From Patescibacteria group bacterium (GTDB lineage: Bacteria; Patescibacteriota; Microgenomatia; Levybacterales; UBA12049), in the NCBI GenBank assembly GCA_035510535.1, contig DATKGY010000051.1, positions 6,882 through 70,881 of the forward strand: a stretch of DNA of 64,000 nt. Direction: 5' to 3'. The translations under genes and the position numbers were made by a program. Shown here piece by piece: positions 1 to 64,000 of the stretch. The notes under the pieces were generated by a model. The model worked only from the letters and a program-made list of their open reading frames with translations. It ran no database searches and was not told where the DNA came from. Positions within the stretch are counted from its first letter, which is position 1, and the number at the start of each line of letters is the position of its first letter.

Positions 1-103
1 GAAGAGATTTTTTTGGCTAGAATAGTATTTTGAGTTCTGTTAATGATCACTTTCTCATTATACTAAACTGGAGAACGGATTTAATAAAAGGTATAATATA
101 GCG

Positions 104-1297
104 ATGTGGCAAAGAATTAAAAATATTTACCATTTTTTTGTAGCTATTCTCGCTAATATTCTATTCTTTTTTCCTTCAAGAGGAATGAAGGTAATAGCTG
201 TAACCGGAACGGACGGAAAAACAACTACAGTGAATTTAATTTACCATATTTTAAAAAGTTCGGGAGCAAAGGTTTCCATGATTTCAAGTATCAACGCGGT
301 AATTGACGGGAAAGCTTACGATACAGAGTTTCACCGCACAACTCCAACTTCGTTTTCTTTGCAAAGCTTCTTTAGAAAAGCAAGAAATAAAAAATCAGAG
401 TATTTTGTTTTAGAAGTTACGTCACATGCAATTGATCAGCATAGAATTGCAGGAATTCCTATCAAAGTCGGAGTTTTAACCAATGTTACAAATGAACACT
501 TGGATTACCATAAAACCTATGATAATTATTTAAAGACGAAGAGCGGGCTATTGAAAAAAGCAAAAATATGTATCGTTAACAGCGACGATAGCTCGTACAT
601 GTTTTTAGCAGATGTTAAAAGTAAAAAGGCTCAAGAAAATTGGATAACTTACGGACTTTCCGAAAGTGCTGATTATAATAAAAACACGTTTAATATCAAA
701 GGGAATAATTTGCTGGGAGAGTTTAATCAGTATAACGTTTTAGCCTCAGTTGCGGCGTGTAAAACTCTAGAAATAGCTGATGAAAGTATAAAAAAAGCGC
801 TTAAATCTTTTCGTGAACCCATTGGAAGAGTGGATTATGTATATCAAGAGGATTTTAGCGTAATGATTGATTTTGCTCATACGTCAAATGCGTCCGAACA
901 AATACTAAAAGCATTAAGACCAACAGTTAAGGGTAGCTTAATTCATGTTTTCGGAAGCGCCGGAGAAAGAGACGTACTAAAAAGACCATTTCTAGGGGAA
1001 ATTTCTTCAGAGTACTGCGACATTATTATTTTGACTGCCGAGGATCCAAGAACGGAAGATGTTGACGCAATTATTGCGGAAATTGAAGTTGGCGTAAAAA
1101 AGGGAAAGTGTGAAGTTATTAGAATACCCGATAGAAGGGAAGCAATTCAGGCTGCAATACAAATGGCTAAGAAAGACGATTTGGTACTAATTACCGGTAA
1201 ATCTCAGGAGGGTTCCATGAATTACGGTAAGGGAGAAGAGCCTTGGGATGAGTATAAAATGGTTAAGGAAGCCTTAGAGGCGAGAAATAAAACTTGA
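104..1297 (+). CDS. murE: Mur ligase family protein, MurE-like, short form without the usual N-terminal UDP-binding domain
   Basis: P-loop VTGTDGKTTT. Mur ligase motifs DFAHT and FGSAGERD. AEDPRTED resembles the MurE DNPR motif. First gene of the dcw-type cluster. The N-terminus is a hydrophobic stretch of about 27 aa. Confidence 0.6.
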   Translation: MWQRIKNIYHFFVAILANILFFFPSRGMKVIAVTGTDGKTTTVNLIYHILKSSGAKVSMISSINAVIDGKAYDTEFHRTTPTSFSLQSFFRKARNKKSEYFVLEVTSHAIDQHRIAGIPIKVGVLTNVTNEHLDYHKTYDNYLKTKSGLLKKAKICIVNSDDSSYMFLADVKSKKAQENWITYGLSESADYNKNTFNIKGNNLLGEFNQYNVLASVAACKTLEIADESIKKALKSFREPIGRVDYVYQEDFSVMIDFAHTSNASEQILKALRPTVKGSLIHVFGSAGERDVLKRPFLGEISSEYCDIIILTAEDPRTEDVDAIIAEIEVGVKKGKCEVIRIPDRREAIQAAIQMAKKDDLVLITGKSQEGSMNYGKGEEPWDEYKMVKEALEARNKT

Positions 1298-1300
1298 GCA

Positions 1301-2719
1301 ATGAATAAAATTAAAAATATTCATTTCGTAGGCATAAAAGGAGTAGGAATGACACCTCTGGCAATTATCGCAAAAGAGGCCGGTTTTAAAGTGTCGGGTT
1401 GCGATTTAGGCGAAGAATTTATTACAGATGCGCCTTTAAAAAAGGCTGGAATAGAGCCGTTAGTTGGTTTTTCGCAAGATCATTTAAAGGCTTGCGATCT
1501 TTTGATTACGACCGGTGCTCACGGTGGTTTTGAAAATATCGAAGTAATCAGAGCGAAAGAATTAGGAATTCCCGTTTGGACACAAGGACAAGCAGTTGGT
1601 AAGTTTATGGATGGGGAATTACTCAATAATAATTTTGAGGGGATTTCAGTAGCCGGCTCACATGGAAAGACTACCACTTCGGCAATGATCGCGACGGTAC
1701 TTAAGGAAAATAAACAAGATCCAGCTTTCCTGATTGGTACCGGTGACATTCCCTCGCTTGGTTCCTCCGGTCATTTTGGGCAAGGCAAATATTTTGTCGC
1801 CGAAGCAGACGAATACGCAACGGAGCCAAAATATGATCACACGCCAAAGTTTTTATGGCAACATCCGCATATTGGAGTGATTACCAACATTGAATTTGAT
1901 CATCCGGATTTATACATATCGATGGATCAACTAAGAGAAGCATTTCTAAATTTCGCTAAAAATATAAAGCAACCGGGAGCTCTAATTGCTTGTATAGATG
2001 ATTTGGAAACTGCGAGTGTTATAAAACAATATGCGGGAAAAGTAATTACCTATGGGTTTTTCAAGAACGCTGATTTCAGCCTGCAAAAGGTAAACGTATC
2101 TCCGGAAAAAACTTTCTTTTGGGTTAATGCAAAAGATACGCTACTTGGCGAGTTTTCTTTAAATATTGCCGGAGAGCAGAACGCCTTGAACGCTCTGGCG
2201 GCAATTATCGTCTGTTTGGAGTTGGGGATATCAATAGATAATATTAAAAAAGGTTTACTAGCGTTTAAAGGAACCAAGCGAAGATCGGAATTTGTAGGAA
2301 AAACTACGTCTGGAGCATTAATTTACGACGATTACGCTCATCATCCAACGGAGATAAAAAGCACTCTCGGTGCTTTTAAGAAAATGTATCCGAACAAAAA
2401 AATTGTTTGTATTTTTCAACCACATACTTACTCGCGAACCAAAAGTTTATTTGAACAATTTATATCCTCATTCAATCTTGCGAACGAATTAATCTTGGTA
2501 GATATATTTCCCTCGTTGAGGGAAAGTGTTGATGATACGATATCCTCAAAAATTTTAGCTGATAACGTTTCAAAAATTCAAAGAGACGTTTTATATATTG
2601 CTAAACTTGAAGATGTGGTAAAATATCTCAACCAAAAAGGCTTTAATGATGGTTATATAATTATAACAATGGGTGCCGGAGATGTTTATAAAATAGGAAA
2701 GGAATTAATTTATGAATAA
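1301..2719 (+). CDS. murC: UDP-N-acetylmuramate--L-alanine ligase
   Basis: N-terminal GIKGVGMTPLA Rossmann motif, GSHGKTTTS P-loop, DDYAHHPTEI. Length 472 aa and dcw context. Confidence 0.9.
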   Translation: MNKIKNIHFVGIKGVGMTPLAIIAKEAGFKVSGCDLGEEFITDAPLKKAGIEPLVGFSQDHLKACDLLITTGAHGGFENIEVIRAKELGIPVWTQGQAVGKFMDGELLNNNFEGISVAGSHGKTTTSAMIATVLKENKQDPAFLIGTGDIPSLGSSGHFGQGKYFVAEADEYATEPKYDHTPKFLWQHPHIGVITNIEFDHPDLYISMDQLREAFLNFAKNIKQPGALIACIDDLETASVIKQYAGKVITYGFFKNADFSLQKVNVSPEKTFFWVNAKDTLLGEFSLNIAGEQNALNALAAIIVCLELGISIDNIKKGLLAFKGTKRRSEFVGKTTSGALIYDDYAHHPTEIKSTLGAFKKMYPNKKIVCIFQPHTYSRTKSLFEQFISSFNLANELILVDIFPSLRESVDDTISSKILADNVSKIQRDVLYIAKLEDVVKYLNQKGFNDGYIIITMGAGDVYKIGKELIYE

Positions 2720-4043
2720 ATTTGTAATTAACGGCGGAAAAAAATTGAAAGGCGAAGTTTTTGTACTTGGGTCAAAAAATGTTGCTTTGAAAATTCTAGT
2801 GGCAGCTTGTTTAACCAAAGATGAAGTGATTGTTAGAAACGTACCTTTGATTTCAGATTTTATGATTATGGCTGAAATAATCCGTAATCTAGGAGGAGAA
2901 GTAAAGCTTAACGACCATAGCGTTTCAATAAGATTGGAAAATATTTTAAGTGAAAAAATATCGCTGGATAAAGCGGCCGAGATAAGAACTTCTTATATGT
3001 TTTTAGCTCCGCTTCTAGCAAGATTAGGAAAAGCCATTATTCCAAATCCGGGTGGTTGTAGAATCGGAGCAAGACCAATAGACAGAATCGTCGGGGGCTT
3101 AAAAAAAATGGGAGTTAAAATTCAGTACGACAGTAAGGACGGGTATTTTCATGCCTTAGCGCCCAAAGGTCTTACCGGTGCTACTTATGAATTTTCAAAA
3201 AGCACTCATACCGGTACAGAAACAATGCTTCTAGCGGCGGTTTTGGCTAAAGGCAAAACGGTATTAGAAAATGCGGCACAGGAACCGGAAGTTGATGAGC
3301 TGATAGGTTTACTAAATAGGATGGGAGCAAAGATAATCAGAGAAAACCCAAGGAAAATAGTTATTGAAGGTGTGACGAAATTACACGGTGCGGAATTTAC
3401 AATTGCGCCTGATAGAAACGAAGTGGTAACTTTCGCGGTTGCGGCTTTAATTACCCAAGGAGATATTTTCATACGCGACATAAAAAGCAAAGGCTTGGAA
3501 GAATTTTTAGAATTGGTTAAATATTGCGGGGGGGGAATTGAAGAAAAACAAAACGGAATAAGATTCTTTTACAAAGAGGAGTTAAAGCCCAGCAATGTGG
3601 TGACTTCTTTTTATCCTGGCTTTATGACCGATTGGCAAGGTCCGTGGGCAGTGCTAATGACCAAAGCCAATGGACAATCTTCAATTCACGAAACAGTTTA
3701 CGAGAATCGGTTTACGTATGTGGACGAGCTAAAAAAAATGGGAGCGAATATTGAATTTTACAAACCGGAGGTAAAAAATCCTGAAGAAGTATATAACTTT
3801 AACATTAAAGATGATAATGGTAAAAATTTTCACGCCATCAGAATTTTTGGGCCAACTACGCTACATAATGCAGCCTTAACAATATCGGATTTACGAGCCG
3901 GTGCGAGTCTTGTTCTGGCTGCTTTGGCGGCCAAAGGAGAAAGCGTACTTTTTGATATAGAGCATCTAGATAGAGGATATGAACAGTTTGAGCAAAGATT
4001 AAGTAATTTGGGAGCAAACATAAAAAGGATAAACGAAGAATAA
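2712..4043 (+). CDS. murA: UDP-N-acetylglucosamine 1-carboxyvinyltransferase
   Basis: 443 aa EPSP-synthase-fold protein with the NPGGCRIGARPID active-site Cys loop. Overlaps the murC stop by 8 nt. Confidence 0.9.
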   Translation: MNKFVINGGKKLKGEVFVLGSKNVALKILVAACLTKDEVIVRNVPLISDFMIMAEIIRNLGGEVKLNDHSVSIRLENILSEKISLDKAAEIRTSYMFLAPLLARLGKAIIPNPGGCRIGARPIDRIVGGLKKMGVKIQYDSKDGYFHALAPKGLTGATYEFSKSTHTGTETMLLAAVLAKGKTVLENAAQEPEVDELIGLLNRMGAKIIRENPRKIVIEGVTKLHGAEFTIAPDRNEVVTFAVAALITQGDIFIRDIKSKGLEEFLELVKYCGGGIEEKQNGIRFFYKEELKPSNVVTSFYPGFMTDWQGPWAVLMTKANGQSSIHETVYENRFTYVDELKKMGANIEFYKPEVKNPEEVYNFNIKDDNGKNFHAIRIFGPTTLHNAALTISDLRAGASLVLAALAAKGESVLFDIEHLDRGYEQFEQRLSNLGANIKRINEE

Positions 4044-4044
4044 T

Positions 4045-4785
4045 ATGTTAGAAAGATTTGGAGCTATAGTTTTGGCGGCAGGCGAAGGCAAGAGAATGCG
4101 GGATAAAACTGGTAATAAAGTTACCATGGAGCTTGCAGGTAGGCCAATGATTTTACATACCGCTGAGCTTTTAAAGGGACTCGATGTTTACCCGATCGTA
4201 ATAGTAGTTGGTTATCAAAAACATTCCGTTATGAGACTTTTTGGACACGATGTCTTATTTGCAGAACAGCGAAAAAGATTAGGAACGGCTCATGCAGTAC
4301 TAAAAGGGTTACACGAACTTCCAAACGACGTAGAAGACATTTTAATATTACAAGGAGATGACTCCGCATTTTACAAAAGAGAGATGATAAGAGAGCTTAT
4401 CGATACCCATAAGCAACATAAAGCTGCTTTAACTTTTTTAACAATCGATGTCGATAATCCAACAGGATTAGGAAGAGTAATTAGGGACGGAGAAGGGAGA
4501 GTAATGGGAATGGTGGAAGAAAAAGATGCAACGAATGAGCAAAGACAAATCCATGAAATCAACCCTGCGTGTTACGTAATGAACACAGGATTTTTAAGAA
4601 GGTATTTACCTAAAGTTAAAAAAAGCCCAGTCACGCGTGAATATTACCTTACGAACCTTATCGATATAGGTATTCAAAATGGCGAGAAGGTAGAAACAGT
4701 AAGAGCTGGAAGAATTCCTTGGAGAGGGGTAAACACAAGAGATGAGCTTCGGGAGGCAGAAAGAATGTTAGCCTCTAAAGAGTAG
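4045..4785 (+). CDS. Sugar-phosphate nucleotidyltransferase (GlmU N-terminal-domain-like)
   Basis: LAAGEGKRM signature of NTP_transferase enzymes. 246 aa with no acetyltransferase LbH domain. Confidence 0.6.
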   Translation: MLERFGAIVLAAGEGKRMRDKTGNKVTMELAGRPMILHTAELLKGLDVYPIVIVVGYQKHSVMRLFGHDVLFAEQRKRLGTAHAVLKGLHELPNDVEDILILQGDDSAFYKREMIRELIDTHKQHKAALTFLTIDVDNPTGLGRVIRDGEGRVMGMVEEKDATNEQRQIHEINPACYVMNTGFLRRYLPKVKKSPVTREYYLTNLIDIGIQNGEKVETVRAGRIPWRGVNTRDELREAERMLASKE

Positions 4786-4789
4786 TTGC

Positions 4790-5776
4790 ATGAGAAAAAA
4801 AATAAAAATTGTTGTAATAGGTGGCGGAACCGGTAGCTTTGTAGCTTTATCGGGTCTTAAAAAATATGAGGTTGACCTAGCCGCAATTATCACGATGATG
4901 GATAGCGGCGGCTCAAGCGGTAGATTACGCGATGAGCTCGGTGTGCTTCCTCCTGGCGACGTCAGGCAGTGCTTGGTTGCTTTGGCAAAATCCTCAAAGC
5001 TTTTGCGGGATATGTTTAATTATCGGTTTGAAGAAGGAGGATTAAAAGGACATACTTTTGGTAATATTTTTCTTTCAACCCTCACAAAAACTACCGGCAG
5101 TATGAAAAAGGCGATTGAGGAAGTTGGAAAAATCTTGCGTATCCGGGGGAGGGTAATCCCGGTTACTTATACCAAAAGCGATCTATGCATTGAGCTTGAA
5201 GATAGAACAATTATTGAAGGGGAGACGCATATCGATGAAGTTGAGAGCCGCGAAAAAAGAGCGAAAATAAAAAGAGCTTTTCTAAAACCTAAAGCCAAGG
5301 CTAATCCTGATGCTAAAAAAGCAATTAAGGAAGCAGATGCAATCATTATCGGACCGGGTGATTTATACACAAGCATTATTCCAAACCTTTTAGTAACAGG
5401 GATAAAAACCGCAATTAAAAATTCAAAAGGCAAGAAAATTTATGTTTTAAACCTGATGACTAAATATGGCCAAACAACTAAACATACCGCTAAGGATCAT
5501 ATTGAAGATTTAGAGCAATATACTGGGAAAGGTCAGCTAGATGTTATTTTGGTTAACAAAAAAATACCCAAACAAGAAACACTTGCCTGGTACAAGGATT
5601 TTGATGAACATCCCGTTGAAGATGATTTGAACGAAAAAAGTAAATTACAGGTAGTGAGAAAAAATTTGATAAACGACGTCATCTTGGTCGCTGATTCTTC
5701 AGATAGCTTAAAAAGAAGTATCATCAGGCACGATAGCGAAAAGTTAGCGAATGCTATAATGGAAATCCTCGGCTAA
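4790..5776 (+). CDS. YvcK/CofD-family protein (gluconeogenesis factor / UDP-sugar-binding morphogenesis protein family)
   Basis: N-terminal VVIGGGTGSF and MDSGGSSGRLRDELGVLPPGD motifs typical of the YvcK/CofD family. Confidence 0.7.
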   Translation: MRKKIKIVVIGGGTGSFVALSGLKKYEVDLAAIITMMDSGGSSGRLRDELGVLPPGDVRQCLVALAKSSKLLRDMFNYRFEEGGLKGHTFGNIFLSTLTKTTGSMKKAIEEVGKILRIRGRVIPVTYTKSDLCIELEDRTIIEGETHIDEVESREKRAKIKRAFLKPKAKANPDAKKAIKEADAIIIGPGDLYTSIIPNLLVTGIKTAIKNSKGKKIYVLNLMTKYGQTTKHTAKDHIEDLEQYTGKGQLDVILVNKKIPKQETLAWYKDFDEHPVEDDLNEKSKLQVVRKNLINDVILVADSSDSLKRSIIRHDSEKLANAIMEILG

Positions 5777-5827
5777 GAGGATACGTCCGATTGAATGTAT
5801 ACTCTCTAGGTATTATAATATCAATAT

Positions 5828-6838
5828 ATGACACAACTTTTGGGGCTAACACTGCTTTCTTTAGTCGTCACAGCAATTTTAATCATCCCCTTCATCGATT
5901 TTCTCTACAAAATAAAACTTAGAAGGCAAGATCAGGCAACCGTAGACCCATTCAATAAACCTACTCCGCTTTTTGACAAATTCAACAAATGGAAAGTGGG
6001 CACACCATTCGGAGGAGGGCTTTTAATTATTTGCGTTTCCACAGTGATATTTTTGTGGTCTTTTGGAATACTTAACGTAAAAATAAACCCTTTAGAAATA
6101 TTCGTTATCTTATTTACCTTTATTAGTTTTGGAGTGTTGGGCTTATATGATGATGGTAAGAAATTAGCCAACGGTGCGAAGGTACCTTTTTTTGGTTTAA
6201 GATTGAGGTACAAGTTTTTACTACAGCTAGCTATTGCCTTTATTCCGGCAACCATTCTCTATACAAAATTAGGTTATAGTTTCGTTTTTATTAGAGGAAT
6301 TGGGCTTACAGACATTGGGTTTTTGTATATTCCGTTTGCGGCGTTTGTGATTGTTGCTTTCGTGAACGCTTTCAATATCACCGACGGACTAGACGGATTG
6401 GCTCCGGGGTTAATGCTTATTGCTTTGGTTTCATTTTTGGCAATCTCCTATACGAATGTAGACCAATCATTGGGAATTTTTGTGGCAGTACTCATGGGAA
6501 GCATTGCCGCTTTCTTATATTTCAATATCTTTAAAGCCAGAATTTGGCTTGGAGATGTCGGTTCAATGTCTTTGGGAGCATCGCTGGCTATAATTGGCCT
6601 TTTAACCGGTAAAACTTTAGCAATCGTTGTTATTGGCGGAGTTTTTGTTTTGGAAGTCGGTTCATCTTTAATACAGCTTCTGAGCAAAAAATTCTTAAAA
6701 AGGAGAATCTTGCCGGCCGCACCCTTGCATTTATATTTCCTTAAAAGAGGTTGGGATGAGCCAAAAATTGTTATGAGAGCCTGGTTACTGGGCGCTTTCT
6801 TTGCAATTCTTGGTCTTTACCTCGCTTTCATTAAGTAA
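5828..6838 (+). CDS. mraY: Phospho-N-acetylmuramoyl-pentapeptide transferase
   Basis: Polytopic membrane protein with NAFNITDGLDGLA and GDVGSMSLG motifs. Confidence 0.9.
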   Translation: MTQLLGLTLLSLVVTAILIIPFIDFLYKIKLRRQDQATVDPFNKPTPLFDKFNKWKVGTPFGGGLLIICVSTVIFLWSFGILNVKINPLEIFVILFTFISFGVLGLYDDGKKLANGAKVPFFGLRLRYKFLLQLAIAFIPATILYTKLGYSFVFIRGIGLTDIGFLYIPFAAFVIVAFVNAFNITDGLDGLAPGLMLIALVSFLAISYTNVDQSLGIFVAVLMGSIAAFLYFNIFKARIWLGDVGSMSLGASLAIIGLLTGKTLAIVVIGGVFVLEVGSSLIQLLSKKFLKRRILPAAPLHLYFLKRGWDEPKIVMRAWLLGAFFAILGLYLAFIK

Positions 6839-7911
6839 TGAAAAGAATTGATTTAATTCTGCTCGTCTCCGTTTTATTCCTGACGTTTTTTGGCCTTTTC
6901 ATGATTTATGATGCTTCTTCTTTTGTGGCCTTCCGCGACTTTGTTGACAAATATCATTTTGTCAGAGACCAATTCTTTTGGATCATTTTGGGTCTGATTG
7001 CGCTTCTTTTTTTCTCCCGCTTTGATTATCATAAGCTTTACAACTTAGCGATACCGATATTACTCGTGGCGGTTGGATTATTGTTGGCAGTTTTTATTCC
7101 CGGAATTGGTGTAAAAACTTTGGGCGCCAGCAGATGGCTTAATTTAAGATTTACAACTCTGCAGCCTTCGGAATTTGTAAAAATTGCCCTAGCAATCTAT
7201 CTTGCCGCCTGGTTTTCAAAAAAAGAAAAAGGCCGGATTTGGGCTTTTCTATTACTCTTGTCGATGATAATTGCCTTAGTTATTTTAGAGCCGGATATGG
7301 GCACGGCAGTTATTGTTCTCGCCGAAGGAATTATTTTATATTTCCTATCAGGAGCCCGAACGCTATATTTTTTTATTCTCGCCCCGATTATCGCAGTGAT
7401 AGGCATTTTGTTTGCGAAGCTTGAGCCCTATCGGGCGGCCAGAGTCACGTCTTATTTAAATTTCAATCAAGACATCAGCAGTTCTTCTTATCATGTCAGG
7501 CAAATCTTAATTGCCCTAGGTTCAGGTGGGCTAACCGGAGTCGGTTTGGGCAATTCTTTACAAAAATATGCTTATCTTCCGGAAAACGCGACCGATTCAA
7601 TCTTTGCGATTATTGCCGAAGAATTGGGATTTATTGGAGCGCTTTTAATCATCGTAGTTTTTGTAATTATTATTTGGCGGGGGTTTTATATTGCTATTCA
7701 TGCCAAGGACCAATTTGGTAAGCTATTAGCAGGAGGAATTATAACTTTTTTAGCGATGCAAATTGTTATTAATTTAGCTGCCCAGACAGCGCTTTTACCT
7801 TTAACCGGTATTCCATTGCCTTTTATTTCATATGGGGGATCGGCGTTGATAATTAATCTCACGGCTGTCGGAATACTTTTAAACATTGCCAAGCAAGAAG
7901 AAAAAGTATGA
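6838..7911 (+). CDS. ftsW: SEDS-family peptidoglycan polymerase FtsW
   Basis: FtsW/RodA/SpoVE family (PENATDSIFAIIAEELGFIG, PLPFISYGGS). Located between mraY and murG. Confidence 0.8.
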   Translation: MKRIDLILLVSVLFLTFFGLFMIYDASSFVAFRDFVDKYHFVRDQFFWIILGLIALLFFSRFDYHKLYNLAIPILLVAVGLLLAVFIPGIGVKTLGASRWLNLRFTTLQPSEFVKIALAIYLAAWFSKKEKGRIWAFLLLLSMIIALVILEPDMGTAVIVLAEGIILYFLSGARTLYFFILAPIIAVIGILFAKLEPYRAARVTSYLNFNQDISSSSYHVRQILIALGSGGLTGVGLGNSLQKYAYLPENATDSIFAIIAEELGFIGALLIIVVFVIIIWRGFYIAIHAKDQFGKLLAGGIITFLAMQIVINLAAQTALLPLTGIPLPFISYGGSALIINLTAVGILLNIAKQEEKV

Positions 7912-9002
7912 AAATCGTAATCACCGGCGGACATTTATCACCGGCCTTAGCAGTTATAGAAAAGCTTGGAAACAGCGAAATTTATTATATTGGTAGAAAA
8001 CATAGCTTTGAAGGAGATAGCGCGACTTCTCTGGAATATGAAGAGATTGTAAAACTTCGCGTTCCTTTCTATTCAATCAATGCGGCCAGATTGCAAAGAA
8101 GATTTACTAAGCACACTATTCCATCTCTGACAAAATTCCCGGTGGGGTTTTTCCAGTCGTTAAAAATCCTAAGGCAAATTAAGCCGGATATTGTTCTAGG
8201 ATTTGGTGGTTATATTTCTTTGCCGGTAATTTTGGCGGCTTTCCTTCTTAGAATACCAATCGTCATTCATGAACAAACTTTGGAAGCCGGATTTGCCAAC
8301 AAAATAGAAGCTAAATTTGCTCAAAAAATTTGTATTTCATGGCAGTCATCGGAACAGTATTTTCCTAAACAAAAAACTGTTTTGACCGGAAATCCGTTAA
8401 GAGGAGTAGTTCTAAACGCAAAACCCTTTAGAGAAGAAACGGGTCTGCCCAAAATTTATATTACTGGGGGAAGCAGCGGGTCGCACGCAATAAATCTGCT
8501 CGTGGAAAAATCTTTGAAAGAGCTTTTGGAAAAATTTACTGTCGTTCATCAAACAGGAGATGCGAGAAGACATGCCGATTTCGAAAGACTGCAATCGGCA
8601 GTAAATAAACTTGATTCCCAGCTTGCCAAAAATTATCATTCACAAAGATTTTTTTCTCCCGAGGATACAGCGAATAATTTAAGCAGGTCTAATTTAGTGG
8701 TTGGTAGGGCGGGATTAAATACCGTGACAGAATTAATTTATTTTAAAACACCGGCTTTTTTAATTCCGTTACCCTTTTCCCAAAGAAATGAGCAATTAAA
8801 AAACGCCCTGTTCTTAAAAGGGTTGGGGCTGGGAGAAATTGGCCTACAAAACGAATTAACTCCGGAAATTTTTGTGGCAAAAATTTTAGCGATGCTTAAA
8901 AATTTAGAAAAGTATCGCCTGGAACAGAATGTTTTAGTTCCCGAAGCGGCCCAAAATATAGTTAAGGTGCTTAAAGATGTTGCGACAAAAAAGACTGCTT
9001 AA
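7908..9002 (+). CDS. murG: Lipid II synthase MurG (UDP-GlcNAc:lipid I GlcNAc transferase)
   Basis: GT28 fold. N-terminal ITGGHLSPALAV and C-terminal ITGGSSGSH motifs. dcw position. Confidence 0.85.
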   Translation: MKIVITGGHLSPALAVIEKLGNSEIYYIGRKHSFEGDSATSLEYEEIVKLRVPFYSINAARLQRRFTKHTIPSLTKFPVGFFQSLKILRQIKPDIVLGFGGYISLPVILAAFLLRIPIVIHEQTLEAGFANKIEAKFAQKICISWQSSEQYFPKQKTVLTGNPLRGVVLNAKPFREETGLPKIYITGGSSGSHAINLLVEKSLKELLEKFTVVHQTGDARRHADFERLQSAVNKLDSQLAKNYHSQRFFSPEDTANNLSRSNLVVGRAGLNTVTELIYFKTPAFLIPLPFSQRNEQLKNALFLKGLGLGEIGLQNELTPEIFVAKILAMLKNLEKYRLEQNVLVPEAAQNIVKVLKDVATKKTA

Positions 9003-9387
9003 AAAAGAAAAACTCAGGGTTAAAATGAAATTAGTCTTTGTTGTCGTCATTCTTTTATTAATAGCAACTATCGGACTGGAGTATTTCTATTTCAATTTCG
9101 TCAAAGCCTCAGTCATTAGCCCTTTGGCAAAAAGTAAGATATCTAATCAAACTAATTTAGAAAATGAACTGACTCAGAGAAGAATTCTTTTTACCAGTGT
9201 TACAGCCAGTTCGGATGGTTCGTTCGCCATAACTCTTTTGGATGGGGGAGAGGTAATTTTATCCTCAAAAAAAGATATTGGGAGCCAATTATCCTCTTTA
9301 CAACTGATCCTATCTAGTCTTACAATAGAAGGAAAGAAGCTGAGAATTTTAGATTTCAGGTTTGATAATCCAGTTGTTTCGTTTTAA
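8977..9387 (+). CDS. Small FtsQ-like bitopic division protein. The start may be 9025.
   Basis: Basic N-terminal tail, one TM helix (LVFVVVILLLIATIGL), short extracytoplasmic domain. The call rests only on its position between murG and ftsA. Confidence 0.4.
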   Translation: MLRQKRLLKKEKLRVKMKLVFVVVILLLIATIGLEYFYFNFVKASVISPLAKSKISNQTNLENELTQRRILFTSVTASSDGSFAITLLDGGEVILSSKKDIGSQLSSLQLILSSLTIEGKKLRILDFRFDNPVVSF

Positions 9388-10685
9388 TGCATATGAGTGA
9401 AGGAAAAATAGTTGTAGGTATAGATATCGGAACTTCCAAAATCGTGACTCTGATTGCCAAAGTTGATGAAGATGTTAATGTTTTGGGCGTTTCCGAATCT
9501 ATGGCAAACGGAATCAGAAAAGGACAGATAGTTGACATTGATGAGGCAGTTTTGTCTATTAATAATTCTTTAGAGGCTGCGGAAAGAATGGCTGGATATT
9601 CGGCTTCGCACATCGTTGCTTCAATTGGCGGCAGTCACATTGAATCGCAAAATTCACGGGGAGTGGTGGCAGTTGCGCATCCCGAAGGGGAAATAACGCC
9701 AAATGATTTAACCCGTGTGATTGATGCGGCCAGAGCCGTTTCCCTGCCTTCCAGCCGCGAAATAATTCACGTTTTGCCTAGGAGTTACATTGTTGACGGA
9801 CAGGAAGGAATAAAAGACCCGATCGGCATGACCGGAGTCAGATTGGAAGTTGATACGCACATCATTTCCGCTAACAGCACCTCAATTAAAAATATGGAAA
9901 AAGCTTTCTCGGAAGTCGGCGTGGATTTAGATGCGGTGGTTTTTAGCGGTTATGCCAGTTCTTTAGCGGTGTTATCGGATACAGAAAAAGAGCTGGGTGT
10001 CGTCTTGGTTGACATCGGAGCGGGAACCACAGACCTGTCCATTTATATTGACGGATCGGTCGCTTACTCTTCGGTAATTCCAATCGGCGCCAGGCATATT
10101 ACCAACGACTTGGCGATTGGCCTAAGAATTTCTCTTGAATCGGCGGAAAAAATAAAACTTTTCCTTTCAAATCCTACTAAAAAACAATTCAAACTTGAAG
10201 AAGAGGAAGCAGAAGAAAAACCCGAAAAATCCTCAAGCGACGAAATAGATTTAAGTGGCTTGGCGTTAGCTGAGGAACTGCGAAAAGTTTCCAAAAAAAC
10301 TTTAGTTGATGGTATTATCCGGCCAAGACTAAACGAATTGTTCACTATGATTGGTATTGAAATAAAAAAGAGCGGATTCGGTGGTCAGACGCCATCGGGG
10401 GTAGTAATTACCGGTGGGGGAGCTAAAACAGTTGGTATAACCGATGCGGCGAAACGTACACTGGCGATGCCGGTAAGAGTCGCGATTCCTACCAATGTCA
10501 AAGGGATAATCGATGAAATTGGCGAACCGTCATTTGCAACAGTGATTGGCTTAGCAAAATACGGCGGGACAATTGAAATTGTCTCTTCACTGCCGTTTGG
10601 TTTTACTATGCCATCAATTCCTTTTAAATTAAACAGCAAAATCTTTACAAAAGCTCTAGCGTTTTTCAAATCCTTCCTGCCCTAA
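9387..10685 (+). CDS. ftsA: Cell division protein FtsA
   Basis: Actin-fold motifs VGIDIGTSKI and VDIGAGTTDLSIY. Lies directly upstream of ftsZ. Confidence 0.85.
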   Translation: MHMSEGKIVVGIDIGTSKIVTLIAKVDEDVNVLGVSESMANGIRKGQIVDIDEAVLSINNSLEAAERMAGYSASHIVASIGGSHIESQNSRGVVAVAHPEGEITPNDLTRVIDAARAVSLPSSREIIHVLPRSYIVDGQEGIKDPIGMTGVRLEVDTHIISANSTSIKNMEKAFSEVGVDLDAVVFSGYASSLAVLSDTEKELGVVLVDIGAGTTDLSIYIDGSVAYSSVIPIGARHITNDLAIGLRISLESAEKIKLFLSNPTKKQFKLEEEEAEEKPEKSSSDEIDLSGLALAEELRKVSKKTLVDGIIRPRLNELFTMIGIEIKKSGFGGQTPSGVVITGGGAKTVGITDAAKRTLAMPVRVAIPTNVKGIIDEIGEPSFATVIGLAKYGGTIEIVSSLPFGFTMPSIPFKLNSKIFTKALAFFKSFLP

Positions 10686-10737
10686 ATGTGACTTGCAAAA
10701 TCACTTTTTATTTGCTAGTATGCCCATATAATTCGTT

Positions 10738-11859
10738 ATGTTAATAAAACCGCAAACAACTAATTTTGCCAAAATAAGAGTGGCGGGAATTGGAGGCGGT
10801 GGAAGCAATGCTTTGAATTCTATGATTTCTCAAAGCACAATTGCAGGAGTAGATTTTATCGCCATTAATACCGATGCCCAGTCGCTTCTCTTAAACCAGG
10901 CAGCCACTAAAATGCAAATCGGTGAAGATTTAACTAAGGGTTTGGGTTCGGGCGGAAATCCGGAAATTGGAAAGCAAGCAGCAGAAGAATCTTACGAAAA
11001 AGTCAAAGAAATGTTGGAGGGGACAGACATGCTCTTCTTGGCCGCGGGATTGGGCGGGGGGACAGGTTCGGGGGCAACTCCTGTAATTGCCAAAGCGGCT
11101 AAAGAAGTCGGAGCGCTAACGGTTGCAGTAGTCACAAAACCATTTGCGTTTGAAGGCACAAGGAGAATGGTTACCGCAGAGGACGCGATAGAAGAAATAA
11201 AGGATAAAGTTGATACTTTAATTGTTATCCCCAACCAAAGAATACTAGATGTAGTTGATAAAAAATTGTCTCTTTTGGAAGCGTTTAAAGTTGCCGATTC
11301 GGTTTTAACGCAGGGCGTGCAGGGTATTTCGGATTTAATTACCCTGCCGGGTTTAATTAATGTTGATTTTGCCGACGTTAAAACAATTATGGCAAACGCG
11401 GGTTCGGCTTTGATGGGCATTGGTACTGGAGTTGGGGAAAACAGGGCCCAAGCCGCCGCCAGAGCCGCAGTCGCATCGCCTCTTTTGGAGATCTCTATGA
11501 ATGGAGCTAGAGGAGTTTTGTTCAACATTATCGGCGGACCCGATTTAACCATGAACGAGGTTGACGAAGCGGCAAAAATTATTGCCTCGGAAGCGGATCC
11601 GGACGCTAACATCATTTTTGGCGCCACGATTGACGAAACCATGCATGACCAGCTCAAGATCACAGTAATTGCCACCGGTTTTGATTCAACCAGGCAAACG
11701 CTAAAAGAATTCATGACACCAACTATTAACCGGGTAATGGAACAATCTCAATCATCAAGCCCAGTAAATAATATTGAACCGCCGGTACCAAGCGAACCGC
11801 CGGTTGAAGAAGAAGACGACACCTGGGACATTCCCGCTTTTTTGAGGCAAAAGAACTAA
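10738..11859 (+). CDS. ftsZ: Cell division GTPase FtsZ
   Basis: GIGGGGSNA and [12 protein letters not shown] tubulin signature. C-terminal conserved peptide [11 protein letters not shown]. Confidence 0.95.
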
Positions 11860-11884
11860 AACTCTAGCTTCATATTTTTAATAG

Positions 11885-11905
11885 AGCACCTTCGGGTGCT
11901 TTTTT
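11885..11905 (+). terminator. Rho-independent terminator after ftsZ
   Basis: agcacc-ttcg-ggtgct hairpin followed by a T5 run. Confidence 0.7.
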
Positions 11906-12035
11906 ATTACTTAAAAGTACTACGGGAGTAGGCATAAAGTTCGTTGATATTAATGGGATGTAGGGTTATATATATCAGTGAAGTTTAGGCATAAAAATAG
12001 TGGAATTTATCGGATTTTTATAGTATAATAAATTC

Positions 12036-12059
12036 AATAAATCCACTGTTTACTCCCCT
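12036..12059 (+). repeat. 24-nt direct repeat, copy 1 (aataaatccactgtttactcccct), in the integrase 5-prime leader
   Basis: Matches 13077-13100 at 23 of 24 positions. Its 3-prime part forms the hairpin tactccc/gggagta that contains the integrase SD. Confidence 0.8.
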
Positions 12060-12070
12060 AGAAAGGGAGT

Positions 12071-13081
12071 ATGAAAATAGACGAAAAAGATTTCCTCTCA
12101 TTTATCACAATTAAGAAGAATTTAGCTAATCAAAGCGTTAGGCATTGTAGAATACGCCTTAGAGTCATTGTTAAGTGGCTAGACGGCAGGGAATTGACTA
12201 AACAGCTTGTTGAACAGTTCTTCATGGAGTTAAAAAACAAAGGCCAAAGAAATAACTCTTTAAATACATATTATTTTGTCTTTAGACAAATACTTGATTA
12301 CTTCAGAGACAGGGGAATCCAAGTAGATTTCTTAGATGGTTTCTCGTCATTTAAAAAAGAGAAGCCGGATATAGTTATTCTATCCATAGAAGAAATAGAA
12401 AAATTAATTAACACCTCGCTTACATATGGAAAGCTGCAGGGGAAAGATTGTACATTTCTAAATATTAGATATGGAATATTAACCATGTTCATTGCGTATA
12501 CGGGTTGTAGATTCTCTGAGGCGTCAAAACTAAAAATCAAAAATCTAGATTTAAGCGAAGGAAAGGCAACGTTTATTGACACTAAAACAAACGAGAATAG
12601 AACAGTATATTTCACAGATCCTTTAATTACCAATTTAAAAGAGTTAATTCTAGGTAGGAAAATTGATGATTTAGTGTTCAGAAATTCTCAAGAGAATGAA
12701 ATAAATCCCCAAGACTTCTCAACAGATATAAAAAGACGAGCTAAAAAAGCGGGTATTATTAAGAGAATGTATCCACACGTTTTAAGGCATAGTTATATAA
12801 CGCACATGCTAGAAGCGGGCGTGCCAATTACTGAAGTTGCTACGCTTGTTGGACATAAAGACATTCAAACAACTTATTCAACCTATATGCATCTTGCGGA
12901 TCAAACATTAAGGAAAGCATCAATGAGAAATCCACTGATTATAAAAAATGTAAATCCGGTTGAAATATTGAAGTCAATTAGAGAAGCAATTGAAAATTTC
13001 CATGTTGATAATGATTCTAGGTTTTTCTATGATTTTAGGGATAAAGGAAATGAGATAGAGTTTAAGTTACTAGTTAAATAA
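12071..13081 (+). CDS. Tyrosine-type site-specific recombinase/integrase
   Basis: C-terminal catalytic region HVLRHSYITHMLEAG...LVGHKDIQTTYSTYMH (HxxR ... H ... Y). N-terminal SAM-like core-binding domain. Confidence 0.9.
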   Translation: MKIDEKDFLSFITIKKNLANQSVRHCRIRLRVIVKWLDGRELTKQLVEQFFMELKNKGQRNNSLNTYYFVFRQILDYFRDRGIQVDFLDGFSSFKKEKPDIVILSIEEIEKLINTSLTYGKLQGKDCTFLNIRYGILTMFIAYTGCRFSEASKLKIKNLDLSEGKATFIDTKTNENRTVYFTDPLITNLKELILGRKIDDLVFRNSQENEINPQDFSTDIKRRAKKAGIIKRMYPHVLRHSYITHMLEAGVPITEVATLVGHKDIQTTYSTYMHLADQTLRKASMRNPLIIKNVNPVEILKSIREAIENFHVDNDSRFFYDFRDKGNEIEFKLLVK

Positions 13082-13100
13082 ATCCATTGTTTACTCCCCT
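13077..13100 (+). repeat. 24-nt direct repeat, copy 2 (aataaatccattgtttactcccct), overlapping the integrase stop codon
   Basis: 23 of 24 identity to 12036-12059. Confidence 0.8.
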
Positions 13101-13105
13101 CGTTG

Positions 13106-13369
13106 CTATGAACTTTGTGTACCTCCTTCCATAAATGCTTTAAATACTTGTAATAGTTCGTGTTTGTTGCAATACCAACCATCGTTAAAGAAATTACAGA
13201 CGCAATCATGCACACATAACGCTTTGCCATATGACACTTTAAGATATGCCTTTTCAAAATCAACATGGCTAATGATTGAAGAAATTCTTCTTTTCTCTCC
13301 ACTAGAGGTATACATCTTCATCAGCCCGTTTTTAAAATACAGTTTCAATAATATTTTTGTCTTTTTCAT
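13106..13369 (-). CDS. Hypothetical small protein (87 aa)
   Basis: ORF only. It competes with an overlapping plus-strand ORF at 13164-13415. No recognisable motif. Confidence 0.25.
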   Translation of the reverse strand: MKKTKILLKLYFKNGLMKMYTSSGEKRRISSIISHVDFEKAYLKVSYGKALCVHDCVCNFFNDGWYCNKHELLQVFKAFMEGGTQSS

Positions 13370-13371
13370 AT

Positions 13372-13398
13372 TGTCCGATTTGTCCGATTTGTCAACTT
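13372..13398. repeat. Tandem 9-nt repeats tgtccgatt x2 plus a degenerate third (tgtcaactt)
   Basis: Read directly from the sequence. Intergenic. Confidence 0.7.
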
Positions 13399-13430
13399 TT
13401 ACTAACTATTCTTAAATTTCTTATATAAGA

Positions 13431-13470
13431 GTAAAAAACTTAGTTTTACTTAGTTTTTACTAGTTTTTAC
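13431..13470. repeat. Iteron-like array: one inverted plus three direct copies of tagttttTAC
   Basis: The sequence reads gtaaaaaact / tagttttact / tagtttttac / tagtttttac, contiguous and downstream of the minus-strand module. Confidence 0.7.
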
Positions 13471-13503
13471 ATGCTATGTAACATATATAACTAGAACATA
13501 TGT

Positions 13504-13785
13504 TTACTTATCTTCTAATAAGGATTCTTTAATTAGCTCTTCGTTATACTTATCGATTACCTGTGAACAGAGATCTGTCCAATCGTCTTTGGTATGGGTT
13601 TTGAAAAGGGGAATCCATGATTTTCCATTAAAATAACTTGGAGCAGTAACGAAGTCTTTTCCGGTTTTTTCATCTCGGAAGATTTTAAAGCCACGCAATT
13701 GATGGGTGTCAAAATCTATTGTTGCCCTTGCTTTAACTTTTGAATCGTTACTTGTTTTTGTAATATTAATATTAATTAGCTTCAT
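13504..13785 (-). CDS. SpoVG-like small nucleic-acid-binding protein (putative)
   Basis: 93 aa. VKARATIDFDTHQLRGFKIFRDEKTGKDFVTAPSY resembles the SpoVG core (A.A.I.D..F.V..I.V.....G.FV.MPS). Confidence 0.4.
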   Translation of the reverse strand: MKLININITKTSNDSKVKARATIDFDTHQLRGFKIFRDEKTGKDFVTAPSYFNGKSWIPLFKTHTKDDWTDLCSQVIDKYNEELIKESLLEDK

Positions 13786-13787
13786 GT

Positions 13788-14015
13788 TTATTCCTGATAT
13801 AGGCGACTCTTTACGTTCTTAATAGCTGAAAAATAATCTTGTGGGTTAACTTGAACTTTTCTTTTCCAATAAGCCTCAATCAGGCTTTCTAATTCTTTGC
13901 TTCTTTTGAAGAGAAATATTGTTTTGTTTGGATAAGTTTTATCTAAAGAGTCGATAGGAAAATAAAGATTTAAAAAAGCGGATAACGCTAGGTCTGATGT
14001 TTGATAGTGCTCCAT
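13788..14015 (-). CDS. DUF5659-like small protein
   Basis: 75 aa. The pattern SDLALSAFLNL...IFLFKRS...EAYW resembles the DUF5659 family common in CPR mobile elements. Assigned from memory, not from a search. Confidence 0.4.
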   Translation of the reverse strand: MEHYQTSDLALSAFLNLYFPIDSLDKTYPNKTIFLFKRSKELESLIEAYWKRKVQVNPQDYFSAIKNVKSRLYQE

Positions 14016-14102
14016 AATTAATAGAAGTATAAATTGTGCTGGTTAATAAAACATTCTGCTAAAGTATGGATTTTCGGAGAAAAACTAAGTTATTTGTCGA
14101 TA

Positions 14103-14909
14103 CTACAGGGGGTAGATTTGATTAAAATAGGCTTTTGTTTCATCCAATATTTTAGCGCATTCCATCCTAGTAGGAACATAGTCCTTGCCAAAATACGATG
14201 GGGTTTTGTCTATTAATGCATTGATTATTTCATCGATCTCTCCCCACGAATGTCTTTCTAGATCTTTCCATATGTAAATCTTTACGCCTAATGCAAATCT
14301 ATTAATATCAATTTTTTGAAGTTTTTTTCTTGGAAGATTTTTCAATACTGGTTCAATCTCTGGCTTCCAATGTTCTTTAAGGTATTGATAGACATTGTCA
14401 ATCTTAACGTCTTCAGATAAAACAATAGATGGATAATTATTCCTGTAATAAATACTGATACCTGCTTGCCACCATTCGATGTCGTCTTGTGTTGTAGCGT
14501 ACGATGGGGGGAAATGAAAAGAAATAGGTTCATAAGCGAAAGGTATAGGTAAAATATCTGTTAGAATTTTCATGCTAATAAACATCGACCATTCTTCGGA
14601 GATTTTATATTTTTGCAAAAAATTTCTCATAAGAGTCAACATCTTAGTAAAAGTTTTTTCGTCTACCTTTTTCCTTATATTTGTAAAAAAATTAGGATCG
14701 CTGCGGTCGTATGGAATTAGTTTGATTTCAAGGTCTTGTCTAATCTTGGAGAGTTCCTTAGATAGGGTTGGATGATAAGTTAAGATAAGGGCATAAGCAA
14801 ATATAGAAGGCTCAAGTGAATCTTCATGCCAATCAACAATCTCAAAAAGTTTTTTGTTAAAAATAAATGATTTTAAAATTTTTCCAATCTTCATATTAAT
14901 GCTGAGCAT
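14103..14909 (-). CDS. Hypothetical protein (268 aa), first gene of the minus-strand module
   Basis: Long ORF with host-like AT-rich codon usage and no motif recognised. The start could be the internal MKIGKIL. Confidence 0.5.
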   Translation of the reverse strand: MLSINMKIGKILKSFIFNKKLFEIVDWHEDSLEPSIFAYALILTYHPTLSKELSKIRQDLEIKLIPYDRSDPNFFTNIRKKVDEKTFTKMLTLMRNFLQKYKISEEWSMFISMKILTDILPIPFAYEPISFHFPPSYATTQDDIEWWQAGISIYYRNNYPSIVLSEDVKIDNVYQYLKEHWKPEIEPVLKNLPRKKLQKIDINRFALGVKIYIWKDLERHSWGEIDEIINALIDKTPSYFGKDYVPTRMECAKILDETKAYFNQIYPL

Positions 14910-14994
14910 ATTTTACTACTTCTTTTTTATACTGTCTATTTTGTTGAATTTAGTTGAGTTTTCCGAGACTTTAAAAAATAGAATAGTAAGCCTA

Positions 14995-15070
14995 TTGACG
15001 CAAATAATATTATTTACTAAGATTTATTTAGAGACCTTGCTTGGGCAAACCTGCGGGGTCTCTATTTTTT
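14995..15070 (+). promoter_or_regulatory. Candidate promoter (TTGACG-17-TAAGAT) followed at once by a strong hairpin plus T-run
   Basis: ttgacg 14995-15000 and taagat 15018-15023. Hairpin tagagacc 15029-15036 / ggtctcta 15057-15064, then T6 at 15065-15070. Confidence 0.4.
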
Positions 15071-15121
15071 GACTTCAATCAAGAATAAGAGTATAAAAAG
15101 TAAAGTAGTTATTTATTATTT

Positions 15122-15850
15122 GTGCCTAAATCAAAGAAGCATATAAAGAAAATAGATGAAGCTAAACCAGTAAATATTCTAGCGGATAAGCAATTGCTGG
15201 TGGTTATCGTAGTTGTATTAATAATATGTGTTCTGATTGGAATTAAGACAGTAAGTTCTTATGTATTAAGCTCTAATATAGCCCCAACTCCCACAATAGA
15301 TTTACCTATTCCAACTCCAACTCCGACTGATACTCCTACTCCAACTCCTGAAATCAAAATTACTAATGTTCCAATTGCAGATCCTGGTAGTAAAACAACA
15401 GATACTGCAGTTAGGCAAACTGGAAAATATACCTTCGAAGGAAACCTACCATGTGATGACAGAATGGGAGATGCATCAGAAATATATGCTGCACTTAATA
15501 ATTATAGGCAGGTTCATGGAGCAAGCTCTCTTGCATGGAATGATAAGCTAGCATCTGTAGCACAAATGAGAGTTGGTCAAATTACAGCAAATGGGGGGAG
15601 ATCAGATAGCCATGCTGGATTTATTACTTTTACAAACGATCAAAGCAACTATGCGAAAGTTGGATTTAGTGAATTAAGTGAAAATACGGGAGGAACTGGG
15701 AACTGTCCTTTGCTTGGAGTTCATGTCATTGAATGGTTATTTGCTAGAGATGCGCCACATAATAATGCCCAATTGGATAGATGGGATGCAGTAGGAATTG
15801 CTGAAGGTCAAAATAATGTTGTAGTGATTTTTGGAAGAAGCCCTTTGTAG
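15122..15850 (+). CDS. Membrane-anchored secreted CAP/SCP (PR-1-like) domain protein with a Pro/Thr linker
   Basis: GTG start. TM helix LLVVIVVVLIICVLIGI, linker PTPTIDLPIPTPTPTDTPTPTPE, then a CAP-like core (YRQVHGASSLAWNDKLASVAQ...HAG). Confidence 0.6.
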   Translation: MPKSKKHIKKIDEAKPVNILADKQLLVVIVVVLIICVLIGIKTVSSYVLSSNIAPTPTIDLPIPTPTPTDTPTPTPEIKITNVPIADPGSKTTDTAVRQTGKYTFEGNLPCDDRMGDASEIYAALNNYRQVHGASSLAWNDKLASVAQMRVGQITANGGRSDSHAGFITFTNDQSNYAKVGFSELSENTGGTGNCPLLGVHVIEWLFARDAPHNNAQLDRWDAVGIAEGQNNVVVIFGRSPL

Positions 15851-16018
15851 GGAATAACATAAATAAACGAAAAATATTATAAATTTTATATCCCAGAGTA
15901 AATCGCTTAGCCTCAAAACAATTTTAGGGTAGGGAGTTTAGCCTCAAATCTATGTCGTAATATAGATGTTGTGCGACATAGAGCATATTAATTATTTATG
16001 TGATATAATTTATTTAAT

Positions 16019-16912
16019 ATGCCAGGAAGAGGGAGACCAAGAAAAAATCCTATTCCTGCCCCACAAATTCAAGCTACCACACCGGTAGCTGCTACGGTTG
16101 TTGTTCAAGCACCACCAAAGAATGTTTTATTTTTTATTGACCAAACAGAAGCTGGTATCGGTAGAAGGGACATAGAGCTTGTTGAAAAAGTCTTAGATGG
16201 TAAATCGGGAGATTTATTATATCTAGTATTACAAACATACGGCGGTGATGTATATTCTGCCGTTAAAATTATGCGCATTCTGCAATTCAAATTTAAGGAG
16301 ATAAAAGTTATTATTCCTGATTTTGTTTACAGTTCTGGTACGATAATGGCATTAGGTGGAGATACGCTTTATTTCGATGTTGACGCATGCATTGGACCTT
16401 TGGATAAACCAATGGAGAATCCAAGAGATGGTTCTGATATCTCCTCACTGGATATTACAAATACTTTAACAAATATTGCTTCTACGATTGAGTCAATCGC
16501 AACTTCTTTTTATGGAAGCCTCAGGGTGGATAGCAAGATTAAGCTTTCTAAAATTGAAGCTGCAAAATTAGCTTATGAATCTGCTGTAAATATTGTTAAC
16601 CCAATTATAAATAAAATTGATCCGTACTTTTTACAAAGTGGATACAGGCAAACCCAAATCGGTTTAAGATACGCCGTAGATATGTTAGCTAGCAGAATGA
16701 AAAGGAATAATATTAAAGAGGCTGTCGATACCGCTCTTGATTTAGTTAATAAATACCCTGCTCATAGTTATGGCATTTATCGTGAAGAAGCAAAATATAG
16801 TTTAAATCTGGAAACAGAAAATTTAGAAACCCTAGCAGAATGGGGCACACTTAAAGTTAAGTTTGATACATTAAAGAAGTCTTCAAATGCAATTGAATTT
16901 ATGGTATTCTAA
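16019..16912 (+). CDS. SDH-family Clp-fold serine protease (S49/ClpP-like) with an N-terminal AT-hook
   Basis: LVLQTYGGDVYSAVKIMRIL...YSSGTIMALGGDTLYF...GPLD matches the serine-dehydrogenase-proteinase / SppA-ClpP fold pattern. The N-terminus GRGRPRKNP is an AT-hook motif. Confidence 0.6.
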   Translation: MPGRGRPRKNPIPAPQIQATTPVAATVVVQAPPKNVLFFIDQTEAGIGRRDIELVEKVLDGKSGDLLYLVLQTYGGDVYSAVKIMRILQFKFKEIKVIIPDFVYSSGTIMALGGDTLYFDVDACIGPLDKPMENPRDGSDISSLDITNTLTNIASTIESIATSFYGSLRVDSKIKLSKIEAAKLAYESAVNIVNPIINKIDPYFLQSGYRQTQIGLRYAVDMLASRMKRNNIKEAVDTALDLVNKYPAHSYGIYREEAKYSLNLETENLETLAEWGTLKVKFDTLKKSSNAIEFMVF

Positions 16913-17139
16913 TTACATGTTGAGTGGATATTTATATTTTAGCGATACTAACAAAAGGGATATTAAAACTGAGCCTAATAATATAAAAGTTACTGATATT
17001 TTAGAAGGCGGTCGAGAGATATTTTCTGATTGGATTGAAAAGGAAGCAACTAAAGTATTAGAGGCCAGGAAATCCTCCAAAGTTGAAAAGAGAAAATAAT
17101 CTACACTTGTTTTTCCAACATAAAAAGTCTATATTATCC

Positions 17140-17221
17140 TTAGGTGTTTTTAGTAGGAATTGAAGCTAGAAACAAGGGATGTCTTGGATAATCCCGCATG
17201 GCCTTGACAGATATCATTTAA
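17140..17221 (+). repeat. Decayed ftsZ-tail scar unit (copy D)
   Basis: About 60-65% identical by hand alignment over about 80 nt to the unit at 18391-18469. The tail part gat aat ccc gca tgg cct tga is a degraded DIPAF... sequence. Confidence 0.55.
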
Positions 17222-17239
17222 CTTTGCCATTATAAATAT

Positions 17240-18388
17240 ATGGAACCAAATACACCAAATAATGATTTAATTGCAAAAGCGAAAATTGATACCCTAGATA
17301 TTGTTTCTCCTCAAGAAAATGATAGTTTGGGTTCTACTGCTTGGAGAGAATACTTAAATAGCGGTTCTCTGGGAGATGTATGGTCTGTTCCTGAAGGAAG
17401 TCCTTATGCTAGGTTTCAAAAAAGTAGCACTATAGACTCCATAGATAAATGTGATAGCGTAATCAAACCACGATATAGCAAAGGCGAACAAACGAGTGAA
17501 AAAGGAATAGATACTTTAATAGCCACAGGTGTTTTAGATTCACATACTGCAATTGTTTTAGATTCTGGGCATGCTCATAGCGTAGCAATGGCAGTTAAAT
17601 TAGCAGAGCAGGGTTATCAACCCGTTGTGATGTTAAATGATGAAGTAACTTCAAATAGATCAAATTCTGCTGAACAAGGATTAGCAACTTTATTATATTT
17701 TGCTGAACAAGTGAAAATTTTAAAAGCACAAGGTAAAATTAAATCAGATTCTCCTCCAGTTTTTATTTTAGATTTTCATCGTAGCTCTAGTTTCGTGCCT
17801 CAAGATTTTCCAACTGGAGAAGAATTGAGTCAAGCTGGAATAGATAAGGTAGTGTATCTCAATGAAGGAGATCAAAGTGGCGAAATTAATGCCAACTATC
17901 AGTCTACTGATAGACTATCAAGGGATTTAAAGTCAATTGCTTCCAATTGGGAAAGTGAGGGTCTTAATATAACTTATACAGGGGTATCTCCTTGGGTGGG
18001 AGAGCGTAACGCTTTTTTCTCACAGGGTTTAGTTCGTGGATTAAGTCGTAGATTAAATATGGGCGGCGCTTATGTTAGTGATGGTTATGCTTTTGAATCC
18101 GGATTGTCATATTCCAATATGGATCCTGAGGTATATGGAAAGAAAGATGCTTTAGGAATTGCAATGCATCACAATAGAGAAAGGTTTATTTTTACTAGAG
18201 AGGGTAAGTTGGAGGTAATCAATGAAAGTGGAGTGGCAAGAGCTATGCAACCTGAGGAAATCGAACAATTTCAAGAAGCAATAAGAAAAGCATTGGAGCT
18301 TCATCCAGACAACTTACAGATGATGGACGTATCTAATAGATTATCACAAGCAATTCAACCGATTAGTTTAGAAAATAAAGATAAATAG
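17240..18388 (+). CDS. Hypothetical protein (382 aa)
   Basis: Long ORF lying between two ftsZ-tail scars. No motif recognised. Confidence 0.5.
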   Translation: MEPNTPNNDLIAKAKIDTLDIVSPQENDSLGSTAWREYLNSGSLGDVWSVPEGSPYARFQKSSTIDSIDKCDSVIKPRYSKGEQTSEKGIDTLIATGVLDSHTAIVLDSGHAHSVAMAVKLAEQGYQPVVMLNDEVTSNRSNSAEQGLATLLYFAEQVKILKAQGKIKSDSPPVFILDFHRSSSFVPQDFPTGEELSQAGIDKVVYLNEGDQSGEINANYQSTDRLSRDLKSIASNWESEGLNITYTGVSPWVGERNAFFSQGLVRGLSRRLNMGGAYVSDGYAFESGLSYSNMDPEVYGKKDALGIAMHHNRERFIFTREGKLEVINESGVARAMQPEEIEQFQEAIRKALELHPDNLQMMDVSNRLSQAIQPISLENKDK

Positions 18389-18390
18389 GT

Positions 18391-18469
18391 TTAGGCGTTT
18401 TTAATAAAAGTAGAAGTTAGAAAAGGGGATAGATAAGACATTCCCGCCTTCCTTAGACAAAAAAATTAG
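18391..18469 (+). repeat. ftsZ-tail scar unit (copy B). The tail proper is 18437-18469.
   Basis: gac att ccc gcc ttc ctt aga caa aaa aat tag encodes [10 protein letters not shown]. It is 25 of 33 nt identical to ftsZ 11827-11859 and all differences are synonymous. Confidence 0.85.
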
Positions 18470-18490
18470 ATAGTAGGCGAGGCTCGCCAC

Positions 18491-18523
18491 TGGCGGCCCG
18501 CATTTTTGCGACAAAAGAATTAA
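18491..18523 (+). repeat. ftsZ-tail scar (copy C)
   Basis: tgg cgg ccc gca ttt ttg cga caa aag aat taa encodes [10 protein letters not shown]. Confidence 0.85.
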
Positions 18524-18589
18524 GCTCTTTAAATTTCAGAATGACCTATAGTTGATTTTTGAGTCTTATAATGAGATAATTAAATTTAT

Positions 18590-19195
18590 ATGGAAAGCTT
18601 GGAATATTTACCAAAATTATATTTTATTAAATCAATTCCAAATGAGGAGTATGCATATTTAACACAATTTTTGACTTATGTTGTTCCTGCATTTACAAGC
18701 GAAGCTCCTTTATCTTTTGCTGTTCATCTTGGGGCTGCATTTGCTAAATCTGGTTTTAGCATGAGAAAGCTTGGCTTAGATTCGGGAGTAAGCCACTCGG
18801 AAATATCACGTTTATTAAGTAATAGTAAGATACCAAAATTAGCTACGGCAGCACGCATTATTGAGAGTCTAAACTTAAGTGATGCACAAGCATTTAAAAT
18901 AGTTGTAGATTCAATTCCCCTTGATGTAAAAAGTAATTCTCTTAGATCGGTTTTCGCAGACGCTGCGCCCCAGTTAAGAGGAAGCTTTAGAGAGCAACTA
19001 AAAGGATATAGGCAGGCAAGAGATTTATCAATACCGTTATTAGCTGCTAGGGCTAAAATCGATAGAGCATTTGTGTGGAGAGTAGAATCCGAAGGAAGAC
19101 CTCTTGGATTTATTACATTTGCTGCTTTAGTTTCTGCATTAGGCTTAAATCCTAAACAAGTTCGTGGTTGCCTAATTGCCGCCGCTAATCAATAA
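18590..19195 (+). CDS. Transcriptional regulator with two XRE-type helix-turn-helix domains
   Basis: Two HTH units: MRKLGLDSGVSHSEISRLLSNSKIPKLATAARIIESLNL and LKGYRQARDLSIPLLAARAKIDRAFVWRVESEGR. Confidence 0.6.
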   Translation: MESLEYLPKLYFIKSIPNEEYAYLTQFLTYVVPAFTSEAPLSFAVHLGAAFAKSGFSMRKLGLDSGVSHSEISRLLSNSKIPKLATAARIIESLNLSDAQAFKIVVDSIPLDVKSNSLRSVFADAAPQLRGSFREQLKGYRQARDLSIPLLAARAKIDRAFVWRVESEGRPLGFITFAALVSALGLNPKQVRGCLIAAANQ

Positions 19196-19239
19196 ATTAA
19201 GTTCGCTCAAATTCTTTCAGAACTTCGCTTCGGCTACGG

Positions 19240-19270
19240 CCTGCATTCATTCTTAAGGCAGAAGAATTAA
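19240..19270 (+). repeat. ftsZ-tail scar (copy E) carrying a 4-nt duplication
   Basis: cct gca ttc [attc] tta agg cag aag aat taa. Removing the duplicated attc restores PAFLRQKN*. As it stands the in-frame reading is FLRQKN*. Confidence 0.8.
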
Positions 19271-19294
19271 ATCCCAAATTTTCCACCCCATAGT

Positions 19295-19322
19295 TTGACT
19301 TTCAAGATTTTTGTGGTATAAT
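19295..19322 (+). promoter_or_regulatory. Near-consensus sigma70-type promoter (TTGACT-16-TGgTATAAT) facing the flp operon
   Basis: ttgact 19295-19300 and tataat 19317-19322 with an upstream TGn extended -10. Confidence 0.5.
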
Positions 19323-19630
19323 CCATGCTTAGTGACAAAATAAACCCGGACTAATTTGCTGTCCGGAGTTTTGTTCTGTTACTTAGTTTTAATTGCACTT
19401 TGACAAGTTGCGAAAAATATTTTCATCAGATGGTGACGCCTTGGACATTAAGCGATTAGTGTCTAGAGCGTCATCATCAGATGATCATAGTAGTTACAAA
19501 GAAAGGAGGGTACTCGACATATTGCATTTTCAAAAGAAAGTAGTATGAAGGGAGTATCTATAAGTTAGTACGGATTAGGTTCGGTTTCACGGTTGTTCAA
19601 TCACGCAAGAGAATAGGAGTGAGGACTACG

Positions 19631-19774
19631 ATGTTTCGTTTTTCATCCAAAGGACAAGGTCTCGCTGAATACGCACTCATTCTCGCTCTCGTCGCCATCG
19701 TGGCTGTCGTTGCACTGCTCTTTCTGAGCGGCGAAATCAAGTCAATCCTGAGCATCATCGGCAAGTCGCTCTAG
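19631..19774 (+). CDS. flp: Flp-family type IVb pilin (47 aa). Absent from the ORF track because of its size.
   Basis: My translation is MFRFSSKGQGLAEYALILALVAIVAVVALLFLSGEIKSILSIIGKSL. It has the Flp processing motif G-xxxx-EY followed by a hydrophobic helix. SD ggag lies about 10 nt upstream. Confidence 0.75.
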   Translation: MFRFSSKGQGLAEYALILALVAIVAVVALLFLSGEIKSILSIIGKSL

Positions 19775-19917
19775 CGCGTCGCACTCGTCACTTGCTTAAC
19801 TGCAAGCTTTATTTTGAGTCAAACGCAGTATGGAGGTGGATACCCACAAGGCTTAAAAGCCAGCGTCTCCCGTCAAGTAACCGAGTCATCGAAGACTCAC
19901 GAGTCAAGGAGGAAACC

Positions 19918-21195
19918 GTGTTTAGTGTTCGTCGATTTTTCGCTGTATTCGCATGTGCTGCACTTTTGGGTGTTAGCATATTTGCGATCACGGCCAGTCC
20001 TGTCGTTCATCAACAATCAGTAGCTGCGTGGTCCCAACCGGGATTCACCGCGGTCTACGACTGCGACGGCAATGTCATCACCACCGTTAATCTCGCCAAC
20101 GAAGGCCAAAACGCGAACTACGATTATCAATTGGCATGGGGACCGGTAGGGCTTACCAAGCAGAGTGATCTGAACGCTCTCAACTGGACGACCTATACCG
20201 GCGCACAAGGGAACAACCAACAGACCATCGCGGCTGGAACTGGAGTTCTCTACGTACGCTGGGTAGCTGATTACAACAGTTGGAACTCGGCAACTCCTAG
20301 CGCAGCTAGCAATTGCACGGCGCCGCCTGACCCGCCTGTCATCACGCCTGTCTGCATGACGACGCTTCAGAGCGACCATTCAGCTGACGACCCCGGCTAC
20401 ACGGAGTACAACTGGTACATCGTGCTTCCCGGCGTCGCGAACGACTACAACATGGACTATTCAACAAACGGAACCGACTGGGTTGGACCTGATGACTGGT
20501 CTGATCAAAACGATCCCATTGCTGGCGGCGGCTGGGGCGGACCTATGACTACAACCTCGTACCCGAACTTCGGGATCGACGGCCACGAGTTGTGGGTTCG
20601 CTGGTCTGCCTACAGTAGTGTGGTTATCGGTCCGGTCGTAAATCCATACCCAGTTACGGCAGCTGGTCGTTCCTGCGGCACTCCTACGCCTCCGGCTCCT
20701 CCTGTCGTAAAGTGCGGCGGAACGGTTTCGTTCAGCAATGTCCCCGACGGCTGGAAACTGATCATCGAACCTGACGTCCTTGTTACCTCTGGTTTCGATT
20801 CCATCAGCCTGGCCCCCGGCGACTACACTTACCAATGGCGAGATGCCGATAACAACGACATGGTTGGCGGCACCTTCACCATCGGCGTCTGTCCGACTCC
20901 GACTCCGACACCCGCACCTACGTGCGTTGTCTCTGTCAGAGCAGACACGGTTGTCCAAGTCACGCCCGCACCTTGCGCAACTCCGGTTGTCACACCGACT
21001 CCGAAATCGACTTCGACTCCGGTCGCTTCGACCTCTGTCAAGCCAAAGAAAACTCCGGCAACTACCAGTATCGCTGGCGGTTCAGATGAATCAGACTCCA
21101 ACAGCATCCCGCTGTTCCCTCTGTTCATCTGCCTGATTCTTGGCGGAATTGGTGTTGGGGTGACTCTCATGGTCCAAAGGCGAGCGGCCCATTGA
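19918..21195 (+). CDS. Secreted or surface protein with an internal repeat, Pro/Thr linkers and a C-terminal TM anchor
   Basis: The likely start is GTG 19918, 5 nt after AAGGAGG; the ORF-track start 19792 lacks an SD. N-terminal signal/anchor FFAVFACAALLGVSIFAITA. Repeated motif LYVRWVADYNSW / LWVRWSAYSS. CPTPTPTPAPTC linker. C-terminal LFICLILGGIGVGVTLMV-QRRAAH. Confidence 0.65.
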   Translation: MFSVRRFFAVFACAALLGVSIFAITASPVVHQQSVAAWSQPGFTAVYDCDGNVITTVNLANEGQNANYDYQLAWGPVGLTKQSDLNALNWTTYTGAQGNNQQTIAAGTGVLYVRWVADYNSWNSATPSAASNCTAPPDPPVITPVCMTTLQSDHSADDPGYTEYNWYIVLPGVANDYNMDYSTNGTDWVGPDDWSDQNDPIAGGGWGGPMTTTSYPNFGIDGHELWVRWSAYSSVVIGPVVNPYPVTAAGRSCGTPTPPAPPVVKCGGTVSFSNVPDGWKLIIEPDVLVTSGFDSISLAPGDYTYQWRDADNNDMVGGTFTIGVCPTPTPTPAPTCVVSVRADTVVQVTPAPCATPVVTPTPKSTSTPVASTSVKPKKTPATTSIAGGSDESDSNSIPLFPLFICLILGGIGVGVTLMVQRRAAH

Positions 21196-21485
21196 CCTGC
21201 TAAACTAGCCTGATCCACCTGGATTTAGACTAGCTCGTAGTGGAGAAGCTCAGCCATAGCTTGGTACAAAGGATCCATTTAGGATCTAACGCCAAAGCTT
21301 CTTGATGCTGAGCAACTCCGATTTGGAGAAAGAAAGGACTACTATGTTCAAAAAACAACCCGTTTCGGGATATCCAATCACAGCTAACGCTGAGAAAGGT
21401 CCCGAACCATTTTCGCAACGCACTCAAGTGTTAAAGGCACCGCAAGGTGATAGACTCTAAAGAGTATTTACTGCACGCGCAGTCT

Positions 21486-21510
21486 GCTGACTTTCGTCAG
21501 CTACTTTTTT
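21486..21510 (+). terminator. Rho-independent terminator closing the high-GC segment
   Basis: gctgac-tttc-gtcagc hairpin, then tac plus a T7 run. Confidence 0.6.
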
Positions 21511-21554
21511 TATTTTATTACCCCATGGTGCCTTTTTTCCTTTTTGGGAGAGGA

Positions 21555-23705
21555 TTACTCTTTCGTAGGCTTAGAATATCTTTCTTTGGAGACGCGGATT
21601 ACCGTTTTTCTATTCTGGTTTTTACTCATAGGGAGTGGCAGAGTTTGCGCCAAAAACGGCGGGCAGGTAATACTATCTATTGAAAGTTTTGTTAAGATTT
21701 GATAATTTCCCAGAGCCAATAAATCTTCTTCTTTAAATCTTTCCCCTAATTCTTTAGCCAAATAGAAAGCGTCCCCGGCGCCGACTATGAATGAAATTAA
21801 GCTTCCGACATTACCAAAAATTGCCGCTCTGACATCTTCGGGAACTTGCGCCATATACTGATTTGCCATAATTAAATCTAAGTGATATTTTCTGGCCTCG
21901 GACAAAATTTTAATAAAGGAATTAGTAGCAAAATTTTGGAACTCGTCAACATACAGATAAAAATCCTTCCTTTGCTCTTCAGCTAAATCAACCCGATTCA
22001 TCGCCGCCAGTTGTAGTTTTGTAATTATCATCGCGCCCAAAAGTGAAGAATTATCTTCTCCTAATTTTCCCTGAGAAAGATTAAGCAGTACAATTTTTCC
22101 TTCGTTCATAATTTTTTCCAAATCAATGGTTGACTTAGGAGCGCCGATAATATTTCTAACAATATTAGAAGATATAAATTGACCAACCTTATTAAGAATA
22201 GGCGAAATAGATTCGCTCATTAACCGTGGCGTCATGGTTTCAAATTCATTCAGCCAGTAATTTTTTAAAACCGGATCGTTTAGCTTTGCGACAACTTTGT
22301 CCCGGTAACTTTTATCCGTTAATAAACCGGGAACTTCCAAAAAAGTCGAATCGGGAACTTCCAAAAGGGTCAAAATAGTATTTCTTAAAATATACTCAAG
22401 CCGTGGTCCCCAGGAATTTCCATAAAGTTTTTTAAAGATAGAAACAATACCGGAAGCAACTAGTTCTTTTTGCGTGTTCCCGACCTCAAGCGGATTAAGA
22501 TGAAAAGAGCTTGAAGAAGAATCTGACGGATCCAGATAAATTACGTCGTTAATCCGGTTTGACGGAATGTAATCCAAAATTATTTCTGTTAAGTCCCCAT
22601 GCGGATCAATTACCGCTACCCCTTCTCCATTTCTGATATCGTTGATCGCCATATTGGCGATGAGCGTGGATTTTCCGGCGCCGGTTTTCCCGATAATATA
22701 AGTATGTTTTCGTCTATCCTTTCCTTTGATGCCAAAATTCGTCAGTTTATTTTTAAATTCGGTATTAGCAAAAAAATTAATCTCCTGTTTTTCTGCGTCG
22801 CCCAAACCTTGAGCGATTGGTAAATTTTCCGGCGGTTCGGAAAAGATGGCTTTAGTCCAAGAAAGATTGTGAATTTTGGCCAGCTGTTCCGTCGGTAGGT
22901 GGTAAAGACTGGCAATTTCCGAAACATTTAAAACTTGATTTGACGGGATAAAAGACCTACTGCGCTTAATAAGTGCTCTTTCAAATCTGTCTTTTTGCCA
23001 AAGATGCGGGCGTCTTAAATAAAAGCTGTTGCCGATGGGATTATTAAAAATAGAAAATCCGTTGACAATATTAAAGAATAAACCCGGATTGTCACTTTTA
23101 ACTAAGATTCTTATACCGGTGCGGAAACCGTTTTGGCTGATTTTATCGGTAATAATTTTTTTATATTGATTAAGAGGGTTCTCTCTGTCCGGATCTGTGC
23201 TTTTAAGAATTGCCGTTTGGCCTTTTGTCTGCCAGCCGGTACCGATTGGTACCAGTAGGTATTGAATTACCGCTTTGTCATCTTTATCCAGTTTTGCCAA
23301 AATCCCTAAAATTGAGCTTAGCGGATCAACGTCCTTAAAATCTTTATAAGTTTTTATTGGGAACAAAGCTCCATGTTTTAATTTAAGCCTTCCTTCATAA
23401 AGTTCTCCCGGGGAACTTAAGATATCCGGTAAGTAGTCCTTATTTTTTGCAATTAGCGCTTTGGGGTATTGAGCGGTTAACTGACCTTCAATAAAAGTTT
23501 GGAATTTCTGCGGAATCACAATAAAAAAATGAGTTCTCTGCTCAAAGGTGGCAATCTCTAGGCTAATTGGTATCCCGCGCCTGTAAAAATAGACTATTTG
23601 ACGTTTTAAGTTAACCAGACTGGAGAGAAATTGCGTCATGGCTTCCGAAGTTTCCTCGGTATTTCTGGGTGTTTTAATTTCCAAAATAACTTTGTCGCTG
23701 TCCAT
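21555..23705 (-). CDS. FtsK/HerA/TraD-VirD4-superfamily P-loop ATPase (type IV coupling-protein-like), soluble
   Basis: Walker A IIGKTGAGKST and Walker B FYLYVDEFQNF. C-terminal ARKYHLDLIMANQY...GNVGSLISF resembles the TraD/TraG C-terminal domain. No TM helices seen at the N-terminus. Confidence 0.6.
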   Translation of the reverse strand: MDSDKVILEIKTPRNTEETSEAMTQFLSSLVNLKRQIVYFYRRGIPISLEIATFEQRTHFFIVIPQKFQTFIEGQLTAQYPKALIAKNKDYLPDILSSPGELYEGRLKLKHGALFPIKTYKDFKDVDPLSSILGILAKLDKDDKAVIQYLLVPIGTGWQTKGQTAILKSTDPDRENPLNQYKKIITDKISQNGFRTGIRILVKSDNPGLFFNIVNGFSIFNNPIGNSFYLRRPHLWQKDRFERALIKRSRSFIPSNQVLNVSEIASLYHLPTEQLAKIHNLSWTKAIFSEPPENLPIAQGLGDAEKQEINFFANTEFKNKLTNFGIKGKDRRKHTYIIGKTGAGKSTLIANMAINDIRNGEGVAVIDPHGDLTEIILDYIPSNRINDVIYLDPSDSSSSSFHLNPLEVGNTQKELVASGIVSIFKKLYGNSWGPRLEYILRNTILTLLEVPDSTFLEVPGLLTDKSYRDKVVAKLNDPVLKNYWLNEFETMTPRLMSESISPILNKVGQFISSNIVRNIIGAPKSTIDLEKIMNEGKIVLLNLSQGKLGEDNSSLLGAMIITKLQLAAMNRVDLAEEQRKDFYLYVDEFQNFATNSFIKILSEARKYHLDLIMANQYMAQVPEDVRAAIFGNVGSLISFIVGAGDAFYLAKELGERFKEEDLLALGNYQILTKLSIDSITCPPFLAQTLPLPMSKNQNRKTVIRVSKERYSKPTKE

Positions 23706-23780
23706 AAATAAATACTTAATATATGCTACTACCTTAATAATAGCAAATATCTTTCAATAAAGAAAAGAAATTGGAATTCA

Positions 23781-23809
23781 TTGTCAAATTAAGCATGGCA
23801 AGCTATAAT
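23781..23809 (+). promoter_or_regulatory. Candidate ileS promoter TTGTCA-17-TATAAT, with the ATG 7 nt after the -10 box
   Basis: ttgtca 23781-23786, tataat 23804-23809, ATG at 23817. No SD. Confidence 0.45.
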
Positions 23810-23816
23810 AGAATTT

Positions 23817-26741
23817 ATGTTTAAGCCTGTTGATCAACAAGTTGATTTTCCTAAACTGGAGAACGATTTATTAACAAAATGGACCAATGAGGGTTTGCAG
23901 CAAAAATATCTCCACAAGAATGATTCCTCCGAAAAAAGATTCTCCTTTTTAGACGGCCCGATTACCGCCAATAACCCCATGGGAGTACATCATGCTTGGG
24001 GAAGGACTTATAAAGACGTCTGGCAAAGATTTTACAATATGCGAGGTTTTAAACAGCGTTTCCAAAACGGTTTTGATTGTCAGGGTTTGTGGGTGGAAGT
24101 GGAAGTTGAAAAAGAATTGGGAGTGCGAAATAAAAAAGACATCGAAAACTTAGTCCCGGGAGACAAAAAAGCCTCAATTGCTAAATTTGTTGAACTTTGC
24201 AAGCAGAGGGTTAACAAATATAGCGCGATTCAAACCGAACAAAGCAAACGCCTGGGTTATTTTATGGATTGGGATAACTCCTATTACACCATGTCGGACG
24301 AAAACAACTACATGATTTGGCATTTTCTAAAAACCTGCAATGAGCGCGGTTGGATTTATAAAGGTACAGATAGCGTACCGTGGTGTCCAAGGTGCGAAAC
24401 CGCAATTTCTCAACATGAAATACTCACCGAAGACTATAAAGAATTAACCCATGATTCAATTTTCATTCAATATCCTCTGTCCGACAAAAAAGAAACTTAT
24501 CTATTGGTTTGGACAACTACTCCCTGGACTTTGCCGGGAAATGTGGCGGTGGCGATTGATATTACTAAAGATTATGTTGAGACAGGGGGAGAAGTTGCCG
24601 GAAACACTTACATTTTAATTAAAGAAGCGGCGGAAAGACTCAATTTGAAAATAAAGAAAACTTTTAAGGGGAAAGAATTAATTGGTGAACGCTACGCGTC
24701 GCCTTTTGATAATCTGCCGCGGGTTAAAGAAGCTTTTGGCGATTATCGGCATCGGGTAGTTGCGTCAAATCCGTTAATTCTGCCAATTTCAGTTGAGGAA
24801 GGAACCGGTCTTGTGCATGTAGCGCCGGGGCAGGGAATGGAAGACTACCGGTTGGGCAAAAAAGAAAAACTGCCGGTGATAGAGTTAATTGACGACGAAG
24901 CCTTCTACATAGATGGAATGAATGAGTTTTCCGGTCAAAGCGCCAAGAAGCATCCGGAAATAATTATTGAGTTTATAAAAAAGTCAGGTAATCTTTTTAA
25001 GACAGAAAAATATACTCACCGTTATCCGGCTTGCTGGCGGTGCAAAACGGAACTGGTTTGGAAAGTCACTAAAGAGTGGTATATCGCGATGGATGTTCCC
25101 GAAAGGTCAAAAGTCAAAGATCAAAGTTCAAAAACCTTGCGGGAGCAAATGAAAGATACAGCCAAAATGATTTCGTGGCGTCCCGAGTTTGGCTTAGAAA
25201 GAGAACTGGATTGGCTTTCCAACATGAGCGACTGGCTAATCAGTAAGAAAAACCGTTACTGGGGTTTGGCACTGCCGATTTTTGAATGCCAAGAATGTGG
25301 GCATTTTGAGGTTATCGGTTCAAAAGAAGAATTGCGAGAGAAAGCTGTGGACGGTTGGAAGGATTTTGAGGAACACACGCCCCATAAGCCGTTTATTGAT
25401 AGCGTCAAAATAAAATGTTCACAATGTGGAAAATTAGTGTCAAGAGTGGATGATGTTGGTAATGTTTGGCTGGACGCCGGAATTGTCGGTTTTTCCACTT
25501 ATCTTGATCCCAAAACGAAAAAATTAAGTTATACCACAGATAAAAAATATTGGCAGGAATGGTTCCCGGCGGATTTTATCACCGAGTCTTTCCCCGGACA
25601 GTTTAAAAACTGGTTCTACTCAATGATTGCGATGTCCACAGTTTTGGAAAAAAGAAATTCTTTCAAACTAGTTTTAGGCTACGGTTCAATGCTGGGCGAA
25701 GATGGCCGGCCAATGCACAAATCCTGGGGAAATATGATTGAATTTGGGCAGGGAGCGGAAAAAATCGGCGTTGATGTAATGCGCTGGATGTTTGTGACTC
25801 ACAATCCCGAGCAAAACCTGCTCTTTGGCTATAAAAAAGCCGATGAAACACGCCGGAAGTTTCATTTGATGCTTTGGAATGTCTACAATTTCTTTGTGAC
25901 TTACGCCAATATAGATAAATATCAAAAGTCAGAAGTTAAAAGTCAAAAGTCAGATAACATATTGGACCGATGGATACTTTCAAGACTTAATCAGGCCATC
26001 GAGACTACGACAAAGGGCTTAGAGGCTTACGATATTCAACGAGCAACGCTTTCCATCGAAAATTTTGTGAATGATCTGTCTCTTTGGTATATCCGAAGAA
26101 GTAGGGAGAGGGTCGGACCTTCCGCCGAAGATGAGCAAGATAAAAATGCATGTTACCAAACTTTACATTTGGTTCTTGTCACTTTGGCTAAGTTACTGGC
26201 GCCTTTTACACCGTTTATCGCCGAAGAAATTTATATCAATTTAACCGGTGAGGAATCTGTTCATCTTAGCGATTGGCCAACTGTTGACAAGAGTTTAATT
26301 GATGAAGAACTGGAAACAGAAATATTAAAAGCCAGGCAAGTCGTTGAAGCAGCGCACGCCTTAAGAAAGCAAGCCGAAATAAAAGTCAGAATCCCAATTA
26401 AAGATATGACGTATGATGGACCCGATGAATTATCAACAGAAGTTCTCAGAACCGTTAAGGACGAAGTAAATGCTTATAATCTTTCATTTGGTAAAAAAGC
26501 AGACGTCTATGCGGTAGCGGCTAAGACCAGTGACGATAATTTGGACTTAAACTTTGGCTTGGCCCGCGATATTGTCCGCAAAATTCAGGAAGAAAGAAAA
26601 AATCTGCAAACCCAACCAAACGAAAAAGTAAAGATTACGATTCCTTTCTGGCCAAAAGAACACGAAGCTTACATTAAAAGAAAGGCAATGGTTAATTCAA
26701 TTACCGAGGCAGAAAAATTTTCGGTGACAAAAGATGAATAG
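23817..26741 (+). CDS. ileS: Isoleucyl-tRNA synthetase
   Basis: 974 aa class I aaRS. HIGH-region PMGVHHAWGRT, zinc-knuckle CPRCETA / CWRCKTE, editing domain, KMSKS-region MHKSWGN. Confidence 0.9.
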   Translation: MFKPVDQQVDFPKLENDLLTKWTNEGLQQKYLHKNDSSEKRFSFLDGPITANNPMGVHHAWGRTYKDVWQRFYNMRGFKQRFQNGFDCQGLWVEVEVEKELGVRNKKDIENLVPGDKKASIAKFVELCKQRVNKYSAIQTEQSKRLGYFMDWDNSYYTMSDENNYMIWHFLKTCNERGWIYKGTDSVPWCPRCETAISQHEILTEDYKELTHDSIFIQYPLSDKKETYLLVWTTTPWTLPGNVAVAIDITKDYVETGGEVAGNTYILIKEAAERLNLKIKKTFKGKELIGERYASPFDNLPRVKEAFGDYRHRVVASNPLILPISVEEGTGLVHVAPGQGMEDYRLGKKEKLPVIELIDDEAFYIDGMNEFSGQSAKKHPEIIIEFIKKSGNLFKTEKYTHRYPACWRCKTELVWKVTKEWYIAMDVPERSKVKDQSSKTLREQMKDTAKMISWRPEFGLERELDWLSNMSDWLISKKNRYWGLALPIFECQECGHFEVIGSKEELREKAVDGWKDFEEHTPHKPFIDSVKIKCSQCGKLVSRVDDVGNVWLDAGIVGFSTYLDPKTKKLSYTTDKKYWQEWFPADFITESFPGQFKNWFYSMIAMSTVLEKRNSFKLVLGYGSMLGEDGRPMHKSWGNMIEFGQGAEKIGVDVMRWMFVTHNPEQNLLFGYKKADETRRKFHLMLWNVYNFFVTYANIDKYQKSEVKSQKSDNILDRWILSRLNQAIETTTKGLEAYDIQRATLSIENFVNDLSLWYIRRSRERVGPSAEDEQDKNACYQTLHLVLVTLAKLLAPFTPFIAEEIYINLTGEESVHLSDWPTVDKSLIDEELETEILKARQVVEAAHALRKQAEIKVRIPIKDMTYDGPDELSTEVLRTVKDEVNAYNLSFGKKADVYAVAAKTSDDNLDLNFGLARDIVRKIQEERKNLQTQPNEKVKITIPFWPKEHEAYIKRKAMVNSITEAEKFSVTKDE

Positions 26742-27810
26742 TAAAGGTTTGGGAATAGATTGGTTTTTAATAATTCCGGTTGGACTTCTCGTCATCATTA
26801 GCTTGGTAACTCTTTTTTCTTTAAACCCTGATTTTTTCAAGAGTCAGTTAATTTTTTTAATAGTATCGCTATTAGCTTTTGTTTTTTTCTCGCAGGCGAA
26901 TTATAAAATCCTTGATATTTATAGTAAGCCAATTTATATTGCTTCCTTAATACTTTTGATTTTAGTTTTACTATTGGGGATTGAGAGCAGGGGCTCAATG
27001 CGGTGGGTAGAGTTTTTGGGGCTTCGTGCTCAATTTTCGGAAATTTTAAAACCGTTTTTAGCAATCAGTTTTGCCAGTTACTTGGCCAACTTAAGAAACT
27101 ATAATTTCAGGAGCTTACTGAACATTTTTTTATTACTGGGACCAATTGCACTTCTAATTTTTTTCCAGCCCGACTTAGGCAACGCACTTTTATATGCCGG
27201 AGTTGTCTTGGTGACAACTGTTTATTTGGGTTTTCCACTAAAGTATTTCATGGGACTTTTCCTTCCCTTATTGGCAGTTTTTCCGTTGGTCTGGAAATTA
27301 CTGCACGAATATCAAAGGCAAAGAGTGCTGACTTTTCTTGATCCCGGAAAAGATCCCTTGGGAACCTCCTACAACGTTATTCAATCTGTGATTGCCGTCG
27401 GCTCAGGGATGTTGATGGGAAGAGGGTTAGGGCAAGGGACGCAGTCGGGACTGCGGTTTTTGCCCGAACGTCATACCGATTTTATTTTTGCCACCATTTC
27501 GGAACAGCTAGGATTTATCGGAACTGTAATCGTGTTATTTTGTTTTGTCCTAATTCTTTATAAAATATACACCATCTTTTTAAATTCTGATGATAAGTTT
27601 TCTAAAGCTTTTGCGGCTATTATCTTTTTTACTTTTTTAATCCAAATTTTTGTCAACATCGGAATGAATGTTGGCATTTTGCCAATTGTGGGCGTAACGC
27701 TACCACTTGTTTCCTACGGAGGAAGTTCACTTTTGTCCAATTTTATTTTCCTCGGTTTTCTGTCGGCGATTAGCAAAGGCCGCAGACAAGAGATCCTAGA
27801 AATTAAGTAG
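26734..27810 (+). CDS. rodA: SEDS-family protein RodA-like (second FtsW/RodA paralog)
   Basis: PERHTDFIFATISEQLGFIG and LPLVSYGGSS motifs. Overlaps the ileS stop by 8 nt. Confidence 0.75.
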   Translation: MNSKGLGIDWFLIIPVGLLVIISLVTLFSLNPDFFKSQLIFLIVSLLAFVFFSQANYKILDIYSKPIYIASLILLILVLLLGIESRGSMRWVEFLGLRAQFSEILKPFLAISFASYLANLRNYNFRSLLNIFLLLGPIALLIFFQPDLGNALLYAGVVLVTTVYLGFPLKYFMGLFLPLLAVFPLVWKLLHEYQRQRVLTFLDPGKDPLGTSYNVIQSVIAVGSGMLMGRGLGQGTQSGLRFLPERHTDFIFATISEQLGFIGTVIVLFCFVLILYKIYTIFLNSDDKFSKAFAAIIFFTFLIQIFVNIGMNVGILPIVGVTLPLVSYGGSSLLSNFIFLGFLSAISKGRRQEILEIK

Positions 27811-27834
27811 AAAATTTGTTATAATTCATAAATC

Positions 27835-28194
27835 ATGAAATACGCAGTTATTAAAACCGGAGGTAAGCAATACAAAGTTTCCGAAGGTGACGTTATTGAA
27901 ATCGACCGGATTTCCGGTAAAAACGGAAAAATTAGCTTTGAAGAAGTTCTTCTGTTGGTCAACGACGGTAAGATTAAAGTTGGTAAGCCATTTGTAGCAG
28001 GCGAAAAAGTTGAAGGAAAAATCTTAGAAGATTTTCGGGGAGTTAAAGTCAGAGTCTCAAAGTTTAAGTCCAAAGTCCGCTATAGAAGAACAACCGGTTT
28101 TAGAGCAGCATTAACTAAGATACAAGTTGAAAAAATCAGTGGCGTAACAAAAGAAAAACCAGTTGTTAAGAAAACTGCTAGTAGGAAGTCTTAA
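27835..28194 (+). CDS. rplU: 50S ribosomal protein L21
   Basis: MKYAVIKTGGKQYKVSEGD is the canonical L21 N-terminus. Confidence 0.9.
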   Translation: MKYAVIKTGGKQYKVSEGDVIEIDRISGKNGKISFEEVLLLVNDGKIKVGKPFVAGEKVEGKILEDFRGVKVRVSKFKSKVRYRRTTGFRAALTKIQVEKISGVTKEKPVVKKTASRKS

Positions 28195-28268
28195 TTGACC
28201 TCATTTGATATCTTGACAGTTTGTGAAAAGTCAAGTTAAAATAAGGCAAGTTTTCACGAAAGGAATTT

Positions 28269-28520
28269 ATGGCACATACCAAAGCACAGGGAGCAGTAAA
28301 AGGAAACAGAGATTCAAGAGCTAAGCGTTTGGGCGTTAAGATTTATGGTGGACAGGAAGCGCTGGCCGGAAGCATTTTAGTTAGGCAAAAAGGCACTAAC
28401 TTTAGAGCCGGGAAAAATGTTTCCATGGGTAAAGATTTTACTTTATTCGCTTTACAGGCAGGGAAAGTTTTGTTTAAGAAATTAAACGGTAAACGAATGA
28501 TTGAAGTATTAAATGGATAA
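28269..28520 (+). CDS. rpmA: 50S ribosomal protein L27
   Basis: [24 protein letters not shown] is the canonical L27 N-terminus. Confidence 0.9.
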
Positions 28521-29334
28521 TCAACAAAATATTATAGAGCTGGAAACAATTCTTTTACAGGCCAATCCTCTTCAGCCAAGAGGTATTATTTCCCCCGATT
28601 CACTCCAGGAATTAGTTGATTCAATCAGGGAACAGGGGATTTTAGAGCCGATTGTGGTGGCCAGAACTCCGGCCGGATATCAAATAATTGCCGGTGAAAG
28701 ACGCTGGAGAGCGGCTAAAGTATTGGGTTTGGAAAAAGTGCCGGTGGTAATTAAAGAGACAACGCCGCAGGGAATGTTGGAAATGTCAATCGTAGAGAAT
28801 GTGCAAAGAGAAGATTTAAATCCGATCGAAAGAGCGCAGGCCTACAAGAGATTGATCGACGAATTCGGACTGGGGACAAATGAAGTCGCCAGAAAAGTCA
28901 GCAAAAGCGCTCCGACCGTTTCCAACACGATCAGACTTTTGTCTTTGCCCGATGCCATTAAGGACGCCTTGGTGGCCGGAGTTATCACCGAAGGACATGT
29001 CAGGCCATTAATTTCTTTGGGAGATCCAAAACTGATGCTGGATTTATTCAAAAAGATTTTAAGGGAAAGCAGTACCGTCCGGGAAACCGAAGAAATGGCA
29101 AGACAGGCCAAAGGAGAAATTCAGCAAAAAGAACCACGAACAACTACTCATAAGCTTTGGGTACCGGAATTGGATGAAATGGCCAGAAATCTCGAAAAAA
29201 ATCAGGGATTCAGTAGGGTTTCCATTTCTCAAACAAGATCACAAGTCAAAGTTGTAATTGTGCATAAAGGTGATGTGGACGTAACAGGGCCAAAAGTCAA
29301 AGAAATTTATAATCTCTTAAGTAAAGCGGCTTAA
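28513..29334 (+). CDS. parB: ParB/Spo0J-family partition or nucleoid-binding protein
   Basis: ParB box [12 protein letters not shown] and an HTH region. Overlaps rpmA by 8 nt. Confidence 0.85.
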
Positions 29335-29912
29335 TAAGGGTTGTTGACCAACCTTATTCGGTCAAGCGGCCAGTAGACAAATAAAGATTTTCCGACAATT
29401 TCGTCTTTTGTGACAAAACCCCAAGTTCTTGAATCAGAACTCTCCGGTCGGTTATCTCCAAAAACAAAATACTGGTTGGCGGGGACGGTTACTGCTTTAT
29501 TTTCCGTAAGGAATGCTCCCTCATACGTTTTGACATCTGAATTAAGATAGGCGCTTTCATCCAAAAGCTTACCGTTTAAATAAACACTGCCTCCTTTAAT
29601 CATTACCGTATCGCCCGGGACGCCAATTACTCTTTTAATGTAATCTTTGGTTGGATCCGGCGGGGAAACAAACACCACAACATCACCCAGTTTTAGAGTG
29701 CCAAAACTGGCATGATAGATTTTAAAATCTTCAAAACCGATTAAATTAGTAATTACATACTCGCCGTTGTGGAAGTTTGGAAACATGGATTCTCCCTGGA
29801 CATTAAACGGACGGAAGAGAAAAGCGTAGATGACCAAAAAGATTGCAGCGGCAATTAAGAGGGTTTCGACGCCGTCGATTAAAAACGCGTAAACCTTCCG
29901 AATTAGTAACAT
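29331..29912 (-). CDS. lepB: Signal peptidase I
   Basis: Catalytic Ser box GESMFPN, Lys box YIKRVIGVPGD, and GDNRPESSDSR. Confidence 0.9.
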   Translation of the reverse strand: MLLIRKVYAFLIDGVETLLIAAAIFLVIYAFLFRPFNVQGESMFPNFHNGEYVITNLIGFEDFKIYHASFGTLKLGDVVVFVSPPDPTKDYIKRVIGVPGDTVMIKGGSVYLNGKLLDESAYLNSDVKTYEGAFLTENKAVTVPANQYFVFGDNRPESSDSRTWGFVTKDEIVGKSLFVYWPLDRIRLVNNPY

Positions 29913-29979
29913 TATTTAATTCTCCCAAGTTCAACTCGCTTTGTCAATGAGCGTAATTTGTGCTAAGATTTAGGAGCGA

Positions 29980-30051
29980 GGACTTGTAGCTCAGCGGTAG
30001 AGCGCTTCATTCACATTGAAGAAGTCAGAGGTTCGAATCCTCTCAGGTCCA
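29980..30051 (+). tRNA. tRNA-Val (anticodon CAC)
   Basis: Hand-folded cloverleaf. Acceptor GGACTTG/CAGGTCC, D-arm GCTC-AGCGGTA-GAGC, anticodon arm CTTCA-TTCACAT-TGAAG, T-arm AGAGG-TTCGAAT-CCTCT. No CCA is encoded. Confidence 0.85.
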
Positions 30052-30199
30052 CAATTAGGATGAGAAGCGCCGCTACGCAGTAGCTAATGCCCTTGTGGCA
30101 TCGTCCCCTTGGGGGAAATCTTTTCAAGTCCACTTAACCCTTGATTTTTAAACAAAAAAGTCTTATAATTATCTGAACTTCTTAAAGGCAGTATTTTTT

Positions 30200-30676
30200 A
30201 TGACAAGAAGAAGATTAGAATTCTCCCCAGAACAACCCACGGGAGGACCATTACCGGTAGATACGGATAAGGGAGTACTAGTTGATCCCCAAAGAGCAGT
30301 AGTGGCAAAAGATAGTCCAGTTTCTGTTAAGATTCTTTGGAAAGAAGCTGTAAAATTTCTTGGACTTTCATATAAGGCTCACGAAGAACTCGGAGAATCA
30401 GATCCTTTAGCATTGTATTTATTAGGAGCATATGGTGGATTACTTGATGTAATGGGGGTTAATCGAATATTTCGTGAAACAGAACAAGAATCATTGCTGG
30501 AAGAGGCTAGGACTAGATTAAGATATGCACACGCAGGGCATCCGATTCCCGATGACAAAGGCTATCCTAATGTCAATTATTACGCTGGCAGAATGGAAGC
30601 GGCGCTGTTTGCTTTAGGCGAGAGCGTAACTATTCCAACTACGGAAGTTCCTCCTGTATCTAAATATCTTCTTTAA
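30200..30676 (+). CDS. Hypothetical protein (158 aa)
   Basis: ORF with visibly higher GC than its neighbours, next to tRNA-Val. No motif recognised. Confidence 0.45.
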   Translation: MTRRRLEFSPEQPTGGPLPVDTDKGVLVDPQRAVVAKDSPVSVKILWKEAVKFLGLSYKAHEELGESDPLALYLLGAYGGLLDVMGVNRIFRETEQESLLEEARTRLRYAHAGHPIPDDKGYPNVNYYAGRMEAALFALGESVTIPTTEVPPVSKYLL

Positions 30677-30714
30677 CCATTATTTATAGAATCCGATCCC
30701 CTCACTCACAAAAG

Positions 30715-32640
30715 CTAGAAGCTGTTTATTAAATCCTTAATATCCGAGGTAATAACTTGATACGCCCCTTGACTCATTAACTTTTTGTCATAAAATCTTA
30801 AACTCTCTTCTATAAATCTCAATTTAAATTGTGTAAATATCTTAAACCTCTTGTTATAACTTTTTTCAATTCTATTAATTGACCAAATAAGTTTGTCTGC
30901 GACTTTTATGTTTATTTCATGTGAATTCTCTAAAGCTTTAATAGTTGCAATGAGCGAATCAAAAGTAACAGCAGGTTTTATGGTAGATTTACTCACGTCC
31001 TTATTATTAAAACTAAGATTTAGAACTTTAGGACTAGTTGGATTTGTAACCAGAGGTATTTCTTGTGAATTAACATTTCCATCCTGGTCATACAAAAGGA
31101 TATTACTATCGAAATTATTGGTTTGATTTGAGGAAAAAGTTATCTGGTAATTTTCGCTCTGTGGTTTTGGCACATAAACCATTTTCATTGGTTCGCCGGC
31201 CGATTGGCCATTATCAGCGTTATTTAGCGGTTGCTGCAGAGATTCAGTCCCAACGGAATTTCCAGAAGAATCCTCAATCTTAATATCCGTGTTTTGATCA
31301 GCGGTAATTAAAATATAAGATAAGTCGGTTTTAGCAGGCTTGAGCACGTTTAAGGAGAGATAAGTATTGCCGTAAGCAGCTAAGTCAGTTTTATTAGTAA
31401 AATAGGGATCGATAATACTAAAACTATTTGAAGTTGTTCCCGTAGCAACGACATAATGTCCAGGTTCTTCTAAAATTGCCGGTAATTTATTGGCTAGCAC
31501 ATCATTCAAGGGAAGGTTATTTGAGCCGGTAATTCTTGAATATTCTAGTCCGTCAAAAGCGGTAATCTTGTTTATTTTAATGGCTTGGTGCGACAGGCTG
31601 GAAATTGCCAGTGGATTAAGGTAGCCGGCGTGTTTTCCATCAATATAGCCGTTATTATTCCTAAGCCATGTATTTAAAGTTCCGGGATCTAGATTTGTTC
31701 CGTTGGGAAGCTTATTAATCCCGAAATATTTCAACACCATCGTATAGGACGTTAAAGCACAACCCCAACTCCTAATTGTTTTGGACATCGGGCTCCAGAG
31801 ATTTGCTCCGTCGTACACCTGGGAACCCCAAGGATTAGTTGTTTGTCTTAGAATAGGCACGTTTAGATTAATAGATGGAGCGGGAGTGGGAGAAACGGTT
31901 GGAATCGGCGTTGGAGTTGGGGTGGAAGTCGGGCTTGGTGTGGGTGTCGGTGTTGGGGTGGGGCTCGGTGCTTCAAGATCCGTAACTACAATATTATCAA
32001 AATAAGCTTCAGTAGGGGCTTGACTACCCGTACCAATTCTTAATCCAAGTCTCTCATTAGTAGGGAATTGATAATTAGAATCAATATAATCCACGATAGT
32101 CACTCCATTTAGGATAACTTGAATATGTTGATTGTTGAGGATGATTATTACATGATTAGTTTGATTATCAAGTAAAGGAGTTGGAGAAGTTTTTTGCTGG
32201 GGATAATCCCAGAAATTAGTCCAAAATGTATTTTCCCCTAAAAAATGAACTTCATAGGGATTGCAGGCGGTAGAAGAATCATTGCATATCCATCTAAAAT
32301 CAATATTTCTGTCGACTGTCTTAGTGTTAGCGTTAACAATTGGTAGGTAGTCAAAATCTATTTGATAATCTGGGGTATTAATCCTAGGACCAATAGCGTC
32401 GATTAGTATGCCTGAGGAGTTTATCCTTTCTCCATACATATTGTTACCATTAATATTCGTTATCTGCAGAGGCGTAGTTCCCCTGATTAAAGCCCATGCG
32501 TTCGCATCATTATTATTGTCGAAGTTATATTGGAAAATTACGTTTGAGGCGAAGGCTTTATTAAAAAGAATAGGAACGGCAGTTACTAACAAGACTACCG
32601 TTCCTATTAAAAAAATCCTTAGGGCAATCGGGACTTTCAT
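30715..32640 (-). CDS. Secreted two-domain protein: lectin/LamG- or DUF1080-like beta-sandwich, Pro/Thr linker, then a papain-fold C39-like peptidase domain
   Basis: Signal peptide. YFDNIVVTD ends the beta-sandwich domain. Linker PSPTPTPTPTPSPTSTPTPTPIPTVSPTPAPS. Candidate catalytic Cys in SWGCALTSYTMV and His in EPGHYVVATG. Confidence 0.55.
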   Translation of the reverse strand: MKVPIALRIFLIGTVVLLVTAVPILFNKAFASNVIFQYNFDNNNDANAWALIRGTTPLQITNINGNNMYGERINSSGILIDAIGPRINTPDYQIDFDYLPIVNANTKTVDRNIDFRWICNDSSTACNPYEVHFLGENTFWTNFWDYPQQKTSPTPLLDNQTNHVIIILNNQHIQVILNGVTIVDYIDSNYQFPTNERLGLRIGTGSQAPTEAYFDNIVVTDLEAPSPTPTPTPTPSPTSTPTPTPIPTVSPTPAPSINLNVPILRQTTNPWGSQVYDGANLWSPMSKTIRSWGCALTSYTMVLKYFGINKLPNGTNLDPGTLNTWLRNNNGYIDGKHAGYLNPLAISSLSHQAIKINKITAFDGLEYSRITGSNNLPLNDVLANKLPAILEEPGHYVVATGTTSNSFSIIDPYFTNKTDLAAYGNTYLSLNVLKPAKTDLSYILITADQNTDIKIEDSSGNSVGTESLQQPLNNADNGQSAGEPMKMVYVPKPQSENYQITFSSNQTNNFDSNILLYDQDGNVNSQEIPLVTNPTSPKVLNLSFNNKDVSKSTIKPAVTFDSLIATIKALENSHEINIKVADKLIWSINRIEKSYNKRFKIFTQFKLRFIEESLRFYDKKLMSQGAYQVITSDIKDLINSF

Positions 32641-32668
32641 AATTTATTATTGCAAGACTATTATTTAT

Positions 32669-32697
32669 TTGTCAAGAGCCAAAATTGATGCTAGAAT
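32669..32697 (+). promoter_or_regulatory. Candidate promoter TTGTCA-17-TAGAAT, with the ATG of the methyltransferase 6 nt downstream
   Basis: ttgtca 32669-32674, tagaat 32692-32697, ATG at 32704. Confidence 0.4.
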
Positions 32698-32703
32698 CAT
32701 ACA

Positions 32704-33492
32704 ATGGAAAAATCAAAAAAAAATATGCGCTTTAATAATTTATGTAAAGAAGCATTAGAAATAGAAAATGATAGGCAGAAACTTGCCTCAATGAACGAAT
32801 TCAATTTATTAGCGAGAAAATATAAACCATCCTTGCCGGAGATAAAGAATCTTAACACTTCTAATTTTTGGGACCAAAGGATAGATGAGAAGATTGATTA
32901 TGAGCCAGGTGATGGAATGACTATGGAAAGAGTCAATATTGCCTATAGATTTATGCCAAAAGACGCGAGAAAAGTATTTGATATTGGAGCGGGTTATGGA
33001 TACATAGAAAGATTATTAAGTAAAAACAGTCATATCAAGATTTTTGGCAATGATATCTCTGGAAACGCTGTTAAAAATTTACGAAAAAGATTTGAAGGAA
33101 ATTTCAGACTTGAATCAATTTATTCTATGAAGTATCCAAAGCACTCATTCGACGCAATTTTTGCTTTAGAAGTTTTTGAGCATGTTCCTCCAAGTAAAAT
33201 ATTCAAGCTCATGTCAGATATTAAAAATTTATTGAGAAAGAACGGATATTTAATACTTTCTGTGCCCACGAATGAAGGATTGGAAAAAATGAGAGACAAT
33301 CCCAATGGCCACGTAAGGATGTATACAGAAGCTTTAATAAGCGCAGAATTGAAAATGGCAGGATTTGAGGTTGTTAGCATAAAAACATTGCACGCTTTTA
33401 AAAATTTGTACAGACTCAAAAAAATTATTTCGATGATAACGAAGAACAGATGGAAGCCAAATGATATAATAGTCAAAGCAAGATTTATATGA
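32704..33492 (+). CDS. Class I SAM-dependent methyltransferase
   Basis: Motif I VFDIGAGYGYIE. Post-I and motif II region ALEVFEHV. Confidence 0.7.
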   Translation: MEKSKKNMRFNNLCKEALEIENDRQKLASMNEFNLLARKYKPSLPEIKNLNTSNFWDQRIDEKIDYEPGDGMTMERVNIAYRFMPKDARKVFDIGAGYGYIERLLSKNSHIKIFGNDISGNAVKNLRKRFEGNFRLESIYSMKYPKHSFDAIFALEVFEHVPPSKIFKLMSDIKNLLRKNGYLILSVPTNEGLEKMRDNPNGHVRMYTEALISAELKMAGFEVVSIKTLHAFKNLYRLKKIISMITKNRWKPNDIIVKARFI

Positions 33493-34562
33493 CGATTGTG
33501 TTTTTGGCTAGGAGGTTTTATCCCCAGATTGGCGGAGTAGAGAAGCATGTTCTGGAGGTAGGCAAGCGGTTGGTTAAAAAAGGCCATAAAGTTATCGTCA
33601 TCACGGAACTCGAAAAAAATACGAATGGTCAAAATTATCACTCTGTCTCCAAGAGCGCCAGGCTGACGGGAAAAGTCGCCGGAATCGAAATTTTCCGGAT
33701 TAACGCAGGCGCAAACGACTGGTTTAAGAAATTTCGGGTTTGGAAGCAGCTTTGGAAGCTAAAAAAAATAATCATAAGTGCTGACATTGTCCATTGTCAT
33801 GATGTCTTCTTCTGGTACCTTCCCTTCCGGTTTTTATATCCTACTAAAAAAGTCTTTACAACTTTCCACGGATATGAAGGAAATTCTATGCCGACAAAAA
33901 AAGCAATACTAATGCATAAGCTGGCCGAAAAGCTTTCTCATGGAAATATCTGTGTTGGAGATTTTTTAAAAAAATGGTACGGCACCAGACCAACTTTTAT
34001 AACCTATGGCGCAGTTGATAAAAAATTAATTGCGCAAGGTTCTAAATCTCAAAAACCGACTAAAGACGCGATTTTTATCGGAAGGCTGGAAGAAGAAGCC
34101 GGAATTCTAGAATATCTAAAAGTTTTAACTATTCTGAAAGGAAGGCATATGTCTTTGAGTCTAGATGTTTATGGGGACGGGGTTCTAAAAGATGAGTCAT
34201 TAAATTACTCAAAAAGCCATAATTTGAAGGTAAATTTCAAAGGGTTTGTTAATAGCGCCAGCGACTATATCAAGAATTATGAATATGTTTTTTGTTCAAG
34301 GTATTTAGGTATGCTTGAGGCAATGGCTTTGCAAAAACCGGTTTTTACACAATATAACAATGAGATAAAAAAAGATTATCTGCAAATGGCTCCGTTTGCA
34401 AAATATATTTCAATCACTAGTGATGCGGCTTTAATAAGTAATGCGGTGGAGAATTACATGGGAAAGAAAAATCTGGAAGTTGCACGAGCTTACCTTTGGG
34501 TAAAAAATGAAACCTGGGAGAAAATGGTTAATCTTTACTTAAGACTTTGGAACCGAGCTTAA
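33489..34562 (+). CDS. Glycosyltransferase, GT4-like (GT-B fold)
   Basis: N-terminal FYPQIGGVEKHV and GT-B architecture. Overlaps the upstream stop by 4 nt. Confidence 0.65.
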   Translation: MTIVFLARRFYPQIGGVEKHVLEVGKRLVKKGHKVIVITELEKNTNGQNYHSVSKSARLTGKVAGIEIFRINAGANDWFKKFRVWKQLWKLKKIIISADIVHCHDVFFWYLPFRFLYPTKKVFTTFHGYEGNSMPTKKAILMHKLAEKLSHGNICVGDFLKKWYGTRPTFITYGAVDKKLIAQGSKSQKPTKDAIFIGRLEEEAGILEYLKVLTILKGRHMSLSLDVYGDGVLKDESLNYSKSHNLKVNFKGFVNSASDYIKNYEYVFCSRYLGMLEAMALQKPVFTQYNNEIKKDYLQMAPFAKYISITSDAALISNAVENYMGKKNLEVARAYLWVKNETWEKMVNLYLRLWNRA

Positions 34563-36282
34563 ACCGTTTGCTCAAAAAATATATCAGCGAATAAAGCGTA
34601 ATCAAGATTAAGCTTATGATGCTTATAATTTTAGTTAATTGAAAAAGAAACAAATCTTGATAGGCTATTTTCAAAACTCCTTTCCCCTCCGACAGATTGA
34701 GAGTGATAATTCCATTCTTGTCAGGTTTCAACAAAATCGGCTTTCCGTTTAGAGTCGCTGTCCAGCCGGGAAAGTATAAAGTATTTTCATTCAATTTAAC
34801 CGGTGTTAATGCGTTAATCTTGTAGGTATGCAAAGTTGACGTTCTGGAAATTTCTATAACCTGGGCCTTACCCTGTGTAATTTCAATGTGTTTGGCCGGA
34901 ATTTTTGTAAACCATTGTTGTTTTGGGTTAACCCATTTTGGGAGCGCGTAAAAATGTTCATCTCCCCATTGGTAGCTTAAGGATAAATCACTCCTTAAGA
35001 TAGCATCATTTATCGTCGGTATGACTCTTCGGTTCCCCCAATTAAGAATTGTGGACCCGATGGCCAATAAAATTAGAGCATAGATTATCCATTTCCTTTT
35101 TATAGCTTTTGTAAAATAGCCGGCTAACAAAGACGTACAAAAAGCAACCGGAATTAAAATTCTTTGCGAACCGCTGTCTTTTATGAGAGGGAGATATTTC
35201 CAGATAAAACTAGAATATGGTAAAACAAAGAAAATATAGATTAAAAACAATGTTAACCACAATGCGATTATTTTCTTTGCGCTGCCGGCTCTTCTTCTAA
35301 GCAAAAGTATTATCAATAAGATTACGGTTAGGACTTGAGCGTATCCTAAAAGAAATGAAAGTTCTCCTTTTGGTCCCTGAAATAAAAATCCTAACCGCCA
35401 CGGAGAATATAGGAGATCCGCAATGGTTGGAAAATAAGGTAAATTCGAGGATGGGTGAGTAGATACAAATAGGTAGGGATAGTAGATGAGGGAGGCGGAC
35501 CACTGGAAAAAAGCGACCAATAATGAGATAAAAATAATTGCAAATGAATATAGCGCGGTTTTTGTAAATTGCTTCGCGGTTATGTAGACGTAAAGAATAA
35601 TTGCGGGAATTAGATATACGGCGACTGCAATATGGCTTAAGATTACTAATCCGAGCATTAATCCTGCGAGTAGGATGTAAACGATTTTCTTGCCGTTAAT
35701 AAATTTATGCAGAAAGTAAAAAATTAAGGGAATTAGAGTATAGGCAAGAATTTCTCCGATAGTAATCCGAAAATGGACGTCAATTAAATGATAAGGGGCA
35801 AATAAATAAAAGATTGAAACGGTAAAAGCAGTAAGCGTGTTTTTGAAATAATTCTTAGAGAAGAGGTACATAAACACTCCGGAGAGAAAAATATTTAAGG
35901 CAAGAAAATTTTTTAAGCTTGCGACAAAAGAAAACCCTAGGAAATGAAATAAGGAAATTATGTAGTAGGGAAGGATGTAATTAAAGGCAAATAGGGGATA
36001 GCCATAAGTTGCATTTAGGTCTCCGGCCCATGTTGGAATAACATTACCTTGCGAGAGTAAATTGTAAAACTCCATAGCTCTTCGGATATGCAAATCAAAG
36101 TCGCCGCTTTCGTAAACGCCTGCTCTGGCGATACTAATTATCGGTAGAACAGAAATTACCAGCAGTAAGGCAAATAAATTAATCTTTTTCTTGGGGAAAA
36201 TAAATTTGTAAAATAATGCTCCGCCCAAAACTATTAAAGAGCAAATTAGATTAATAGCTACCATTTGGTAAGGTCCAATCAT
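34528..36282 (-). CDS. Polytopic membrane protein, GT-C-like (PMT/ArnT/YfhO-type) putative glycosyltransferase
   Basis: 584 aa with more than 10 predicted TM helices and a C-terminal soluble domain. Sits in the glycosylation locus. The family assignment is an inference. Confidence 0.4.
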   Translation of the reverse strand: MIGPYQMVAINLICSLIVLGGALFYKFIFPKKKINLFALLLVISVLPIISIARAGVYESGDFDLHIRRAMEFYNLLSQGNVIPTWAGDLNATYGYPLFAFNYILPYYIISLFHFLGFSFVASLKNFLALNIFLSGVFMYLFSKNYFKNTLTAFTVSIFYLFAPYHLIDVHFRITIGEILAYTLIPLIFYFLHKFINGKKIVYILLAGLMLGLVILSHIAVAVYLIPAIILYVYITAKQFTKTALYSFAIIFISLLVAFFQWSASLIYYPYLFVSTHPSSNLPYFPTIADLLYSPWRLGFLFQGPKGELSFLLGYAQVLTVILLIILLLRRRAGSAKKIIALWLTLFLIYIFFVLPYSSFIWKYLPLIKDSGSQRILIPVAFCTSLLAGYFTKAIKRKWIIYALILLAIGSTILNWGNRRVIPTINDAILRSDLSLSYQWGDEHFYALPKWVNPKQQWFTKIPAKHIEITQGKAQVIEISRTSTLHTYKINALTPVKLNENTLYFPGWTATLNGKPILLKPDKNGIITLNLSEGKGVLKIAYQDLFLFQLTKIISIISLILITLYSLIYFLSKRFKLGSKVLSKD

Positions 36283-36286
36283 AACT

Positions 36287-38251
36287 TTATTTTATAGCAT
36301 ATAAGTAATAAGTTGGATATCCATTATAAACCGAAATAAGAGTGTATTTAGAAGAATTACAATTTGTAATACCGGTGTTTTTACAAAACCAGTTGATGTC
36401 CCCGCCTTTAATAAATAGTTTGGTAATCCCCCATTTCTTCAAAGCGGAAAATGACGAACTATTACCGTTAAAGATAAAATTAATATCAATAAACTTAAAA
36501 TTTGCATAATAGTAGCCGAATATTTGATAAGTTGCGACGTAGTCTTCTTTGGAAATATGTTTCGCAAACTTTCCTCCAAAATCGTAATAGCTGGAATTAT
36601 CTCTTAATAAGATTCTGGTCAGATAATTATTTTCGTTGGCAATGCTAAATGAATAAGGCAAGATAAGTAATTGATTAATAAAATAATAAATAAATAAAAT
36701 CAAAAGCACTAAACTTATAAGTAATTTAATCAATTTGAATTTAGAAACTATATTGTAGATTCCCAACGATGCAAGAAATATCAGGGGAATATAAAGCCCG
36801 ATTAGATAACGCCCGTAAATATATTGTGTTATCAGGTAAAAAAGAAATGTTATCAATAAAAAAATGAAAACGTTTAATTTTAGAAACTTCAGGTTATTTC
36901 TTAATCTATAAATTATTAAACATATTCCAATAAAAAACAGCGGACTAAAAACATTAATTAACGAACCAGGATTTAAAAGGTAAAGATTTATGCCTAAATA
37001 GTGAAACAATCCATAATAGTCTTTTTCGTAGCCGAAACTTGTCAGGTTCGTGAAGGCCGGGAATAGAGGATTGCCGGTAAGAATAAACGCTCTTAGAAAC
37101 CAAATAAAGGATGTTACAATTATTCCTGAACAAAAAATAAAAATATGCCTAAGCTTTTGTCTTAAGGGTTCATAAATTGTAATTAATAAAAAAACAATCG
37201 AAACAGGAATAAAGATAATTGTCCAAAGTTTAGTCGAAAGCATTGCTCCTAAGAAAATACCGGACAAAAGATACTCCTTGGTTGATAATTTTTTGCCGTT
37301 TAATAAAATTAGTAGCGAGAGCAATAAGTAAAATACCCACTGAAAGTCTGTGTAGGGGGAGGACGTTTCGTGAATGACAACCGGCGCTGTGGCAAATAGT
37401 AGTGGTACGTAGATAGCAAAACTATAGCCCTTGATTTTGGAAAACTGCAGTAAAGTTAATAAAATAAGTAAGTAAAATGCGAAATGGATATATCTGGCGG
37501 ATTCAACCGACCATAGGAATATGCCGGCCATGTAGGACATTTCGACCATCATCGGGGCGGCTGAAACATGCAGCTGTTCAAGTGGTGGAATCATTATGGT
37601 TTTCTTAGTAAGGTAAATTCGGGGAAAATCGACATGGTATTGGTCTTCCCTGATTTCAGGATTGATTAACGTTACAGAAGCCAAAAATATAAAAAGAGTT
37701 AACCATAGGAACACGAACTTATTAGTTTTTATTTCAAAGATAGCGGTTTTGATAAGAAGTTTTAAGTAAGAAGCTAATTTAAAAACATGGAAAAACGGAT
37801 ATAAGGCAATCAAAGATATGAGTAGAAGATAGGTAATTAAAATAGTGGTCGTGAGCAGCGAAAAAACACCTAGCAGTCCAATCCCCGTACAGAAAAGTAT
37901 ATATCCAAGTCCGATATCAATTAAATAATTAAAATTAGGAAAGTTAATTTTTAAAAGACGACGGATTTTTCCGCCCAATAAGTATGAGGCAACAATCAGA
38001 GCCATTGAAAGAAAAATGCCGGTAAAAAAAGTAATAAAAACACTTAAGTCGGGAAATCCGCCAATATAGTCATGTTTAAGTAAAACTATTCTGGCTAAAA
38101 TATTTGCAGGCAAACTAAAAAGCAACTTATCCAACATTCCTATGTATTCTAAGCTACAAGATGCTATAATTTCAACCATCATATAGAATATGCAAAAGCT
38201 TCGAACAACCTTAATTTGCACGGTACTTAACGAAGAAAAGACAATCGGCAA
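36287..38251 (-). CDS. Polytopic membrane protein, GT-C-like. Start ambiguous (38251, 38182 or 38137).
   Basis: 654 aa, many TM helices, C-terminal soluble domain. The longest ORF overlaps the divergent gene start at 38190, so an internal Met is likely. Confidence 0.4.
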   Translation of the reverse strand: MPIVFSSLSTVQIKVVRSFCIFYMMVEIIASCSLEYIGMLDKLLFSLPANILARIVLLKHDYIGGFPDLSVFITFFTGIFLSMALIVASYLLGGKIRRLLKINFPNFNYLIDIGLGYILFCTGIGLLGVFSLLTTTILITYLLLISLIALYPFFHVFKLASYLKLLIKTAIFEIKTNKFVFLWLTLFIFLASVTLINPEIREDQYHVDFPRIYLTKKTIMIPPLEQLHVSAAPMMVEMSYMAGIFLWSVESARYIHFAFYLLILLTLLQFSKIKGYSFAIYVPLLFATAPVVIHETSSPYTDFQWVFYLLLSLLILLNGKKLSTKEYLLSGIFLGAMLSTKLWTIIFIPVSIVFLLITIYEPLRQKLRHIFIFCSGIIVTSFIWFLRAFILTGNPLFPAFTNLTSFGYEKDYYGLFHYLGINLYLLNPGSLINVFSPLFFIGICLIIYRLRNNLKFLKLNVFIFLLITFLFYLITQYIYGRYLIGLYIPLIFLASLGIYNIVSKFKLIKLLISLVLLILFIYYFINQLLILPYSFSIANENNYLTRILLRDNSSYYDFGGKFAKHISKEDYVATYQIFGYYYANFKFIDINFIFNGNSSSFSALKKWGITKLFIKGGDINWFCKNTGITNCNSSKYTLISVYNGYPTYYLYAIK

Positions 38252-40808
38252 ATTCTTAGATTCAATAGCTAGTCAGTCGAAGTTTCCCAATGAAATAATC
38301 ATCGTTGATGGTGGCTCAGAAGATAAAACCGTACAAAAAATCTCCGAATTTAAATTCCCTTCCGCTACAAGTTTTCCGAACATAAAATTGTTGTTCAAAA
38401 ATGGCAACAGAGCTGCTGGTAGAAATGAGGCAATTAAAAAAGCATCAGGAGAGATAATTTTAATCTCCGATTCGGGGTGTGTTTTAGATAAAAATTGGGT
38501 TAGAAACATTCTGCAGCCGTTCAGCGATAAAAAAACGGATGTCGTAGCGGGATACTACAACGGATTTGCAAAAAATGTTTTTCAAAAATGCTTAATACCT
38601 TATGTGCTAGTGATGCCAGATAAAGTTAATAAGGACGAATTTCTACCGGCGACCAGATCAATGGCTTTTCGAAAACATGTGTGGGAAAAACTTGGGGGTT
38701 TTGATAAAAATCTTTCACACAATGAAGACTATGCATTCGCTAATAAAATTAAAGACGCTGGTTTTAATGTTTGTTTTCAGAAAAGCGCTATTGTTTATTG
38801 GCTTCCGCGGAAGAATATCTTCCAAGCTTTTAAGATGTTTTTTAGGTTTGCTTTAGGAGACGTACAGGCAGGTATCTTTCGCGAAAAAGTCCTCTATATT
38901 TTTTTGAGGTATATTTTAGCAGTTTATCTTTTAATACTAAGTTTTATTGAAAAATCTTTGTTGCCTAGTTTATTTTTAATACTTAGTTTGGCAGGCTATA
39001 TCAGTTGGTCGGTTTGGAAAAACTATAAATATGTTAAAGATCCCAAGGCGCTCATTTACTTACCCCTACTGCAGTTTACGTCCGATTTAGCGGTAATTTT
39101 GGGTTCAACTTTAGGTCTACTGCAAAAAATCTCGCTCAAAGCCTTGCGCAGTTTAATACTTAACAACAAAGGGGTGTCTTTAATAGTCGCATTATATATA
39201 GTATCGATGCTGGCTGTAATTACGTATGGAATTCCCAGCCCGTCTCATCCGTTTGATTATTTTATGGATGAATGGCATCAGTCGCAGTCGGTGCGTAATC
39301 TTTTCACATTGGGTACTCCAAATGTAACGGGTTCGGCCAATGGTTCAATCTTCCAGTTCTTTCTTTCCGGATTATATTTAATTCCTTTTTACGTTTTGCA
39401 TATCGTGAATCCTTTTGCCATAAAATCTTCGGTGTTAAATCTTGAAATGCAATCCAGATTGTTCGAGATATTCAAACTTAATACGCTTCTTTTTGGCGTC
39501 GCATCAATATCGCTTATCGCCTACATCGTCAAGAAATATGGCAAAATAGCGCCATTTTTGGCGGTTTTCCTATTTACCGTTAATCCGATTTGGCTGATGT
39601 TAAGTAATTATTTTAAATATGATATTGCTTTAATCTTTTGGAGCTTAATGTCGTTTTTATTTTTCGTCAGATATGCCGTAAAGCCTAATTTTACGGATTA
39701 TCTATTAGCCGGAATCTTTACCGCGCTAGCATTATCGACAAAGTTGCTAAGCCCTATGCCTTTATTTATCGTTTATATCTTAATCTTCTTTTTGTACACG
39801 CCCGACCTAAGAAAAAAGCTCAAAACTTTATTTGTTGGAATCGTTGCGACCATTTTTATTTTTTCCGCATTTGGGATTCCCGACGTAATTTTAGGAAGGG
39901 GAAGTTTATACGACTACCTTTATGCGAATCTTGTGCAAACGCCTATCTCTAACACTGCTAATTTTATTTTGGGGATGAATTATGAATGGTATTTTTTGAC
40001 AAAACTTTATCCGACAATTTTTGGTCGTGTCCTGTACGGATTGTTTTTGTTTTCTTTAGTTTGTGGTTTAATCGTAATTTTTCAGAAAGCTTTGCAAACG
40101 CGTTCGTTTTTATCGCTTAAAACATGGGCGCTTGAGAAAAATAAGCTGGGAACCTTAGCATTCCTGACATTTCTAATTTTCGCTGTCAGTTTGTATCCGC
40201 TAAAAGTTGAGGCGACCAACAACCGGGTTCTGGTTTTATTACCTTTTATGGTAATTATGGTAGCTTTGTTTCTAAATCACATTTGGTGGTGGTCAAAGAA
40301 TAAATTTGTAAAAGGTGCACTGATAATACTCGTAATTATCCTGCTCGGAATCCAATTCGCAGAAAGTTATTCATGGTTTCCCATAAAACTAAGCGCCGAT
40401 CCTAGGCAAACTTCTTCTAGCTGGATTATCCAAAATTTCCCCAAAGGAACATTAATTGGGATTGAGAATATTCCAATTTATCAACATCTCCCAAACATAA
40501 TTTTAAAAGAGTTCTATCTAGAACAATATGGGGTAGGAATTGACGCAAATTTTAAATATAATGTTATCAATAGTAGGAGTGCGTTTTTGCCTAAGGTTTT
40601 GGTAATAACCAATGATGAGTTGGAGAAGTCTTATTTGCGAAAATCCGATAAAACAAATTTGGTTAACAGGTTAAAAAACAATGGATATAAAGTTATCGTA
40701 CGGTTTAAGCCTGACTTTAAGTATTTCAAGATTTTTAATGATGAATTAGAATATTACATGTCAGGACTTGTCCAAGCGCCTAATACAATTTCCATTTATG
40801 AAAAATAA
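38190..40808 (+). CDS. Fusion protein: N-terminal GT2 glycosyltransferase plus a C-terminal polytopic GT-C (PMT/ArnT-like) domain
   Basis: GT2 motifs CTVLNEEKTI, IIIVDGGSEDKT, ISDSGC, NEDYAF in the first 230 aa or so. About 640 aa of TM-rich GT-C-like sequence follows. Confidence 0.6.
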   Translation: MQKLRTTLICTVLNEEKTIGKFLDSIASQSKFPNEIIIVDGGSEDKTVQKISEFKFPSATSFPNIKLLFKNGNRAAGRNEAIKKASGEIILISDSGCVLDKNWVRNILQPFSDKKTDVVAGYYNGFAKNVFQKCLIPYVLVMPDKVNKDEFLPATRSMAFRKHVWEKLGGFDKNLSHNEDYAFANKIKDAGFNVCFQKSAIVYWLPRKNIFQAFKMFFRFALGDVQAGIFREKVLYIFLRYILAVYLLILSFIEKSLLPSLFLILSLAGYISWSVWKNYKYVKDPKALIYLPLLQFTSDLAVILGSTLGLLQKISLKALRSLILNNKGVSLIVALYIVSMLAVITYGIPSPSHPFDYFMDEWHQSQSVRNLFTLGTPNVTGSANGSIFQFFLSGLYLIPFYVLHIVNPFAIKSSVLNLEMQSRLFEIFKLNTLLFGVASISLIAYIVKKYGKIAPFLAVFLFTVNPIWLMLSNYFKYDIALIFWSLMSFLFFVRYAVKPNFTDYLLAGIFTALALSTKLLSPMPLFIVYILIFFLYTPDLRKKLKTLFVGIVATIFIFSAFGIPDVILGRGSLYDYLYANLVQTPISNTANFILGMNYEWYFLTKLYPTIFGRVLYGLFLFSLVCGLIVIFQKALQTRSFLSLKTWALEKNKLGTLAFLTFLIFAVSLYPLKVEATNNRVLVLLPFMVIMVALFLNHIWWWSKNKFVKGALIILVIILLGIQFAESYSWFPIKLSADPRQTSSSWIIQNFPKGTLIGIENIPIYQHLPNIILKEFYLEQYGVGIDANFKYNVINSRSAFLPKVLVITNDELEKSYLRKSDKTNLVNRLKNNGYKVIVRFKPDFKYFKIFNDELEYYMSGLVQAPNTISIYEK

Positions 40809-41514
40809 TAGTGATATTTCAATTGTAATTCCGTCATACAACGAAGTTCAAAGCATAGCGGTTTTACTTAAGGGAATTGATATACAGCTTCCCGGCGCAA
40901 AAATTATTATCGTTGATGACTCGCTCCCCGCCGAAAATGCAAAATTAAAAAAGATCGTTGGCAGCAGGAAAGATATTATCTTAATTTCCCGACTGAAAAA
41001 GGCCGGTAGAGGAAGTGCCGTGATGGATGGATTTAGGCAGGCGCTCAAAGATAAAAAAATGCGTTACGTTTTTGAGATGGACTCGGATTTGGCTCATGAT
41101 CCCAAAGAATTTAAGCGGTTTTTGCAAAAAAGAGACGATTCGACGGGACTGATTATCGGTTCAAGGTATTTGCCGGGCGGAAAAATTATTAATATCGCCC
41201 CAAACAGGACAATTATGAGTAGAGTTATTAATAAGTTTTTATATTATTGGTTGGGGATGCGCCTCACCGACCATACCAGCGGATTCAGGCTTTACAACAG
41301 AAAAGCCGTAGAGTTTCTAACAAACGCAAAAATAGAATCAAAGGGTTTTATTGCTCTTTCGGAAACCGCTTATAAATTACATTTGGGAGGATTTAAAATC
41401 AGAGAAGTTCCGATTACGTGGAATTATCGGATTTACGGCAAGTCAAATGTTAGCTTGAGGGAATTATTCAATTCCTTAACCTTTGTAATAAAGATGAGGA
41501 TAGCTGCTAATTAA
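40798..41514 (+). CDS. Polyprenol-phosphate sugar synthase-like GT2 (Dpm1/ArnC/GtrB type)
   Basis: ISIVIPSYNE, IIIVDDSLP, MDSDLAHDP, GSRY and SGFRLY motifs. ATG 40798 is preferred over the ORF-track start 40768. Confidence 0.7.
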   Translation: MKNNSDISIVIPSYNEVQSIAVLLKGIDIQLPGAKIIIVDDSLPAENAKLKKIVGSRKDIILISRLKKAGRGSAVMDGFRQALKDKKMRYVFEMDSDLAHDPKEFKRFLQKRDDSTGLIIGSRYLPGGKIINIAPNRTIMSRVINKFLYYWLGMRLTDHTSGFRLYNRKAVEFLTNAKIESKGFIALSETAYKLHLGGFKIREVPITWNYRIYGKSNVSLRELFNSLTFVIKMRIAAN

Positions 41515-42725
41515 ATAATCTTAAGGACTGGAAGAGGAAAAATAAAATGTCCGCCGCTTTGTAAATATTTCTTCTCCCTTCTTAAAAACTCTTGTTTGAA
41601 AAACCAAGGTAGGATTAGCATATAATCGGGTTTGTCTTTTCTTGCCTGCACTTCGGAGATGATCGGAATACCCACGGAGGCAATAATTTTTCCCCATTTT
41701 TCCGGATTTCTTTCAACTGCTTTTTGGATTAAACTTTGATCTAGGCCAAAATATTGAAGAAGCGTATTGCCTCTGGTTGAAGCCCCATAAAGATAGACTT
41801 TTTTCCCATTCTTATTAACTTTTTGTATAAATTCAAATAGTTTCTGTTTATTGTGCTTAATCCTTTTGGCAAAATCCATGTACACTTTTTTATTGTTTAG
41901 CTTAAGCCTTTTTTCGTATTTTTCCATTTTTATAACAGCTTTTGTTTTTCTTCTTTGTCCTTTGCTGGTGATATAAGTGCGGAAACTGCCGCCGTTAAGC
42001 TCCCGCTCTTCCAGATCAAAAATTTCCAAATCATGTTTTGCCAACAAATGATTTAAAGACAAAAGAGAATAATACTCCAGATGTTCATGGACAATGTTGT
42101 CAAAAGCATTCTGCTTTAGCATTCCCACTAAATAGTTCTGTTGGATTATAAAGATGCCATTATCTTTCATGATTTTCTTGACATCCTCAACAAACTTGTT
42201 CGGATTTTCCATATCATAAAAGCAGGAAATTGCAGTAACGATATCGGCTTTTTTGTTCTTAAGAATTTTTTGGTAGGAATTGTAGTTAAAGAAATCATTC
42301 ACGACTTTGTCGGAATGCTTTTTAGCTTCTTTGGCAAACTTAGTGATTGGCTCAACCGCTACCCGAAAGATATTCTTAGGATAGTTTCTAAGTAACGTTC
42401 CGTCATTAGCGCCAATGTCAACCACGACAATATCTTTGTTTTTCTTTTTAATTCTTTTTAGAGCTTGCTTGGCAATTCCTTCAAGTTCATCTTGCATTGT
42501 TTGGTTAATGCCCGATTTGTAGCCATACCGTTCGGTGTACAAATATTTTTGGGGAGTGGTATATTCCAACTGCACCAAAAAGCATTGCTTACAGAGCATT
42601 AATTTTAAAGGAAATGATTTTGGTTTACGGTTCGTCTTGACAAAGTCCGAAAGGTATTGATTTCCCAAAGAAATAATTTCGATTAGGTTATTGGAATTAC
42701 AGGACCGGCAATTTTTAATTTTCAT
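41511..42725 (-). CDS. NDP-hexose C-methyltransferase family protein (TylCIII-like)
   Basis: N-terminal zinc-ribbon CRSCNS...CKQC, SAM motif VVDIGANDGTLL, and the C-terminal domain typical of sugar C-methyltransferases. Confidence 0.65.
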   Translation of the reverse strand: MKIKNCRSCNSNNLIEIISLGNQYLSDFVKTNRKPKSFPLKLMLCKQCFLVQLEYTTPQKYLYTERYGYKSGINQTMQDELEGIAKQALKRIKKKNKDIVVVDIGANDGTLLRNYPKNIFRVAVEPITKFAKEAKKHSDKVVNDFFNYNSYQKILKNKKADIVTAISCFYDMENPNKFVEDVKKIMKDNGIFIIQQNYLVGMLKQNAFDNIVHEHLEYYSLLSLNHLLAKHDLEIFDLEERELNGGSFRTYITSKGQRRKTKAVIKMEKYEKRLKLNNKKVYMDFAKRIKHNKQKLFEFIQKVNKNGKKVYLYGASTRGNTLLQYFGLDQSLIQKAVERNPEKWGKIIASVGIPIISEVQARKDKPDYMLILPWFFKQEFLRREKKYLQSGGHFIFPLPVLKII

Positions 42726-42861
42726 CTAAAACTTGAGGCAGTCGTTCTATTATAATCTGTGAATTGCGCACATTTCAAGTAGCTTATTGTGGCGTCTCAG
42801 AGTTCAAGATGTACGTTCACTTATAAACTAGTATCGTAGCTAAATTTGGGTAGGTTAATCT

Positions 42862-44529
42862 TTAAGATTGCCCAAAACCAATTTTTCTGTCTTTTCTGAC
42901 AGTTTCGTAGTTTGCTATCACCGTTGCTAATTCTTCAGTGGTTAGGGGGGTAAAAGATTCTCCTCCCATTTCTGCTCTAACTTTTCTGGCGAGTGCTCTT
43001 CTAATAACTTCCTCTATATCAGCGCCGCTAAAATCTTTAGTGATCGAAGACAAGCGTGCCAAATCAAATTGCACATTAAATACTGGTCCACCGCCTGCGG
43101 CTTCGGCTGTTTTTTGCGATTTAGCCATTTTTAGCCTGAGAATTTGTTCTCTCTGTTTTGCATCTGGTAATTGAACAGGGACCAATAAATCAAGCCTACC
43201 CGGCCTTTTGAGAGCTGGATCGACTACGTCGATTCTATTAGTTGTACCAACCACAACAATTCCATCGGATCTTTTATCAATGCCGTCGAGATTGGTTTGT
43301 AAAACAGTAACGATTCGACTATTAATTTCGTTAGATCTTTCACGATTTCCGCCAAGCGCATCTAGTTCATCAATTAAGATAATTACTGGTGTATGTTCTT
43401 GTGCTTGTTTAAAAACTTCATTAACAAGTCTCTCGGTGCGTCCGTAAAGAGAGTGAACAACGTCAGCAAGTCTAACAACGTAAATTGCCGCATTCGCTTC
43501 ATGAGCGAGAGCTCTTGTTAGCATAGTCTTTCCTGTACCAGGTGGTCCATATAAAAGAATTCCTTTTGGTGAACGCGTGCCTCGTCTTTCATAGGCTTGT
43601 GGGTTTCTCAAGGCGTCAACTACAGTTTTCAGTTCTTCTTTGGCTGCTTCGTTTCCGCCGATATCGTCGAAAGTTTCTTCGGGACGCTCAACCAACTCAA
43701 CCTTTGATTGAACTTCAGCGGCAATTTCTTCTTCACTATCAAAACCTGAAGCAGAAAGCATTTTTTTTCTGCGGATCACATTTTTTTCGGTAGAGTTTAA
43801 TTTATTGGCTAAATTTGCCGGCGGTTTTAATTCAATAGTTTTAGAAGGAACGTAACCTTCATAAACTGAATAGATGGACTCGGCTACATACCCTGCAAGC
43901 TCGGCATATCTTTGAAGACCGCTGGTAAAATCTTCCTGAGTTCTGTTTATTGCAGATTGATTCGAATGTAAGCAAAAATCAGAAGAAGGAGAAGCTGGTA
44001 CGACTATCATTGCCAAAGGACCAGGTAATTCCGGAATACGTAATGTGGGACGATGTAACTCGTATTCAACTTCAGGATCTGCAGAATCTTGAATAATAAG
44101 CTTGTTCCCATCAAGTTCCAAGCTAAAACCCGTATCCGTTAATCTTATTACAAGATCTCTTTGGATTTCTCTCAGTTTACGTTGGAGATCTCTCTGATCT
44201 GGTCTGAGACTAAACCTATCCTCGTCAAGCATATCTCGTTTAGGAACAAATACAGTTTTAATTTCGAAACCTAGCTCACTCGTGTCATAAATAATTCCAC
44301 TTCCGATGCCCTCAATTTCTTCATTGCTGCCATTTTTAACCGTAGCAAGCATAAGGGAATCATCTGCGCCGTTGGCCGTTGCAAGGGCTTCGTTATCTGC
44401 GACCTCATTTTTGTGCGTAAGCCAACGGTGAAGAAGAGGTGCGCCATTTACCACAAAAGTAACATGACCGTTGGATGGTCTTTCGTCAGAACCTCTATCA
44501 ATTCCAAAATGTGGTCTGTCCGCGTGCAT
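42862..44529 (-). CDS. Classical-clade AAA+ ATPase (single AAA module) with an uncharacterised N-terminal region of about 290 aa
   Basis: Walker A GPPGTGKT, Walker B ILIDELDA, second region of homology TNRIDVVDPALKRPGRLD. Confidence 0.75.
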   Translation of the reverse strand: MHADRPHFGIDRGSDERPSNGHVTFVVNGAPLLHRWLTHKNEVADNEALATANGADDSLMLATVKNGSNEEIEGIGSGIIYDTSELGFEIKTVFVPKRDMLDEDRFSLRPDQRDLQRKLREIQRDLVIRLTDTGFSLELDGNKLIIQDSADPEVEYELHRPTLRIPELPGPLAMIVVPASPSSDFCLHSNQSAINRTQEDFTSGLQRYAELAGYVAESIYSVYEGYVPSKTIELKPPANLANKLNSTEKNVIRRKKMLSASGFDSEEEIAAEVQSKVELVERPEETFDDIGGNEAAKEELKTVVDALRNPQAYERRGTRSPKGILLYGPPGTGKTMLTRALAHEANAAIYVVRLADVVHSLYGRTERLVNEVFKQAQEHTPVIILIDELDALGGNRERSNEINSRIVTVLQTNLDGIDKRSDGIVVVGTTNRIDVVDPALKRPGRLDLLVPVQLPDAKQREQILRLKMAKSQKTAEAAGGGPVFNVQFDLARLSSITKDFSGADIEEVIRRALARKVRAEMGGESFTPLTTEELATVIANYETVRKDRKIGFGQS

Positions 44530-44778
44530 AAGAGACGATTATATATTACATCTGTCAGGATGTCAATACACTATGGGTTATAGTTATTTAAAGGATAAAC
44601 CACTTTTTATAGTGTCTCATTTGTCTCATTTAGCCTCAAAGGTGAGACACCGCTATAATGATATAATGGGTCTAGAGCGGTATGCTCAGGGGGATTGGAT
44701 TCGAACAGCCTCAAAGTCCGACACTCAGATAAATAATCAGTGGAAATTTTTCTAAACTTATGTCATTATTAAAAAGAT

Positions 44779-45309
44779 ATGCAAGTTACGGATACGCCGC
44801 TTAATGGATTAAAAATTATCGAACCCGATCAGTTTGAGGATAACCGGGGATATTTTCTTAAATCTTTTGAGAAGAAAGTATTTAGCGAACAGGAGATCGA
44901 TTTTACAATAGTTCAGATAAATCATTCTTTCAATTTAGCTAAGGGAACGCTTCGGGGAATGCATTTTCAAGTTGAACCTTTTGCTCAGGCAAAACTTGTT
45001 TTTTGTCAAAGAGGAAAAGCTTTTGATGTGGCAATTGATTTACGAAAAGATTCGGCTACTTATAAAAAATGGTATGGTTTGGAGCTTTCGCAAGAAACGA
45101 AGCAGATTTTATATATTCCCAAGGGTTTTGCTCACGGTTTCCAAACCCTGGAGGACAATACGGAAGTAATCTATTTTATTTCAAACGAGTATTCCAAGGA
45201 ACATGAGTCGGGAGTTAAATGGAATGACCCTGTTTTTGCGGTGAATTGGCCCCTAGAGCCTACGGTGATTGCTGATAAAGATAAAAATTGGCCGGATTTC
45301 CAAGATTAA
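44779..45309 (+). CDS. rfbC: dTDP-4-dehydrorhamnose 3,5-epimerase-family cupin
   Basis: FEDNRGYF, LRGMHFQ, QAKLV, AFDVAIDLR and GFAHGF motifs. Confidence 0.8.
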   Translation: MQVTDTPLNGLKIIEPDQFEDNRGYFLKSFEKKVFSEQEIDFTIVQINHSFNLAKGTLRGMHFQVEPFAQAKLVFCQRGKAFDVAIDLRKDSATYKKWYGLELSQETKQILYIPKGFAHGFQTLEDNTEVIYFISNEYSKEHESGVKWNDPVFAVNWPLEPTVIADKDKNWPDFQD

Positions 45310-45383
45310 TACCTCCAGCTTCATTAAATCTTCCGATACAGTGTTATTCTAAGGCTAAAACTGTTATAATTTCTGTCATCAAC

Positions 45384-46493
45384 ATGAAGATTGCGGTATT
45401 CCATGAGCTTCACAAAGGCGGCGCCAGAAGAGGGACAAACGAGTTTGCTCATCAATTAAAAAAACGGGGGCATACGGTAGACTTATTTACAGTTGATAAT
45501 ATAATCGCAGAGGAAAAAGAATTTTATAATAAAATTAACGTTTATAAATTCAAGCCCGTTATCTGGAAAGGGCACGATTGGAGGAAAAAGCTTTATAAAG
45601 ATACGGTTGAGCTTTTTAAACTTTTTTTGCTGGACAGGCGGATAGCAAAAGATATAAACCAGAGGAAGTATGATCTAGTCTACGTCGCGGCTTCTCAATA
45701 TATCGAATCACCATTTATTCTTCAATTTTTAAAACAACCCACTTTTTTCTATTGCAACGACCCTTATTACAGAATTATTTATGAGCTGGAATTATTTCAC
45801 AAAGATAATCTCAATTTTCTAAAATTAAGATATGAATTTTTAAATAGATTTATCAGAAAGTATCTTGACCGCTGGAATATTGGTAAAGCAAAATATATTA
45901 TCGCCATTTCAGAATTTTCAAATCAATTATTTTACAACGCTTATAAAAGGAAGGGAGACGTTGTCTGTTATGGCGCGTATACTTCATTTTTTGTTCCTTC
46001 TAAAAAAGAGAAAAATATAGACATTTTATTCATTGGTTCTGCCGATGAGCTTGACGGTTACCCGCTTTTTAAAGAAATTATAAAGAAAATGAAATATAAG
46101 GTAAAATCCAAAGTAGTACTGTTTGAGAAAGAATGGTTAAACGATAAAGAGCTTTTGGATGTTTACCAAAGAAGTAAAATACTAATCGCTCTGGCACACA
46201 AAGAGCCTTTTGGGATGGTTCCTTTGGAGGCGATGTCCTGCGGAGCGATCGTGGTTGCCGTAAACGAAGGAGGACACAAAGAAACCATTAAGAACCATGA
46301 AACAGGGTTTTTGATTGAGAGAGACGCAGTTAAATTTGCTAAAAAAATTGATTGGCTATTGGAAAATCCGGATATCGTCAGGAAAATGAGTAGAAATGCC
46401 AGGCGGGAAATGATAAAGAACTGGGATTGGGATAAAAAAGGTGAGGAGCTTGAAAAATTATTACTAGATAAATTACATGGGTTACAAAACTAA
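45384..46493 (+). CDS. Glycosyltransferase GT4
   Basis: C-terminal EPFGMVPLEAMSCGAIVVA (E-x7-E region). Internal ATG 45384 is preferred over 45288, which overlaps rfbC. Confidence 0.7.
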   Translation: MKIAVFHELHKGGARRGTNEFAHQLKKRGHTVDLFTVDNIIAEEKEFYNKINVYKFKPVIWKGHDWRKKLYKDTVELFKLFLLDRRIAKDINQRKYDLVYVAASQYIESPFILQFLKQPTFFYCNDPYYRIIYELELFHKDNLNFLKLRYEFLNRFIRKYLDRWNIGKAKYIIAISEFSNQLFYNAYKRKGDVVCYGAYTSFFVPSKKEKNIDILFIGSADELDGYPLFKEIIKKMKYKVKSKVVLFEKEWLNDKELLDVYQRSKILIALAHKEPFGMVPLEAMSCGAIVVAVNEGGHKETIKNHETGFLIERDAVKFAKKIDWLLENPDIVRKMSRNARREMIKNWDWDKKGEELEKLLLDKLHGLQN

Positions 46494-47706
46494 AGCAATT
46501 AAAAGCGTTTCATGGATGGGAGCGCTCAATATATCGACTAGAATTATCAGCTTGGTTAAGTTTATGATAATTGCCAGGCTTTTGGTTCCGGCCGATTTGG
46601 GAGCGTTTGGTTTGGTCGTATTTATAGTTGGCGTTGCTGAAGTTTTCTCGGAACTAGGAATTCAAACATTCCTTATTCAATACAAAAAGAACATCAATAA
46701 ATTTATTGATTCCGCTTGGATTCTACAGATTATCAGAGGTGTCGGGCTATTTATAATAGTTGCACTTTTGGCATTTCCTGCTTCTTTATTTTTTAGACAG
46801 AGTGTTTTGTTTCAGCTAATATTATTAGGGGCATTAGTACCTTTGATAAAAAGTTTTGAAAATACTTATGTCATAAATTTTCAAAAGGAATTACATTTCC
46901 ATAAACAGTTTTTTTACAATTTAATAATTGTCGTTTCTGATTTTTTGGTTTCGGTGACATTGGCAATTATTCTTCATTCAGTGCTGGCGTTGGTTCTGGG
47001 TTTGGTACTTTCTTCTTTGGTGGGAATTATCTATTCATGGGTAGTTTTAAAAACCAGACCGAAAAGAAGTTTTAATCGGGAGAAAATTGGCGAGATTTTA
47101 CACTATGGAAAATGGATAAATATCAATAGCGTTATTTACTATACGATTACACAGATGGATACATTATTTATCGGACGGCTTTTAGGAACATCTGTTCTTG
47201 GGTTATACCAAGTTTCCCAAAATTTTTCTTATACTCCCATGCAAGAAGTCGCCGATGTGGTAGGACAGGTAAACTTTCCGGTTTATTCAAAAATTGCCGG
47301 CGATATCCAGAGGTTTAAAAAAGCTTACCTTAAAGTTGTCAGCGCATTATTTTTAGTGGAATTGGTAATCGGAATAATATTATTTGTTTTTTCCAGAGAA
47401 TTAATTTTACTGTTTTTAGGTAGTAGATGGTTGTCCGGAGAATCAATCTTTAGAATATTTGTTGTCTATGGTTTTATTTATGCGTTAGTTGGTACCAACG
47501 GCGCCTTTTTCCTATCAATTGGCAAACAGGCTTTCCTTACTAAGATAAATATTATCAGGATTTGTATTCTTATTCCGCTGATGTTGATATTAATTCATTT
47601 ATTTGGAGCAGTTGGTGCGGTTTACGCTTTTATAATAAGCCTTTTGATTATTGCGCCGATTTCTATTTTTAATACCGTTAAAGTGCTTACATCTGAATCA
47701 AAATAA
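46477..47706 (+). CDS. Polysaccharide/oligosaccharide flippase (Wzx, MOP superfamily)
   Basis: 409 aa, about 12 TM helices. N-terminal KSVSWMGALNISTRII is typical of the Wzx family. Confidence 0.65.
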   Translation: MGYKTKAIKSVSWMGALNISTRIISLVKFMIIARLLVPADLGAFGLVVFIVGVAEVFSELGIQTFLIQYKKNINKFIDSAWILQIIRGVGLFIIVALLAFPASLFFRQSVLFQLILLGALVPLIKSFENTYVINFQKELHFHKQFFYNLIIVVSDFLVSVTLAIILHSVLALVLGLVLSSLVGIIYSWVVLKTRPKRSFNREKIGEILHYGKWININSVIYYTITQMDTLFIGRLLGTSVLGLYQVSQNFSYTPMQEVADVVGQVNFPVYSKIAGDIQRFKKAYLKVVSALFLVELVIGIILFVFSRELILLFLGSRWLSGESIFRIFVVYGFIYALVGTNGAFFLSIGKQAFLTKINIIRICILIPLMLILIHLFGAVGAVYAFIISLLIIAPISIFNTVKVLTSESK

Positions 47707-47707
47707 A

Positions 47708-48589
47708 ATGATTAAAGTTTCAATTATTATTGTCAATTACAAAGTAAAAGAGAAACTGCTTGTTTGTCTAAAATCTATTTATGATTCAAAACCTCAATCA
47801 AGCTTTGAGATTATGGTGGTTGATAATGACGAAGTCAAAACGATTGAAAAAGATTTGAAGAGACGGTTCCCCAAAGTAAAATATATAAAAAGTTCGAAAA
47901 ACCTTGGGTACGGCGGGGGAAATAATCTGGGCGCAAAATACGCCAAAGGGGAGTATCTATTTTTCCTAAATCCAGATACATTGGTTTTCAAAGATACGAT
48001 AGATGAACTGGTTAGCTTTCTTTTCAAAAATAAAAACGTTGGTATTATCGCTCCGCTTCTCATAGATAAAAATAAAATACCTTTTAAGCTGCAGGGAACA
48101 ACGGAACTAACGCCATTAAAAGGAATCATATGTTTATCATTTATTGAAAAATTGTTTCCGAATAATCCAGTATCTAAAAATTATTGGTTGAAAGAGTGGA
48201 GCCATCAGACACTAAGGGAGGTAGGAGTTTGTCCGGGTACGGCTTTGATGGTACGTAGAGACTTATTTAGGAAGATAGGCGGTTTTGACGAAAGATTCTT
48301 CTTATACTTTGAGGAAGATGATTTGGCAAAACGAGTCAGAACGCAAGGATACAAAATATACATCACGCCAAAGTCAAAAATATTCCATGAAATTGGTGTA
48401 AGCACTAAGCGGTTTAGGAATGCGAAGGAGGTTTTCTCTAGGAGTAGATTTAGATATTTCAAGAAACATTACGGTATTTTTAGCGCCTTATTGGTTGAGT
48501 CATTCTTGAGTATTAATAAATTGTTTTTATTCTTATTTTTCATACTCTTTCTGGCTTCATTGTTGGTAATTATGACGTATAATAAATAA
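47708..48589 (+). CDS. Glycosyltransferase GT2
   Basis: VSIIIVNYK, MVVDNDE, GYGGGNN, EEDDL. ATG 47708 is preferred over 47651. Confidence 0.75.
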   Translation: MIKVSIIIVNYKVKEKLLVCLKSIYDSKPQSSFEIMVVDNDEVKTIEKDLKRRFPKVKYIKSSKNLGYGGGNNLGAKYAKGEYLFFLNPDTLVFKDTIDELVSFLFKNKNVGIIAPLLIDKNKIPFKLQGTTELTPLKGIICLSFIEKLFPNNPVSKNYWLKEWSHQTLREVGVCPGTALMVRRDLFRKIGGFDERFFLYFEEDDLAKRVRTQGYKIYITPKSKIFHEIGVSTKRFRNAKEVFSRSRFRYFKKHYGIFSALLVESFLSINKLFLFLFFILFLASLLVIMTYNK

Positions 48590-48590
48590 G

Positions 48591-49364
48591 ATGCTTAGCG
48601 TTATTATTCTTACAAAAAATGAGGAAGAAAATATACTAGATTGTCTGGAAACTGTCGGTTGGGCAGACGAGATTATCATCGTCGATGATTACTCGGAAGA
48701 TAGAACAGTTGAAATAGTTAAAGCGCAAAACCTTAAGAACTTAACGATTCTAAAACGGGAACTGGTTGGTGATTTTGCTAAACAACGAAATTATGCCTTG
48801 TCTTACGCCAAAAATGAATGGGTATTATTTATTGACGCTGACGAAAGGATATCGCCAAAGCTTAGACAAGAAATAAACGATTTTATAATTGAGGAAAAAA
48901 GCCAGCCGCTTTTTAATGGAATGTATATAAAAAGAAAAGATATCATGTGGGGAAAATTATTGAAGCATGGAGAGACAGGTAATATAAAACTATTAAGATT
49001 AGCCAGGAAAGATGCCGGAGCGTGGCAGGGTAAAGTTCATGAACAGTGGGTAGCGGAAGGGGAGACAGATATATTTGAAAATCACTTAGTGCATTATCCT
49101 CACCAAACAATTTCGGAATTTTTGTCCGAGATAAACTTTTATACAACTATTAGAGCCAAAGAGCTACAGAGCGGCGGAGAAAAATCATCCATTTTTAAAA
49201 TCATTTTTTACCCGAAAGCCAAATTCGCACAAAACTACTTTCTTAGATTAGGTTTTCTAGACGGAATAGAAGGTCTAGTGCAAGCAATCTTAATGAGCTT
49301 CCATTCTTTCTTGGTGCGCGCTAAGTTATGGACTTATTTAGACAAAAAACAGTTAAATGGTTAA
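48591..49364 (+). CDS. Glycosyltransferase GT2
   Basis: LSVIILTKNEE, IIIVDDYSEDRT and IDADE motifs. Confidence 0.75.
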   Translation: MLSVIILTKNEEENILDCLETVGWADEIIIVDDYSEDRTVEIVKAQNLKNLTILKRELVGDFAKQRNYALSYAKNEWVLFIDADERISPKLRQEINDFIIEEKSQPLFNGMYIKRKDIMWGKLLKHGETGNIKLLRLARKDAGAWQGKVHEQWVAEGETDIFENHLVHYPHQTISEFLSEINFYTTIRAKELQSGGEKSSIFKIIFYPKAKFAQNYFLRLGFLDGIEGLVQAILMSFHSFLVRAKLWTYLDKKQLNG

Positions 49365-50500
49365 AGGGGAATTGGGTACTTTTAGTCATATCCGTATCAG
49401 GATTAGTCCTAAGATTATTAGGACTAATTAACATCCGGCTAGCGGGGGACAATGTTATTTTTTGGTCTGCCGCGCGGTCAATAGTTGAAACGGGAAAACT
49501 TCCTTTACTTGGTCCAAGTGCCAGTGTTAACGCGAATTTTCATCTAGGGCCCGCTTATTACTATTTTTTAAGTATCCCTTACTTTCTAGGCAGCGGTAAT
49601 TTTAATTTCGCGATTGTTTTCTCCGCAGTAATTAACTCTTTTTCTATCCCGCTTTTATATTTAGTTTCGAGGAGTTGGTTTTCAAAGGGCGATAGTTTAA
49701 AAATTACAGCTCTTTTTGCCTTCAGTAGTTATATTGTTTCTGTACAAAGTTTTCCTTGGAATCCATACTTTCTTCCATTTCTAATCATTTTGTCTTTATA
49801 TTTCATAGTTAAGATAAACGAAAAGAAGTATTTTTTCTTTCCTTTATTGTGTATGGTTTGGGGCATTTCAATACAACTGCACGCTACGGCCCTATTTTTG
49901 TTGCCGGTTTTTGCATATTTACTGCCGCTTAAAAAAATTTCAGTCAAACAATATTTATTAGGATTAACAGCGTTTTTAATAGTTAATTCTTCCTGGCTCT
50001 ATGTTAATCTAACCACAAACTTTAGTCAGATGAAGGAAGCAATTCTAATATTTTCGTCAGGACCAACCGGCAATTGCACTTTTTCGTATTGGTTATTAAA
50101 TCATGGGCATGGAGAACGTTGTTTCGCATACCTAAGGAATACTTTATTCGCTTTCAGGTTTATGACAATGAGTTTATTCAATTCCGAAAATATGATTTTA
50201 GTTTTTTCGGCAATGATTATTACAATTTTATACTTTATAAAAGCTCAGATGTCTGAAAAGAAAATACTTCTGGTTTGGCTAGGCATTCCTATTGGTTTAT
50301 TTTTGTTTTATTCTTCAGGAATTTACCTGCATTATTTTTTGATACTTACGCCATTGCCATTTTTTCTGTTAGTAAAATTATTAGCAAAGCTTAATAAATT
50401 CGGACGAAAGGGAATACTTTTAGGTAAAGCAATTATTATTCTGACAATAATACTTAACATTGTAGGATATATTTATTCTTTGCAGTTTATAAGAGGATGA
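49328..50500 (+). CDS. Polytopic membrane protein, GT-C-like (ArnT/PMT-type), putative
   Basis: 390 aa, TM-rich, in the glycosylation locus. Family inferred. Confidence 0.4.
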   Translation: MDLFRQKTVKWLKGNWVLLVISVSGLVLRLLGLINIRLAGDNVIFWSAARSIVETGKLPLLGPSASVNANFHLGPAYYYFLSIPYFLGSGNFNFAIVFSAVINSFSIPLLYLVSRSWFSKGDSLKITALFAFSSYIVSVQSFPWNPYFLPFLIILSLYFIVKINEKKYFFFPLLCMVWGISIQLHATALFLLPVFAYLLPLKKISVKQYLLGLTAFLIVNSSWLYVNLTTNFSQMKEAILIFSSGPTGNCTFSYWLLNHGHGERCFAYLRNTLFAFRFMTMSLFNSENMILVFSAMIITILYFIKAQMSEKKILLVWLGIPIGLFLFYSSGIYLHYFLILTPLPFFLLVKLLAKLNKFGRKGILLGKAIIILTIILNIVGYIYSLQFIRG

Positions 50501-50585
50501 AAAGAATTTACTTTTTGGCTTACGTAATATTTGTAGTTATCACGCTGATTCTGTACCTGAATTATCTGCTTTGCAAAGGAGGAAT

Positions 50586-52208
50586 ATGTTTGCCTTAGCA
50601 ATTTTGATTGGTATTTATTCCTATCTTGTTTTTTCCTTGGGAATATTTGGTTTACTCAATCTGTCTGCCGTTTTGCTGACGACCGTTATCTATTTTTTAA
50701 TTTTGACAATTCTCTATCGGCAAAAATTCAAGTTTACATTGAGAGATCTTAGTATTGAAAAGCTGACGGTTTGGTTTAAGAAAAATAAGCTATTCAGTTT
50801 TGTTGCATTAATAATTTTAATTCAGGCATTAATCAATTTAATTGGAGTTTTAGGGCCAGAAATCTCTTTTGACAGCCTCTGGTATCATCTGACACTACCG
50901 AAATTATACATTGCCAGCGGGCACATTTTCCATATTCCGGGTTCAAGTCTTTATTATTCGGATGTGCCAAAGCTGACGGAAATGCTTTATACCTCGGCAA
51001 TGATTTTTAGCAACGATATACTGGCTAAGTTAATCCATTTTTCTTTTGGAATATTGATATTAGTCGCAATTTATAAAATCTCCCGCAAGTTTATGTCAAA
51101 AGAGTTTTCAGTATTGGCTGTAGCAATATTTTACGCCAATTTGGTCGTCGGCTGGGAATCAATAACGGCTTACGTTGATCTTTCAAGGACTTTTTTCGAA
51201 ATAATGGCACTCTGGGGATTTTTAAATTGGTTTGAAACAAAACAGAAGAAATGGTTGGTTATTTCAGCCGTAATTTTGGGATTGGCTGTTGCAGCCAAAT
51301 TGATTGCTGTGTTTTCCTTGCTAATATTTTTGGTGTTGTTTATTTACAAAAAGTTTTTACAAAAAGAAAAATGGTTGGTTGTAATCAAAAATTATTTAAT
51401 TTTCTGCTTTATGACAATTCTAATTCCATTGCCATGGCTTATTTTTTCCTATCTAAACACGGGTAATCCGTTATATCCGTACTTTACCACTCAATTGGCA
51501 GATTCGGGAATGACATTGGTTTTGCCCAACCTATTGAATTTCTTCGGTGATTTTTATAATTTTTTCTTAAGACTTAATGACCCGATTACGCCAATTTATC
51601 TAATTGTCCTGCCATTATTTATTTTAGGATTCAAAAAATTCAATTTCAGAGTTAAAACTTTGGCAATCTATGCAATGCTCGCCCTAATTATCTGGTACCT
51701 GACGGAGCAAGTCCGGGGAGGAAGATTCATCTTGCCTTATTTGCCGGTATTCTCTATTCTATCCGCTTACGTAGTTGGAAAAGTGCAGATGCGGAACTTG
51801 CGGATGTTTCTGGTCGGCGTTATCATTTTCGTCGGTTTAATTTCAATCGGATATAGGGGAATTGCCAACGCTAAGTTTGTGCCGGTTATTTTAGACAGAG
51901 AAACCAGGCCTGAGTTTTTAACAAAATACTTAAACTTTTCTTTCGGAGATTTTTACGATACCGACAATTATTTCCGGAATCACTTAACCAAAAATGATAC
52001 GGTACTCTTGTACGGTTTTGGCAGGCTTTATTATGTAGATTTTAACTTCATTGATTCAAGTTGGGTTAAAAAAGGCGACCGCTTTGATTATGTCGCGGTC
52101 CAAGACGGCGTACTTCCGCAAAGATTTTCCGATTGGCGGGAAATCTATTATAATAAGCTAACCAAAGTAAAATTGTATACAAAAGAAGGCCAACAATGGG
52201 TTTACTAA
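50586..52208 (+). CDS. Polytopic GT-C-like glycosyltransferase (PMT_2/ArnT-type), putative
   Basis: ATG 50586 is preceded by aaaggagg; the ORF-track TTG start at 50571 is less likely. TM-rich with a C-terminal soluble domain. Confidence 0.5.
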   Translation: MFALAILIGIYSYLVFSLGIFGLLNLSAVLLTTVIYFLILTILYRQKFKFTLRDLSIEKLTVWFKKNKLFSFVALIILIQALINLIGVLGPEISFDSLWYHLTLPKLYIASGHIFHIPGSSLYYSDVPKLTEMLYTSAMIFSNDILAKLIHFSFGILILVAIYKISRKFMSKEFSVLAVAIFYANLVVGWESITAYVDLSRTFFEIMALWGFLNWFETKQKKWLVISAVILGLAVAAKLIAVFSLLIFLVLFIYKKFLQKEKWLVVIKNYLIFCFMTILIPLPWLIFSYLNTGNPLYPYFTTQLADSGMTLVLPNLLNFFGDFYNFFLRLNDPITPIYLIVLPLFILGFKKFNFRVKTLAIYAMLALIIWYLTEQVRGGRFILPYLPVFSILSAYVVGKVQMRNLRMFLVGVIIFVGLISIGYRGIANAKFVPVILDRETRPEFLTKYLNFSFGDFYDTDNYFRNHLTKNDTVLLYGFGRLYYVDFNFIDSSWVKKGDRFDYVAVQDGVLPQRFSDWREIYYNKLTKVKLYTKEGQQWVY

Positions 52209-53395
52209 AAGCATTATTTATCATTTTTCTTCTGGCTTTTCCGGTTACGGAAGTTGGTAGAGTACCATTACCTAATGGGGTGGCGTTCTCGCTCAATGAC
52301 ATTCTGCTTGTCGCTGTAATTTTGGTTTGGTTGGGAAGCCACATTTTAAAAAGACGAAAGTTTGTCTTCGGAAAATTAGGTAAACCAATTGTTGTCTTTT
52401 CCGTGATTGGATTAATGTCTTTGTTGGTTAATCTTCCCAGCTTAGGCGTCAATAATTTATTTATATCGTCACTTTATTTGGTGCGTTGGGTTGCTTATGC
52501 CCTTATTTACGTTATTGTTAGCGAGTTTGAACCGAAGTTCAAAAACAAAATCTCTTATTGGTTGCTTTTCTCAGGTTCTATTGTTATTTTTTTGGGTTAT
52601 GTTCAATATTTTTTCTATCCAAACCTACGGAACCTTTTCTATTTAGGGTGGGATGTGCATCTTTACCGGATGTTTTCCAGTTTCCTGGATCCTAATTTTG
52701 CCGGAGCATTTTTTGTTTTATTCTTTATATTTTCTTTGGTTCTTGGTTTAAAACATTTCAGAAAAAAAGAGAATTTCAAGTCAGGAATAATTTTTCTTAT
52801 CGCTATCACCGATTTTATAGCAGTTTATTTAACGTATTCCCGCAGCGCGTTAATCATGCTCATCGTGACGGTTGTAACGTATCTAATAGTTCAAAGACAA
52901 AAAAGATTAATTGTAGCAGCAATAATTGGGTTAATCGCAATTATTTTCTTCCTACCAAAATCTTTTACCACCGAGGGAACAAATCTATTAAGAACCGCTT
53001 CCGGTGTTGCGAGGATAGAATCGCTGCAAACCGGCGTCAAGATCTTCCAACAAAGTCCTATTTTAGGAGTTGGATTTGACGCTTACCGCTATGCCCAGCA
53101 TAAGGTTGGACTAAATAGTCTTTATTGGCAAGTAATCCATTCGGGTGCGGGAACGGACAACGGCTTCTTGTTTATCCTCGCCACAGCGGGAATAGTTGGT
53201 CTGGCGGCTTTTTTGTACATATTGTTTAGTATTTTTTCGCTCGCAAAACAAAACCTCAAGAAAAATATTTATGCAGTGGTACTTTTTTCGGGACTGGCGG
53301 GACTAATCATTGACGGACTTTTCGTGAACAGTTTGTTTTACGTTTTGATTCTGGAGTGGGTATGGATTTTAAGTTCGCTTACTGAGAAAAGTTAA
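52196..53395 (+). CDS. O-antigen ligase / Wzy_C-domain membrane protein
   Basis: TYSRSALIMLIV...periplasmic loop...HSGAGTDNGFL is typical of the Wzy_C family. Confidence 0.65.
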   Translation: MGLLKALFIIFLLAFPVTEVGRVPLPNGVAFSLNDILLVAVILVWLGSHILKRRKFVFGKLGKPIVVFSVIGLMSLLVNLPSLGVNNLFISSLYLVRWVAYALIYVIVSEFEPKFKNKISYWLLFSGSIVIFLGYVQYFFYPNLRNLFYLGWDVHLYRMFSSFLDPNFAGAFFVLFFIFSLVLGLKHFRKKENFKSGIIFLIAITDFIAVYLTYSRSALIMLIVTVVTYLIVQRQKRLIVAAIIGLIAIIFFLPKSFTTEGTNLLRTASGVARIESLQTGVKIFQQSPILGVGFDAYRYAQHKVGLNSLYWQVIHSGAGTDNGFLFILATAGIVGLAAFLYILFSIFSLAKQNLKKNIYAVVLFSGLAGLIIDGLFVNSLFYVLILEWVWILSSLTEKS

Positions 53396-54098
53396 CTTTT
53401 AAATCTTTTTCGGCTTTATTTCCCGCTTGGTCAATAGCGACTATCTTAATTTGATTATCTCCGCTTTGCAGGGGAAGTGTGTAGGAAAAATTATTGTTGT
53501 CGTCAACCACTGCCCAAAAACCATTCACAGTTATACTTACCCCTGAATCCGTTTTCCCCGTAACGCTAATCGTATTCCCGGTGTTAACAGAATTTTTATT
53601 AAAACCTTGCCCATCTGAAGGCGATGAAACATCCAGCGCCGGCGGCGAATTTTTGTAAACTACGTCAATAGTGTCGGAGAAATCACTCTGCTTGTTGTTA
53701 AACTGCGCTTTCGCCTTAATTTGGTTGTCTACGCTGGTTAAGTCTTCGCTAAAACTAAAACTGCCATTTTTATCTGCATTAATTTGGTCAACGTTGCTGT
53801 TATTAACATAAAGTAACACTTGATAATCTTTTACCGATTGTCCGGAGATAACAATGTGGGCGCTACTTGTCGCTTGAGATAGGGGATTAAGCGTTGGAGC
53901 GGCAACATAATTTATCTGATTTCCGTTTTGAGTAGTCGTCTGGTTCTTGTTGCCGGAAATAAACAGGCTGAAGTTAACTAAAGCATCAATGCCAAACCTA
54001 AACAGCAAAAATAGGATTATCAAAATCCCGATAATGCTTAAAATCATCGTCCGCTTGGTCTTTTTCTCGAAATTTTTATTCAACCTCGATCTTCTCAT
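53379..54098 (-). CDS. Membrane-anchored extracytoplasmic protein with Ig-like beta-sandwich repeats
   Basis: N-terminal TM helix, then beta-rich repeats (GNTISVTGKTDSGVSITVNG...GDNQIKIVAIDQAGN). Confidence 0.45.
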   Translation of the reverse strand: MRRSRLNKNFEKKTKRTMILSIIGILIILFLLFRFGIDALVNFSLFISGNKNQTTTQNGNQINYVAAPTLNPLSQATSSAHIVISGQSVKDYQVLLYVNNSNVDQINADKNGSFSFSEDLTSVDNQIKAKAQFNNKQSDFSDTIDVVYKNSPPALDVSSPSDGQGFNKNSVNTGNTISVTGKTDSGVSITVNGFWAVVDDNNNFSYTLPLQSGDNQIKIVAIDQAGNKAEKDLKVNFSQ

Positions 54099-54490
54099 AT
54101 TTCATCAACGACCAACTCGTCATACCCGGTATTCTTATCAAAGACTCTTCTGAAGATTAAATTATCAAACTCAGCAATTACAACTTCTGCTGTTACTCCA
54201 ACGATCGACCCATTTTTTAAATGCCCGCCAAAAGCATTTCCTTTGTCATCTGAAAGAGCGATGTGTAAATGATCATTTCCTTTCTCTACGGTCCCGACGA
54301 GCGAGATTATCTCAAATGAACCAGTGTATGTTTTTATAACTTTTGCGCTGGCCATTCGGACAACAACTTTTGTTAGATTACCGACGCAAGTTAATATTAT
54401 TCCTGCTTTGATATTTTTCTCTTCAACGAATCTATCTATTTCCGTTCTCAAATCTTGTCCTGGTCTCAATCTAAATGCGTACGTTTTCAT
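54095..54490 (-). CDS. PPC (DUF296) domain protein
   Basis: 131 aa. YAFRLRPGQDL...ILTCVGNL...GHLH pattern of PPC/DUF296 proteins. Confidence 0.6.
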   Translation of the reverse strand: MKTYAFRLRPGQDLRTEIDRFVEEKNIKAGIILTCVGNLTKVVVRMASAKVIKTYTGSFEIISLVGTVEKGNDHLHIALSDDKGNAFGGHLKNGSIVGVTAEVVIAEFDNLIFRRVFDKNTGYDELVVDEI

Positions 54491-54515
54491 AAATGATATT
54501 ATTATTCGTTTTTTG

Positions 54516-54588
54516 AGCCGAAGGTGGGATTCGAACCCACGACTTACTCTTTACGAAAGAGTTACTCTACCAGCTGAGTTACTTCGGC
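54516..54588 (-). tRNA. tRNA-Thr (anticodon CGT)
   Basis: Hand-folded on the minus strand. Acceptor GCCGAAG/CTTCGGC, D-arm ACTC-AGCTGGTA-GAGT, anticodon arm ACTCT-TTCGTAA-AGAGT, T-arm GTGGG-TTCGAAT-CCCAC. Confidence 0.85.
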
Positions 54589-54635
54589 GCTACCTTATTT
54601 TATGAAATTATGTCCTAAAGAGCAAGATTTGAGGA

Positions 54636-55045
54636 TTATGTTCTAACTTTTCTTCTGCGGGCGACTTTAAGTTGCAAAAGAGATTTTGCCAGTTCGGCGT
54701 TGGCAACACGAAAGTCTTCTTCGGTCAGTTTTTCTTTCATCGCTTTTTGCGCCCGTTCTTTAGCTTCTTCAACTTTGGCAATTTCAATATCTTCGGCGTG
54801 AATGGCGTAGTCGGCCAAAACATTCACATGATTGTTTAAAACCTCCAAAAATCCGCCGGTAATAGCAAATAAATCGGAGTGCGAACCCTTTTTGATTACC
54901 ATTTCCCCAGGAGTAACTTTGGTAAGTAAATTAACGTGATTGGGAAGTATAGAAATCTCTCCGTCTATAGTAGGAATGGTTAATTCATCAACTTCTTCGG
55001 AAAGAACAACTTTTAGCGGGGTAATTATTTCTAAAACCAGTTTCA

Positions 55046-55046
<1 letters not shown>
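54636..55046 (-). CDS. atpC: F1 ATP synthase epsilon subunit
   Basis: 136 aa, last gene of the atp operon. Has the pattern expected of the N-terminal beta-sandwich followed by a C-terminal helical hairpin. Confidence 0.85.
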
Positions 55047-57290
<2,244 letters not shown>

Positions 57291-57293
57291 AGT

Positions 57294-58817
57294 TTAAGAA
57301 AAACTTTTTTTAAATCCTTCGGCTGCTTTTTCAATTTTCTTTAATAAATCCTCGGAAGGTTTCTGTCCGGTTGATAGCTCGTCTAATAGCTTTTGTTCTT
57401 TGCGCCGCATATAGTCGTGGAATTCCGTTTCAAAACGCGAAACATCTTCAATTGCGACATCATCCAAAGTCCCACTAGTTACCAGCCAGATGCTTAAGTA
57501 TTCTAAGGCTTCAGGCAAAGGTCCGTATTGCGGTTGTTTAAGAATTTCGACGGTTCGTTTTCCTCTTTCCAGCTGTTTGGTGGTGGCTTCGTCAAGTTCA
57601 CTGCCAAACTGGGCAAAAGCGGCTAAGTTATTATATTGCGCCAGTTCCAACCGCATTTTACCCGACAAAGATTTAATTGCGGATGTTTGTGCACTTCCAC
57701 CGACACGGGAAACCGAGTTGCCGGCATCAATCGCCGGTCTTATTCCGGCGTTAAATAGATCAGGCTGTAAGAAGATCTGCCCGTCGGTAATCGAGATGAC
57801 ATTAGTTGGGATATAGGCGGAAATGTCATTGGCTTGAGTTTCAATAATTGGTAAAGCCGTAATTGAGCCATTGCCGTTTTGCTTATTCATCTTAACGGCT
57901 CTTTCCAAAAGTCTGGAGTGGAGATAGAAAATATCGCCAGGATATGCTTCTCTTCCTGCGGGCCGTCTTAAAACCAAGGAAATCTGCCGGTAAGCCCAGG
58001 CGTGTTTAGTTAAATCATCATAGACAACCAAAACATCCTGACCTTTCTCCATAAAGTATTCGGCAATTGCCACGCCGGCATATGGCGCAAGGTATTGTAA
58101 TGCTGCCGGATCGGAAGCGGAAGCGACGACGACAATTGAGTAATCCATCGCACCGGTTTCCCTTAATTTTTCCACTACCTGGGCGATAGTACTTTGTTTT
58201 TGGCCGATAGCGACGTAAACACAAATCATCGGTTTTGCGCCTTTAATTTTACTGGCTTGTTTTTGGTTGATTATCGTGTCAATCGCAATGGCGGTTTTAC
58301 CAATTCCGCGGTCGCCGATAATCAGTTCCCGCTGCCCGCGGCCGATTGGAATCATCGTATCAATCGCCTTAATACCCGTTTTAACCGGTGTATTAACCGG
58401 TTCTCTTTGGATAACTCCGGCGGCAATTCGCTCCAGCGGCATGTGTTTACCGCCTTTAATTTTTGGTTTCCCGTCGAGCGGATCTCCCAAAGTCCCGACG
58501 ATCCTACCAATCAAGTTTTCCGAAACCTCGATACTTAAAAGTATACCGGTAGTTTTAACCGTGTCGTCCTCTTTAATGTCGGTGGATTTATCCAAAAGGA
58601 TAATCGAGCAATAATCTTCATCCAAATTTAAAACAACGCCTTGGGCGCCCTTATCAAAAATAACCAGCTCGGCCATCATCGCTTTGGATAGACCGGAGGC
58701 GACAATCACGCCGTCGGTATTTTTTTCGACAACACCGATATTCTTAGAAGCGCCGTCGGTCGTAAAGCTGGTCAGCTTTTTCTCTAATTGCTTAATAATT
58801 TCTTCAGAGCTGTTCAT
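57294..58817 (-). CDS. atpA: F1 ATP synthase alpha subunit
   Basis: GDRGIGKT P-loop, 507 aa. Confidence 0.95.
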   Translation of the reverse strand: MNSSEEIIKQLEKKLTSFTTDGASKNIGVVEKNTDGVIVASGLSKAMMAELVIFDKGAQGVVLNLDEDYCSIILLDKSTDIKEDDTVKTTGILLSIEVSENLIGRIVGTLGDPLDGKPKIKGGKHMPLERIAAGVIQREPVNTPVKTGIKAIDTMIPIGRGQRELIIGDRGIGKTAIAIDTIINQKQASKIKGAKPMICVYVAIGQKQSTIAQVVEKLRETGAMDYSIVVVASASDPAALQYLAPYAGVAIAEYFMEKGQDVLVVYDDLTKHAWAYRQISLVLRRPAGREAYPGDIFYLHSRLLERAVKMNKQNGNGSITALPIIETQANDISAYIPTNVISITDGQIFLQPDLFNAGIRPAIDAGNSVSRVGGSAQTSAIKSLSGKMRLELAQYNNLAAFAQFGSELDEATTKQLERGKRTVEILKQPQYGPLPEALEYLSIWLVTSGTLDDVAIEDVSRFETEFHDYMRRKEQKLLDELSTGQKPSEDLLKKIEKAAEGFKKSFS

Positions 58818-58819
58818 TC

Positions 58820-59170
58820 TTAGTTATTTATATATGATACCAAATTTTCGAAAGTATTTTTAAGGTTAAAATCATAGATAATGTCATTATCAACCAATTT
58901 TATTCCTGCAATAAGCGATTTGTCCTCGGAAAACTCCAGTCTTTTGCCTCGGAATATGGCTCCAAGTTCTTTTGTCAGTGCGCTTTTAGTATTCATGTCC
59001 GACATAATTACTTTCACTGTTTTAGCTTTCTCAAGGTTTTTTAAAAAGTTAATATATCGCTTAAGCTGGGTTCTGTTTAACAGTTTTGTAATCCGAGAGA
59101 CTCTTTTCCCGTCCAATAAGTTTCCTGAGTAGCTGGTTATTGCCAATTGTTTTATTTGCTTTGTCGTCAT
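58820..59170 (-). CDS. atpH: ATP synthase delta (OSCP) subunit, short form (116 aa)
   Basis: Position between atpF and atpA. Only the C-terminal OSCP-like part (LIAGIKLVDNDIIYDFNLKN) is recognisable. Confidence 0.65.
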   Translation of the reverse strand: MTTKQIKQLAITSYSGNLLDGKRVSRITKLLNRTQLKRYINFLKNLEKAKTVKVIMSDMNTKSALTKELGAIFRGKRLEFSEDKSLIAGIKLVDNDIIYDFNLKNTFENLVSYINN

Positions 59171-59172
59171 AA

Positions 59173-59676
59173 TTAATTTGCCTTTTTGATATTTTTAAGC
59201 GCTTTTTCCAGTATTTGTTTTTGTTCTCTTTCCCCAAAAACTCCTTGTAATGATTTCTCCAGCATTTCCTTAGCTAAAATACTAATTTTTTCTCCGAGCT
59301 CCGTTTCTATACGCTTTGCGTCCTGTTCTATCTGCGCTTTGGCGTCCAGCAGTATTTTTTCCGCCTGTTTTTTGGTATTTTCTTCTACTTCTTTGGAAAC
59401 TTCTAGCGCTTGTGTTTTAGCGTCGGCTATCAATGACTTTGTCTCCTCGTGCGCTTTGGCAAAAATCATTTTTTCCTGCTCAAGCGTTCTTTCAAGCGTA
59501 ACTCTTGCTTCTTCCGCCTGCTTAATTCCTTCCTTGATTTTATCTTCCCGCTTTTTAAGCATGCCTAAAACCGGCTTATACAGAAAGCGTTTGAGCAAAT
59601 AAAATATGATTAAGAAATTTATAATTTGGGCGCCCAACAAAATTGGGTCGACCCCAAAGTTTTTCAATATTTCCAT
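59173..59676 (-). CDS. atpF: Fo ATP synthase subunit b
   Basis: N-terminal TM helix plus a long charged coiled coil. Operon position. Confidence 0.85.
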   Translation of the reverse strand: MEILKNFGVDPILLGAQIINFLIIFYLLKRFLYKPVLGMLKKREDKIKEGIKQAEEARVTLERTLEQEKMIFAKAHEETKSLIADAKTQALEVSKEVEENTKKQAEKILLDAKAQIEQDAKRIETELGEKISILAKEMLEKSLQGVFGEREQKQILEKALKNIKKAN

Positions 59677-59680
59677 AAGC

Positions 59681-60633
<953 letters not shown>

Positions 60634-60718
60634 CCTCTTTATTTTAAAGATAACCCAAGCTCAAGTCAAGAAGAAAAACATATTTTCAATGAATCTTTTG
60701 TGATATAATTCAATTGTT

Positions 60719-61300
60719 ATGAGTCTTGAAGTGAGAACAGCAGCTGAGCAAGAAGCAAAAAAACAAGCTTGGCTTAAAGATTTATCTCAATTTATCGTAA
60801 AAGCAAATCTTGTAACTTGGGCAGGAGAAGGGAAAGAAGTACCTGCACAACGTCCTGGATATAAAGATTTGGAATATCCAAAACAAGAAACTCCTGGAGC
60901 AATTCCACAACAAGGATTTTACTTAAGAGATAGTTATACGGGATATTTTAGAGCGCCTGGTATGACCACTGTTTACTATAACGGAGAACCCGCTTGGACA
61001 ATGTCTTATGGTGGACACGGACAAACTGAAGGTCATGAAGACAAAGCAAATAGAACTTTTGGATTTCTAAGAGAAGCTCTTAAAAAAGTTACTCCTGAAC
61101 TTCCTTTCCGTGGGCCAAGAGAGTTGGTAATTGATGATAAAAAATATGAGTTTGAAATGCTTGAAGGAACAATTGAAGATGGAACGTGGAGAGAAAAAAT
61201 TACCGAAGGCGGAGAGCTTACTTTTACGCAGACTGGAATTGTCGGAATTGTTGTAGCTAGAGATCAAAACAGACAACCTGTCTACCCCTGGAATAGATAA
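60719..61300 (+). CDS. Conserved hypothetical protein, DUF5680-like
   Basis: The pattern WAGEG...YLRDSYTGYF...GEPAWTMSYGG recalls DUF5680. Assigned from memory, not from a search. Confidence 0.4.
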   Translation: MSLEVRTAAEQEAKKQAWLKDLSQFIVKANLVTWAGEGKEVPAQRPGYKDLEYPKQETPGAIPQQGFYLRDSYTGYFRAPGMTTVYYNGEPAWTMSYGGHGQTEGHEDKANRTFGFLREALKKVTPELPFRGPRELVIDDKKYEFEMLEGTIEDGTWREKITEGGELTFTQTGIVGIVVARDQNRQPVYPWNR

Positions 61301-61316
61301 AATAAAGCCTCCCAAG

Positions 61317-64000
61317 TCAAGAAGAAAAATCTCTAATTCCCCGGATTTTTTCAGCGATGATGACAGGTTTTTCATTTTTGGAATCAATTTTTCCATCAAT
61401 TAAGATGACGCTTTCTTTAACCAGGAAGCTTTTGTAGATATCAAATATCTTAGGGAAAACTACGCATTCCAAAGTGATGCCGTTTTCGTTGGCGATTGTC
61501 ACGAAAGCCATCTCTTTGCCGGATTTTTTAGTAAAAATACGCCTGACGGCTTCCACAATACCGCCAACAGTTACAACGGTTTGCTCTTTTTCTTCTTCAA
61601 GAAGTTCAATTTCATGAGTAATGACTCCCTTAATCCGCATTAAATTATCAAGTTGTGGATGAGCTGTGAGATAGAGGCCCAAAAACTCTTTTTCAAAAGC
61701 CAATTTTTCATCGGAGGTAAAGTCCTCAAAATCCTTAGCGGATGATTTTGGTGAAGCGTCAAGATTTACTTCGTCTCCAAATAAACTCGTTTGACCTTTA
61801 ACTCCTTGTTTTTTCTTTTTGGTCGAAGTGTCGACAATGTCAGGAAAATCGATTAAAAGCTGCGCCCTTTTACCGAATAAATCCATAGCGCCGGCCTTAA
61901 TTAAACTCTCCATAGTCTTTTTATTAATAGTGCTAAGTTCAACTCTGGTACAAAAGTCCTCAAAAGATTTGAAATCTCCGTTGGCTCTGTTTTCAATTAT
62001 GTTTTTAATTGCTGCCGTACCGACGTTTTTAATTGCCGAAAGTCCGAACCGAATTCTCGTGCCTTCCTCAATTGAAAAATCTTCGTCCGATTTGTTAATA
62101 TCGGGAGGAAGAACCTGAACTTTTAGTCTTTTACATTCTGCCACCGCCTGGGCAATTTTTTCATTTTTTACCGGCCCAGTTGTGCCCCTGGATTCGGCGG
62201 TTAGAAGTGCGGTCATAAACTCAACGGAATAATGCGCTTTTAAATAAGCGGTACGAAAAGCAATTGTGGCGTAACAGGCGGCGTGAGCCTTCCCAAAACC
62301 GTAACCGGCAAAAGGTTCAAAAAGCGTCCATAATACCTCAGCCTTTGGTTTTTGCATGCCATTGTCAACGCAGCCTTGCACAAAGTGGTCGTGTTCTTTT
62401 TTCATTTCCAAGGCAATCTTTTTACCGACGGCTTTTCTTAATTTGTCTGCTTCCAACCATGAGTATCCGGCCACTTTGATAGCGGTTAATAAAAGATCAT
62501 CCTGAAAGGTGATGATGCCATAAGATTCTTTTAAAACATCTTCCAGCCTTGGATCAGGATATTTAATTAGTTTCGGATTATTCTTCCGCTTTATAAACTC
62601 CGGGATATTAGCCATCGGACCGGGTCGGTAAAGCGCCACCATCGCTTGTAAATCAAAAATTGTGGTTGGTTTTAACTCTTTGATATACCGCCTCATTCCG
62701 GGAGATTCCAGCTGAAAAATGCCGGTTGTTTCACCTGAGGCCAAAAGTTCGTATGTTTTTACGTCCTCAAACGGAATTGTGGAAAAATCAACTGTTTTGC
62801 CTTGATTGGCCTGAATAAATCTTAAACTCTCCTGAATAATAGTCAAATTGCGAAGTCCCAGAAAGTCCATTTTTAAAAGTCCGACGCCGTCGTAATCAGC
62901 ACCAATAGAATACATATCATATTGGGTGATAATTTTGTCACCGTTAGACTCTCTTTGTAGAGGCGTGTACTCGGTAATATCTTTATCGGCGATAACCACA
63001 CCGGCGGCGTGTACCGATGCGTGGCGCGCCACGCCTTCGACTTTCCTGGCTAAATCTAAGATTTTACGGGTATCTTCTTCAATACTGTAGGCAATCTTAA
63101 GTTCCGGACTCTGTTCTAGCGCTTTATCAATAGTCATTGCATGACCTTGCCAGCCGGGCGGAATCATTTTTGAAATACGATCGGGGATAGCGTAAGGATA
63201 GCCCAAAACCCTTCCGATGTCTCTAACCGAGCCCCTGGCTTCCATAGTCCCAAAAGTAATAATTTGGGCAACTTTATCGCGGCCGTATTTTTCGGTGACA
63301 TATTCAATAACTTCATCGCGCCGATTATCCGCAAAATCTAAGTCAATATCTGGAGGAGAAGGCCGCATCGGATTTAGAAATCTTTCGAAAGGCAATTTAA
63401 AATATAAGGGATCAATATCGGAGATGCTTAAAGCATAAGAAACAATTGAGCCGGCATTGGAACCTCTTCCCGGACCAACGGTTATTCCCTGCGCTTTGGC
63501 CCAGTTGACAAAATCGGCCACAATTAAAATATATGTTTCATAGCCCTTTTTAAGAATAATAGACAGTTCATAATCGGCTCTGTCGGTAATTTCCTTAGTG
63601 ACTGTTTTGTATCTTTTCTTTAAGCCTTCGGTAACTTTAACTTGAATAAACTCGGCCGCCGTTTTACCATCGGGTACTTCCAAAATTGGCATAATCCATT
63701 TACCCAAAGGGATTTCTACGTTGCACATTGCGGCGATTTTGACCGTATTTTCAATTGCCTCCGGCGTTTGGACAAACAAACCGGTCATTTCTTCAGGCGA
63801 TTTAATATAAAAATCAGGAGAGGAGATCATTGAAAGTTTCCGGCCTTTGGTATCAACGGTAGTTTGGGTTTGAATGCAAAGTAGTGCTTCTTGGGCATCT
63901 GCGTCGGTATCGTGCACATAGTGGTTATCATTTGTAGCGACTAGAGGAATACCTAATTTCTTCGACATCTCTATCAATTTCGCATTCAAAACTTCCTGAT
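61317..64000 (-). CDS. dnaE: DNA polymerase III alpha subunit (DnaE). N-terminal PHP domain is truncated by the window edge.
   Basis: LLKMDFLGLRNLT, GKAHAACYA, HhH and OB-fold regions. The ORF stays open to the window end. Confidence 0.9.
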   Translation of the reverse strand, partial: QEVLNAKLIEMSKKLGIPLVATNDNHYVHDTDADAQEALLCIQTQTTVDTKGRKLSMISSPDFYIKSPEEMTGLFVQTPEAIENTVKIAAMCNVEIPLGKWIMPILEVPDGKTAAEFIQVKVTEGLKKRYKTVTKEITDRADYELSIILKKGYETYILIVADFVNWAKAQGITVGPGRGSNAGSIVSYALSISDIDPLYFKLPFERFLNPMRPSPPDIDLDFADNRRDEVIEYVTEKYGRDKVAQIITFGTMEARGSVRDIGRVLGYPYAIPDRISKMIPPGWQGHAMTIDKALEQSPELKIAYSIEEDTRKILDLARKVEGVARHASVHAAGVVIADKDITEYTPLQRESNGDKIITQYDMYSIGADYDGVGLLKMDFLGLRNLTIIQESLRFIQANQGKTVDFSTIPFEDVKTYELLASGETTGIFQLESPGMRRYIKELKPTTIFDLQAMVALYRPGPMANIPEFIKRKNNPKLIKYPDPRLEDVLKESYGIITFQDDLLLTAIKVAGYSWLEADKLRKAVGKKIALEMKKEHDHFVQGCVDNGMQKPKAEVLWTLFEPFAGYGFGKAHAACYATIAFRTAYLKAHYSVEFMTALLTAESRGTTGPVKNEKIAQAVAECKRLKVQVLPPDINKSDEDFSIEEGTRIRFGLSAIKNVGTAAIKNIIENRANGDFKSFEDFCTRVELSTINKKTMESLIKAGAMDLFGKRAQLLIDFPDIVDTSTKKKKQGVKGQTSLFGDEVNLDASPKSSAKDFEDFTSDEKLAFEKEFLGLYLTAHPQLDNLMRIKGVITHEIELLEEEKEQTVVTVGGIVEAVRRIFTKKSGKEMAFVTIANENGITLECVVFPKIFDIYKSFLVKESVILIDGKIDSKNEKPVIIAEKIRGIRDFSS

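Follow-up and report, generated by a model that had tools for sequence, protein, structure and literature searches.

Organization of the ftsZ locus

The window, that is, the whole 64-kb stretch of DNA analysed here, encodes an FtsZ protein of 373 aa (10738–11859; Pfam Tubulin and FtsZ_C), with the FtsA gene immediately 5′ of it (9387–10685); features lie on the forward strand unless another is given. The gene ends in a tail termed copy A (11827–11859, from gac att ccc to aag aac taa), whose first 11 nt, GACATTCCCGC (11827–11837), are identical to 18437–18447. Behind the stop codon lie the motif TAGCTTCA (11865–11872), inverted relative to the TGAAGCTA of a distal arm described below, and an intrinsic terminator composed of AGAGCACC-ttcg-GGTGCTTT and a T-run (11883–11908). 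An Xer-like tyrosine integrase of 336 aa (12071–13081) begins 211 nt past the ftsZ stop, just as an earlier, sequence-only reading of this DNA had stated. There follow an 87-aa ORF on the reverse strand (13106–13369) and a cargo block, listed without strand (13504–17099), which encodes a SpoVG-like protein (93 aa), a DUF5659 protein (75 aa), a 268-aa protein without assigned function, a CAP-domain secreted protein (242 aa), an SDH-type Clp-fold protease (297 aa) and a 70-aa ORF. A 382-aa ORF without assigned function (17240–18388) and a 201-aa protein with two HTH domains, HTH_31 and HTH_3 (18590–19195), lie further downstream.

The segment 11838–18447 is treated below as an integrated element. 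The 87-aa ORF, which has no Pfam, PHROG or PADLOC match, is the sole other gene that recurs beside the integrase gene in its family, with relatives at four loci (38–42% identity by tblastn). Replication, transfer and virion genes were not recognised in the element with Pfam, NCBIfam and PHROGs, and the same collections yielded no relaxase, coupling protein or T4SS in 11838–18447, on which ground an ICE or IME identity was rejected. An identity as a temperate phage was likewise discarded, since structural PHROG matches that would indicate virion or packaging genes occur neither in the element nor beside related integrases on IMG/VR contigs. A TraG/VirD4-like gene is located outside the element (21555–23705).

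Copies of the ftsZ 3′ end

Five copies of the ftsZ 3′ end had been proposed, and the coordinates and sequences of all five were reproduced. Copy B (18437–18469) is preceded by an in-frame taa, and copies C (18491–18523) and E (19240–19270, with a 4-nt ATTC duplication) are orphan tails without an element arm; copy D consists of a distal element arm with core (17135–17199) and a decayed tail (17187–17221). The degenerate pattern CCNGCNTTYYTNMGNCARAARAAYTRR, allowing up to two mismatches, matches A, B, C and E only in the window, with 0.01 matches expected from shuffles and four or more in none of 100 shuffles. A tail profile built solely from the tails of other genomes and run on the 64-kb window recovered these four (E-values 5.9e-7 for A, 9.1e-6 for C, 2.2e-5 for B and 7.2e-4 for E) and no further match below E=0.8. 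Copy D is unsupported by its tail (E=13); an arm-plus-tail profile, again from other genomes, detects it at 17135–17199 (E=4e-10), and detects copy B at 18394–18469 (E=2e-7), where the distal arm occupies 18394–18436. The distal arms of D and B are homologous over about 57 nt, and that of D hardly differs from the attR arms seen at two related loci (L026, L050). The count of five is thus upheld, four copies by the pattern and D by its conserved arm.

Copies A and B share 25 of 33 nt, and the eight differences between them are all synonymous; when eight substitutions were placed at random, the peptide was kept in 0 of 200,000 trials. Over PAFLRQKN*, C differs from A at four positions, all synonymous (P about 0.001). 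The earlier claim was that substitutions in the well-preserved tails are synonymous, apart from one replacement in C and the duplication in E. None of copies B, C and E lies within an ORF of at least 40 aa, and there was no Rfam match.

Occupied and empty forms of the ftsZ site

The sequence-only reading had proposed that elements integrated site-specifically where the C-terminal peptide of FtsZ is encoded, and had suggested a search for empty sites. Such sites were found in metagenome contigs from four samples (L002, L004, L017 and L018), in which a unit of 6,610 bp (11838–18447) is missing from otherwise identical strains and the ftsZ body is joined to copy B, the live ftsZ end of element-free strains. 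In L002 and L004 both flanks are 100% identical to the window and overlap by 11 nt at the core, the left flank of L002 stopping at 11837 and its right flank beginning at 18437; for L017 and L018, direct inspection of the sequence showed the ftsZ-to-B junction. Since the L002 flanks overlap exactly there, the crossover lies within the 11-nt core GACATTCCCGC, and because A and B have this core in common at the empty junction, A represents attL and B attR. It follows that the 22-nt tail now in use (11838–11859, from t ttt ttg to aag aac taa) and the terminator behind it are element-derived. These codons are missing from the empty-site contigs, in keeping with the earlier proposal that the occupied form uses an element-supplied FtsZ C-terminus, and the exact 373-aa FtsZ is encoded by occupied and empty contigs alike.

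The GC content of the 6,610-bp unit is 30–36%, versus about 45% for ftsZ. The 382-aa ORF, which lies between D and B, is missing from the empty-site contigs together with the integrase segment, and this joint absence of segments A–D and D–B is consistent with joint movement. The attL and attR junctions were each seen in at least five independent assemblies, both being spanned, at 100% identity to the window, in independent ENA, JGI and Logan assemblies. Sample SRR8695230 contains both an integrase contig and the empty junction, and several contigs begin exactly at the core. A circular attP junction was found neither among 21 conspecific contigs nor in IMG/VR, so that current mobility is deduced from the polymorphism. 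Empty sites thus exist, the tails are not enclosed in small genes, and relatives do not share the array as a fixed syntenic feature, so that the observations that would have spoken against the earlier reading were not made.

The integrase family and related ftsZ loci

The integrase matches PF00589 with E=5.6e-33 and 114.6 bits (gathering cut-off 27.1), and its best solved relative is XerD (1a0p, E=9e-18), to whose catalytic residues R147, K172, H236-x-x-R239, H262 and Y272 are aligned. The XerD alignment covers residues 7–282; the core-binding domain PF02899 scores 21.4 bits against a cut-off of 22.3, and there is no arm-binding domain. All NCBIfam Xer cut-offs are missed (XerD 120 vs 329.6 bits, XerC 107.7 vs 335 bits, XerA 138.9 vs 220 bits), and identity to any phage-collection integrase is only about 27%. 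The GC content of the gene fits the island and not the host, and the empty-site contigs lack the gene downstream of ftsZ, a statement that concerns that locus only. Judged from its sequence, the protein is predicted to be an active recombinase and is the likely agent of integration.

This assignment, already implied in the sequence-only reading along with a call to survey integrases at ftsZ ends, is strengthened by the family, which comprises at least 286 protein clusters. At 25 of the 26 loci with a full-length family integrase (33–76% identity), an FtsZ tail lies 103–380 nt from the integrase gene, and at the remaining one the contig starts at the integrase gene itself. Full ftsZ adjoins in 14 of the 23 loci of the first genome scan. 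A second tail with conserved distal arm is found 5.5–8.4 kb away at eight loci (L026, L027, L030 and L131 among them), and direct repeats with the integrase gene beside one of them characterise at least eight related loci. Three gene orientations occur, with conserved arms on both sides, and the block T-Y-CCCRC is always common to attL and attR. The motif TAGCTTCA follows the live tail in the window and at seven related loci; L027 and L030 show the opposite orientation in both arms at once, and L047 shows it in the distal arm only. Hairpins homologous to the terminator, of the form AGCACC..GGTGCTTTTTT, stand after attL at eight loci.

Other arrangements are also found at this junction. On the contig that L032 and L035 share, two elements, each with an integrase, follow one another in tandem and meet at a hybrid site that consists of distal arm, tail and proximal arm. 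In L031 the integrase element sits on a second tail and the live tail is untouched, and L047 and L050 are tail-flanked islands without an integrase. Restriction-modification, Shedu and toxin-antitoxin cargo occurs at the ftsZ-ileS junction of related genomes, and six element-free relatives have ftsZ directly adjoining ileS. None of the 80 closest FtsZ loci in the JGI metagenome set has a close integrase homologue beside ftsZ (one weak match, at 27%, lies about 2 kb from the gene), and occupancy is therefore far from universal.

A model for integration and the history of the array

We consider it very probable, at roughly 87%, that the 12 kb between ftsZ and ileS are a composite island that arose as a tyrosine recombinase inserted DNA into the codons specifying the C-terminal peptide of FtsZ. 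The present element would correspond to 11838–18447 and would carry in its attP a copy of the ftsZ end, made up of the core GACATTCCCGC, synonymous A-F-L-R-Q-K-N codons with a stop, and then the terminator. Recombination of this attP with the attB inside ftsZ, catalysed, we infer, by the 336-aa integrase, would give attL (copy A), whereby the host translates element-supplied codons, and attR (copy B), the old tail of the host displaced 6.6 kb downstream, with the FtsZ protein unaltered. The crossover falls in the common core, whose sequence resembles that of an ordinary tyrosine-recombinase site, with imperfect inverted half-sites RGRAAT and ATTYCT on either side of a 6–7-nt overlap, Y-CCCGC, probably bounded by the cleavage positions.

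In this model the element is itself composite. Copy D marks where its integrase-bearing part ends on the right, at a site now dead, and D-to-B is an integrase-less segment travelling with that part; C and E are relics of older tails, adjoining a 54-nt remnant and the HTH gene. The segments between tails measure 1.25 kb for D–B (one gene), 54 nt for B–C and 0.75 kb for C–E (the HTH gene, for which no homologue was found in any related locus examined). The GGCGAGGCTCGCC palindrome between B and C (18476–18488) recurs after the tail in L049, L048, L027 and L031, and C aligns with the second tails of L049, L048, L031 and L026. C thus falls within a tail-hairpin-tail doublet that L049 and L048, relatives without an integrase, possess as well; this indicates that C is old and more than a trace of the preceding insertion, and it makes any number and order of past insertions tentative. 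The earlier proposal that three or four elements entered in succession consequently stands in part. D and B, with their conserved arms, agree with it, but C and E are tails only, A-to-B is absent as a single 6.6-kb unit, and D is an internal, dead att site.

Alternative explanations

The most serious alternative concerns the downstream copies. C, E and the whole B-hairpin-C doublet might be an older ftsZ 3′ feature, inherited or horizontally spread, rather than scars of successive insertions, be it a micro-remnant of ancient origin, a module that travels with certain elements or a set of spare landing sites sparing the live gene; the window would then record one or two insertions only. The alignment of the doublet with the same layout in the integrase-less L049 and L048 as well as in L031, L026 and L027, the lack of an element arm at C and E, and the element of L031 on its second tail all speak for it. 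We nonetheless regard it as possible but unlikely, as C encodes the full peptide and differs from A only synonymously, something that an old relic evolving neutrally would not be expected to show; L131, a close relative whose FtsZ is 94% identical, has no doublet, the HTH gene without homologue fits a foreign insert, and gene-free att-flanked micro-remnants are known products of accretion (PMC7563491).

The remaining alternatives concern the polymorphism, the enzyme and the contig. Homologous or slipped-strand deletion between the 11-nt repeats, with the integrase there by coincidence, would account for the short perfect repeat that bounds the missing segment and for the missing circle junction. 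It would leave the full synonymous tail and the terminator on the element unexplained, as well as the coupling of family integrases to FtsZ tails with conserved arms in many species, and the 100% identical flanks mark the event as recent and precise; we hold such a deletion to be very improbable. Still less credible is that the enzyme is a host XerC/D-type dimer-resolution recombinase and the tails are dif-like sites used by integrase-less (IMEX-like) elements. XerD, XerA and XerC models and structures are indeed the best matches, but the scores fall far below the Xer equivalog cut-offs, and the gene, absent downstream of ftsZ in otherwise identical empty-site strains and of island-like GC, is accessory; identity as the XerC/XerD chromosome-dimer resolvase was rejected accordingly. 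Least plausible, to the point of being negligible, is an assembly artefact in which ftsZ was joined to unrelated DNA through a short repeat in a chimeric contig. Many short contigs do break exactly at the core, but such breaks are the product of mixed occupied and empty forms, and both junctions are spanned without mismatch in the three sets of independent assemblies.

Implications of an ftsZ target

The FtsZ C-terminal peptide tethers FtsZ to FtsA. With integration into its codons, an essential cell-division gene joins the list of integration targets, and its terminal codons can evidently be replaced by those of an element with the protein unaltered. The ftsZ-ileS junction emerges as a variable hot spot, and hundreds of CPR proteins labelled 'XerD' are probably element integrases. 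For Microgenomates, CPR bacteria that have not been cultivated or can hardly be manipulated, the locus supplies a precisely delimited integrase/attB/attP system whose occupied and empty alleles both occur in nature, and integration vectors could be developed from it. A wider conjecture, which we regard as unlikely, is that the FtsZ-peptide codons are a Microgenomates-wide landing pad for deeply diverged integrase clades and for elements of several kinds, including rolling-circle-Rep elements, defence islands and larger elements of the IMG/VR type, and that the choice of target is functional. If so, a cell that lost the element imprecisely, or by excision through a decayed internal site like D, would be left with a shortened FtsA-binding peptide and would die; the target would thereby stabilise the element, in a form of 'addiction by gene end', and orphan tails would offer safe secondary landing sites.

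Comparison with known integration systems

No publication that names ftsZ as an att target came to our notice. A close parallel comes from streptococci, in which ICEs, IMEs and CIMEs accrete at the 3′ ends of housekeeping genes, namely fda (ICESt1, ICESt3), rpsI, rpmG and rplL; a tyrosine integrase there targets a conserved protein gene at its 3′ end, and the gene is restored (PMC7563491). Integrase-less att-flanked cargo segments (CIMEs, 1.2–13 kb) and gene-free microCIMEs occur there, and composites excise whole between the outer sites (PMC7563491). In the window, integrase-less att-bounded segments likewise stand in tandem with an integrase-bearing element, A–D resembling an ICE or IME, D–B and C–E a CIME and B–C a micro-remnant, albeit of 54 nt compared with the 130–220 bp reported for streptococci (PMC7563491). 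In contrast to the streptococcal elements, the target is ftsZ, the hosts are CPR Microgenomates and the A–B unit has no conjugation genes of the kinds sought above.

The dusA-associated integrases and genomic islands (Farrugia et al. 2015, PMC4482086) are similar in that a dedicated integrase family uses one site in one conserved protein gene across many genomes, that the islands are highly diverse with the integrase as sole universal feature, and that integration may restore the gene. However, the dusA islands enter a non-essential proteobacterial gene at its 5′ end, whereas the ftsZ element uses the 3′ end of a gene essential for division; PCR has revealed excision circles of the dusA islands (PMC4482086), but contigs and IMG/VR yielded none of the ftsZ element. 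XerC, XerD, XerA and IMEX systems provide the closest relatives in sequence and fold, the present enzyme being, like theirs, a simple and probably two-domain recombinase that lacks an arm-binding domain; it differs from XerC, XerD and XerA in being element-encoded and accessory, in failing the equivalog cut-offs and in targeting a coding sequence instead of dif.

Islands in tRNA and tmRNA genes carry a replacement 3′ end in attP, and the displaced ends pile up downstream as direct repeats; their highly conserved target sequence opens many hosts to them. Islands and prophages at such 3′ ends are covered by Williams 2002, cited in PMC12091111. The ftsZ element resembles them in its attP-borne end, its downstream direct repeats and its conserved target. 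The end that tRNA and tmRNA islands supply must keep an RNA, whereas the one supplied to ftsZ must keep a peptide, and hence its copies diverge at synonymous positions only.

Empty and Occupied Forms of the ftsZ Site

Among the public assemblies looked up with the exact 373-aa FtsZ, two kinds of contig carry this protein: those in which ftsZ (10738..11859, forward strand) is followed downstream by an integrase gene, and those in which the ftsZ body runs directly into the codons of copy B (18437-18469), and from there into copy C, an HTH gene and copy E. The sequence-only reading had proposed looking for such empty sites, and the empty junction was found in four samples; one of these contigs, L002, is 100% identical to the window over 9977-11837 and 18437-20022, with an 11-nt overlap, GACATTCCCGC. 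The left (attL) and right (attR) junctions of the occupied form were counted in at least six and in five samples, respectively, and a single run, SRR8695230, holds both an integrase contig and the empty junction. The core, an 11-nt block shared by A and B, is the exact start point of several contigs, which is the pattern expected where an assembly graph forks. Since contigs with occupied and empty junctions have identical flanks, otherwise identical strains differ by the presence or absence of a 6,610-bp unit, 11838-18447. Its GC content is 30–36%, against ~45% for ftsZ. Copy B is the ftsZ tail in use when the unit is absent, and the last 22 nt of ftsZ in the occupied form, together with the terminator at 11883-11908, are element DNA. 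The attB junction reads …CACCTGGGACATTCCCGCCTTCCTTAGAC…, and the predicted attP junction ...GGGGATAGATAAGACATTCCCGCTTTTTTGAGGCAAAAGAACTAAAACTCTAGC...; the exact predicted junction of an excised circle was absent from 21 conspecific contigs and from IMG/VR.

The FtsZ-Tail Copies and the History of the Array

Direct reading of the sequence bore out the coordinates and sequences previously assigned to the five tail segments, namely A (11827-11859, the live tail), D (17187-17221), B, C (18491-18523) and E (19240-19270). The pattern CCNGCNTTYYTNMGNCARAARAAYTRR is matched only by A, B, C and E in 64 kb, with 0.01 matches expected, and the same four were recovered by profiles made solely from sequences of other genomes (E 6e-7 to 7e-4). 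Copy D was recovered by such a profile via its upstream arm, the conserved element DNA flanking the tail, and not via the tail itself (17135-17199, E=4e-10). The claim of synonymous divergence holds for A and B, whose eight differences over 33 positions are all synonymous; the peptide was preserved in none of 200,000 random 8-substitution trials. The copies might instead have been parts of expressed small genes, as the sequence-only reading had considered, but the ORF scan of the window placed no orphan copy within any ORF of at least 40 aa. An RNA origin is rejected, as Rfam gave nothing relevant for these segments. The profile search of the window found no extra decayed tail, the mark of an original host end, near ileS at E<10.

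Copy D keeps a conserved arm and core in front of a tail that no longer encodes the peptide (DNPAWP*); recombination between A and D would yield an FtsZ ending in DIPAWP*. The empty form lacks both the integrase part (A-D) and the D-B segment with its one gene, a joint absence that fits a composite built by accretion and now using its outer sites only. Copies C and E showed no element arm in the profile search. C forms the second half of a doublet, consisting of a tail, the palindrome GGCGAGGCTCGCC and another tail, which aligns with a like structure in two integrase-less relatives (L049, L048) and in L031, L026 and L027; it is missing from L131, a relative with 94% FtsZ identity, and in L031 the element is located on the second tail. 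We interpret C and E as old relics of att sites, which would make them comparable to the CIMEs (integrase-less att-flanked segments) and the gene-free microCIMEs of streptococcal composites (PMC7563491). The proposal of serial insertion is only partly borne out, since D and B have conserved arms and C and E are tails alone; the order and number of the old events are what we infer.

Copy C lies in frame with the TAG stop of B, 54 nt from start to start (18467-18523), and read-through of this codon would add a second C-terminal peptide to FtsZ, in tandem with the first. The frame match is probably due to chance, because the corresponding distances, 47 nt in L031 and 53 nt in L026, are both out of frame. 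A promoter-like site, TTGACA-18-CATTAT with TG (17204-17233), overlaps the decayed tail of D and precedes the ORF at 17240-18388; directly after E stands a second such site, matching at 11/12 (TTGACT-16-TATAAT with TG, 19295-19322).

Attachment Sites and Integrase Family

Comparison across the family shows that the block always common to attL and attR is T-Y-CCCRC. On either side of it stand half-sites in imperfect inverted orientation, RGRAAT and ATTYCT, corresponding in ftsZ to the D/E-I codons and the F-L codons. Non-target relatives have CCTGC where the core reads CCCGC. The distal arm contains the motifs TTAGGTGTTTTTAGTAGG and TGAAGCTAGAAA, and the proximal arm contains TAGCTTCA along with a terminator of the form AGCACC..GGTGCTTTTTT. 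TGAAGCTA and TAGCTTCA make up an inverted pair, and some elements have the orientation of this pair exchanged in the two arms at once. The half-sites and arm motifs are putative binding sites. A 24-27-nt direct repeat, AATAAATCCAYTGTTTACTCCCCT, exactly brackets the integrase ORF (12036-12059 and 13077-13100), with just two copies in the window and none expected. Its upstream copy was found in the related element L132; around the integrase gene the repeat is absent in eight related loci, and the 27-nt repeat is therefore rejected as a family feature.

The 336-aa integrase (12071..13081) is a simple Xer-like tyrosine recombinase with its catalytic residues in place, according to sequence/structure alignment, and scores far under the Xer equivalog cut-offs. 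The FtsZ tail and this integrase family are linked. Among species-representative genomes, a scan found 23 loci with a family integrase, labelled Levybacteria, Gottesmanbacteria, Daviesbacteria or generically, and homologue look-ups added more, including a strain with FtsZ 94% and integrase 75% identical in the same place. Of the 26 loci whose integrase is full-length, 25 have an FtsZ tail at a distance of 103-380 nt from the integrase gene, the sole exception being a contig that begins at this gene. Three layouts occur: ftsZ and integrase co-oriented, the two convergent, or the integrase at the far end by an orphan tail and ileS. A second tail stands 5.5-8.4 kb off in eight loci, and one contig (L035/L032) carries two tandem integrase-bearing elements with a hybrid site at their join. 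The family comprises at least 286 clusters at E<=1e-30, with generic annotations only; no plasmid DNA matches were found, and the closest integrase in phage collections is ~27% identical.

A viral-classed contig of 34.7 kb, L125 (IMG/VR UViG 3300027835_000014), carries in tandem, at 70-7385, a pair of FtsZ tails and two distinct integrases, the latter 60% and 31% identical to that of the window, with neither ftsZ nor structural phage genes in the 15.6 kb available. Nine loci (L022, L024, L025, L028, L030, L032, L033, L035, L042) come from MAGs titled 'uncultured Gammaproteobacteria'. Where present (all but L025 and L032), their ftsZ and ftsA are 60-78% and 54-74% identical to those of the window, in the same ftsA-ftsZ order; no ileS was seen at these loci. 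The taxon given in the titles appears to be mistaken.

Cargo and Kind of Element

Little cargo is carried, and most of it has no assigned function; it includes a SpoVG-like protein, a DUF5659 protein, a CAP-domain protein and an SDH-type Clp-fold protease. Genes for replication, transfer or virions were not found in the element. A phage identity is rejected, since PHROGs gave no structural genes in the element or beside related integrases on the IMG/VR contigs L125, L126 and L040. A defence role of the cargo is likewise rejected, as PADLOC returned HTH-type matches only, on the HTH protein. The related element L132 (1-8379, Logan SRR8426588), which runs exactly core to core over 8.4 kb with an integrase 76% identical, encodes a Phage_CRI initiator of rolling-circle replication, two methyltransferases alongside an AlwI-type restriction enzyme, and a protein of the Shedu type (SduA_C), and another related element carries toxin-antitoxin genes. 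Common to related elements are only the integrase and the att arms, plus, in some, an 87-aa ORF that may encode a directionality factor.

Contigs from three independent assemblies (L001/L005, L006) end at 14513-14515, beside a G6 run (14506-14515) inside the ORF 14103-14909 on the reverse strand, for whose exact 268-aa product a sequence look-up gave no record. These ends may reflect a length-variable homopolymer or strain heterogeneity within the element.

The ftsZ-ileS Region

In a survey of metagenome FtsZ, several relatives have ileS within 40-340 nt after ftsZ, and therefore the window from 11860 to ~23770 is all accessory. In other relatives unrelated genes separate the two, and two relatives have integrase-less islands bounded by a live tail on one side and an orphan tail on the other, with an arm of the element type.

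A block of 50–58% GC at 19400-21300, within a genome of 32–40% GC, resembles foreign DNA derived from a donor of high GC; it is not chimeric, because four independent contigs span it without a break together with the HTH gene and E. It encodes a 51-aa Flp/class-III-signal pilin-like protein (19619-19774) and, at 19792-21195, a Pro/Thr-rich protein of 467 aa with hydrophobic segments at both termini. Directly upstream of ileS, outside the tail array, a TraG/VirD4/TraD-like coupling-protein ATPase of 716 aa is encoded on the reverse strand (21555-23705); none of the relatives examined has a close homologue of it in the ftsZ-ileS interval.

Comparison with Known Integration Systems

Islands at tRNA and tmRNA genes are the familiar cases of elements entering gene 3' ends. 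The sequence-only reading knew of no description of ftsZ as an att target, and we likewise found no mention of it as an integration target in open-access full text, including the TIGER paper and its supplements. Within the searchable open-access literature, the target (ftsZ, at its FtsA-binding peptide), the CPR Microgenomates hosts and the integrase family are new. The mechanism itself, judged by analogy, is the familiar one for elements at gene 3' ends, resembling in its 3'-end entry the tRNA/tmRNA islands, ICESt1/3 at fda, and the rpsI and rpmG elements. As with the dusA integrases (PMC4482086), one integrase family is here associated with a single protein gene.

Follow-up and report, generated by a model that had tools for sequence, protein, structure and literature searches.

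The scheme by which ICEs or IMEs accrete with CIMEs is already known (reviewed in PMC5704250, section 2.3, with Pavlovic 2004 and Bellanger 2011 as its sources), and is represented by ICESt1/ICESt3 and CIMEs at the 3′ end of fda in Streptococcus thermophilus (PMC5704250). Analogous stacking with partial-tRNA scars has been described for the tycheposons of Prochlorococcus (bioRxiv 10.1101/2020.12.28.424599), and gene-specific islands include SGI1 at the 3′ end of trmE (PMC8409611) and the islands at the 5′ end of dusA (PMC4482086). Here we analyse repeated gene tails behind ftsZ in the window (the whole 64-kb stretch of DNA that was studied). The 3′ end of ftsZ appears to be unreported as an integration target; we consider ordinary site-specific tandem accretion at this end, with decayed integrase-less remnants, to be the best fit to the locus, with a probability of about 0.78.

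Tail sites between ftsZ and ileS

The features of the locus are as follows (coordinates, strand, description).
10738..11859, +, ftsZ, 373 aa, the target gene (Pfam Tubulin and FtsZ_C)
11827..11837, +, attL core GACATTCCCGC, identical to 18437-18447, with the crossover inside (11-bp overlap in L002, L004, L128 and L129)
11838..18447, +, composite integrative element, 6,610 bp, one present/absent unit among strains
11863..11908, +, left end of the element: TCTAGCTTC (11863-11871), then an intrinsic terminator
12071..13081, +, tyrosine integrase, 336 aa, Xer/phage type (Pfam Phage_integrase 5.6e-33; NCBIfam)
13106..17099, both strands, variable cargo of the integrase-bearing element, seven ORFs: 87 aa, SpoVG-like 93 aa, DUF5659 75 aa and 268 aa (minus); CAP-domain 242 aa, SDH/ClpP-like protease 297 aa and 70 aa (plus)
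17105..17199, +, site D: right arm (GAAGCTAGA at 17162-17170) and core-like GATAATCCCGC (17187-17197), by nhmmer
17200..18436, +, integrase-less module: 382-aa gene, promoter-like site and second, partial right arm
17240-18388, +, 382-aa conserved hypothetical gene (ORF)
18437..18469, +, site B, attR: core (18437-18447) and native ftsZ tail, by comparison with the ftsZ tail of empty-site contigs
18470..18523, +, native post-ftsZ spacer, a GC hairpin running into pseudo-tail C, by homology to unoccupied relatives
18590..19195, +, dual-HTH regulator, 201 aa, between C and E (Pfam HTH_31 and HTH_3)
19239..19283, +, site E, decayed ftsZ tail CCTGCATTC[ATTC]TTAAGGCAGAAGAATTAA (pattern and nhmmer)
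19295-19322, +, strong promoter-like site at the start of the 19295..21501 region
19619-19774, +, Flp-like pilin (Pfam below the gathering cut-off; G/LAEY motif by eye)
19792/19918-21195, +, secreted/anchored protein, 425-467 aa, followed by a small ORF
21486-21501, +, terminator closing the pilin/surface-protein operon
21555..23705, -, VirD4/TraD-like coupling-protein ATPase, 716 aa (Pfam and NCBIfam), inside the ftsZ-ileS gap
23817..26741, +, ileS, the ancestral right-hand neighbour of ftsZ by synteny in relatives

A search of the 64-kb window with a degenerate ftsZ-tail pattern (PAFLRQKN*) gave four matches, against 0.02 expected: the real tail (11833-11859), B (18443-18469), C (18497-18523) and E (19244-19270). 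Tail C translates as RPAFLRQKN* and E as SFLRQKN*, which becomes PAFLRQKN* after removal of a 4-nt insertion. An nhmmer profile of the element right arm plus tail, built from 11 sites that all came from other genomes, identified exactly five sites, namely A, the real ftsZ tail (11809-11867, E=2.4e-8), D (17105-17199, 8.7e-16), B (18390-18472, 1.4e-10), C (18497-18534, 6e-4) and E (19248-19283, 1.2e-3, aligned over tail positions only), with nothing else in the window below E=0.09. The ftsZ-tail scars that a preliminary description of this DNA had placed between gene modules are thus present, and the gene content between them is as described there (a 382-aa ORF, a dual-HTH gene and a high-GC segment with a terminator). 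The claim that D and B share about 45 nt of non-ftsZ sequence to the left of the tail also holds (global alignment score 18; mean -4.4 and maximum 10 in 2000 shuffles), as does the homology of the right ends at these sites: the shared sequence is the conserved right arm of the element family, found at at least 10 other loci. As an ftsZ-tail scar D was upheld in part, in that its arm and core (...GATAATCCCGCAT) are statistically recognisable but the "tail" after 17199 is not.

The region between B and C requires a different description. It had been read as a module of about 20 nt; the interval, of ~27 nt, is instead conserved and native, and occurs in unoccupied relatives too, B and C together being homologous to post-ftsZ sequence at the unoccupied sites of L037 and L038. 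The spacer forms the hairpin GCGaGGCtCGCC-act-GGCGGCCCGC (RNA fold -17 kcal/mol), and pseudo-tail C (18497-18523) encodes PAFLRQKN*. The same hairpin is present in L038, a hairpin of different sequence takes the equivalent place in L037, a homologue of the spacer also lies 3′ of the attR site in L016, and in L020 an integrase element occupies the site equivalent to C. It is likely that 18470..18523 is the ftsZ terminator combined with an old att relic.

No element arm is recognisable to the left of E, and the C-HTH-E interval is therefore not assignable to the ftsZ-tail element family. Its regulator has a single homologue (41% identical) in an unrelated context. The high-GC operon with flp and surface-protein genes reported after E was confirmed as a segment (GC 47-61% over about 19600-21250) that ends at a terminator, but its Flp assignment rests on sub-cut-off Pfam matches; the profile matched no att site in 19295..21501. 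Beyond it lies the coupling-protein gene, which relatives lack in their ftsZ-ileS gap; 103 related loci gave no full T4CP match, the sole match being a 41-aa segment in L025. In all, the accreted region spans 11860-23816, roughly 12 kb, and is bounded by ftsZ and ileS.

The occupied and the empty site

Contigs with an empty site, 100% identical to the window, join 11837 to 18437 via the 11-bp core (L002, JGI 3300037210; L004, ERZ27247323; and L128 and L129, Logan SRR8693976 and SRR8695230). The junction was thereby found in four independent assemblies, made by three pipelines, of one strain population, two of the contigs being MEGAHIT k141 products in which mis-joining by an 11-bp repeat is impossible. 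Occupied contigs came from the same samples as the empty ones or from sister samples, and SRR8695230 holds both forms (L010 and L129). Contig ends cluster exactly at 11808 and 18437, the pattern that a k=31 assembly-graph branch would give; no contig break of the type expected from an attP path was seen, and no exact match to the circular attP junction was found in IMG/VR. The last 22 nt of ftsZ (11838-11859) come from the inserted element, and the 373-aa FtsZ is identical in the empty-site contigs, where the tail is different but synonymous; tails A and B differ at 8 nt, all of them synonymous.

The 6,610-bp unit contains the integrase, its cargo, D and the 382-aa gene. The interval from D to B, previously described as an independent unit, thus travels with the integrase from A to B, and D, which the strain contigs cross unbroken, is an internal relic junction (attI-like) of the integrase-bearing element. 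None of the strain-level contigs varies at D, C or E, so that at these three sites variation disregards the scars, an outcome that the preliminary description had named as refuting cassette capture, and L002, L122, L123, L126 and L127 are unbroken across the C-HTH-E region; for C-HTH-E, the gene between two scars was confirmed, but it is fixed in every such contig and E lacks an arm. The integrase retains its catalytic R, HxxR, H and Y (alignment to XerD 1a0p), and we infer that it catalyses the A x B event, the indel alone being compatible with integration, with excision or, strictly, with a deletion at 11-bp microhomology. Neither an excisionase nor transfer functions were recognised in the element.

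D is the best match in the window to the right-arm profile. Its arm is 85% identical to that of L015 and 80% to that of L039 but only 65% to that of B, which makes D and B the traces of two different elements, not of a duplication. The core region of D departs from A and B at 2/11 positions, and what lies to the right of it does not resemble a tail; the lack of a recognisable tail beside so well preserved an arm is odd under simple neutral decay. In the module from 17200 to 18436, a promoter-like TTGACA-18-CATTAT (17204-17233) lies directly before the ATG of the 382-aa gene and a second, partial right arm follows (18390-18436, with GAAGTTAGA at 18413-18421), while neither the left-end motif nor a terminator was found. 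Apart from its own exact entry, the 382-aa protein, which had been called an orphan, matches 89 homologues.

The element family and a model of accretion

Relatives of the window integrase are located at ftsZ tails across genomes of Microgenomates (CPR). The 21 full-length relatives are 49-64% identical to it, or 33% in one case; 14/21 lie directly beside ftsZ, and the remaining 7/21 have an ftsZ-tail-like att match within about 300 nt. Duplicate tails occur 5.6-8.4 kb downstream in L012, L015, L016, L019, L022 and L025, and a tail regex matched 29 times on the ftsZ strand versus 2 on the opposite strand. The peptide encoded is host-specific and shared by element-borne and displaced tails, which differ by 39 synonymous codons and 1 non-synonymous codon (10 pairs); the tails are under purifying selection. 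The core changes together with the host codon, reading CCCAC in those hosts whose FtsZ has PTFL. The integrase is the only gene common to all 13 related elements.

At the left end of the window's element, TCTAGCTTC repeats the arm motif GAAGCTAGA in inverted orientation, and the element-borne terminator (stem 11883-11902 plus a T run) is the predicted end of the ftsZ transcript. The motif with an AGCACC..GGTGCTTTTTT terminator also follows the tail in L011, L012, L015, L016, L019 and L026. The inverted motif was found at 7/15 left ends of integrase-bearing elements and the terminator at 7/15, both together in the window, L015 and L016, and neither at any of 8 integrase-less left ends, among them D. 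In the ancestral order ftsZ is followed by ileS (≤100 nt apart in L047, L050 and L057, and 0.9-1.3 kb in L038 and L034), and the content of the gap is different in every relative. Tandem arrays were identified elsewhere in L021+L024 (two integrases on one contig), L012, L025, L036 and L134.

We propose that the ftsZ 3′ end, with the codons for the conserved C-terminal peptide DIPAFLRxxx, serves as attB for a family of integrative elements, small in size (5.6-8.4 kb), of Microgenomates (CPR) bacteria, each bringing its own Xer/phage-type tyrosine integrase. In the putative attP the conserved right arm would be joined by way of a core (about TCCCGCA) to a tail that replaces that of ftsZ, and in many members the inverted-repeat motif and a terminator come next. 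Crossover at the core would fuse the element's synonymous tail and terminator to ftsZ, and the displaced old tail, moved downstream, would become attR; repeated integration and decay would then build the stack of tails between ftsZ and ileS. A (attL) and B (attR) bound one 6,610-bp unit, still polymorphic in the population and probably a composite of a complete integrase element (A-D) and an integrase-less one-gene remnant (D-B), an arrangement that would correspond to ICE/IME and CIME accretion with cis-mobilisation. B is the native tail; D would be a dead internal junction, C an older pseudo-tail that is now in the ftsZ terminator hairpin and that one relative or more uses as a secondary att site, and E a still older decayed tail. 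The HTH gene, the coupling-protein gene and the high-GC pilin operon are presumed to be fixed residues of earlier insertions. What the data show directly is the indel with its exact junction, the conserved arms and tails, and the linkage between integrase and ftsZ; the order of the accretion events we likewise infer. The decay of tandem islands, one of two explanations offered in the preliminary description, was essentially right, but D-B is not independent, B-C is native and C-HTH-E is fixed. A further observation counts against accretion with decay: several integrase-less modules (D-B, L039 and L012) are single genes or gene pairs almost flush with att sites and with their own promoter-like sites, a tidiness that decay does not specifically predict.

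Alternative readings and comparison with known systems

This tidiness could instead mean that modules of gene, arm and core are mini-elements inserted in trans, by a neighbour's integrase, at double-stranded att sites. Such modules would be compact, diverse in cargo and almost flush with their sites, as observed; in L012 and L039 the integrase-less module lies nearest ftsZ, where the newest arrival would be expected, and in L039 the native NRN tail has been replaced by the module's QKN tail. However, an element that integrates into the attR of a remnant already in place yields the same order (PMC5704250, section 2.3), left-end motif and terminator are missing from the modules, D has the divergent core and flank noted above, and no module was seen independently or as a polymorphism in the contigs and contexts examined, so that we regard mobilisation in trans as improbable.

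Integron-like capture, the other explanation of the preliminary description, is very unlikely. Here a resident recombinase beside ftsZ would take up promoterless one-ORF cassettes singly, the scars being cassette sites, and single-gene, integrase-less, same-strand intervals with att-like borders do recur (D-B with its 382-aa gene, L036, L012 with 0.76 kb, and L039 with one CNNM/CBS transporter gene in 1.3 kb), each with its own conserved right-arm copy. The integrase, however, lies inside the 6.6-kb present/absent unit and is no fixed platform, and it scores 85 bits against a cut-off of 265 (TIGR02249) and 57 against 435 (PRK15417), its best models being Xer-type. Folded as ssDNA (both strands for D, B and E, the top strand only for A), these four sites are no better than shuffles (z -0.4 to +0.9), and C is the sole structured scar (z=-2.1), so the attC-like structure that had been suggested was not borne out. 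Capture is further contradicted by the invariance of D, C and E in all contigs, by the modules' own promoter-like sites, by six other contexts in which 382-aa homologues have no arm or tail nearby, and by the lack, in integrase-less modules, of the inverted motif seen at 7/15 integrase-bearing left ends. Least probable of all is that the A/B indel arose by spontaneous deletion between the 11-bp direct repeats, or in assembly, with every scar an inert fossil: rare deletions via 11-bp microhomology are possible, and a single event could be the ancestor of all empty-site contigs, but the junction recurs across assemblies and pipelines, including MEGAHIT k141, its breakpoints fall exactly at the family-wide att core, the catalytic residues are present, the tails are under purifying selection, and both forms occur in the same samples.

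Site-specific tandem accretion at ftsZ resembles the ICE/IME-CIME scheme in its tyrosine integrase at the 3′ end of a conserved gene, whose reading frame the element restores, in the array attL - element - internal att - integrase-less remnant - attR, in a composite that moves whole by attL x attR (cis-mobilisation), and in the accumulation of decayed att-flanked remnants. It differs in its target, the codons for the FtsZ C-terminal peptide, in its CPR Microgenomates hosts, and in the elements themselves, which at 5.6-8.4 kb have no recognisable relaxase, oriT or conjugation genes and are known from sequence alone. With tycheposons the locus shares partial target-gene copies, degenerate remnants and populations heterogeneous for presence or absence; tycheposons, however, target tRNA/tmRNA genes and carry their own recombinase and replication modules, whereas the ftsZ elements have only the integrase in common. 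As in SGI1 and the dusA islands, many genomes show one integrase family associated with a single housekeeping gene, and the att site lies within coding sequence whose replaced end is supplied by the element; the target gene, integrase lineage and host phylum are different, and SGI1-type islands carry mobilisation functions, none of which was found in the window's element. The likeness to integrons is superficial: a recombinase is followed by short same-strand gene units split by repeated recombination-site-like sequences, but the integrase, which is not of the IntI type, is a mobile gene in its own right, the att sites are of the double-stranded type and derive from a gene tail, with no attC-like hairpin, and the units are not individually variable and have promoter-like sites of their own.

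The ftsZ–ileS gap and its relics of the ftsZ tail

The closest FtsZ to that of the window belongs to a Levybacteria MAG (87.6% identity). Where relatives have no insertion, ileS comes directly after ftsZ, with a gap of <100 nt in the compared contigs L047, L050 and L057 and of 0.9–1.3 kb in L038 and L034; therefore the whole 12 kb at window 11860–23816 has accreted. Within genomes that are otherwise tiny and streamlined the ftsZ–ileS gap is a hypervariable hotspot, its content being different in every genome compared.

Gene order around the ftsZ–ileS gap (window coordinates)
9387–10685: ftsA, which together with ftsZ ends the cell-division/cell-wall gene cluster
10738–11859: ftsZ, last gene of that cluster
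12071–13081: tyrosine integrase, first gene after ftsZ
between the integrase and the 382-aa ORF: small or unannotated genes
17240–18388: 382-aa ORF
18590–19195: dual-HTH gene
after the dual-HTH gene: high-GC segment with a Flp-like pilin and a large secreted protein
21555–23705, minus strand: VirD4-like ATPase
23817–26741: ileS, right end of the region

The preliminary description had reported scars of the ftsZ 3' end in this gap, and these proved to be real. A degenerate pattern of the FtsZ C-terminal codons gave four matches against 0.02 expected, namely A (the tail of ftsZ as it stands, 11833–11859), B (18443–18469), C (18497–18523) and E (19244–19270, translating as SFLRQKN and a stop). 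An nhmmer profile of "right arm + tail", made of source sites from other genomes only, returned exactly five significant matches in the 128 kb searched: D at 17105–17199 (8.7e-16), B (1.4e-10), A (2.4e-8), C (6e-4) and E (1.2e-3). Here the arm is the conserved sequence to the left of core and tail at the right end of an element, and the core is the 11-bp crossover repeat. Tails A and B give one and the same peptide and differ at 8 positions, all synonymous. A serves as attL of the present composite element and B, which is the native tail of ftsZ, as its attR.

D marks the true right end of the integrase-bearing element. As a scar it is recognisable only in part: its arm and core (GATAATCCCGCAT) hold the whole signal, and no recognisable tail follows 17199. 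At D, GAAGCTAGA repeats the left-end TCTAGCTTC perfectly in inverted orientation. The ~45 nt that D and B were said to have in common left of the tail aligned better than all 2000 shuffles. The D arm is 85% identical to that of L015 and 80% to that of L039, both relatives, and just 65% to that of B, which indicates two source elements. An internal duplication of one right end was rejected as the origin of D and B, D being closer to another genome's arm than the two are to each other.

C had been taken as a module border, a role that the relatives contradict: B, a 27-nt spacer and C are together homologous to the post-ftsZ sequence of the unoccupied loci L037 and L038, and to the post-attR sequence of L016. 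The spacer and the start of C comprise a GC hairpin then a T run, with an identical hairpin in L038 and one of different sequence at the equivalent place in L037; we read C as an old pseudo-tail that would now terminate the ftsZ transcript. L020 has an integrase element at the C-equivalent secondary site, not in ftsZ itself. E is a decayed tail with a 4-nt insertion and without an arm, and the HTH gene between C and E has one distant homologue, elsewhere and in an unrelated context, uninformative as to its origin.

Farther right, window 19600–21250 has 47–61% GC against ~36–40% for the genome and holds the Flp-like pilin (19619–19774) and a 425-aa protein. This segment looks like a recent transfer from a high-GC donor; the homologues of the 425-aa protein, 11 unnamed only, did not identify that donor. 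Upstream of the pilin operon is a near-consensus extended -10 promoter-like site (19295–19322), then a ~300-nt leader; an Rfam scan of 11700–23900, covering for example a riboswitch in this leader, gave nothing credible. The VirD4/TraD-like coupling ATPase (21555–23705) stands alone in the gap, with no other secretion genes near and no att site, and is missing from the gap of the relatives examined, the sole match being a 41-aa blastp segment in L025.

Occupied and empty alleles among strains

Exact-protein look-ups yielded ~20 contigs, drawn from at least 10 samples, each matching the window at 100% identity. In four of these (L002, L004, L128 and L129, from three assembly pipelines) 11837 is joined to 18437 via an 11-bp overlap, GACATTCCCGC, exactly at the core, whose two copies lie at 11827–11837 and 18437–18447; this is a precise empty site (attB). 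The empty-site contigs encode an identical 373-aa FtsZ ending in tail B, and the integrase is present on other contigs of the same samples. Contig ends cluster at 11808 and 18437, as a k=31 assembly graph behaves at a two-way branch, and together with the empty-site junctions this identifies 11838–18447 (6,610 bp) as a discrete insertion/deletion with ends A and B.

D and the 382-aa gene sit within this unit. Contigs L122–L125 run without a gap across D, and L002, L122, L123, L126 and L127 do likewise across C, the HTH gene and E. The scar-bounded modules thus did not behave as the separately variable units that had been proposed: across the ~20 contigs A/B was the sole polymorphic boundary pair. 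With occupied and empty alleles side by side, the locus offers a tangible instance, open to testing, of gene flux still under way in a lineage not yet cultured.

Other contig breaks were seen as well: four Logan contigs from different runs all end at 19364–19367, and contigs of two independent assemblies stop at 14513–14515 and resume at 16983 (region 16903–16983). This suggests extra strain-level branch points inside the element cargo and just before the pilin operon. A 268-aa protein looked up to explain the breaks near 14515 had no record.

An integrase family at the FtsZ C-terminal codons

The integrase starts 211 nt past the ftsZ stop, near one end of the element, a placement shared by its relatives, and its sequence looks like that of a Xer/phage-type enzyme with intact catalytic residues. 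It scored 85 bits against TIGR02249 (cut-off 265), matching model positions 236–304 only, and 57 against PRK15417 (435); the best models were of XerA/XerD type, these too below their cut-offs, and the best PDB match was XerD (1a0p). A family scan with one genome per species gave 21 full-length relatives (20 at 49–64% identity, one at 33%) in Levy-, Gottesman- and Daviesbacteria, plus other MAGs, some mislabelled. For 14 of the 21 ftsZ is the immediate neighbour, and the remaining seven have an ftsZ-tail-like att match at most ~300 nt from the integrase. Second copies of the genome's own FtsZ ending lie 5.6–8.4 kb downstream in six loci (L012, L015, L016, L019, L022 and L025); a regular expression for the tail gave 29 matches on the ftsZ strand and 2 on the opposite one. 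The integrase is the only gene common to all 13 elements compared. The mobile DNA of CPR/Patescibacteria is poorly charted, and here a whole integrase family uses as its attachment site the codons of the FtsZ C-terminal peptide, which are as conserved as a tRNA gene, explaining why they make a good landing pad.

Between within-genome tails (ten pairs) we counted 39 synonymous codon changes and 1 non-synonymous, and the tails track the host-specific endings QKN, QRN, NRN, QIR and QRS; the core reads CCCAC where FtsZ has PTFL. Differences so nearly purely synonymous, with host-specific endings, argue for selection on the element-borne copy to give FtsZ its proper ending. A conserved arm, aggtgtttttagta...tGAAGCTAgaaa, flanks every displaced tail on its left and ends ~20 nt before the core. 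At the left ends of integrase-bearing elements an inverted motif, TAGCTTCA, comes after the new tail in 7/15, and a conserved predicted terminator, AGCACC-loop-GGTGCTTTTTT, is likewise found in 7/15, the two occurring together in the window, L015 and L016. Since this predicted terminator is borne by the element and follows the replacement stop, the element would supply both the gene end and a transcription stop; with a synonymous, host-matched tail, and the terminator in many members, such elements can sit in an essential gene harmlessly. In the window the predicted intrinsic terminator lies at 11883–11908, ~25 nt past the replacement ftsZ stop, and it also occurs in L011, L012, L015, L016, L019 and L026.

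Several related loci deserve mention. In L039, whose FtsZ is 80% identical, the interval from ftsZ to an arm+tail site (4067–5400) holds just one gene, for a CNNM/CBS transporter; FtsZ now ends in ...RQKN and the displaced tail in ...RNRN, so that the insertion changed the last FtsZ residues. Contig CAYHHA010000006.1 (L021 and L024) has two integrase elements in tandem after one ftsZ, ~16 kb apart, with an arm+tail site directly upstream of the second integrase. In L134 (IMGVR_UViG_3300027835_000014, 64–7385) a 5.8-kb element with a 60% identical integrase lies between a tail and an arm+tail site and adjoins a second integrase (31% identical); the 34.7-kb contig is predicted to be viral, and a provirus and a small element may here be stacked at sites of one kind. 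On the opposite (minus) strand of L034 (18706–18798), ~3 kb past ileS and remote from any ftsZ tail, there is an arm-like sequence (E=4e-11) that may be an attachment site for a related element with a different target.

Probable tandem accretion and its alternatives

The mechanism is that of the known integrative islands at gene 3' ends, with tandem accretion. The integrase lies near one end of a segment bounded by a direct-repeat core, one copy of which is in ftsZ with the frame restored, and, as in a CIME, an internal att relic (D; arm + core, E=8.7e-16) separates the integrase element from the integrase-less D–B segment. Decay of tandem islands, one of the two readings offered earlier, is supported as to tandem accretion and needs correction in that D is inside the mobile unit and C is no module border.

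The D–B segment has no integrase, left-end motif or terminator; it consists of a promoter-like TTGACA-18-CATTAT next to the ATG that starts the 382-aa gene, the gene, and a second, partial arm. The promoter-like hexamers end 7–10 nt before the ATG of both the 382-aa gene (17204–17240) and the HTH gene (18552–18590), a spacing that would give leaderless or near-leaderless transcripts, and at D the -35 hexamer falls within the decayed tail. The exact 382-aa protein is on record from a Patescibacteria MAG and, that entry excluded, has 89 homologues at 39–60% identity, a widespread Patescibacteria family. It has no family match in Pfam, NCBIfam, PHROGs or PADLOC. AlphaFold modelled it with confidence (pLDDT 83), and from the secondary structure we read the alternating strands and helices as resembling an alpha/beta domain with a small beta domain after it; a Foldseek search of the PDB found nothing at E<=0.001 (TM <=0.23). 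Six other contexts of the family have no arm or tail, several having mobile-element-type neighbours (AbiEii, Bro-N, GIY-YIG, DUF5659, MT-A70). We rejected the 382-aa gene as a travelling "cassette", its homologues in L114–L121 and L138–L140 being without arm or tail.

Small att-flanked units without an integrase recur, in the window (D–B), L039 (one CNNM/CBS gene), L012 (0.76 kb, two ORFs) and L036 (two such units). They are neatly built, the tail being followed at once by a promoter-like site in many cases, and it is conceivable, if improbable, that they are minimal mobile modules inserted in trans at the ftsZ tail by the integrases of neighbouring elements, each consisting of a gene, a ~50-nt arm and a core (the 382-aa gene with arm B, the L039 transporter, the L012 two-ORF unit). 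If so, the end of an essential division gene would be a double-strand-site gene-capture platform in streamlined CPR genomes, functionally parallel to an integron and able even to exchange the final FtsZ residues. Under tandem accretion, however, these units are explained by decay and subsequent integration into attR.

Integron-like capture in a cassette array, the other reading offered earlier, is not supported: the integron-integrase model scores are not those of an IntI-type enzyme with the extra IntI domain, the integrase gene is inside the 6,610-bp present/absent segment rather than on a fixed platform, module-level variation is absent from the ~20 contigs, and the scars do not fold as attC-like ssDNA, D, B and E (both strands) and A (top) giving z of -0.4 to +0.9 against 200 shuffles. 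C alone has ssDNA structure (z -2.1), through the GC hairpin and T run conserved at unoccupied sites. A known process explains the cassette-array appearance, which does not justify reporting the locus as a novel system of integron type.

Nor is the composite element an ICE or IME in the strict sense: Pfam, NCBIfam and PHROGs revealed no conjugation or mobilisation genes (relaxase, T4SS, oriT) in 11838–18447, and the VirD4-like gene is outside the mobile unit. We found no excisionase or transfer genes, and no match in IMG/VR to the exact attP circle junction. As to a prophage or phage satellite, there are no capsid, terminase or replication hallmark genes, and PHROGs matched only the integrase and a ClpP/SDH-like protease family (function unknown); yet a related small element does lie beside the predicted provirus in L134.

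What appears to be new is the target, the ftsZ C-terminal-peptide codons, together with the element-borne terminator in some members and the host clade. No paper describing ftsZ as an att site came up in a literature search; with its incomplete coverage this is weak evidence of novelty. The architecture itself has precedents. An attL, an element, an internal att, an integrase-less segment and an attR that move together have been described as ICE/IME/CIME accretion and cis-mobilisation (PMC5704250, section 2.3), and the layout of the composite element matches that scheme, moving as a single piece. The ftsZ arrays likewise resemble tycheposon islands, for which "pushing older elements further in" and partial-tRNA scars have been reported (bioRxiv 10.1101/2020.12.28.424599): in both, older elements are pushed further in and partial scars of the target gene are left.

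Follow-up and report, generated by a model that had tools for sequence, protein, structure and literature searches.

Capsule and O-antigen loci are examples of surface-antigen loci whose hypervariable contents are exchanged by homologous recombination within the conserved flanks, and their GC content is often atypical. The locus described here lies in a soil/peat Patescibacteria genome, in a stretch of 64,000 nt that was analysed as a whole (hereafter the window), and it shares with those loci conserved flanks around variable contents, strain-level replacement at sharp homology breakpoints, atypical composition and, by prediction, surface-exposed products. It is unlike them in that it holds one to three protein-coding genes (a pilin, an anchored Ig-like protein) and no polysaccharide pathways, in that its GC content lies above rather than below that of the host, and in that its left border is a structured leader RNA. 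A second comparison is offered by the atypical-GC islands of Patescibacteria, of which hundreds have been found across 125 genomes (PMC12455944); the table of donor phyla in that study omits Chloroflexota, and ‘Chloroflex’ is absent from its main text. The window cassette resembles these islands as a compositionally deviant accessory block with a patchy distribution among relatives, but it has neither an integrase nor att sites that belong to it, it sits between fixed, host-encoded borders (promoter and leader RNA on the left, a 3' element on the right), and its high GC is maintained in several lineages. The event itself belongs to an ordinary class, that of the horizontal atypical-GC island, with some unusual local features. 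In our assessment, the locus is probably a horizontally derived two-gene cassette, encoding a Flp-type pilin and an anchored Ig-like surface protein, in a dedicated hypervariable slot of low-GC Patescibacteria. Its features, in positions of the window, are as follows.

19238 to 19269, plus strand: degenerate copy of the ftsZ 3' end (a ‘scar’ of family D1), 66% identical to 11827-11858, which marks where ftsZ ancestrally ended, immediately before the locus

19295 to 19322, plus strand: sigma-70-type promoter (TTGACT, 16-nt spacer, TG-n-TATAAT with extended -10), 11/12 consensus matches

19332 to 19502, plus strand: structured leader RNA of three hairpins, with covariation across four lineages, kept whichever cassette follows

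19631 to 19774, plus strand: gene for a Flp-type (type IVc/Tad) prepilin of 47 aa with the motif KG/QGLAEY, recognized from homologues, weak Pfam matches and a GC3 of 0.60

19791 to 19815, plus strand: weak hairpin with a T-run just past the pilin gene, a possible partial terminator by consensus match

19918 to 21195, plus strand: gene for a 425-aa protein, predicted from sequence, homologues, modular alignment and models to be a secreted, C-terminally anchored beta-sandwich surface protein

20701 to 20973, plus strand: C-domain repeat region, whose copy number differs among strains and in which independent assemblies break

20017-20379 (minus), 20461-20958 (minus), 20780-21136 (plus) and 20829-21218 (minus): spurious long ORFs

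21222 to 21485, plus strand: non-coding 3' element conserved in four lineages, the right border of the slot

21486 to 21510, no strand assigned: terminator hairpin with a T-run that separates the cassette from the convergent ATPase gene; the sister species and relative L100 have the identical sequence

21555 to 23705, minus strand: gene for a 716-aa DUF8128/DUF87/TrwB ATPase (VirD4-like coupling-protein family), a conserved neighbour and not foreign DNA, as judged from domain scans and relatives

The window has an overall GC content of 0.382, and the initial annotation had singled out a GC-rich segment embedded in an AT-richer genome. This was confirmed, as positions 19600-21300 have 0.544 GC (54.4%) versus 0.377 (37.7%) in the rest of the window, which is 5.5 sd above the remaining 1.7-kb windows (z = 5.5), the next best of which reaches 0.443. 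The core of the segment has 56-61% GC, with 200-nt windows within 20200-21100 peaking at 0.565-0.61. Hand counts of 36/60 GC at 20341-20400 and 21/60 at 14341-14400 proved exact, and the spurious long ORFs reported on both strands are present, four of them between 20017 and 21218. The composition shift extends to codon usage: GC3 is 0.587 in the 425-aa gene, 0.604 in the pilin gene and 0.589 for the two pooled, versus 0.21-0.41 in neighbouring genes and 0.372 for the host (17 core genes). Third positions of the longer gene had been called strongly G/C-biased; they are indeed shifted relative to the host, but the wording overstated an absolute value of only 59%. Relative synonymous codon usage (RSCU) of both cassette genes is anticorrelated with that of host genes (r = -0.19), and it correlates with that of high-GC genomes (r = 0.39-0.49) and of the cassette in the sister species (r = 0.73). 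Between the two genes the spacer is GC-rich as well (0.50), and amino-acid content accounts for the high GC2 (0.54) of the 425-aa gene. In composition and codon usage, then, the segment deviates from its genome as a genomic island does. Its composition and its homology to relatives switch at the same positions, about 19600 on the left and about 21222-21233 on the right; a hairpin with a T-run does occupy 21486-21510, where the segment had been thought to end, but the foreign DNA stops before it.

Outside these limits, both borders are of host composition. The ftsZ-tail scar and the promoter that had been read in the left flank were both recovered; an equivalent of the scar aligns in the sister species, and four lineages share an unchanged -35 hexamer and, in part, the -10 hexamer. 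This promoter is predicted to drive the cassette. In the leader RNA, 14 of 53 predicted pairs show compensatory double changes among four lineages, and its covariance model recovered exactly one copy per lineage and nothing more in 0.76 Mb of related loci. An RNA structure in the 3' element is weakly supported (2 compensatory pairs), and a small ORF there is not kept in frame, L100 having a 1-nt indel and L010 another frame. Rfam returned no family for either element, only chance-level matches (E >= 0.3). The ATPase beyond the terminator has host composition and shares 95% identity with its counterpart in the sister species.

Comparison with relatives revealed that these borders enclose different contents. 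In the sister species, Patescibacteria MAG SMAG_U14562 (L001-4, L010, L012), whose flanks are 81-82% identical to the window in nucleotides (dS ~0.9-2.1), the same borders hold, at 0.52-0.59 GC, genes that encode a lipoprotein, a Flp and a protein homologous to that of 425 aa, and a third relative (L009) carries a third high-GC version in the same slot. The ATPase region of L100 is 99.84% identical to that of the window in nucleotides, and its slot holds a different anchored protein of 217 aa, indicating that exchange is continuing. In addition, L013, L015, L032 and L060 lack the cassette downstream of their orthologous ATPase (81-95% aa identity), so that its presence among close relatives is patchy, as expected of a genomic island. 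In the distant relative L022, a different high-GC surface-protein island adjoins the orthologous ATPase. All cassettes between these borders, across strains and species of the clade, are GC-richer than the host.

The pilin belongs with a well-defined type. Among the Flp/Fap pilins of Tad (type IVc) pili, the 46-47-aa ‘GQGLAEYALILALIAIAAV’ type of Chloroflexota (Limnocylindrales) matches it in length, in the G-x4-EY motif and in the hydrophobic helix. A ribosome-binding site (GGAG/GAGGA) precedes the gene, and its product begins with MFRFSSKG and continues, from the predicted mature end, with QGLAEYALILALVAIVAVVALLFL..., placing Glu at +5 and Tyr at +6; it has the build of a prepilin, namely a short chain (~45-80 aa) with a G/xxxxEY processing motif and then a hydrophobic helix. 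The Pfam scan gave weak matches to Flp_Fap and Class_IIIsignal, both below the cut-off, that to PF04964 (Flp_Fap) scoring 20.5 against a curated threshold of 32.2 bits (E = 4.2e-4). Many of its 4093 homologues are named Flp or carry PF04964, and a precomputed PF04964 match is present in many of the close ones (70-77% identical). Apart from one short unplaced contig, the closest pilin beyond the window's own lineage, P0014, is 88% identical (38/43 aligned residues, 91% query coverage, E = 2e-12), and it is encoded directly upstream of genes for RcpC, TadZ, CpaF and two T2SSF (TadB/TadC-type) proteins, a full tad operon, so that the window's pilin has a close homologue encoded in a bona fide tad operon. 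The contigs with this operon have 0.67 GC and belong to Limnocylindrales (Chloroflexota), their CpaF clustering at 90% identity with proteins that bear the names Chloroflexota and Ca. Limnocylindrales. The window strain and the Limnocylindrales contig co-occur in one assembly (ERZ27247317), the one fact here that bears on the initial suggestion that the donor might be the organism's host. The suggestion that this Flp type is common in Chloroflexi was therefore apt. Unlike the Limnocylindrales pilins, the window gene is an orphan, with no Tad assembly genes in the 64-kb window, and its partner in this low-GC genome of Patescibacteria is a gene for a surface protein.

The partner gene (GTG start, AAGGAGG ahead) can be compared with those for Gram-positive adhesins and S-layer proteins (LPXTG proteins, SpaA-fold domains, SbsC, SiiE), in which Ig/FnIII/prealbumin-like modules are combined with a Pro/Thr-rich stalk and, at the C terminus, a sorting signal. 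Its 425-aa product has a similar layout, consisting of a signal peptide, an N-terminal and a middle beta domain, a single Ig/FnIII-like C-domain at aa ~258-332, a Pro/Thr-rich linker, a hydrophobic C-terminal transmembrane helix and a basic tail (QRRAAH). Unlike the LPXTG adhesins, it has no LPXTG adjoining the helix, with a loose P-x-T-[TS]-[TS] 15-20 residues upstream; NCBIfam sorting-signal models matched nothing at cut-off among the C-terminal anchors, and Pfam scans of 30 of the window's ORFs found no sortase. The full-length AlphaFold model is all-beta with terminal helices and of low confidence (pLDDT 53.6), and the C-domain model is good (pLDDT 85.9). A Foldseek search of the C-domain model against the PDB returned generic beta-sandwich matches, none significant (best E = 0.087, TM <=0.55), the top ones being modules of the adhesin/S-layer kind. 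Pfam and NCBIfam scans placed the protein in no family, and the only hints from a Pfam scan of all its relatives were weak ones, to SpaA and CopC. It belongs to a small family of its own, for which a search of 1.84 billion representatives yielded 258 clusters at E <= 1e-3; a C-domain profile search of the genome collection hit only the sister MAG and, at chance level, one Flavobacteriaceae sequence. The family occurs as tandem paralogues on contigs of uniformly 0.56-0.64 GC (L005, 0.556; L008, 0.60; L097, 0.635; L095, 0.634; L007, 0.64) and as a single copy in the window, and in tblastn comparisons of the high-GC paralogue contigs with 0.8 Mb of Patescibacteria loci the family itself was all that the two sides shared. 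The 75-aa C-domain is 77%, 75% and 73% identical to three different lineages, values too close to decide on the monophyly of the Patescibacteria copies.

Several other explanations of this locus have to be weighed. An assembly chimera, in which a high-GC fragment of another organism was fused to a Patescibacteria contig, had been named initially as the alternative, and it would account for the abrupt composition shift and for the breaks that contigs of other assemblies show within the 425-aa gene (20713-20973). No single independent contig covers the cassette end to end; left-side contigs stop at 20713-20973, L098 begins at 20645 and L099 at 20701, and the two sides overlap by ~200-330 nt inside the repeat region. 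These breaks arise because the domain repeat there has a strain-variable copy number, as in L089, which carries an in-frame 231-nt duplication. Against a chimera, the window is matched at 99.9-100% identity by eight contigs of independent origin, in sample and in assembler, which together cover both junctions: five (L085, L086, L088, L089 and L090) cross the left one at 99.9-100% identity within 16903-20973, and L098 and L099 cross the right one at 100% identity over 20645/20701-27705. The assemblies behind the junction-spanning contigs are those of ENA, JGI and Logan and represent different samples, and at least five more assemblies show this arrangement in the sister species. A chimera has next to no probability left, and the GC-rich stretch is real and correctly assembled. 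The cassette might alternatively be cargo of the adjacent integrase element, or of a conjugative system to which the VirD4-like ATPase would belong, since a tyrosine recombinase element flanked by ftsZ-tail repeats lies 0.5 to 8 kb to its left and a coupling-protein-like ATPase is its right neighbour. We regard this as highly improbable. The integrase element differs from the cassette in the opposite sense, being AT-rich (GC3 0.25), and the cassette lies outside it and is separable from it: L087 is without 11859-18436, exactly the part between the ftsZ-tail repeats, yet keeps the cassette at 100% identity. The slot itself contains no integrase, and a repeat search around 19600-21230 found no att-like repeats, only the ftsZ-tail repeats of the neighbouring element. 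As for the ATPase, it has the composition of the host, is conserved in relatives that lack the cassette, and belongs to a class of orphan VirD4-like proteins that is common in Patescibacteria (PMC12102498). Moreover, neither a tblastn search of phage and plasmid collections with the 425-aa protein nor a C-domain profile search of viral contigs gave a match, so that nothing here points to a phage or plasmid vehicle.

The remaining alternatives concern the source of the DNA and its age. Native genes could have an intrinsically high GC content, either by encoding a Pro/Thr/Ala/Gly-rich protein or by GC-biased gene conversion at a recombination hotspot, and the GC2 of the 425-aa gene, the clearly recombinogenic locus and the different high-GC island of L022 are in line with this. 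Such an origin is nevertheless improbable, because GC3 and RSCU are shifted as well, even in the gene of the hydrophobic, non-PT-rich pilin, the intergenic spacer is GC-rich, the composition boundaries match the homology breakpoints, the closest relatives of the pilin are Chloroflexota tad-operon pilins, and the surface-protein family is multi-copy on uniformly high-GC contigs and single-copy here. The closest homologues thus seem to reside in other lineages of matching composition, Limnocylindrales/Chloroflexota for the Flp and uniformly high-GC contigs for the surface protein, and the proposal of a foreign, high-GC origin is supported by the anticorrelated RSCU, the spacer, the 88% identical Limnocylindrales Flp and the high-GC paralogue contigs. 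The further proposal that the acquisition was recent is, in its simple sense, unsupported. A single recent transfer into this genome alone would explain the foreign codon usage, and it is consistent with the strain-level slot replacement, which indicates ongoing uptake, and with the cassette GC of 0.54, which equals that of L096 (0.525), holder of the closest Flp beyond the window's own lineage (85% aa identity, dS 0.27). We consider it unlikely, though, since L096 is only 2 kb long and could be an island itself, homologous high-GC cassettes occupy the same slot in the sister species (flank dS ~1) and in L009, and no near-identical donor was found among 5.8 billion proteins: the closest database sequences outside the lineage reach 85-88% for the Flp and 77% for one domain of the 425-aa protein, and dS between the pilin and the Chloroflexota Flp is 1.8. 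The numbers fit one old acquisition, from a donor with GC3 ~0.85, of DNA that was then partly ameliorated, and they equally fit recent uptake from donors of ~0.53-0.56 GC such as L096 or L005. What does appear recent, judging from the strain comparisons, is the continuing exchange of cassettes between strains.

For the preferred reading of a horizontally derived cassette in a dedicated slot, we propose the following course. The slot lies just past the ancestral end of ftsZ, bordered by host-type DNA with the promoter and leader RNA on the left and, by the gene for the VirD4-like ATPase, the non-coding element and terminator on the right. As different GC-rich cassettes are found between the same borders, their replacement by homologous recombination in these conserved borders is the simplest account. 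The ultimate sources would be high-GC organisms, for the pilin probably one with a Tad pilin of the Limnocylindria/Chloroflexota type. The host promoter and leader would express whatever cassette is installed, and the products are predicted to reach the cell surface, where they may plausibly serve attachment. A more far-reaching version, which we consider a long shot, is that the slot is a dedicated surface-protein ‘expression site’ of an episymbiotic clade, where a fixed promoter and a novel structured leader RNA would express interchangeable cassettes from the high-GC bacteria on which its members live, including a near-copy of their host's own Tad pilin, and that the cassette sets host recognition or attachment; if this were true, the foreign GC itself would point to the host.

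The locus illustrates that a sharp GC step in a MAG of Patescibacteria need not mean a binning or assembly error. In addition, its two conserved non-coding border elements, one of them a well-supported structured RNA, are candidate new regulatory RNAs. Hosts and attachment factors are unknown for most Patescibacteria, and here a strain-variable, surface-directed locus carries genes with the signature of co-occurring Limnocylindria (Chloroflexota), which provides a testable lead to the identity of the partner and to the determinants of host range.

The GC-rich segment is a cassette of two genes, encoding a Flp-type pilin and a 425-aa surface protein, which occupies a slot between conserved borders whose contents differ among lineages.

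Features of the slot and its surroundings (window positions)
11859-18436, integrated AT-rich 6.6-kb element inserted into the 3' end of ftsZ (GC3 0.25)
19295-19322, promoter, left border of the slot, with a -35 hexamer invariant in four lineages
19332-19502, conserved 170-nt leader RNA with three hairpins, after the promoter
19631-19774, 47-aa prepilin, MFRFSSKG followed by QGLAEYALILALVAIVAVVALLFLSGEIKSILSIIGKSL
19918-21195, 425-aa surface protein, GTG start preceded by AAGGAGG
about 21222-21485, conserved non-coding 3' element, right border, with the terminator at its end, between the cassette and the convergent ATPase gene
21555-23705, minus strand, 716-aa DUF8128/DUF87/TrwB ATPase, right-hand neighbour

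The GC content is 38.2% in the window and 54.4% at 19600-21300, 5.5 standard deviations above the rest; the highest value of any other 1.7-kb window is 44.3%, and 200-nt windows within 20200-21100 reach 56.5-61%. GC3 is 0.587 in 19918-21195 and 0.604 in the pilin gene, as compared with 0.21-0.41 in adjoining genes and 0.372 in 17 pooled core genes. The hand counts of the initial annotation (36/60 and 21/60 GC) were exact, the spurious ORFs that it described were recovered (118-165 aa, antisense and off-frame), and its placement of an ftsZ-tail copy (19238-19269), the promoter and the terminator (21486-21510) agrees with ours. Amino-acid content is not the cause of the shift, because the shift also affects the gene of the hydrophobic pilin and the 0.50-GC spacer that separates the two genes. 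Relative synonymous codon usage (RSCU) of the cassette is anticorrelated with that of host genes (r = -0.19), and correlates with the cassette of the sister species (r = 0.73) and with high-GC genomes (0.39-0.49), which is a foreign signature.

The initial annotation had kept an assembly chimera as the alternative to horizontal acquisition, and assembly breaks do occur in the cassette, between 20645 and 20973. An exact-sequence look-up of the pilin, however, returned contigs of different samples (ENA, JGI and Logan assemblies) that are 99.9-100% identical to the window over the low-GC/high-GC junction (L085, 16983-20841; L086, 16903-20713; L088, 18437-20823; L089, 19304-20973; L090, 19338-20730), and two contigs from an exact ATPase look-up are 100% identical over the right junction (L098, 20645-27705; L099, 20701-27705). 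As independent contigs cross each of the two junctions, a chimera was rejected. One of them, L089 (1559-1901 against window 20701-20973), is a strain variant in which 231 nt (77 codons) of the Ig-like C-domain are duplicated in frame, so short-read assemblies break inside the surface-protein gene, and the breaks reflect strain variation in repeat number and not a false join.

The surrounding window carries a dcw cluster ending in ftsA and ftsZ (10738-11859), together with genes for IleRS, ParB, F-type ATP synthase, DnaE and envelope glycosyltransferases, and is syntenic with a contig of Patescibacteria group bacterium isolate SMAG_U14562, the sister species, at 81-82% nucleotide identity, which assigns it to a related species of Patescibacteria (CPR). 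Orphan VirD4-like coupling proteins similar to the ATPase are reported to be common in Patescibacteria (PMC12102498). The 6.6-kb element encodes a tyrosine recombinase (12071-13081), a CAP-domain protein, an SDH/ClpP-like protease and a 382-aa protein; it is flanked by copies of the ftsZ 3' end (11827-11858 and 18437-18468) and supplies its own replacement ftsZ tail. The cassette might have been cargo of this neighbour, and this was ruled out: in contig L087 the element is gone exactly between the ftsZ-tail copies and the cassette is retained at 100% identity, and the element is AT-rich. Additional degenerate ftsZ-tail copies (18491-18522, 19238-19269) point to previous insertion events at this site.

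Four lineages have these slot borders in common. RNAalifold placed 53 pairs in the three hairpins of the leader, 14 of which are compensatory across the four lineages (both sides changed, pairing kept). A covariance model found exactly one leader copy per lineage, each time upstream of a variable cassette, and no further copies elsewhere in 0.76 Mb of related loci; Rfam contained no match to it. A T-rich run follows the first hairpin, which could act as an attenuator. The 3' element likewise matched nothing in Rfam, its covariation support is weak, and the frame of a small ORF within it (21345-21460) is not kept among relatives; a role as a small RNA or as an anchor for recombination is possible.

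Slot contents in the four lineages
Window: Flp, then surface protein with modules N1-M-C
Sister species: 184-aa lipoprotein, Flp, possibly an 81-aa zinc-ribbon ORF, then surface protein with modules N2-M-C
Contig L009: 83-aa zinc-ribbon ORF, then surface protein with modules N1-C-C
Contig L100: one unrelated 217-aa anchored protein

Every cassette is GC-richer than its host (0.52-0.64 in the window, the sister species and L009; 0.46-0.56 in the L100 slot). The clearest case is L100: its ATPase side is 99.84% identical to the window as far as 21233, where homology ends. This contig represents a recent recombinant, or else a strain that has been rearranged. The cassette in L100 (2248-3600) lacks a pilin gene; its 217-aa product is secreted, contains a PK/PT linker and has a C-terminal anchor. 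The leader copy of L100 is no more than 81% identical, and on the far side the place of ftsZ is occupied by VKOR and DsbA-like genes. Other relatives, with ATPases 81-95% identical, lack the slot downstream of the ATPase gene. Putative zinc-ribbon-like ORFs with paired Cys-x2-Cys motifs lie beside the cassette in other lineages (L010, 8922-9167; L009, 1249-1500) and in the L096 context (293-1189), with no equivalent in the window. In a distant relative, L022, a separate island of 0.55-0.62 GC (5200-7400) upstream of an orthologous ATPase (62% identical) encodes a 310-aa membrane protein and a 271-aa protein whose long stalk is rich in Pro, Thr and Ser and whose C-terminus carries an 'FPPTGG' motif, a helix and an RRR tail; high-GC surface-protein islands may recur beside the ATPase gene.

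The prepilin has a G-x4-EY motif and a single hydrophobic helix, as in Flp pilins. Its Flp_Fap and Class_IIIsignal matches in Pfam are both sub-threshold, and many of its 4093 database homologues are annotated as Flp or carry PF04964; no tad assembly genes were found within the 64-kb window. Outside the lineage of the window and the 2-kb contig L096, the closest pilin is P0014 (88% identical), encoded upstream of RcpC, TadZ, CpaF and two T2SSF (TadB/TadC-type) genes on contigs of 0.67 GC, whose CpaF clusters at 90% identity with proteins that bear the names Chloroflexota and Ca. Limnocylindrales; pilins of this kind are the likely source. Assembly ERZ27247317 yielded both one of these contigs and a 100% match to the window. 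The window Flp shares 85% amino-acid identity (dS 0.27) with that of L096, a contig of 0.525 GC with different neighbour genes, and 67% (dS 1.07) with that of the sister species.

The surface protein comprises a signal peptide, three beta-rich modules, a Pro/Thr-rich linker, and a C-terminal hydrophobic helix with a basic tail. It matched no Pfam or NCBIfam family, and its own family is a small one, numbering 258 clusters (E <= 1e-3) in a set of 1.84 billion representatives. The last module (aa ~258-332) was confidently modelled as an Ig/FnIII-like beta-sandwich (pLDDT 85.9); Foldseek gave nothing significant against solved structures, the best hits (E 0.087) being FnIII-like, S-layer and adhesin modules. 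The C-terminal anchor matched no known sorting-signal model. Across the family (alignment A1, columns ~700-775), C-termini show a loose P-x-T-[TS]-[TS], a Gly/Ser-rich spacer of 12-20 residues, a hydrophobic helix and a basic tail, a layout that looks like a sorting signal and fits no described type. Elsewhere two or three paralogues of the family share a contig (in tandem on L005), and these contigs are of uniformly high GC (L005, 0.556; L008, 0.60; L097, 0.635; L095, 0.634; L007, 0.64); no homologues were found in phages, plasmids or viral contigs. The window C-domain is about equally close to those of an unplaced contig (77%), the sister species (75%) and L005 (73%), and that of the sister species is closest to L005 (80%).

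Between the window and the sister species, dS is similar in cassette genes (1.1-1.3) and flanking genes (0.9-2.1), and cassette dN (Flp, 0.28; surface protein, 0.43) is about tenfold above that of the flanks (0.03-0.10). The recent acquisition proposed in the initial annotation, as a single event confined to this genome, is not supported. Two histories fit the data: an old uptake, in which the donor was very GC-rich and the acquired genes then ameliorated in part while their proteins evolved fast, or moderately GC-rich sources by which the cassette was replaced repeatedly. Some of the replacement, at least, is recent, as the polymorphism of L100 shows. A rather improbable reading, and the most novel one, suggested by sequence similarity and by co-occurrence in one assembly, is that the swappable attachment cassette derives from a host on which the bacterium would live, so that its composition would point to that host.

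Patescibacteria are already known to carry islands of atypical GC and genes gained by horizontal transfer (PMC12455944), and as a class the locus is not new. Its particular features are the Chloroflexota-type Flp, the small uncharacterised family of anchored Ig-like proteins and the fixed expression slot, and the structured leader RNA bordering the slot is undescribed. At the locus, intact genes with ribosome-binding sites, whose products bear secretion and anchoring signals, lie downstream of a host promoter with its leader and upstream of a terminator; the borders are conserved, the contents vary and the breakpoints are sharp. Cassettes may be exchanged through homologous recombination in the borders, and natural competence, which Patescibacteria reportedly possess via pili and ComEC (PMC12455944, introduction), would offer an uptake route. 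Once in the slot, a cassette would be expressed from the host promoter and leader, and would place a pilin-like subunit and an Ig-like stalk protein on the cell surface, where they may serve in attachment.

Follow-up and report, generated by a model that had tools for sequence, protein, structure and literature searches.

A short Flp/Tad-type pilin gene in a high-GC islet of a Levybacteria chromosome, away from pilus machinery

In CPR/Patescibacteria, pili are considered a key to host-cell attachment, and type IVa pili alone have been described there (PMC11623550). No paper on Flp or Tad in CPR was found in the literature; the 'Tad' of PMC10469934 is that of Myxococcota. A frame of 47 codons on a chromosome of the Levyibacteriota (Levybacteria, CPR), which resembles a type IVb pilin gene and has no pilus genes beside it, raises the questions of whether it is a gene at all, how its product could be used and where it came from. 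These questions are considered here for the window, that is, the whole stretch of 64 kb that was analysed, and for its relatives in other genomes and metagenomes.

The flp gene and its product

The gene, here called flp, lies at 19631-19774 on the forward strand and translates as MFRFSSKGQGLAEYALILALVAIVAVVALLFLSGEIKSILSIIGKSL followed by a stop codon (47 aa). Shine-Dalgarno sequences read directly from the DNA, AGGAG at 19616-19620 and GAGGA at 19622-19626, precede its ATG. A gap of 143 nt (19775-19917) separates it from a surface-protein gene with a GTG start at 19918, which is itself preceded by AAGGAGG. The gene was left uncalled because the open reading frame list by default takes in nothing under 60 aa. 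On all these points the initial annotation was right: it had given the same 47-aa translation, the Shine-Dalgarno sequence, the spacing of 143 nt and the reason for the omission, and it had also pointed to a prepilin-peptidase motif followed by a hydrophobic helix, which is found as described below.

Contigs of a sister lineage likewise leave their own copy of flp uncalled, and at least 10 independent metagenome contigs carry a call for the identical gene. As a test for chance frames, the whole 64 kb was scanned for the motif in six frames, which returned the flp frame and a single false positive inside FtsW, and no second prepilin-like gene in the window. On the basis of translation, homologues, the AF2 model and dN/dS, the frame is a genuine, intact, short Flp/Tad-type pilin gene that was overlooked by gene callers. 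Length cut-offs lose a whole class of pilin genes of 40-60 residues in annotation.

The first eight codons (19631-19654, forward strand) encode the leader MFRFSSKG, which is predicted to be cut by a prepilin peptidase after G8. The following codons (19655-19771, forward strand) encode, judging from sequence properties, a mature pilin of 39 residues, QGLAEYALILALVAIVAVVALLFLSGEIKSILSIIGKSL, with Glu5 and Tyr6 and without proline. The Flp motif at the cut reads G8 / Q9 G10 L11 A12 E13 Y14 and leads into an uncharged hydrophobic run. A class III signal peptide consists of a hydrophilic leader of 6-26 aa with a terminal Gly, followed by about 21 mostly hydrophobic residues with Glu5 (PMC4471445); here the leader has 8 aa with G8 as the last, and is followed by QGLAEYALILALVAIVAVVAL. 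Tad pilins have 40-60 aa and a conserved Tyr6, and lack both a globular domain and Pro22 (PMC10710030). The precursor of 47 aa and the proline-free predicted mature part agree with this in size, and AF2 models the product as one continuous helix over residues 6-46 (mean pLDDT 85.5). Across 28 relatives the leader varies in length and sequence, G or A occupies position -1, and Q9 (+1) is where invariance sets in. E13 and Y14 are invariant in this clade and, in the PDB alignments, stand in register with E5 and Y6 of mature Caulobacter PilA. Over the clade alignment, both Levybacteria copies in it included, 18 positions are invariant.

A phmmer search of a database of 5.8 billion sequences gave 4097 homologues with E<=0.01; leaving identical proteins aside, the nearest of them have E values of 1e-15 to 1e-12. 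The close homologues are 64-88% identical and carry PF04964 or are named as Flp pilins (Chloroflexi, Limnocylindrales), the names on the close matches being 'Flp family type IVb pilin' and 'pilus assembly protein Flp/PilA'. Three tad-linked relatives (P0003, P0077 and P0024; 70-88% identical) lie directly upstream of RcpC/CpaB, TadZ (Response_reg+ParA), TadA (T2SSE), TadB and TadC (T2SSF x2). The search with PF04964 that the initial annotation had proposed does give a match, of 20.5 bits (E 4.2e-4), which stays below the Pfam cut-off of 32.2; membership in the Flp family is therefore based on the homologues and their tad-operon context. PF04964 is matched at E<=1e-3 by 25 of the 28 clade members (best 2.3e-6), and the clade as a whole looks like a divergent subfamily of Flp. 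An NCBIfam search with the pilin sequence returned no pilin family. In the PDB, the single sequence found a Caulobacter Tad pilin at E 0.23, and the clade profile found Caulobacter Tad PilA (8u1k and 8u2b) at E about 1e-3; nothing else there gave a credible match. The flp product is an Flp/Tad-family prepilin; the family is known, and this new member is notable only for the absence of nearby pilus machinery.

Like Flp1 of Aggregatibacter actinomycetemcomitans and PilA of the Caulobacter crescentus Cpa pilus, it is a very short prepilin whose hydrophilic leader has Gly as its last residue, with Glu5-Tyr6 past the cut and with a continuous, proline-free helix that has no globular domain. It differs from both in that the leader has only 8 aa, the +1 residue is Gln, the motif reads QGLAEY in place of xTAIEY, the match to PF04964 scores under the gathering cut-off and the gene is away from tad/cpa genes. 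The mature part is also shorter than that of Caulobacter PilA (39 versus 45 aa).

Pilus machinery and use of the product

Pfam scans of the approximately 50 open reading frames of the window found no T2SSE, T2SSF, Peptidase_A24, RcpC or TadE domain, which bears out the earlier statement that neither TadV/CpaA nor TadA/B/C is encoded in it. No tad or type IV pilus genes and no A24 peptidase were found in the 64-kb window or in the approximately 4 kb past its right end, where only DnaE and a GGDEF protein are encoded. The orphan state of flp is established for the window and these 4 kb to the right. Since flp stands beside its own machinery in all of the 10 loci read for the three tad-linked relatives, the lone copy is atypical, and its product may no longer be assembled.

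It is also plausible that pilus machinery would be supplied in trans. Type IVa pili, PilD included, are well conserved in Patescibacteria, those of Nanosynbacter lyticus TM7x comprising PilA1/PilA2, PilB, PilC, PilD, PilM/N/O and PilT (PMC11623550), and prepilin peptidases are promiscuous and common to several systems (PMC6668835, PMC12075869). A PilD-type peptidase would be the likeliest resident enzyme for cutting the flp product. With the type IVa pilins of Patescibacteria/Saccharibacteria the product shares a CPR host, the nature of a class III signal-peptide substrate and a presumed role in attachment to host cells or surfaces. Those pilins, however, are 'lollipops' with a globular domain, whereas the window encodes a bare Tad-type helix with Tyr6 and of outside origin.

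The reading considered probable is that flp encodes an intact Flp/Tad-type (type IVb/IVc) prepilin which was acquired horizontally from a high-GC, Chloroflexota-type clade, has been kept by selection and has a pilus role by means of machinery encoded elsewhere. A Levybacteria ancestor would have acquired flp with, or next to, the gene for a PT-rich surface protein that is anchored at its C-terminus, and purifying selection has kept both genes since the divergence of the lineages. The 47-residue precursor would be inserted into the membrane, and an aspartic A24 prepilin peptidase encoded elsewhere would cut off the 8-residue leader after Gly8. The 39-residue all-helical subunit (Glu5, Tyr6, no proline) would then be polymerised into a thin filament by an assembly ATPase and a platform encoded elsewhere, which may be a tad set or the type IVa machinery general in CPR. 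Such a filament would serve attachment, probably jointly with the variable surface protein. Should the genome carry a tad locus, the finding is an ordinary detached major-pilin gene; if the genome is without tad genes, the locus is a natural test of the use of a Tad pilin by type IVa machinery or PilD.

The surface-protein gene (19918-21195, forward strand) encodes 425 aa with a Sec signal peptide, all-beta modules, a PT-rich composition, a C-terminal anchor and the tail 'SNS..PLF..TM..QRR'. Searches found only 11 homologues, and the proteins have 390-430 aa across lineages. A module of 77 aa varies in copy number (L005), the ectodomain is wholly replaced in the Levybacteria lineage L065, and in comparison with the sister lineage the gene has a dN/dS of 0.31 and a dS of 1.36. 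Pfam and NCBIfam searches with the surface proteins and the conserved C-terminal tail gave no domain or sorting-signal family, and the AF2 model of the 425-aa protein, made from an alignment of 11 sequences, was poor (mean pLDDT 52). In three Levybacteria lineages and in the contig L061, flp is always paired with a downstream gene for an anchored surface protein. The acquisition of a Tad-type pilin from high-GC bacteria, its retention by selection in several Levybacteria lineages and its constant pairing with a fast-changing surface protein suggest an extra, horizontally supplied attachment component.

The constancy of this pairing despite the ectodomain swaps can also be read in another way, which is unlikely. 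The pilin would be functional and not assembled by a Tad system: either it would be processed by PilD and used by the type IVa pilus or serve as a low-abundance subunit, or it would be a non-polymerising membrane peptide paired with the surface protein, through contact of its helix with the C-terminal transmembrane segment of the latter or as a split pilin loosely like PilA-N/PilA-C of Geobacter. The window without tad genes and the purifying selection on flp and on the surface gene are in line with this, as are the type IVa pilus with PilD as the documented pilus system of Patescibacteria (PMC11623550) and a recorded case in which the major pilin of a Tad system is processed by a peptidase that is not its own (PMC12075869). 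Geobacter offers a precedent for a short pilin whose partner is encoded by a gene of its own downstream: in Geobacter sulfurreducens a gene for a helix-only short pilin is immediately followed by one for a secreted protein (PMC10710030). This is a resemblance in gene order only, and the partner in the window is unlike PilA-C, having 390-430 aa, a Sec signal of its own and a membrane anchor at the C-terminus and being swapped between lineages. The mature pilin sequence is, moreover, almost the same as in the tad-operon relatives (invariant QGLAEYA.ILAL.AI), as continued Tad-type polymerisation predicts. Work by de Bentzmann and colleagues from 2006 also counts against it, Flp processing in Pseudomonas aeruginosa reportedly requiring the dedicated FppA.

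It is rather doubtful, in particular, that a CPR bacterium without a Tad system has domesticated a foreign minimal pilin of Tad type, either for use by the type IVa proteins PilD/PilB/PilC or for helix pairing with the lineage-swappable surface protein. Were this true, flp and the variable adhesin would form a two-gene, plug-in attachment cassette for episymbiosis, a Tad pilin would be in use across pilus systems, and the pilin-adhesin module would be of a new kind.

Residence and selection in Levybacteria

The islet that holds the two genes is placed between ftsZ and a core gene for a VirD4-like ATPase. The same chromosomal slot is occupied by flp in the lineage of the window, in the sister lineage (L021-23, L027) and in a third lineage (L065); among 34 related CPR genome loci it was found in the sister lineage only. 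The reading frame, start codon, Shine-Dalgarno sequence and motif are intact in the three lineages, in which the core genes flanking flp have approximately 81-82% DNA identity and a dS of about 1. Between the window and the sister lineage flp has a dN/dS of approximately 0.25 and a dS of 1.07, values that come from 47 codons only, with dS near saturation and with differing base composition; the core genes have a dS of 0.9-2.2 and an omega of 0.03-0.05. The shared slot behind a conserved promoter in three lineages, the core-like dS and the low dN/dS argue that flp is an old, fixed and selected acquisition and not mobile cargo.

The same figures bear on the idea that flp is a decaying relic, that is, a non-functional leftover of a transferred fragment of a tad operon which is intact by chance. 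The detachment of the gene from all machinery and its foreign composition would suit a relic, and selection is relaxed in comparison with the core genes (omega 0.25 versus 0.03-0.05). This omega is nevertheless well under 1, the gene has stayed intact in three lineages as diverged as described above, its promoter is kept, and the 18 positions that are invariant clade-wide are so in both aligned Levybacteria copies as well; decay is improbable.

The promoter-like site (19295-19322, forward strand) reads TTGACT-16 nt-(TG)TATAAT, with 11/12 matches, and is situated in low-GC, host-like DNA. A weak terminator-like hairpin, CTTGCttaactGCAAG then CTTTATTTTG, is found just past the flp stop (19791-19814, forward strand), and a second terminator-like hairpin, GCTGACtttcGTCAGC then TACTTTTTTT, where the two-gene unit ends (21486-21511, forward strand); promoter and terminators are consensus matches only, with counts not above the shuffled expectation. 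The -35 and the extended -10 are kept in the Levybacteria lineages L065 and L021, and 19307-19762 is 83% identical to L065. The candidate promoter implies a leader of approximately 300 nt, and the sequence of this putative 5' untranslated region, with the Shine-Dalgarno sequence, was read directly (19323-19630, forward strand). An Rfam scan of 19100-20000 for riboswitches and leader RNAs gave no family, the single miRNA match (E 0.5) being meaningless. A conserved, host-like promoter ahead of flp appears to drive both flp and the surface-protein gene.

Origin of flp and the high-GC islet

The nominally best Pfam score of the flp product is that of PF04021, Class_IIIsignal (21.6 bits, E 2e-4), the KG|Q cut site is like that of archaeal prepilins, and Tad pili are thought to be derived from archaeal pili (PMC6668835, PMC10710030). 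An archaeal-type pilin with a class III signal peptide (Epd-like) in place of a bacterial Flp is very improbable all the same. The PF04021 score is below its own cut-off of 23.7, the family is matched by 3 of the 28 clade members as against the 25 that match PF04964, the tad operons that hold the relatives are bacterial and include TadZ and RcpC/CpaB, and Tyr6, a hallmark of Tad pilins, is invariant.

The flp clade is tightly conserved and has its native place in high-GC, Chloroflexota-type bacteria, at the head of tad operons, and the relatives lie in DNA of 60-75% GC in 80 of the 80 metagenome loci listed. Members of the Chloroflexota-type clade (P0003, P0077, P0024; L011-L020) have 68-88% protein identity to the window product, P0003 being 83% identical end to end; they share the invariant core QGLAEYALILAL.AI, and many of them are exactly 47 aa long. 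DNA homology to their genes is restricted to 19649-19765, the mature part being 77-79% identical. Their flp is preceded by a two-component system and followed by RcpC/CpaB, TadZ, TadA, TadB and TadC on contigs of 67-69% GC, whereas in the window the surface-protein gene comes next, the chromosome has approximately 37% GC and the GC3 of flp is intermediate (0.60). The leaders differ too (MFRFSSK in the window, MLIRSEK in the Chloroflexota type). Against a firm assignment of the donor stands the closest flp, that of L061, on a contig of 52% GC. A metagenome scan with an alignment of the Levybacteria-type flp gave, among the matches listed, high-GC contigs only, with no new CPR contexts and no contigs of the window itself. 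In a scan of viral contigs the flp alignment gave three weak matches (43-68% identity) on large 'viral' contigs and no sign of a phage-borne flp cassette.

The islet extends over 1.6 kb (19604-21230), has a GC content of 51-61% in a host chromosome and window of approximately 37%, and contains flp and the surface-protein gene only. The GC3 of 0.60 for flp and 0.59 for the surface-protein gene lies between that of the neighbouring host genes (0.21-0.42) and that of the Chloroflexota-type flp (0.81-0.88). The left edge is set by the onset of homology to L061 and the right edge by the resumption of core synteny with L021 at 21231; no repeats were found bounding the islet (19.6-21.2 kb). Deviant composition and nearest relatives in a different taxon, both marks of horizontal acquisition, are thus present, and mobility signatures borne by the islet are not. 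The DNA is compositionally foreign, as the initial annotation had claimed. Its description of a pilin that travels with a foreign fragment misleads, the foreign part being this islet alone, without bounding repeats, in one slot in three lineages and with flp at a dN/dS of about 0.25.

An artefact, whether a chimera, a CPR contig to which a contaminating fragment of high GC has been joined or a hydrophobic frame that arose by chance, might be suspected from the abrupt jump in GC and from high-GC organisms with a close flp in the same samples (e.g. L011 and L001, both from ERZ27247317), but it can be dismissed with near certainty, because the junction of low-GC and high-GC DNA recurs with 99.9-100% identity in at least 10 contigs of independent ENA, JGI and Logan assemblies, which rules out an assembly chimera, and because syntenic, diverged copies exist in L021-23, L027 and L065 and homologues have E values down to 1e-15 among 5.8 billion sequences.

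The only mobile element nearby is an integrase element with 33-bp att-like repeats (approximately 11,827-18,469), which is a separate insertion. In the empty-site contig L003, FtsZ is joined directly to 18437 and flp is still present; the islet therefore lies outside the element, and flp as its passenger is ruled out. In L028 (Levyibacteriota SPRUCE 49) the VirD4-like gene alone is in common with the window, and the flanks are not syntenic and are uninformative on the slot. The VirD4/TrwB-like ATPase was also considered as the mark of a conjugative element carrying flp and was rejected, the gene being conserved across Levy-, Woese-, Gottesman- and Shapirobacteria.

Reading of the flp gene and its relatives in tad operons

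The flp gene (19631-19774, forward strand) comprises 47 codons and encodes MFRFSSKGQGLAEYALILALVAIVAVVALLFLSGEIKSILSIIGKSL, followed by a stop codon; the translation in the initial annotation is identical. A Shine-Dalgarno region (AGGAG/GAGGA) lies 5-15 nt upstream, and the next gene, with a GTG start at 19918 preceded by AAGGAGG, begins 143 nt from the flp stop codon, both as previously described. The gene is missing from the ORF list because 47 codons fall below the 60-aa default, in agreement with the reason already proposed. A six-frame motif scan of the whole window (G/A/S-xxxx-E-aromatic/aliphatic, then 16 uncharged hydrophobic residues) matched the flp ORF and one false positive within FtsW, and no further prepilin-like gene was found.

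A search of 5.8 billion proteins gave 4097 homologues of the flp product at E<=0.01, the near ones being 64-88% identical. Many of these either have a precomputed PF04964 match or bear the name 'Flp family type IVb pilin' (Chloroflexi, Limnocylindrales) or 'pilus assembly protein Flp/PilA'. The flp product itself matches PF04964 (Flp_Fap, Pfam) weakly, at 20.5 bits and below the cut-off of 32.2, and membership of the Flp family is therefore based on the stronger evidence of homologues, alignment and PDB matches. NCBIfam gave nothing relevant for this product. When clade members were scanned singly, 25 of 28 matched PF04964 at E<=1e-3. The clade alignment is variable in both sequence and length (6-21 residues) ahead of the G/A at position -1, and invariance starts exactly at Q9 with the core QGLAEYA.ILAL.AI, the mark of a leader that is cleaved off. 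Credible PDB matches are confined to the mature Caulobacter Tad pilins 8u1k and 8u2b (E 0.23 with the single flp sequence, E 1e-3 with the clade profile); E13 and Y14 align to their E5 and Y6, which places the predicted cut after G8. Homologues, clade matches and this alignment together show that the original call of an Flp pilin was right.

The predicted mature peptide has 39 residues and is proline-free, and residues 6-46 form one helix in the AF2 model (pLDDT 85.5). These features agree with published definitions. A class III signal peptide comprises a leader of 6-26 aa with Gly as its last residue, after which comes a hydrophobic stretch of about 21 residues that includes Glu5 (PMC4471445); Tad pilins, 40-60 aa in length, have neither a globular domain nor Pro22, and their Tyr6 is conserved (PMC10710030).

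Gene context was read for three relatives that lie on long contigs, namely P0003 (identity 88% locally and 83% end to end), P0077 and P0024. Their genes are located directly 5' of RcpC/CpaB, TadZ (receiver and ParA-like ATPase), TadA/CpaF (T2SSE), TadB and TadC (two T2SSF genes), with a two-component system 5' of each, on contigs of 67-69% GC. Since the relatives head tad genes, the flp clade represents, in Chloroflexota-type bacteria, the major pilin of a true Tad system. Among the matches listed in a metagenome scan, 80 of 80 loci had 60-75% GC. In the Chloroflexota-type tad loci, the HisKA_3 kinase gene and flp are separated by an uncharacterised, conserved ORF of 59 aa (9593-9772 in L011, equivalents in L012-L018); L019 and L020 have 2-3 tandem flp paralogues instead.

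No T2SSE, T2SSF, Peptidase_A24, RcpC/CpaB or TadE/F domains were found in the approximately 50 window ORFs, in line with the earlier statement that the window holds no peptidase or secretion machine, nor in about 4 kb past its right end, where only dnaE and a GGDEF protein are encoded. The latter, a putative diguanylate cyclase of 244 aa, adjoins dnaE (4118-4852 in contig L151, 4043-4777 in L152). c-di-GMP signalling often governs pili and adhesion. A literature search for Flp or Tad in CPR found no paper. In Patescibacteria the T4aP system, PilD among its parts, is well conserved (PMC11623550), prepilin peptidases are frequently encoded away from their own system and common to several systems (PMC6668835), and the Myxococcus Tad major pilin KilP is processed by a non-cognate peptidase, possibly PilD (PMC12075869).

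The best explanation, and a probable one, is that flp is a genuine Flp/Tad-family prepilin gene that was horizontally acquired, fixed and selected. It would have come from a lineage of higher GC, together with the anchored surface-protein gene or next to it, and would have been fixed at a single chromosomal slot within a small Levybacteria clade, apparently under a host-type promoter and kept by selection. The prepilin would be cut after G8 and then polymerised by machinery encoded elsewhere. The main alternative is a functional but co-opted peptide, either used by the resident T4aP or partnered in the membrane with the surface protein encoded next to it; this is rather unlikely, if the most serious of the competing readings.

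Conservation across Levybacteria lineages

The sister-lineage loci L021-L023 and L027 are syntenic with the window (ftsA-ftsZ ... VirD4-like-ileS-rodA-rplU) at 81-82% DNA identity. The 425-aa surface protein has only 11 database homologues, among them P0123 in these four loci, and the uncalled gap 5' of P0123 contains a 47-codon flp, MSRYFQRGQGLAEYAMILALIAIAAVLALLFLSHAITSVLSTLGKSL, 68% identical to that of the window. Nei-Gojobori comparison of the window with the sister lineage gave dN/dS 0.25 and dS 1.07 for flp (47 codons near saturation), 0.31 and 1.36 for the surface-protein gene, and 0.03-0.05 and 0.9-2.2 for ftsZ, ftsA, the VirD4-like gene and ileS. The similar dS values indicate that the high-GC islet formed by flp and the surface-protein gene has been diverging about as long as the surrounding chromosome. 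The islet is under purifying selection, more relaxed than for the core genes. That flp is a relic in decay is disfavoured by the data and improbable.

In L065, a third lineage, the low-GC leader with flp is 83% identical in DNA to window 19307-19762, and the tail corresponds to window 21240-21656. A near-consensus candidate promoter, TTGACT-16-TGnTATAAT (19295-19322, a consensus match only), is located in host-like low-GC DNA and is kept in all three lineages. Weak terminator-like hairpins, also consensus matches only, are found 3' of flp (19791-19814) and of the surface-protein gene (21486-21511).

The surface-protein gene (window 19918-21195, L021 10001-11197, L065 750-1916) encodes a Sec-type signal peptide, all-beta modules, a P/T-rich linker and a conserved C-terminal tail, 'SNS..PLF..TM helix..QRR'. 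The Cys-bounded module 'CGGTVSFS...GTFTIGVC' occurs in 1-3 copies among the homologues, and one strain variant (L005) has one more in-frame 77-aa copy. In L065 the whole ectodomain is replaced, and the alignment, at about 31%, covers the regions of the signal peptide and the C-terminal anchor alone. Pfam and NCBIfam gave no family or known sorting signal for the protein, tail included, and the AF2 model is poor (pLDDT 52). The gene is hypervariable, and its product resembles an anchored adhesin that diversifies rapidly.

The 2-kb contig L061 has 52% GC throughout. Its flp (83% aa identity, dS 0.27) is closer to that of the window than is the syntenic sister's, and the gene 3' of it resembles the L065 surface protein; L061 may come from a donor lineage of moderate GC, or from another strain in which the island is larger. 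A near-identical leader of about 70 nt, GAAAGGTAGGC.GCCTAT.GATAGCG.TTGAACCAGGGAAGTTCATCCGCA...GGAGGAGAAA, precedes both flp and the surface-protein gene in L061 (1460-1540, 1780-1845), and just 5' of the second copy positions 1732-1768 match window 19861-19899, ahead of the surface gene, at 87%. The repeat may be a leader that both genes share for regulation or translation.

Origin and setting of the high-GC islet

PF04021 (Class_IIIsignal, Pfam) matches the flp product at 21.6 bits, below the cut-off of 23.7 and similar in strength to the PF04964 match. The near-equal score is consistent with the accepted descent of Tad pili from archaeal pili (PMC6668835, PMC10710030). PF04021 is matched by 3 of the 28 clade members, and an archaeal-type pilin is disfavoured by the data and very improbable.

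GC in the window is about 37%, and values of 51-61% are confined to about 19.6-21.25 kb, the stretch containing flp and the 425-aa gene. GC3 is 0.60 for flp and 0.59 for the surface-protein gene, compared with 0.21-0.42 for neighbouring genes and 0.81-0.88 for Chloroflexota-type flp genes; DNA homology to the latter is 77-79%, over mature-pilin codons only. No bounding repeats of the islet were found. Gene calls for the exact pilin exist on at least 10 contigs of independent assemblies (ENA, JGI, Logan), all of them 99.9-100% identical to the window over the junction between the low-GC HTH gene and high-GC flp. The same junction in these independent contigs rules out a chimera, and an artefact of any kind is barely conceivable.

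In contig L003 the ftsZ end (window 11858) is joined directly to window 18437, an empty site. The junction is a 33-bp sequence of which the window has two imperfect copies in direct orientation (11827-11859 and 18437-18469; GACATTCCCGC...). The 6.6-kb stretch at 11.83-18.47 kb (11827-18469) is therefore an integrative element in its own right, inserted at the ftsZ 3' end. It encodes a tyrosine integrase (12071-13081), SpoVG-like (13504-13785) and DUF5659 (13788-14015) proteins on the reverse strand, a secreted CAP-domain protein (15122-15850), an SDH/ClpP-like protease (16019-16912) and ORFs of 268 and 382 aa. The population is polymorphic for the element, and flp was rejected as its cargo, being outside it and present with or without the insertion. 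Thus 'foreign fragment' in the initial annotation stands for the 1.6-kb islet on composition, but 'travelling' does not, the islet being old, fixed and distinct from the integrase element.

The ftsZ-to-flp slot is a variable region. Window 18590-19195 holds a double-HTH (Xre-type) gene of 201 aa; in that slot L021 (7740-9373) has an NYN-domain gene and a high-GC (55%) gene for a 184-aa PT-rich lipoprotein-like protein, 5' of flp.

The window also contains a dcw cluster (mur genes, ftsW, murG, ftsA, ftsZ), ileS, rodA, rplU, parB, glycosyltransferases, the ATP synthase operon and dnaE. A VirD4/TrwB/HerA-like ATPase of 716 aa (21555-23705, reverse strand; DUF87, TrwB_AAD_bind, TraG-D_C; DUF8128 among the precomputed matches of a homologue) adjoins the islet. 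Its relatives are 95% identical in a Patescibacteria MAG (L027), 93% in a Levyibacteriota MAG from SPRUCE peat (L028), about 62% in other Levybacteria and about 48% in Woesebacteria, which identifies the host as a Levybacteria (CPR) chromosome and the ATPase as a core gene, not island cargo. It seems to be an uncharacterised member of the CPR core and not a component of a conjugative element. The ATPase is kept in Levy-, Woese-, Gottesman- and Shapirobacteria (48-95% identity), and its gene adjoins ileS in the window and in L021-L023.
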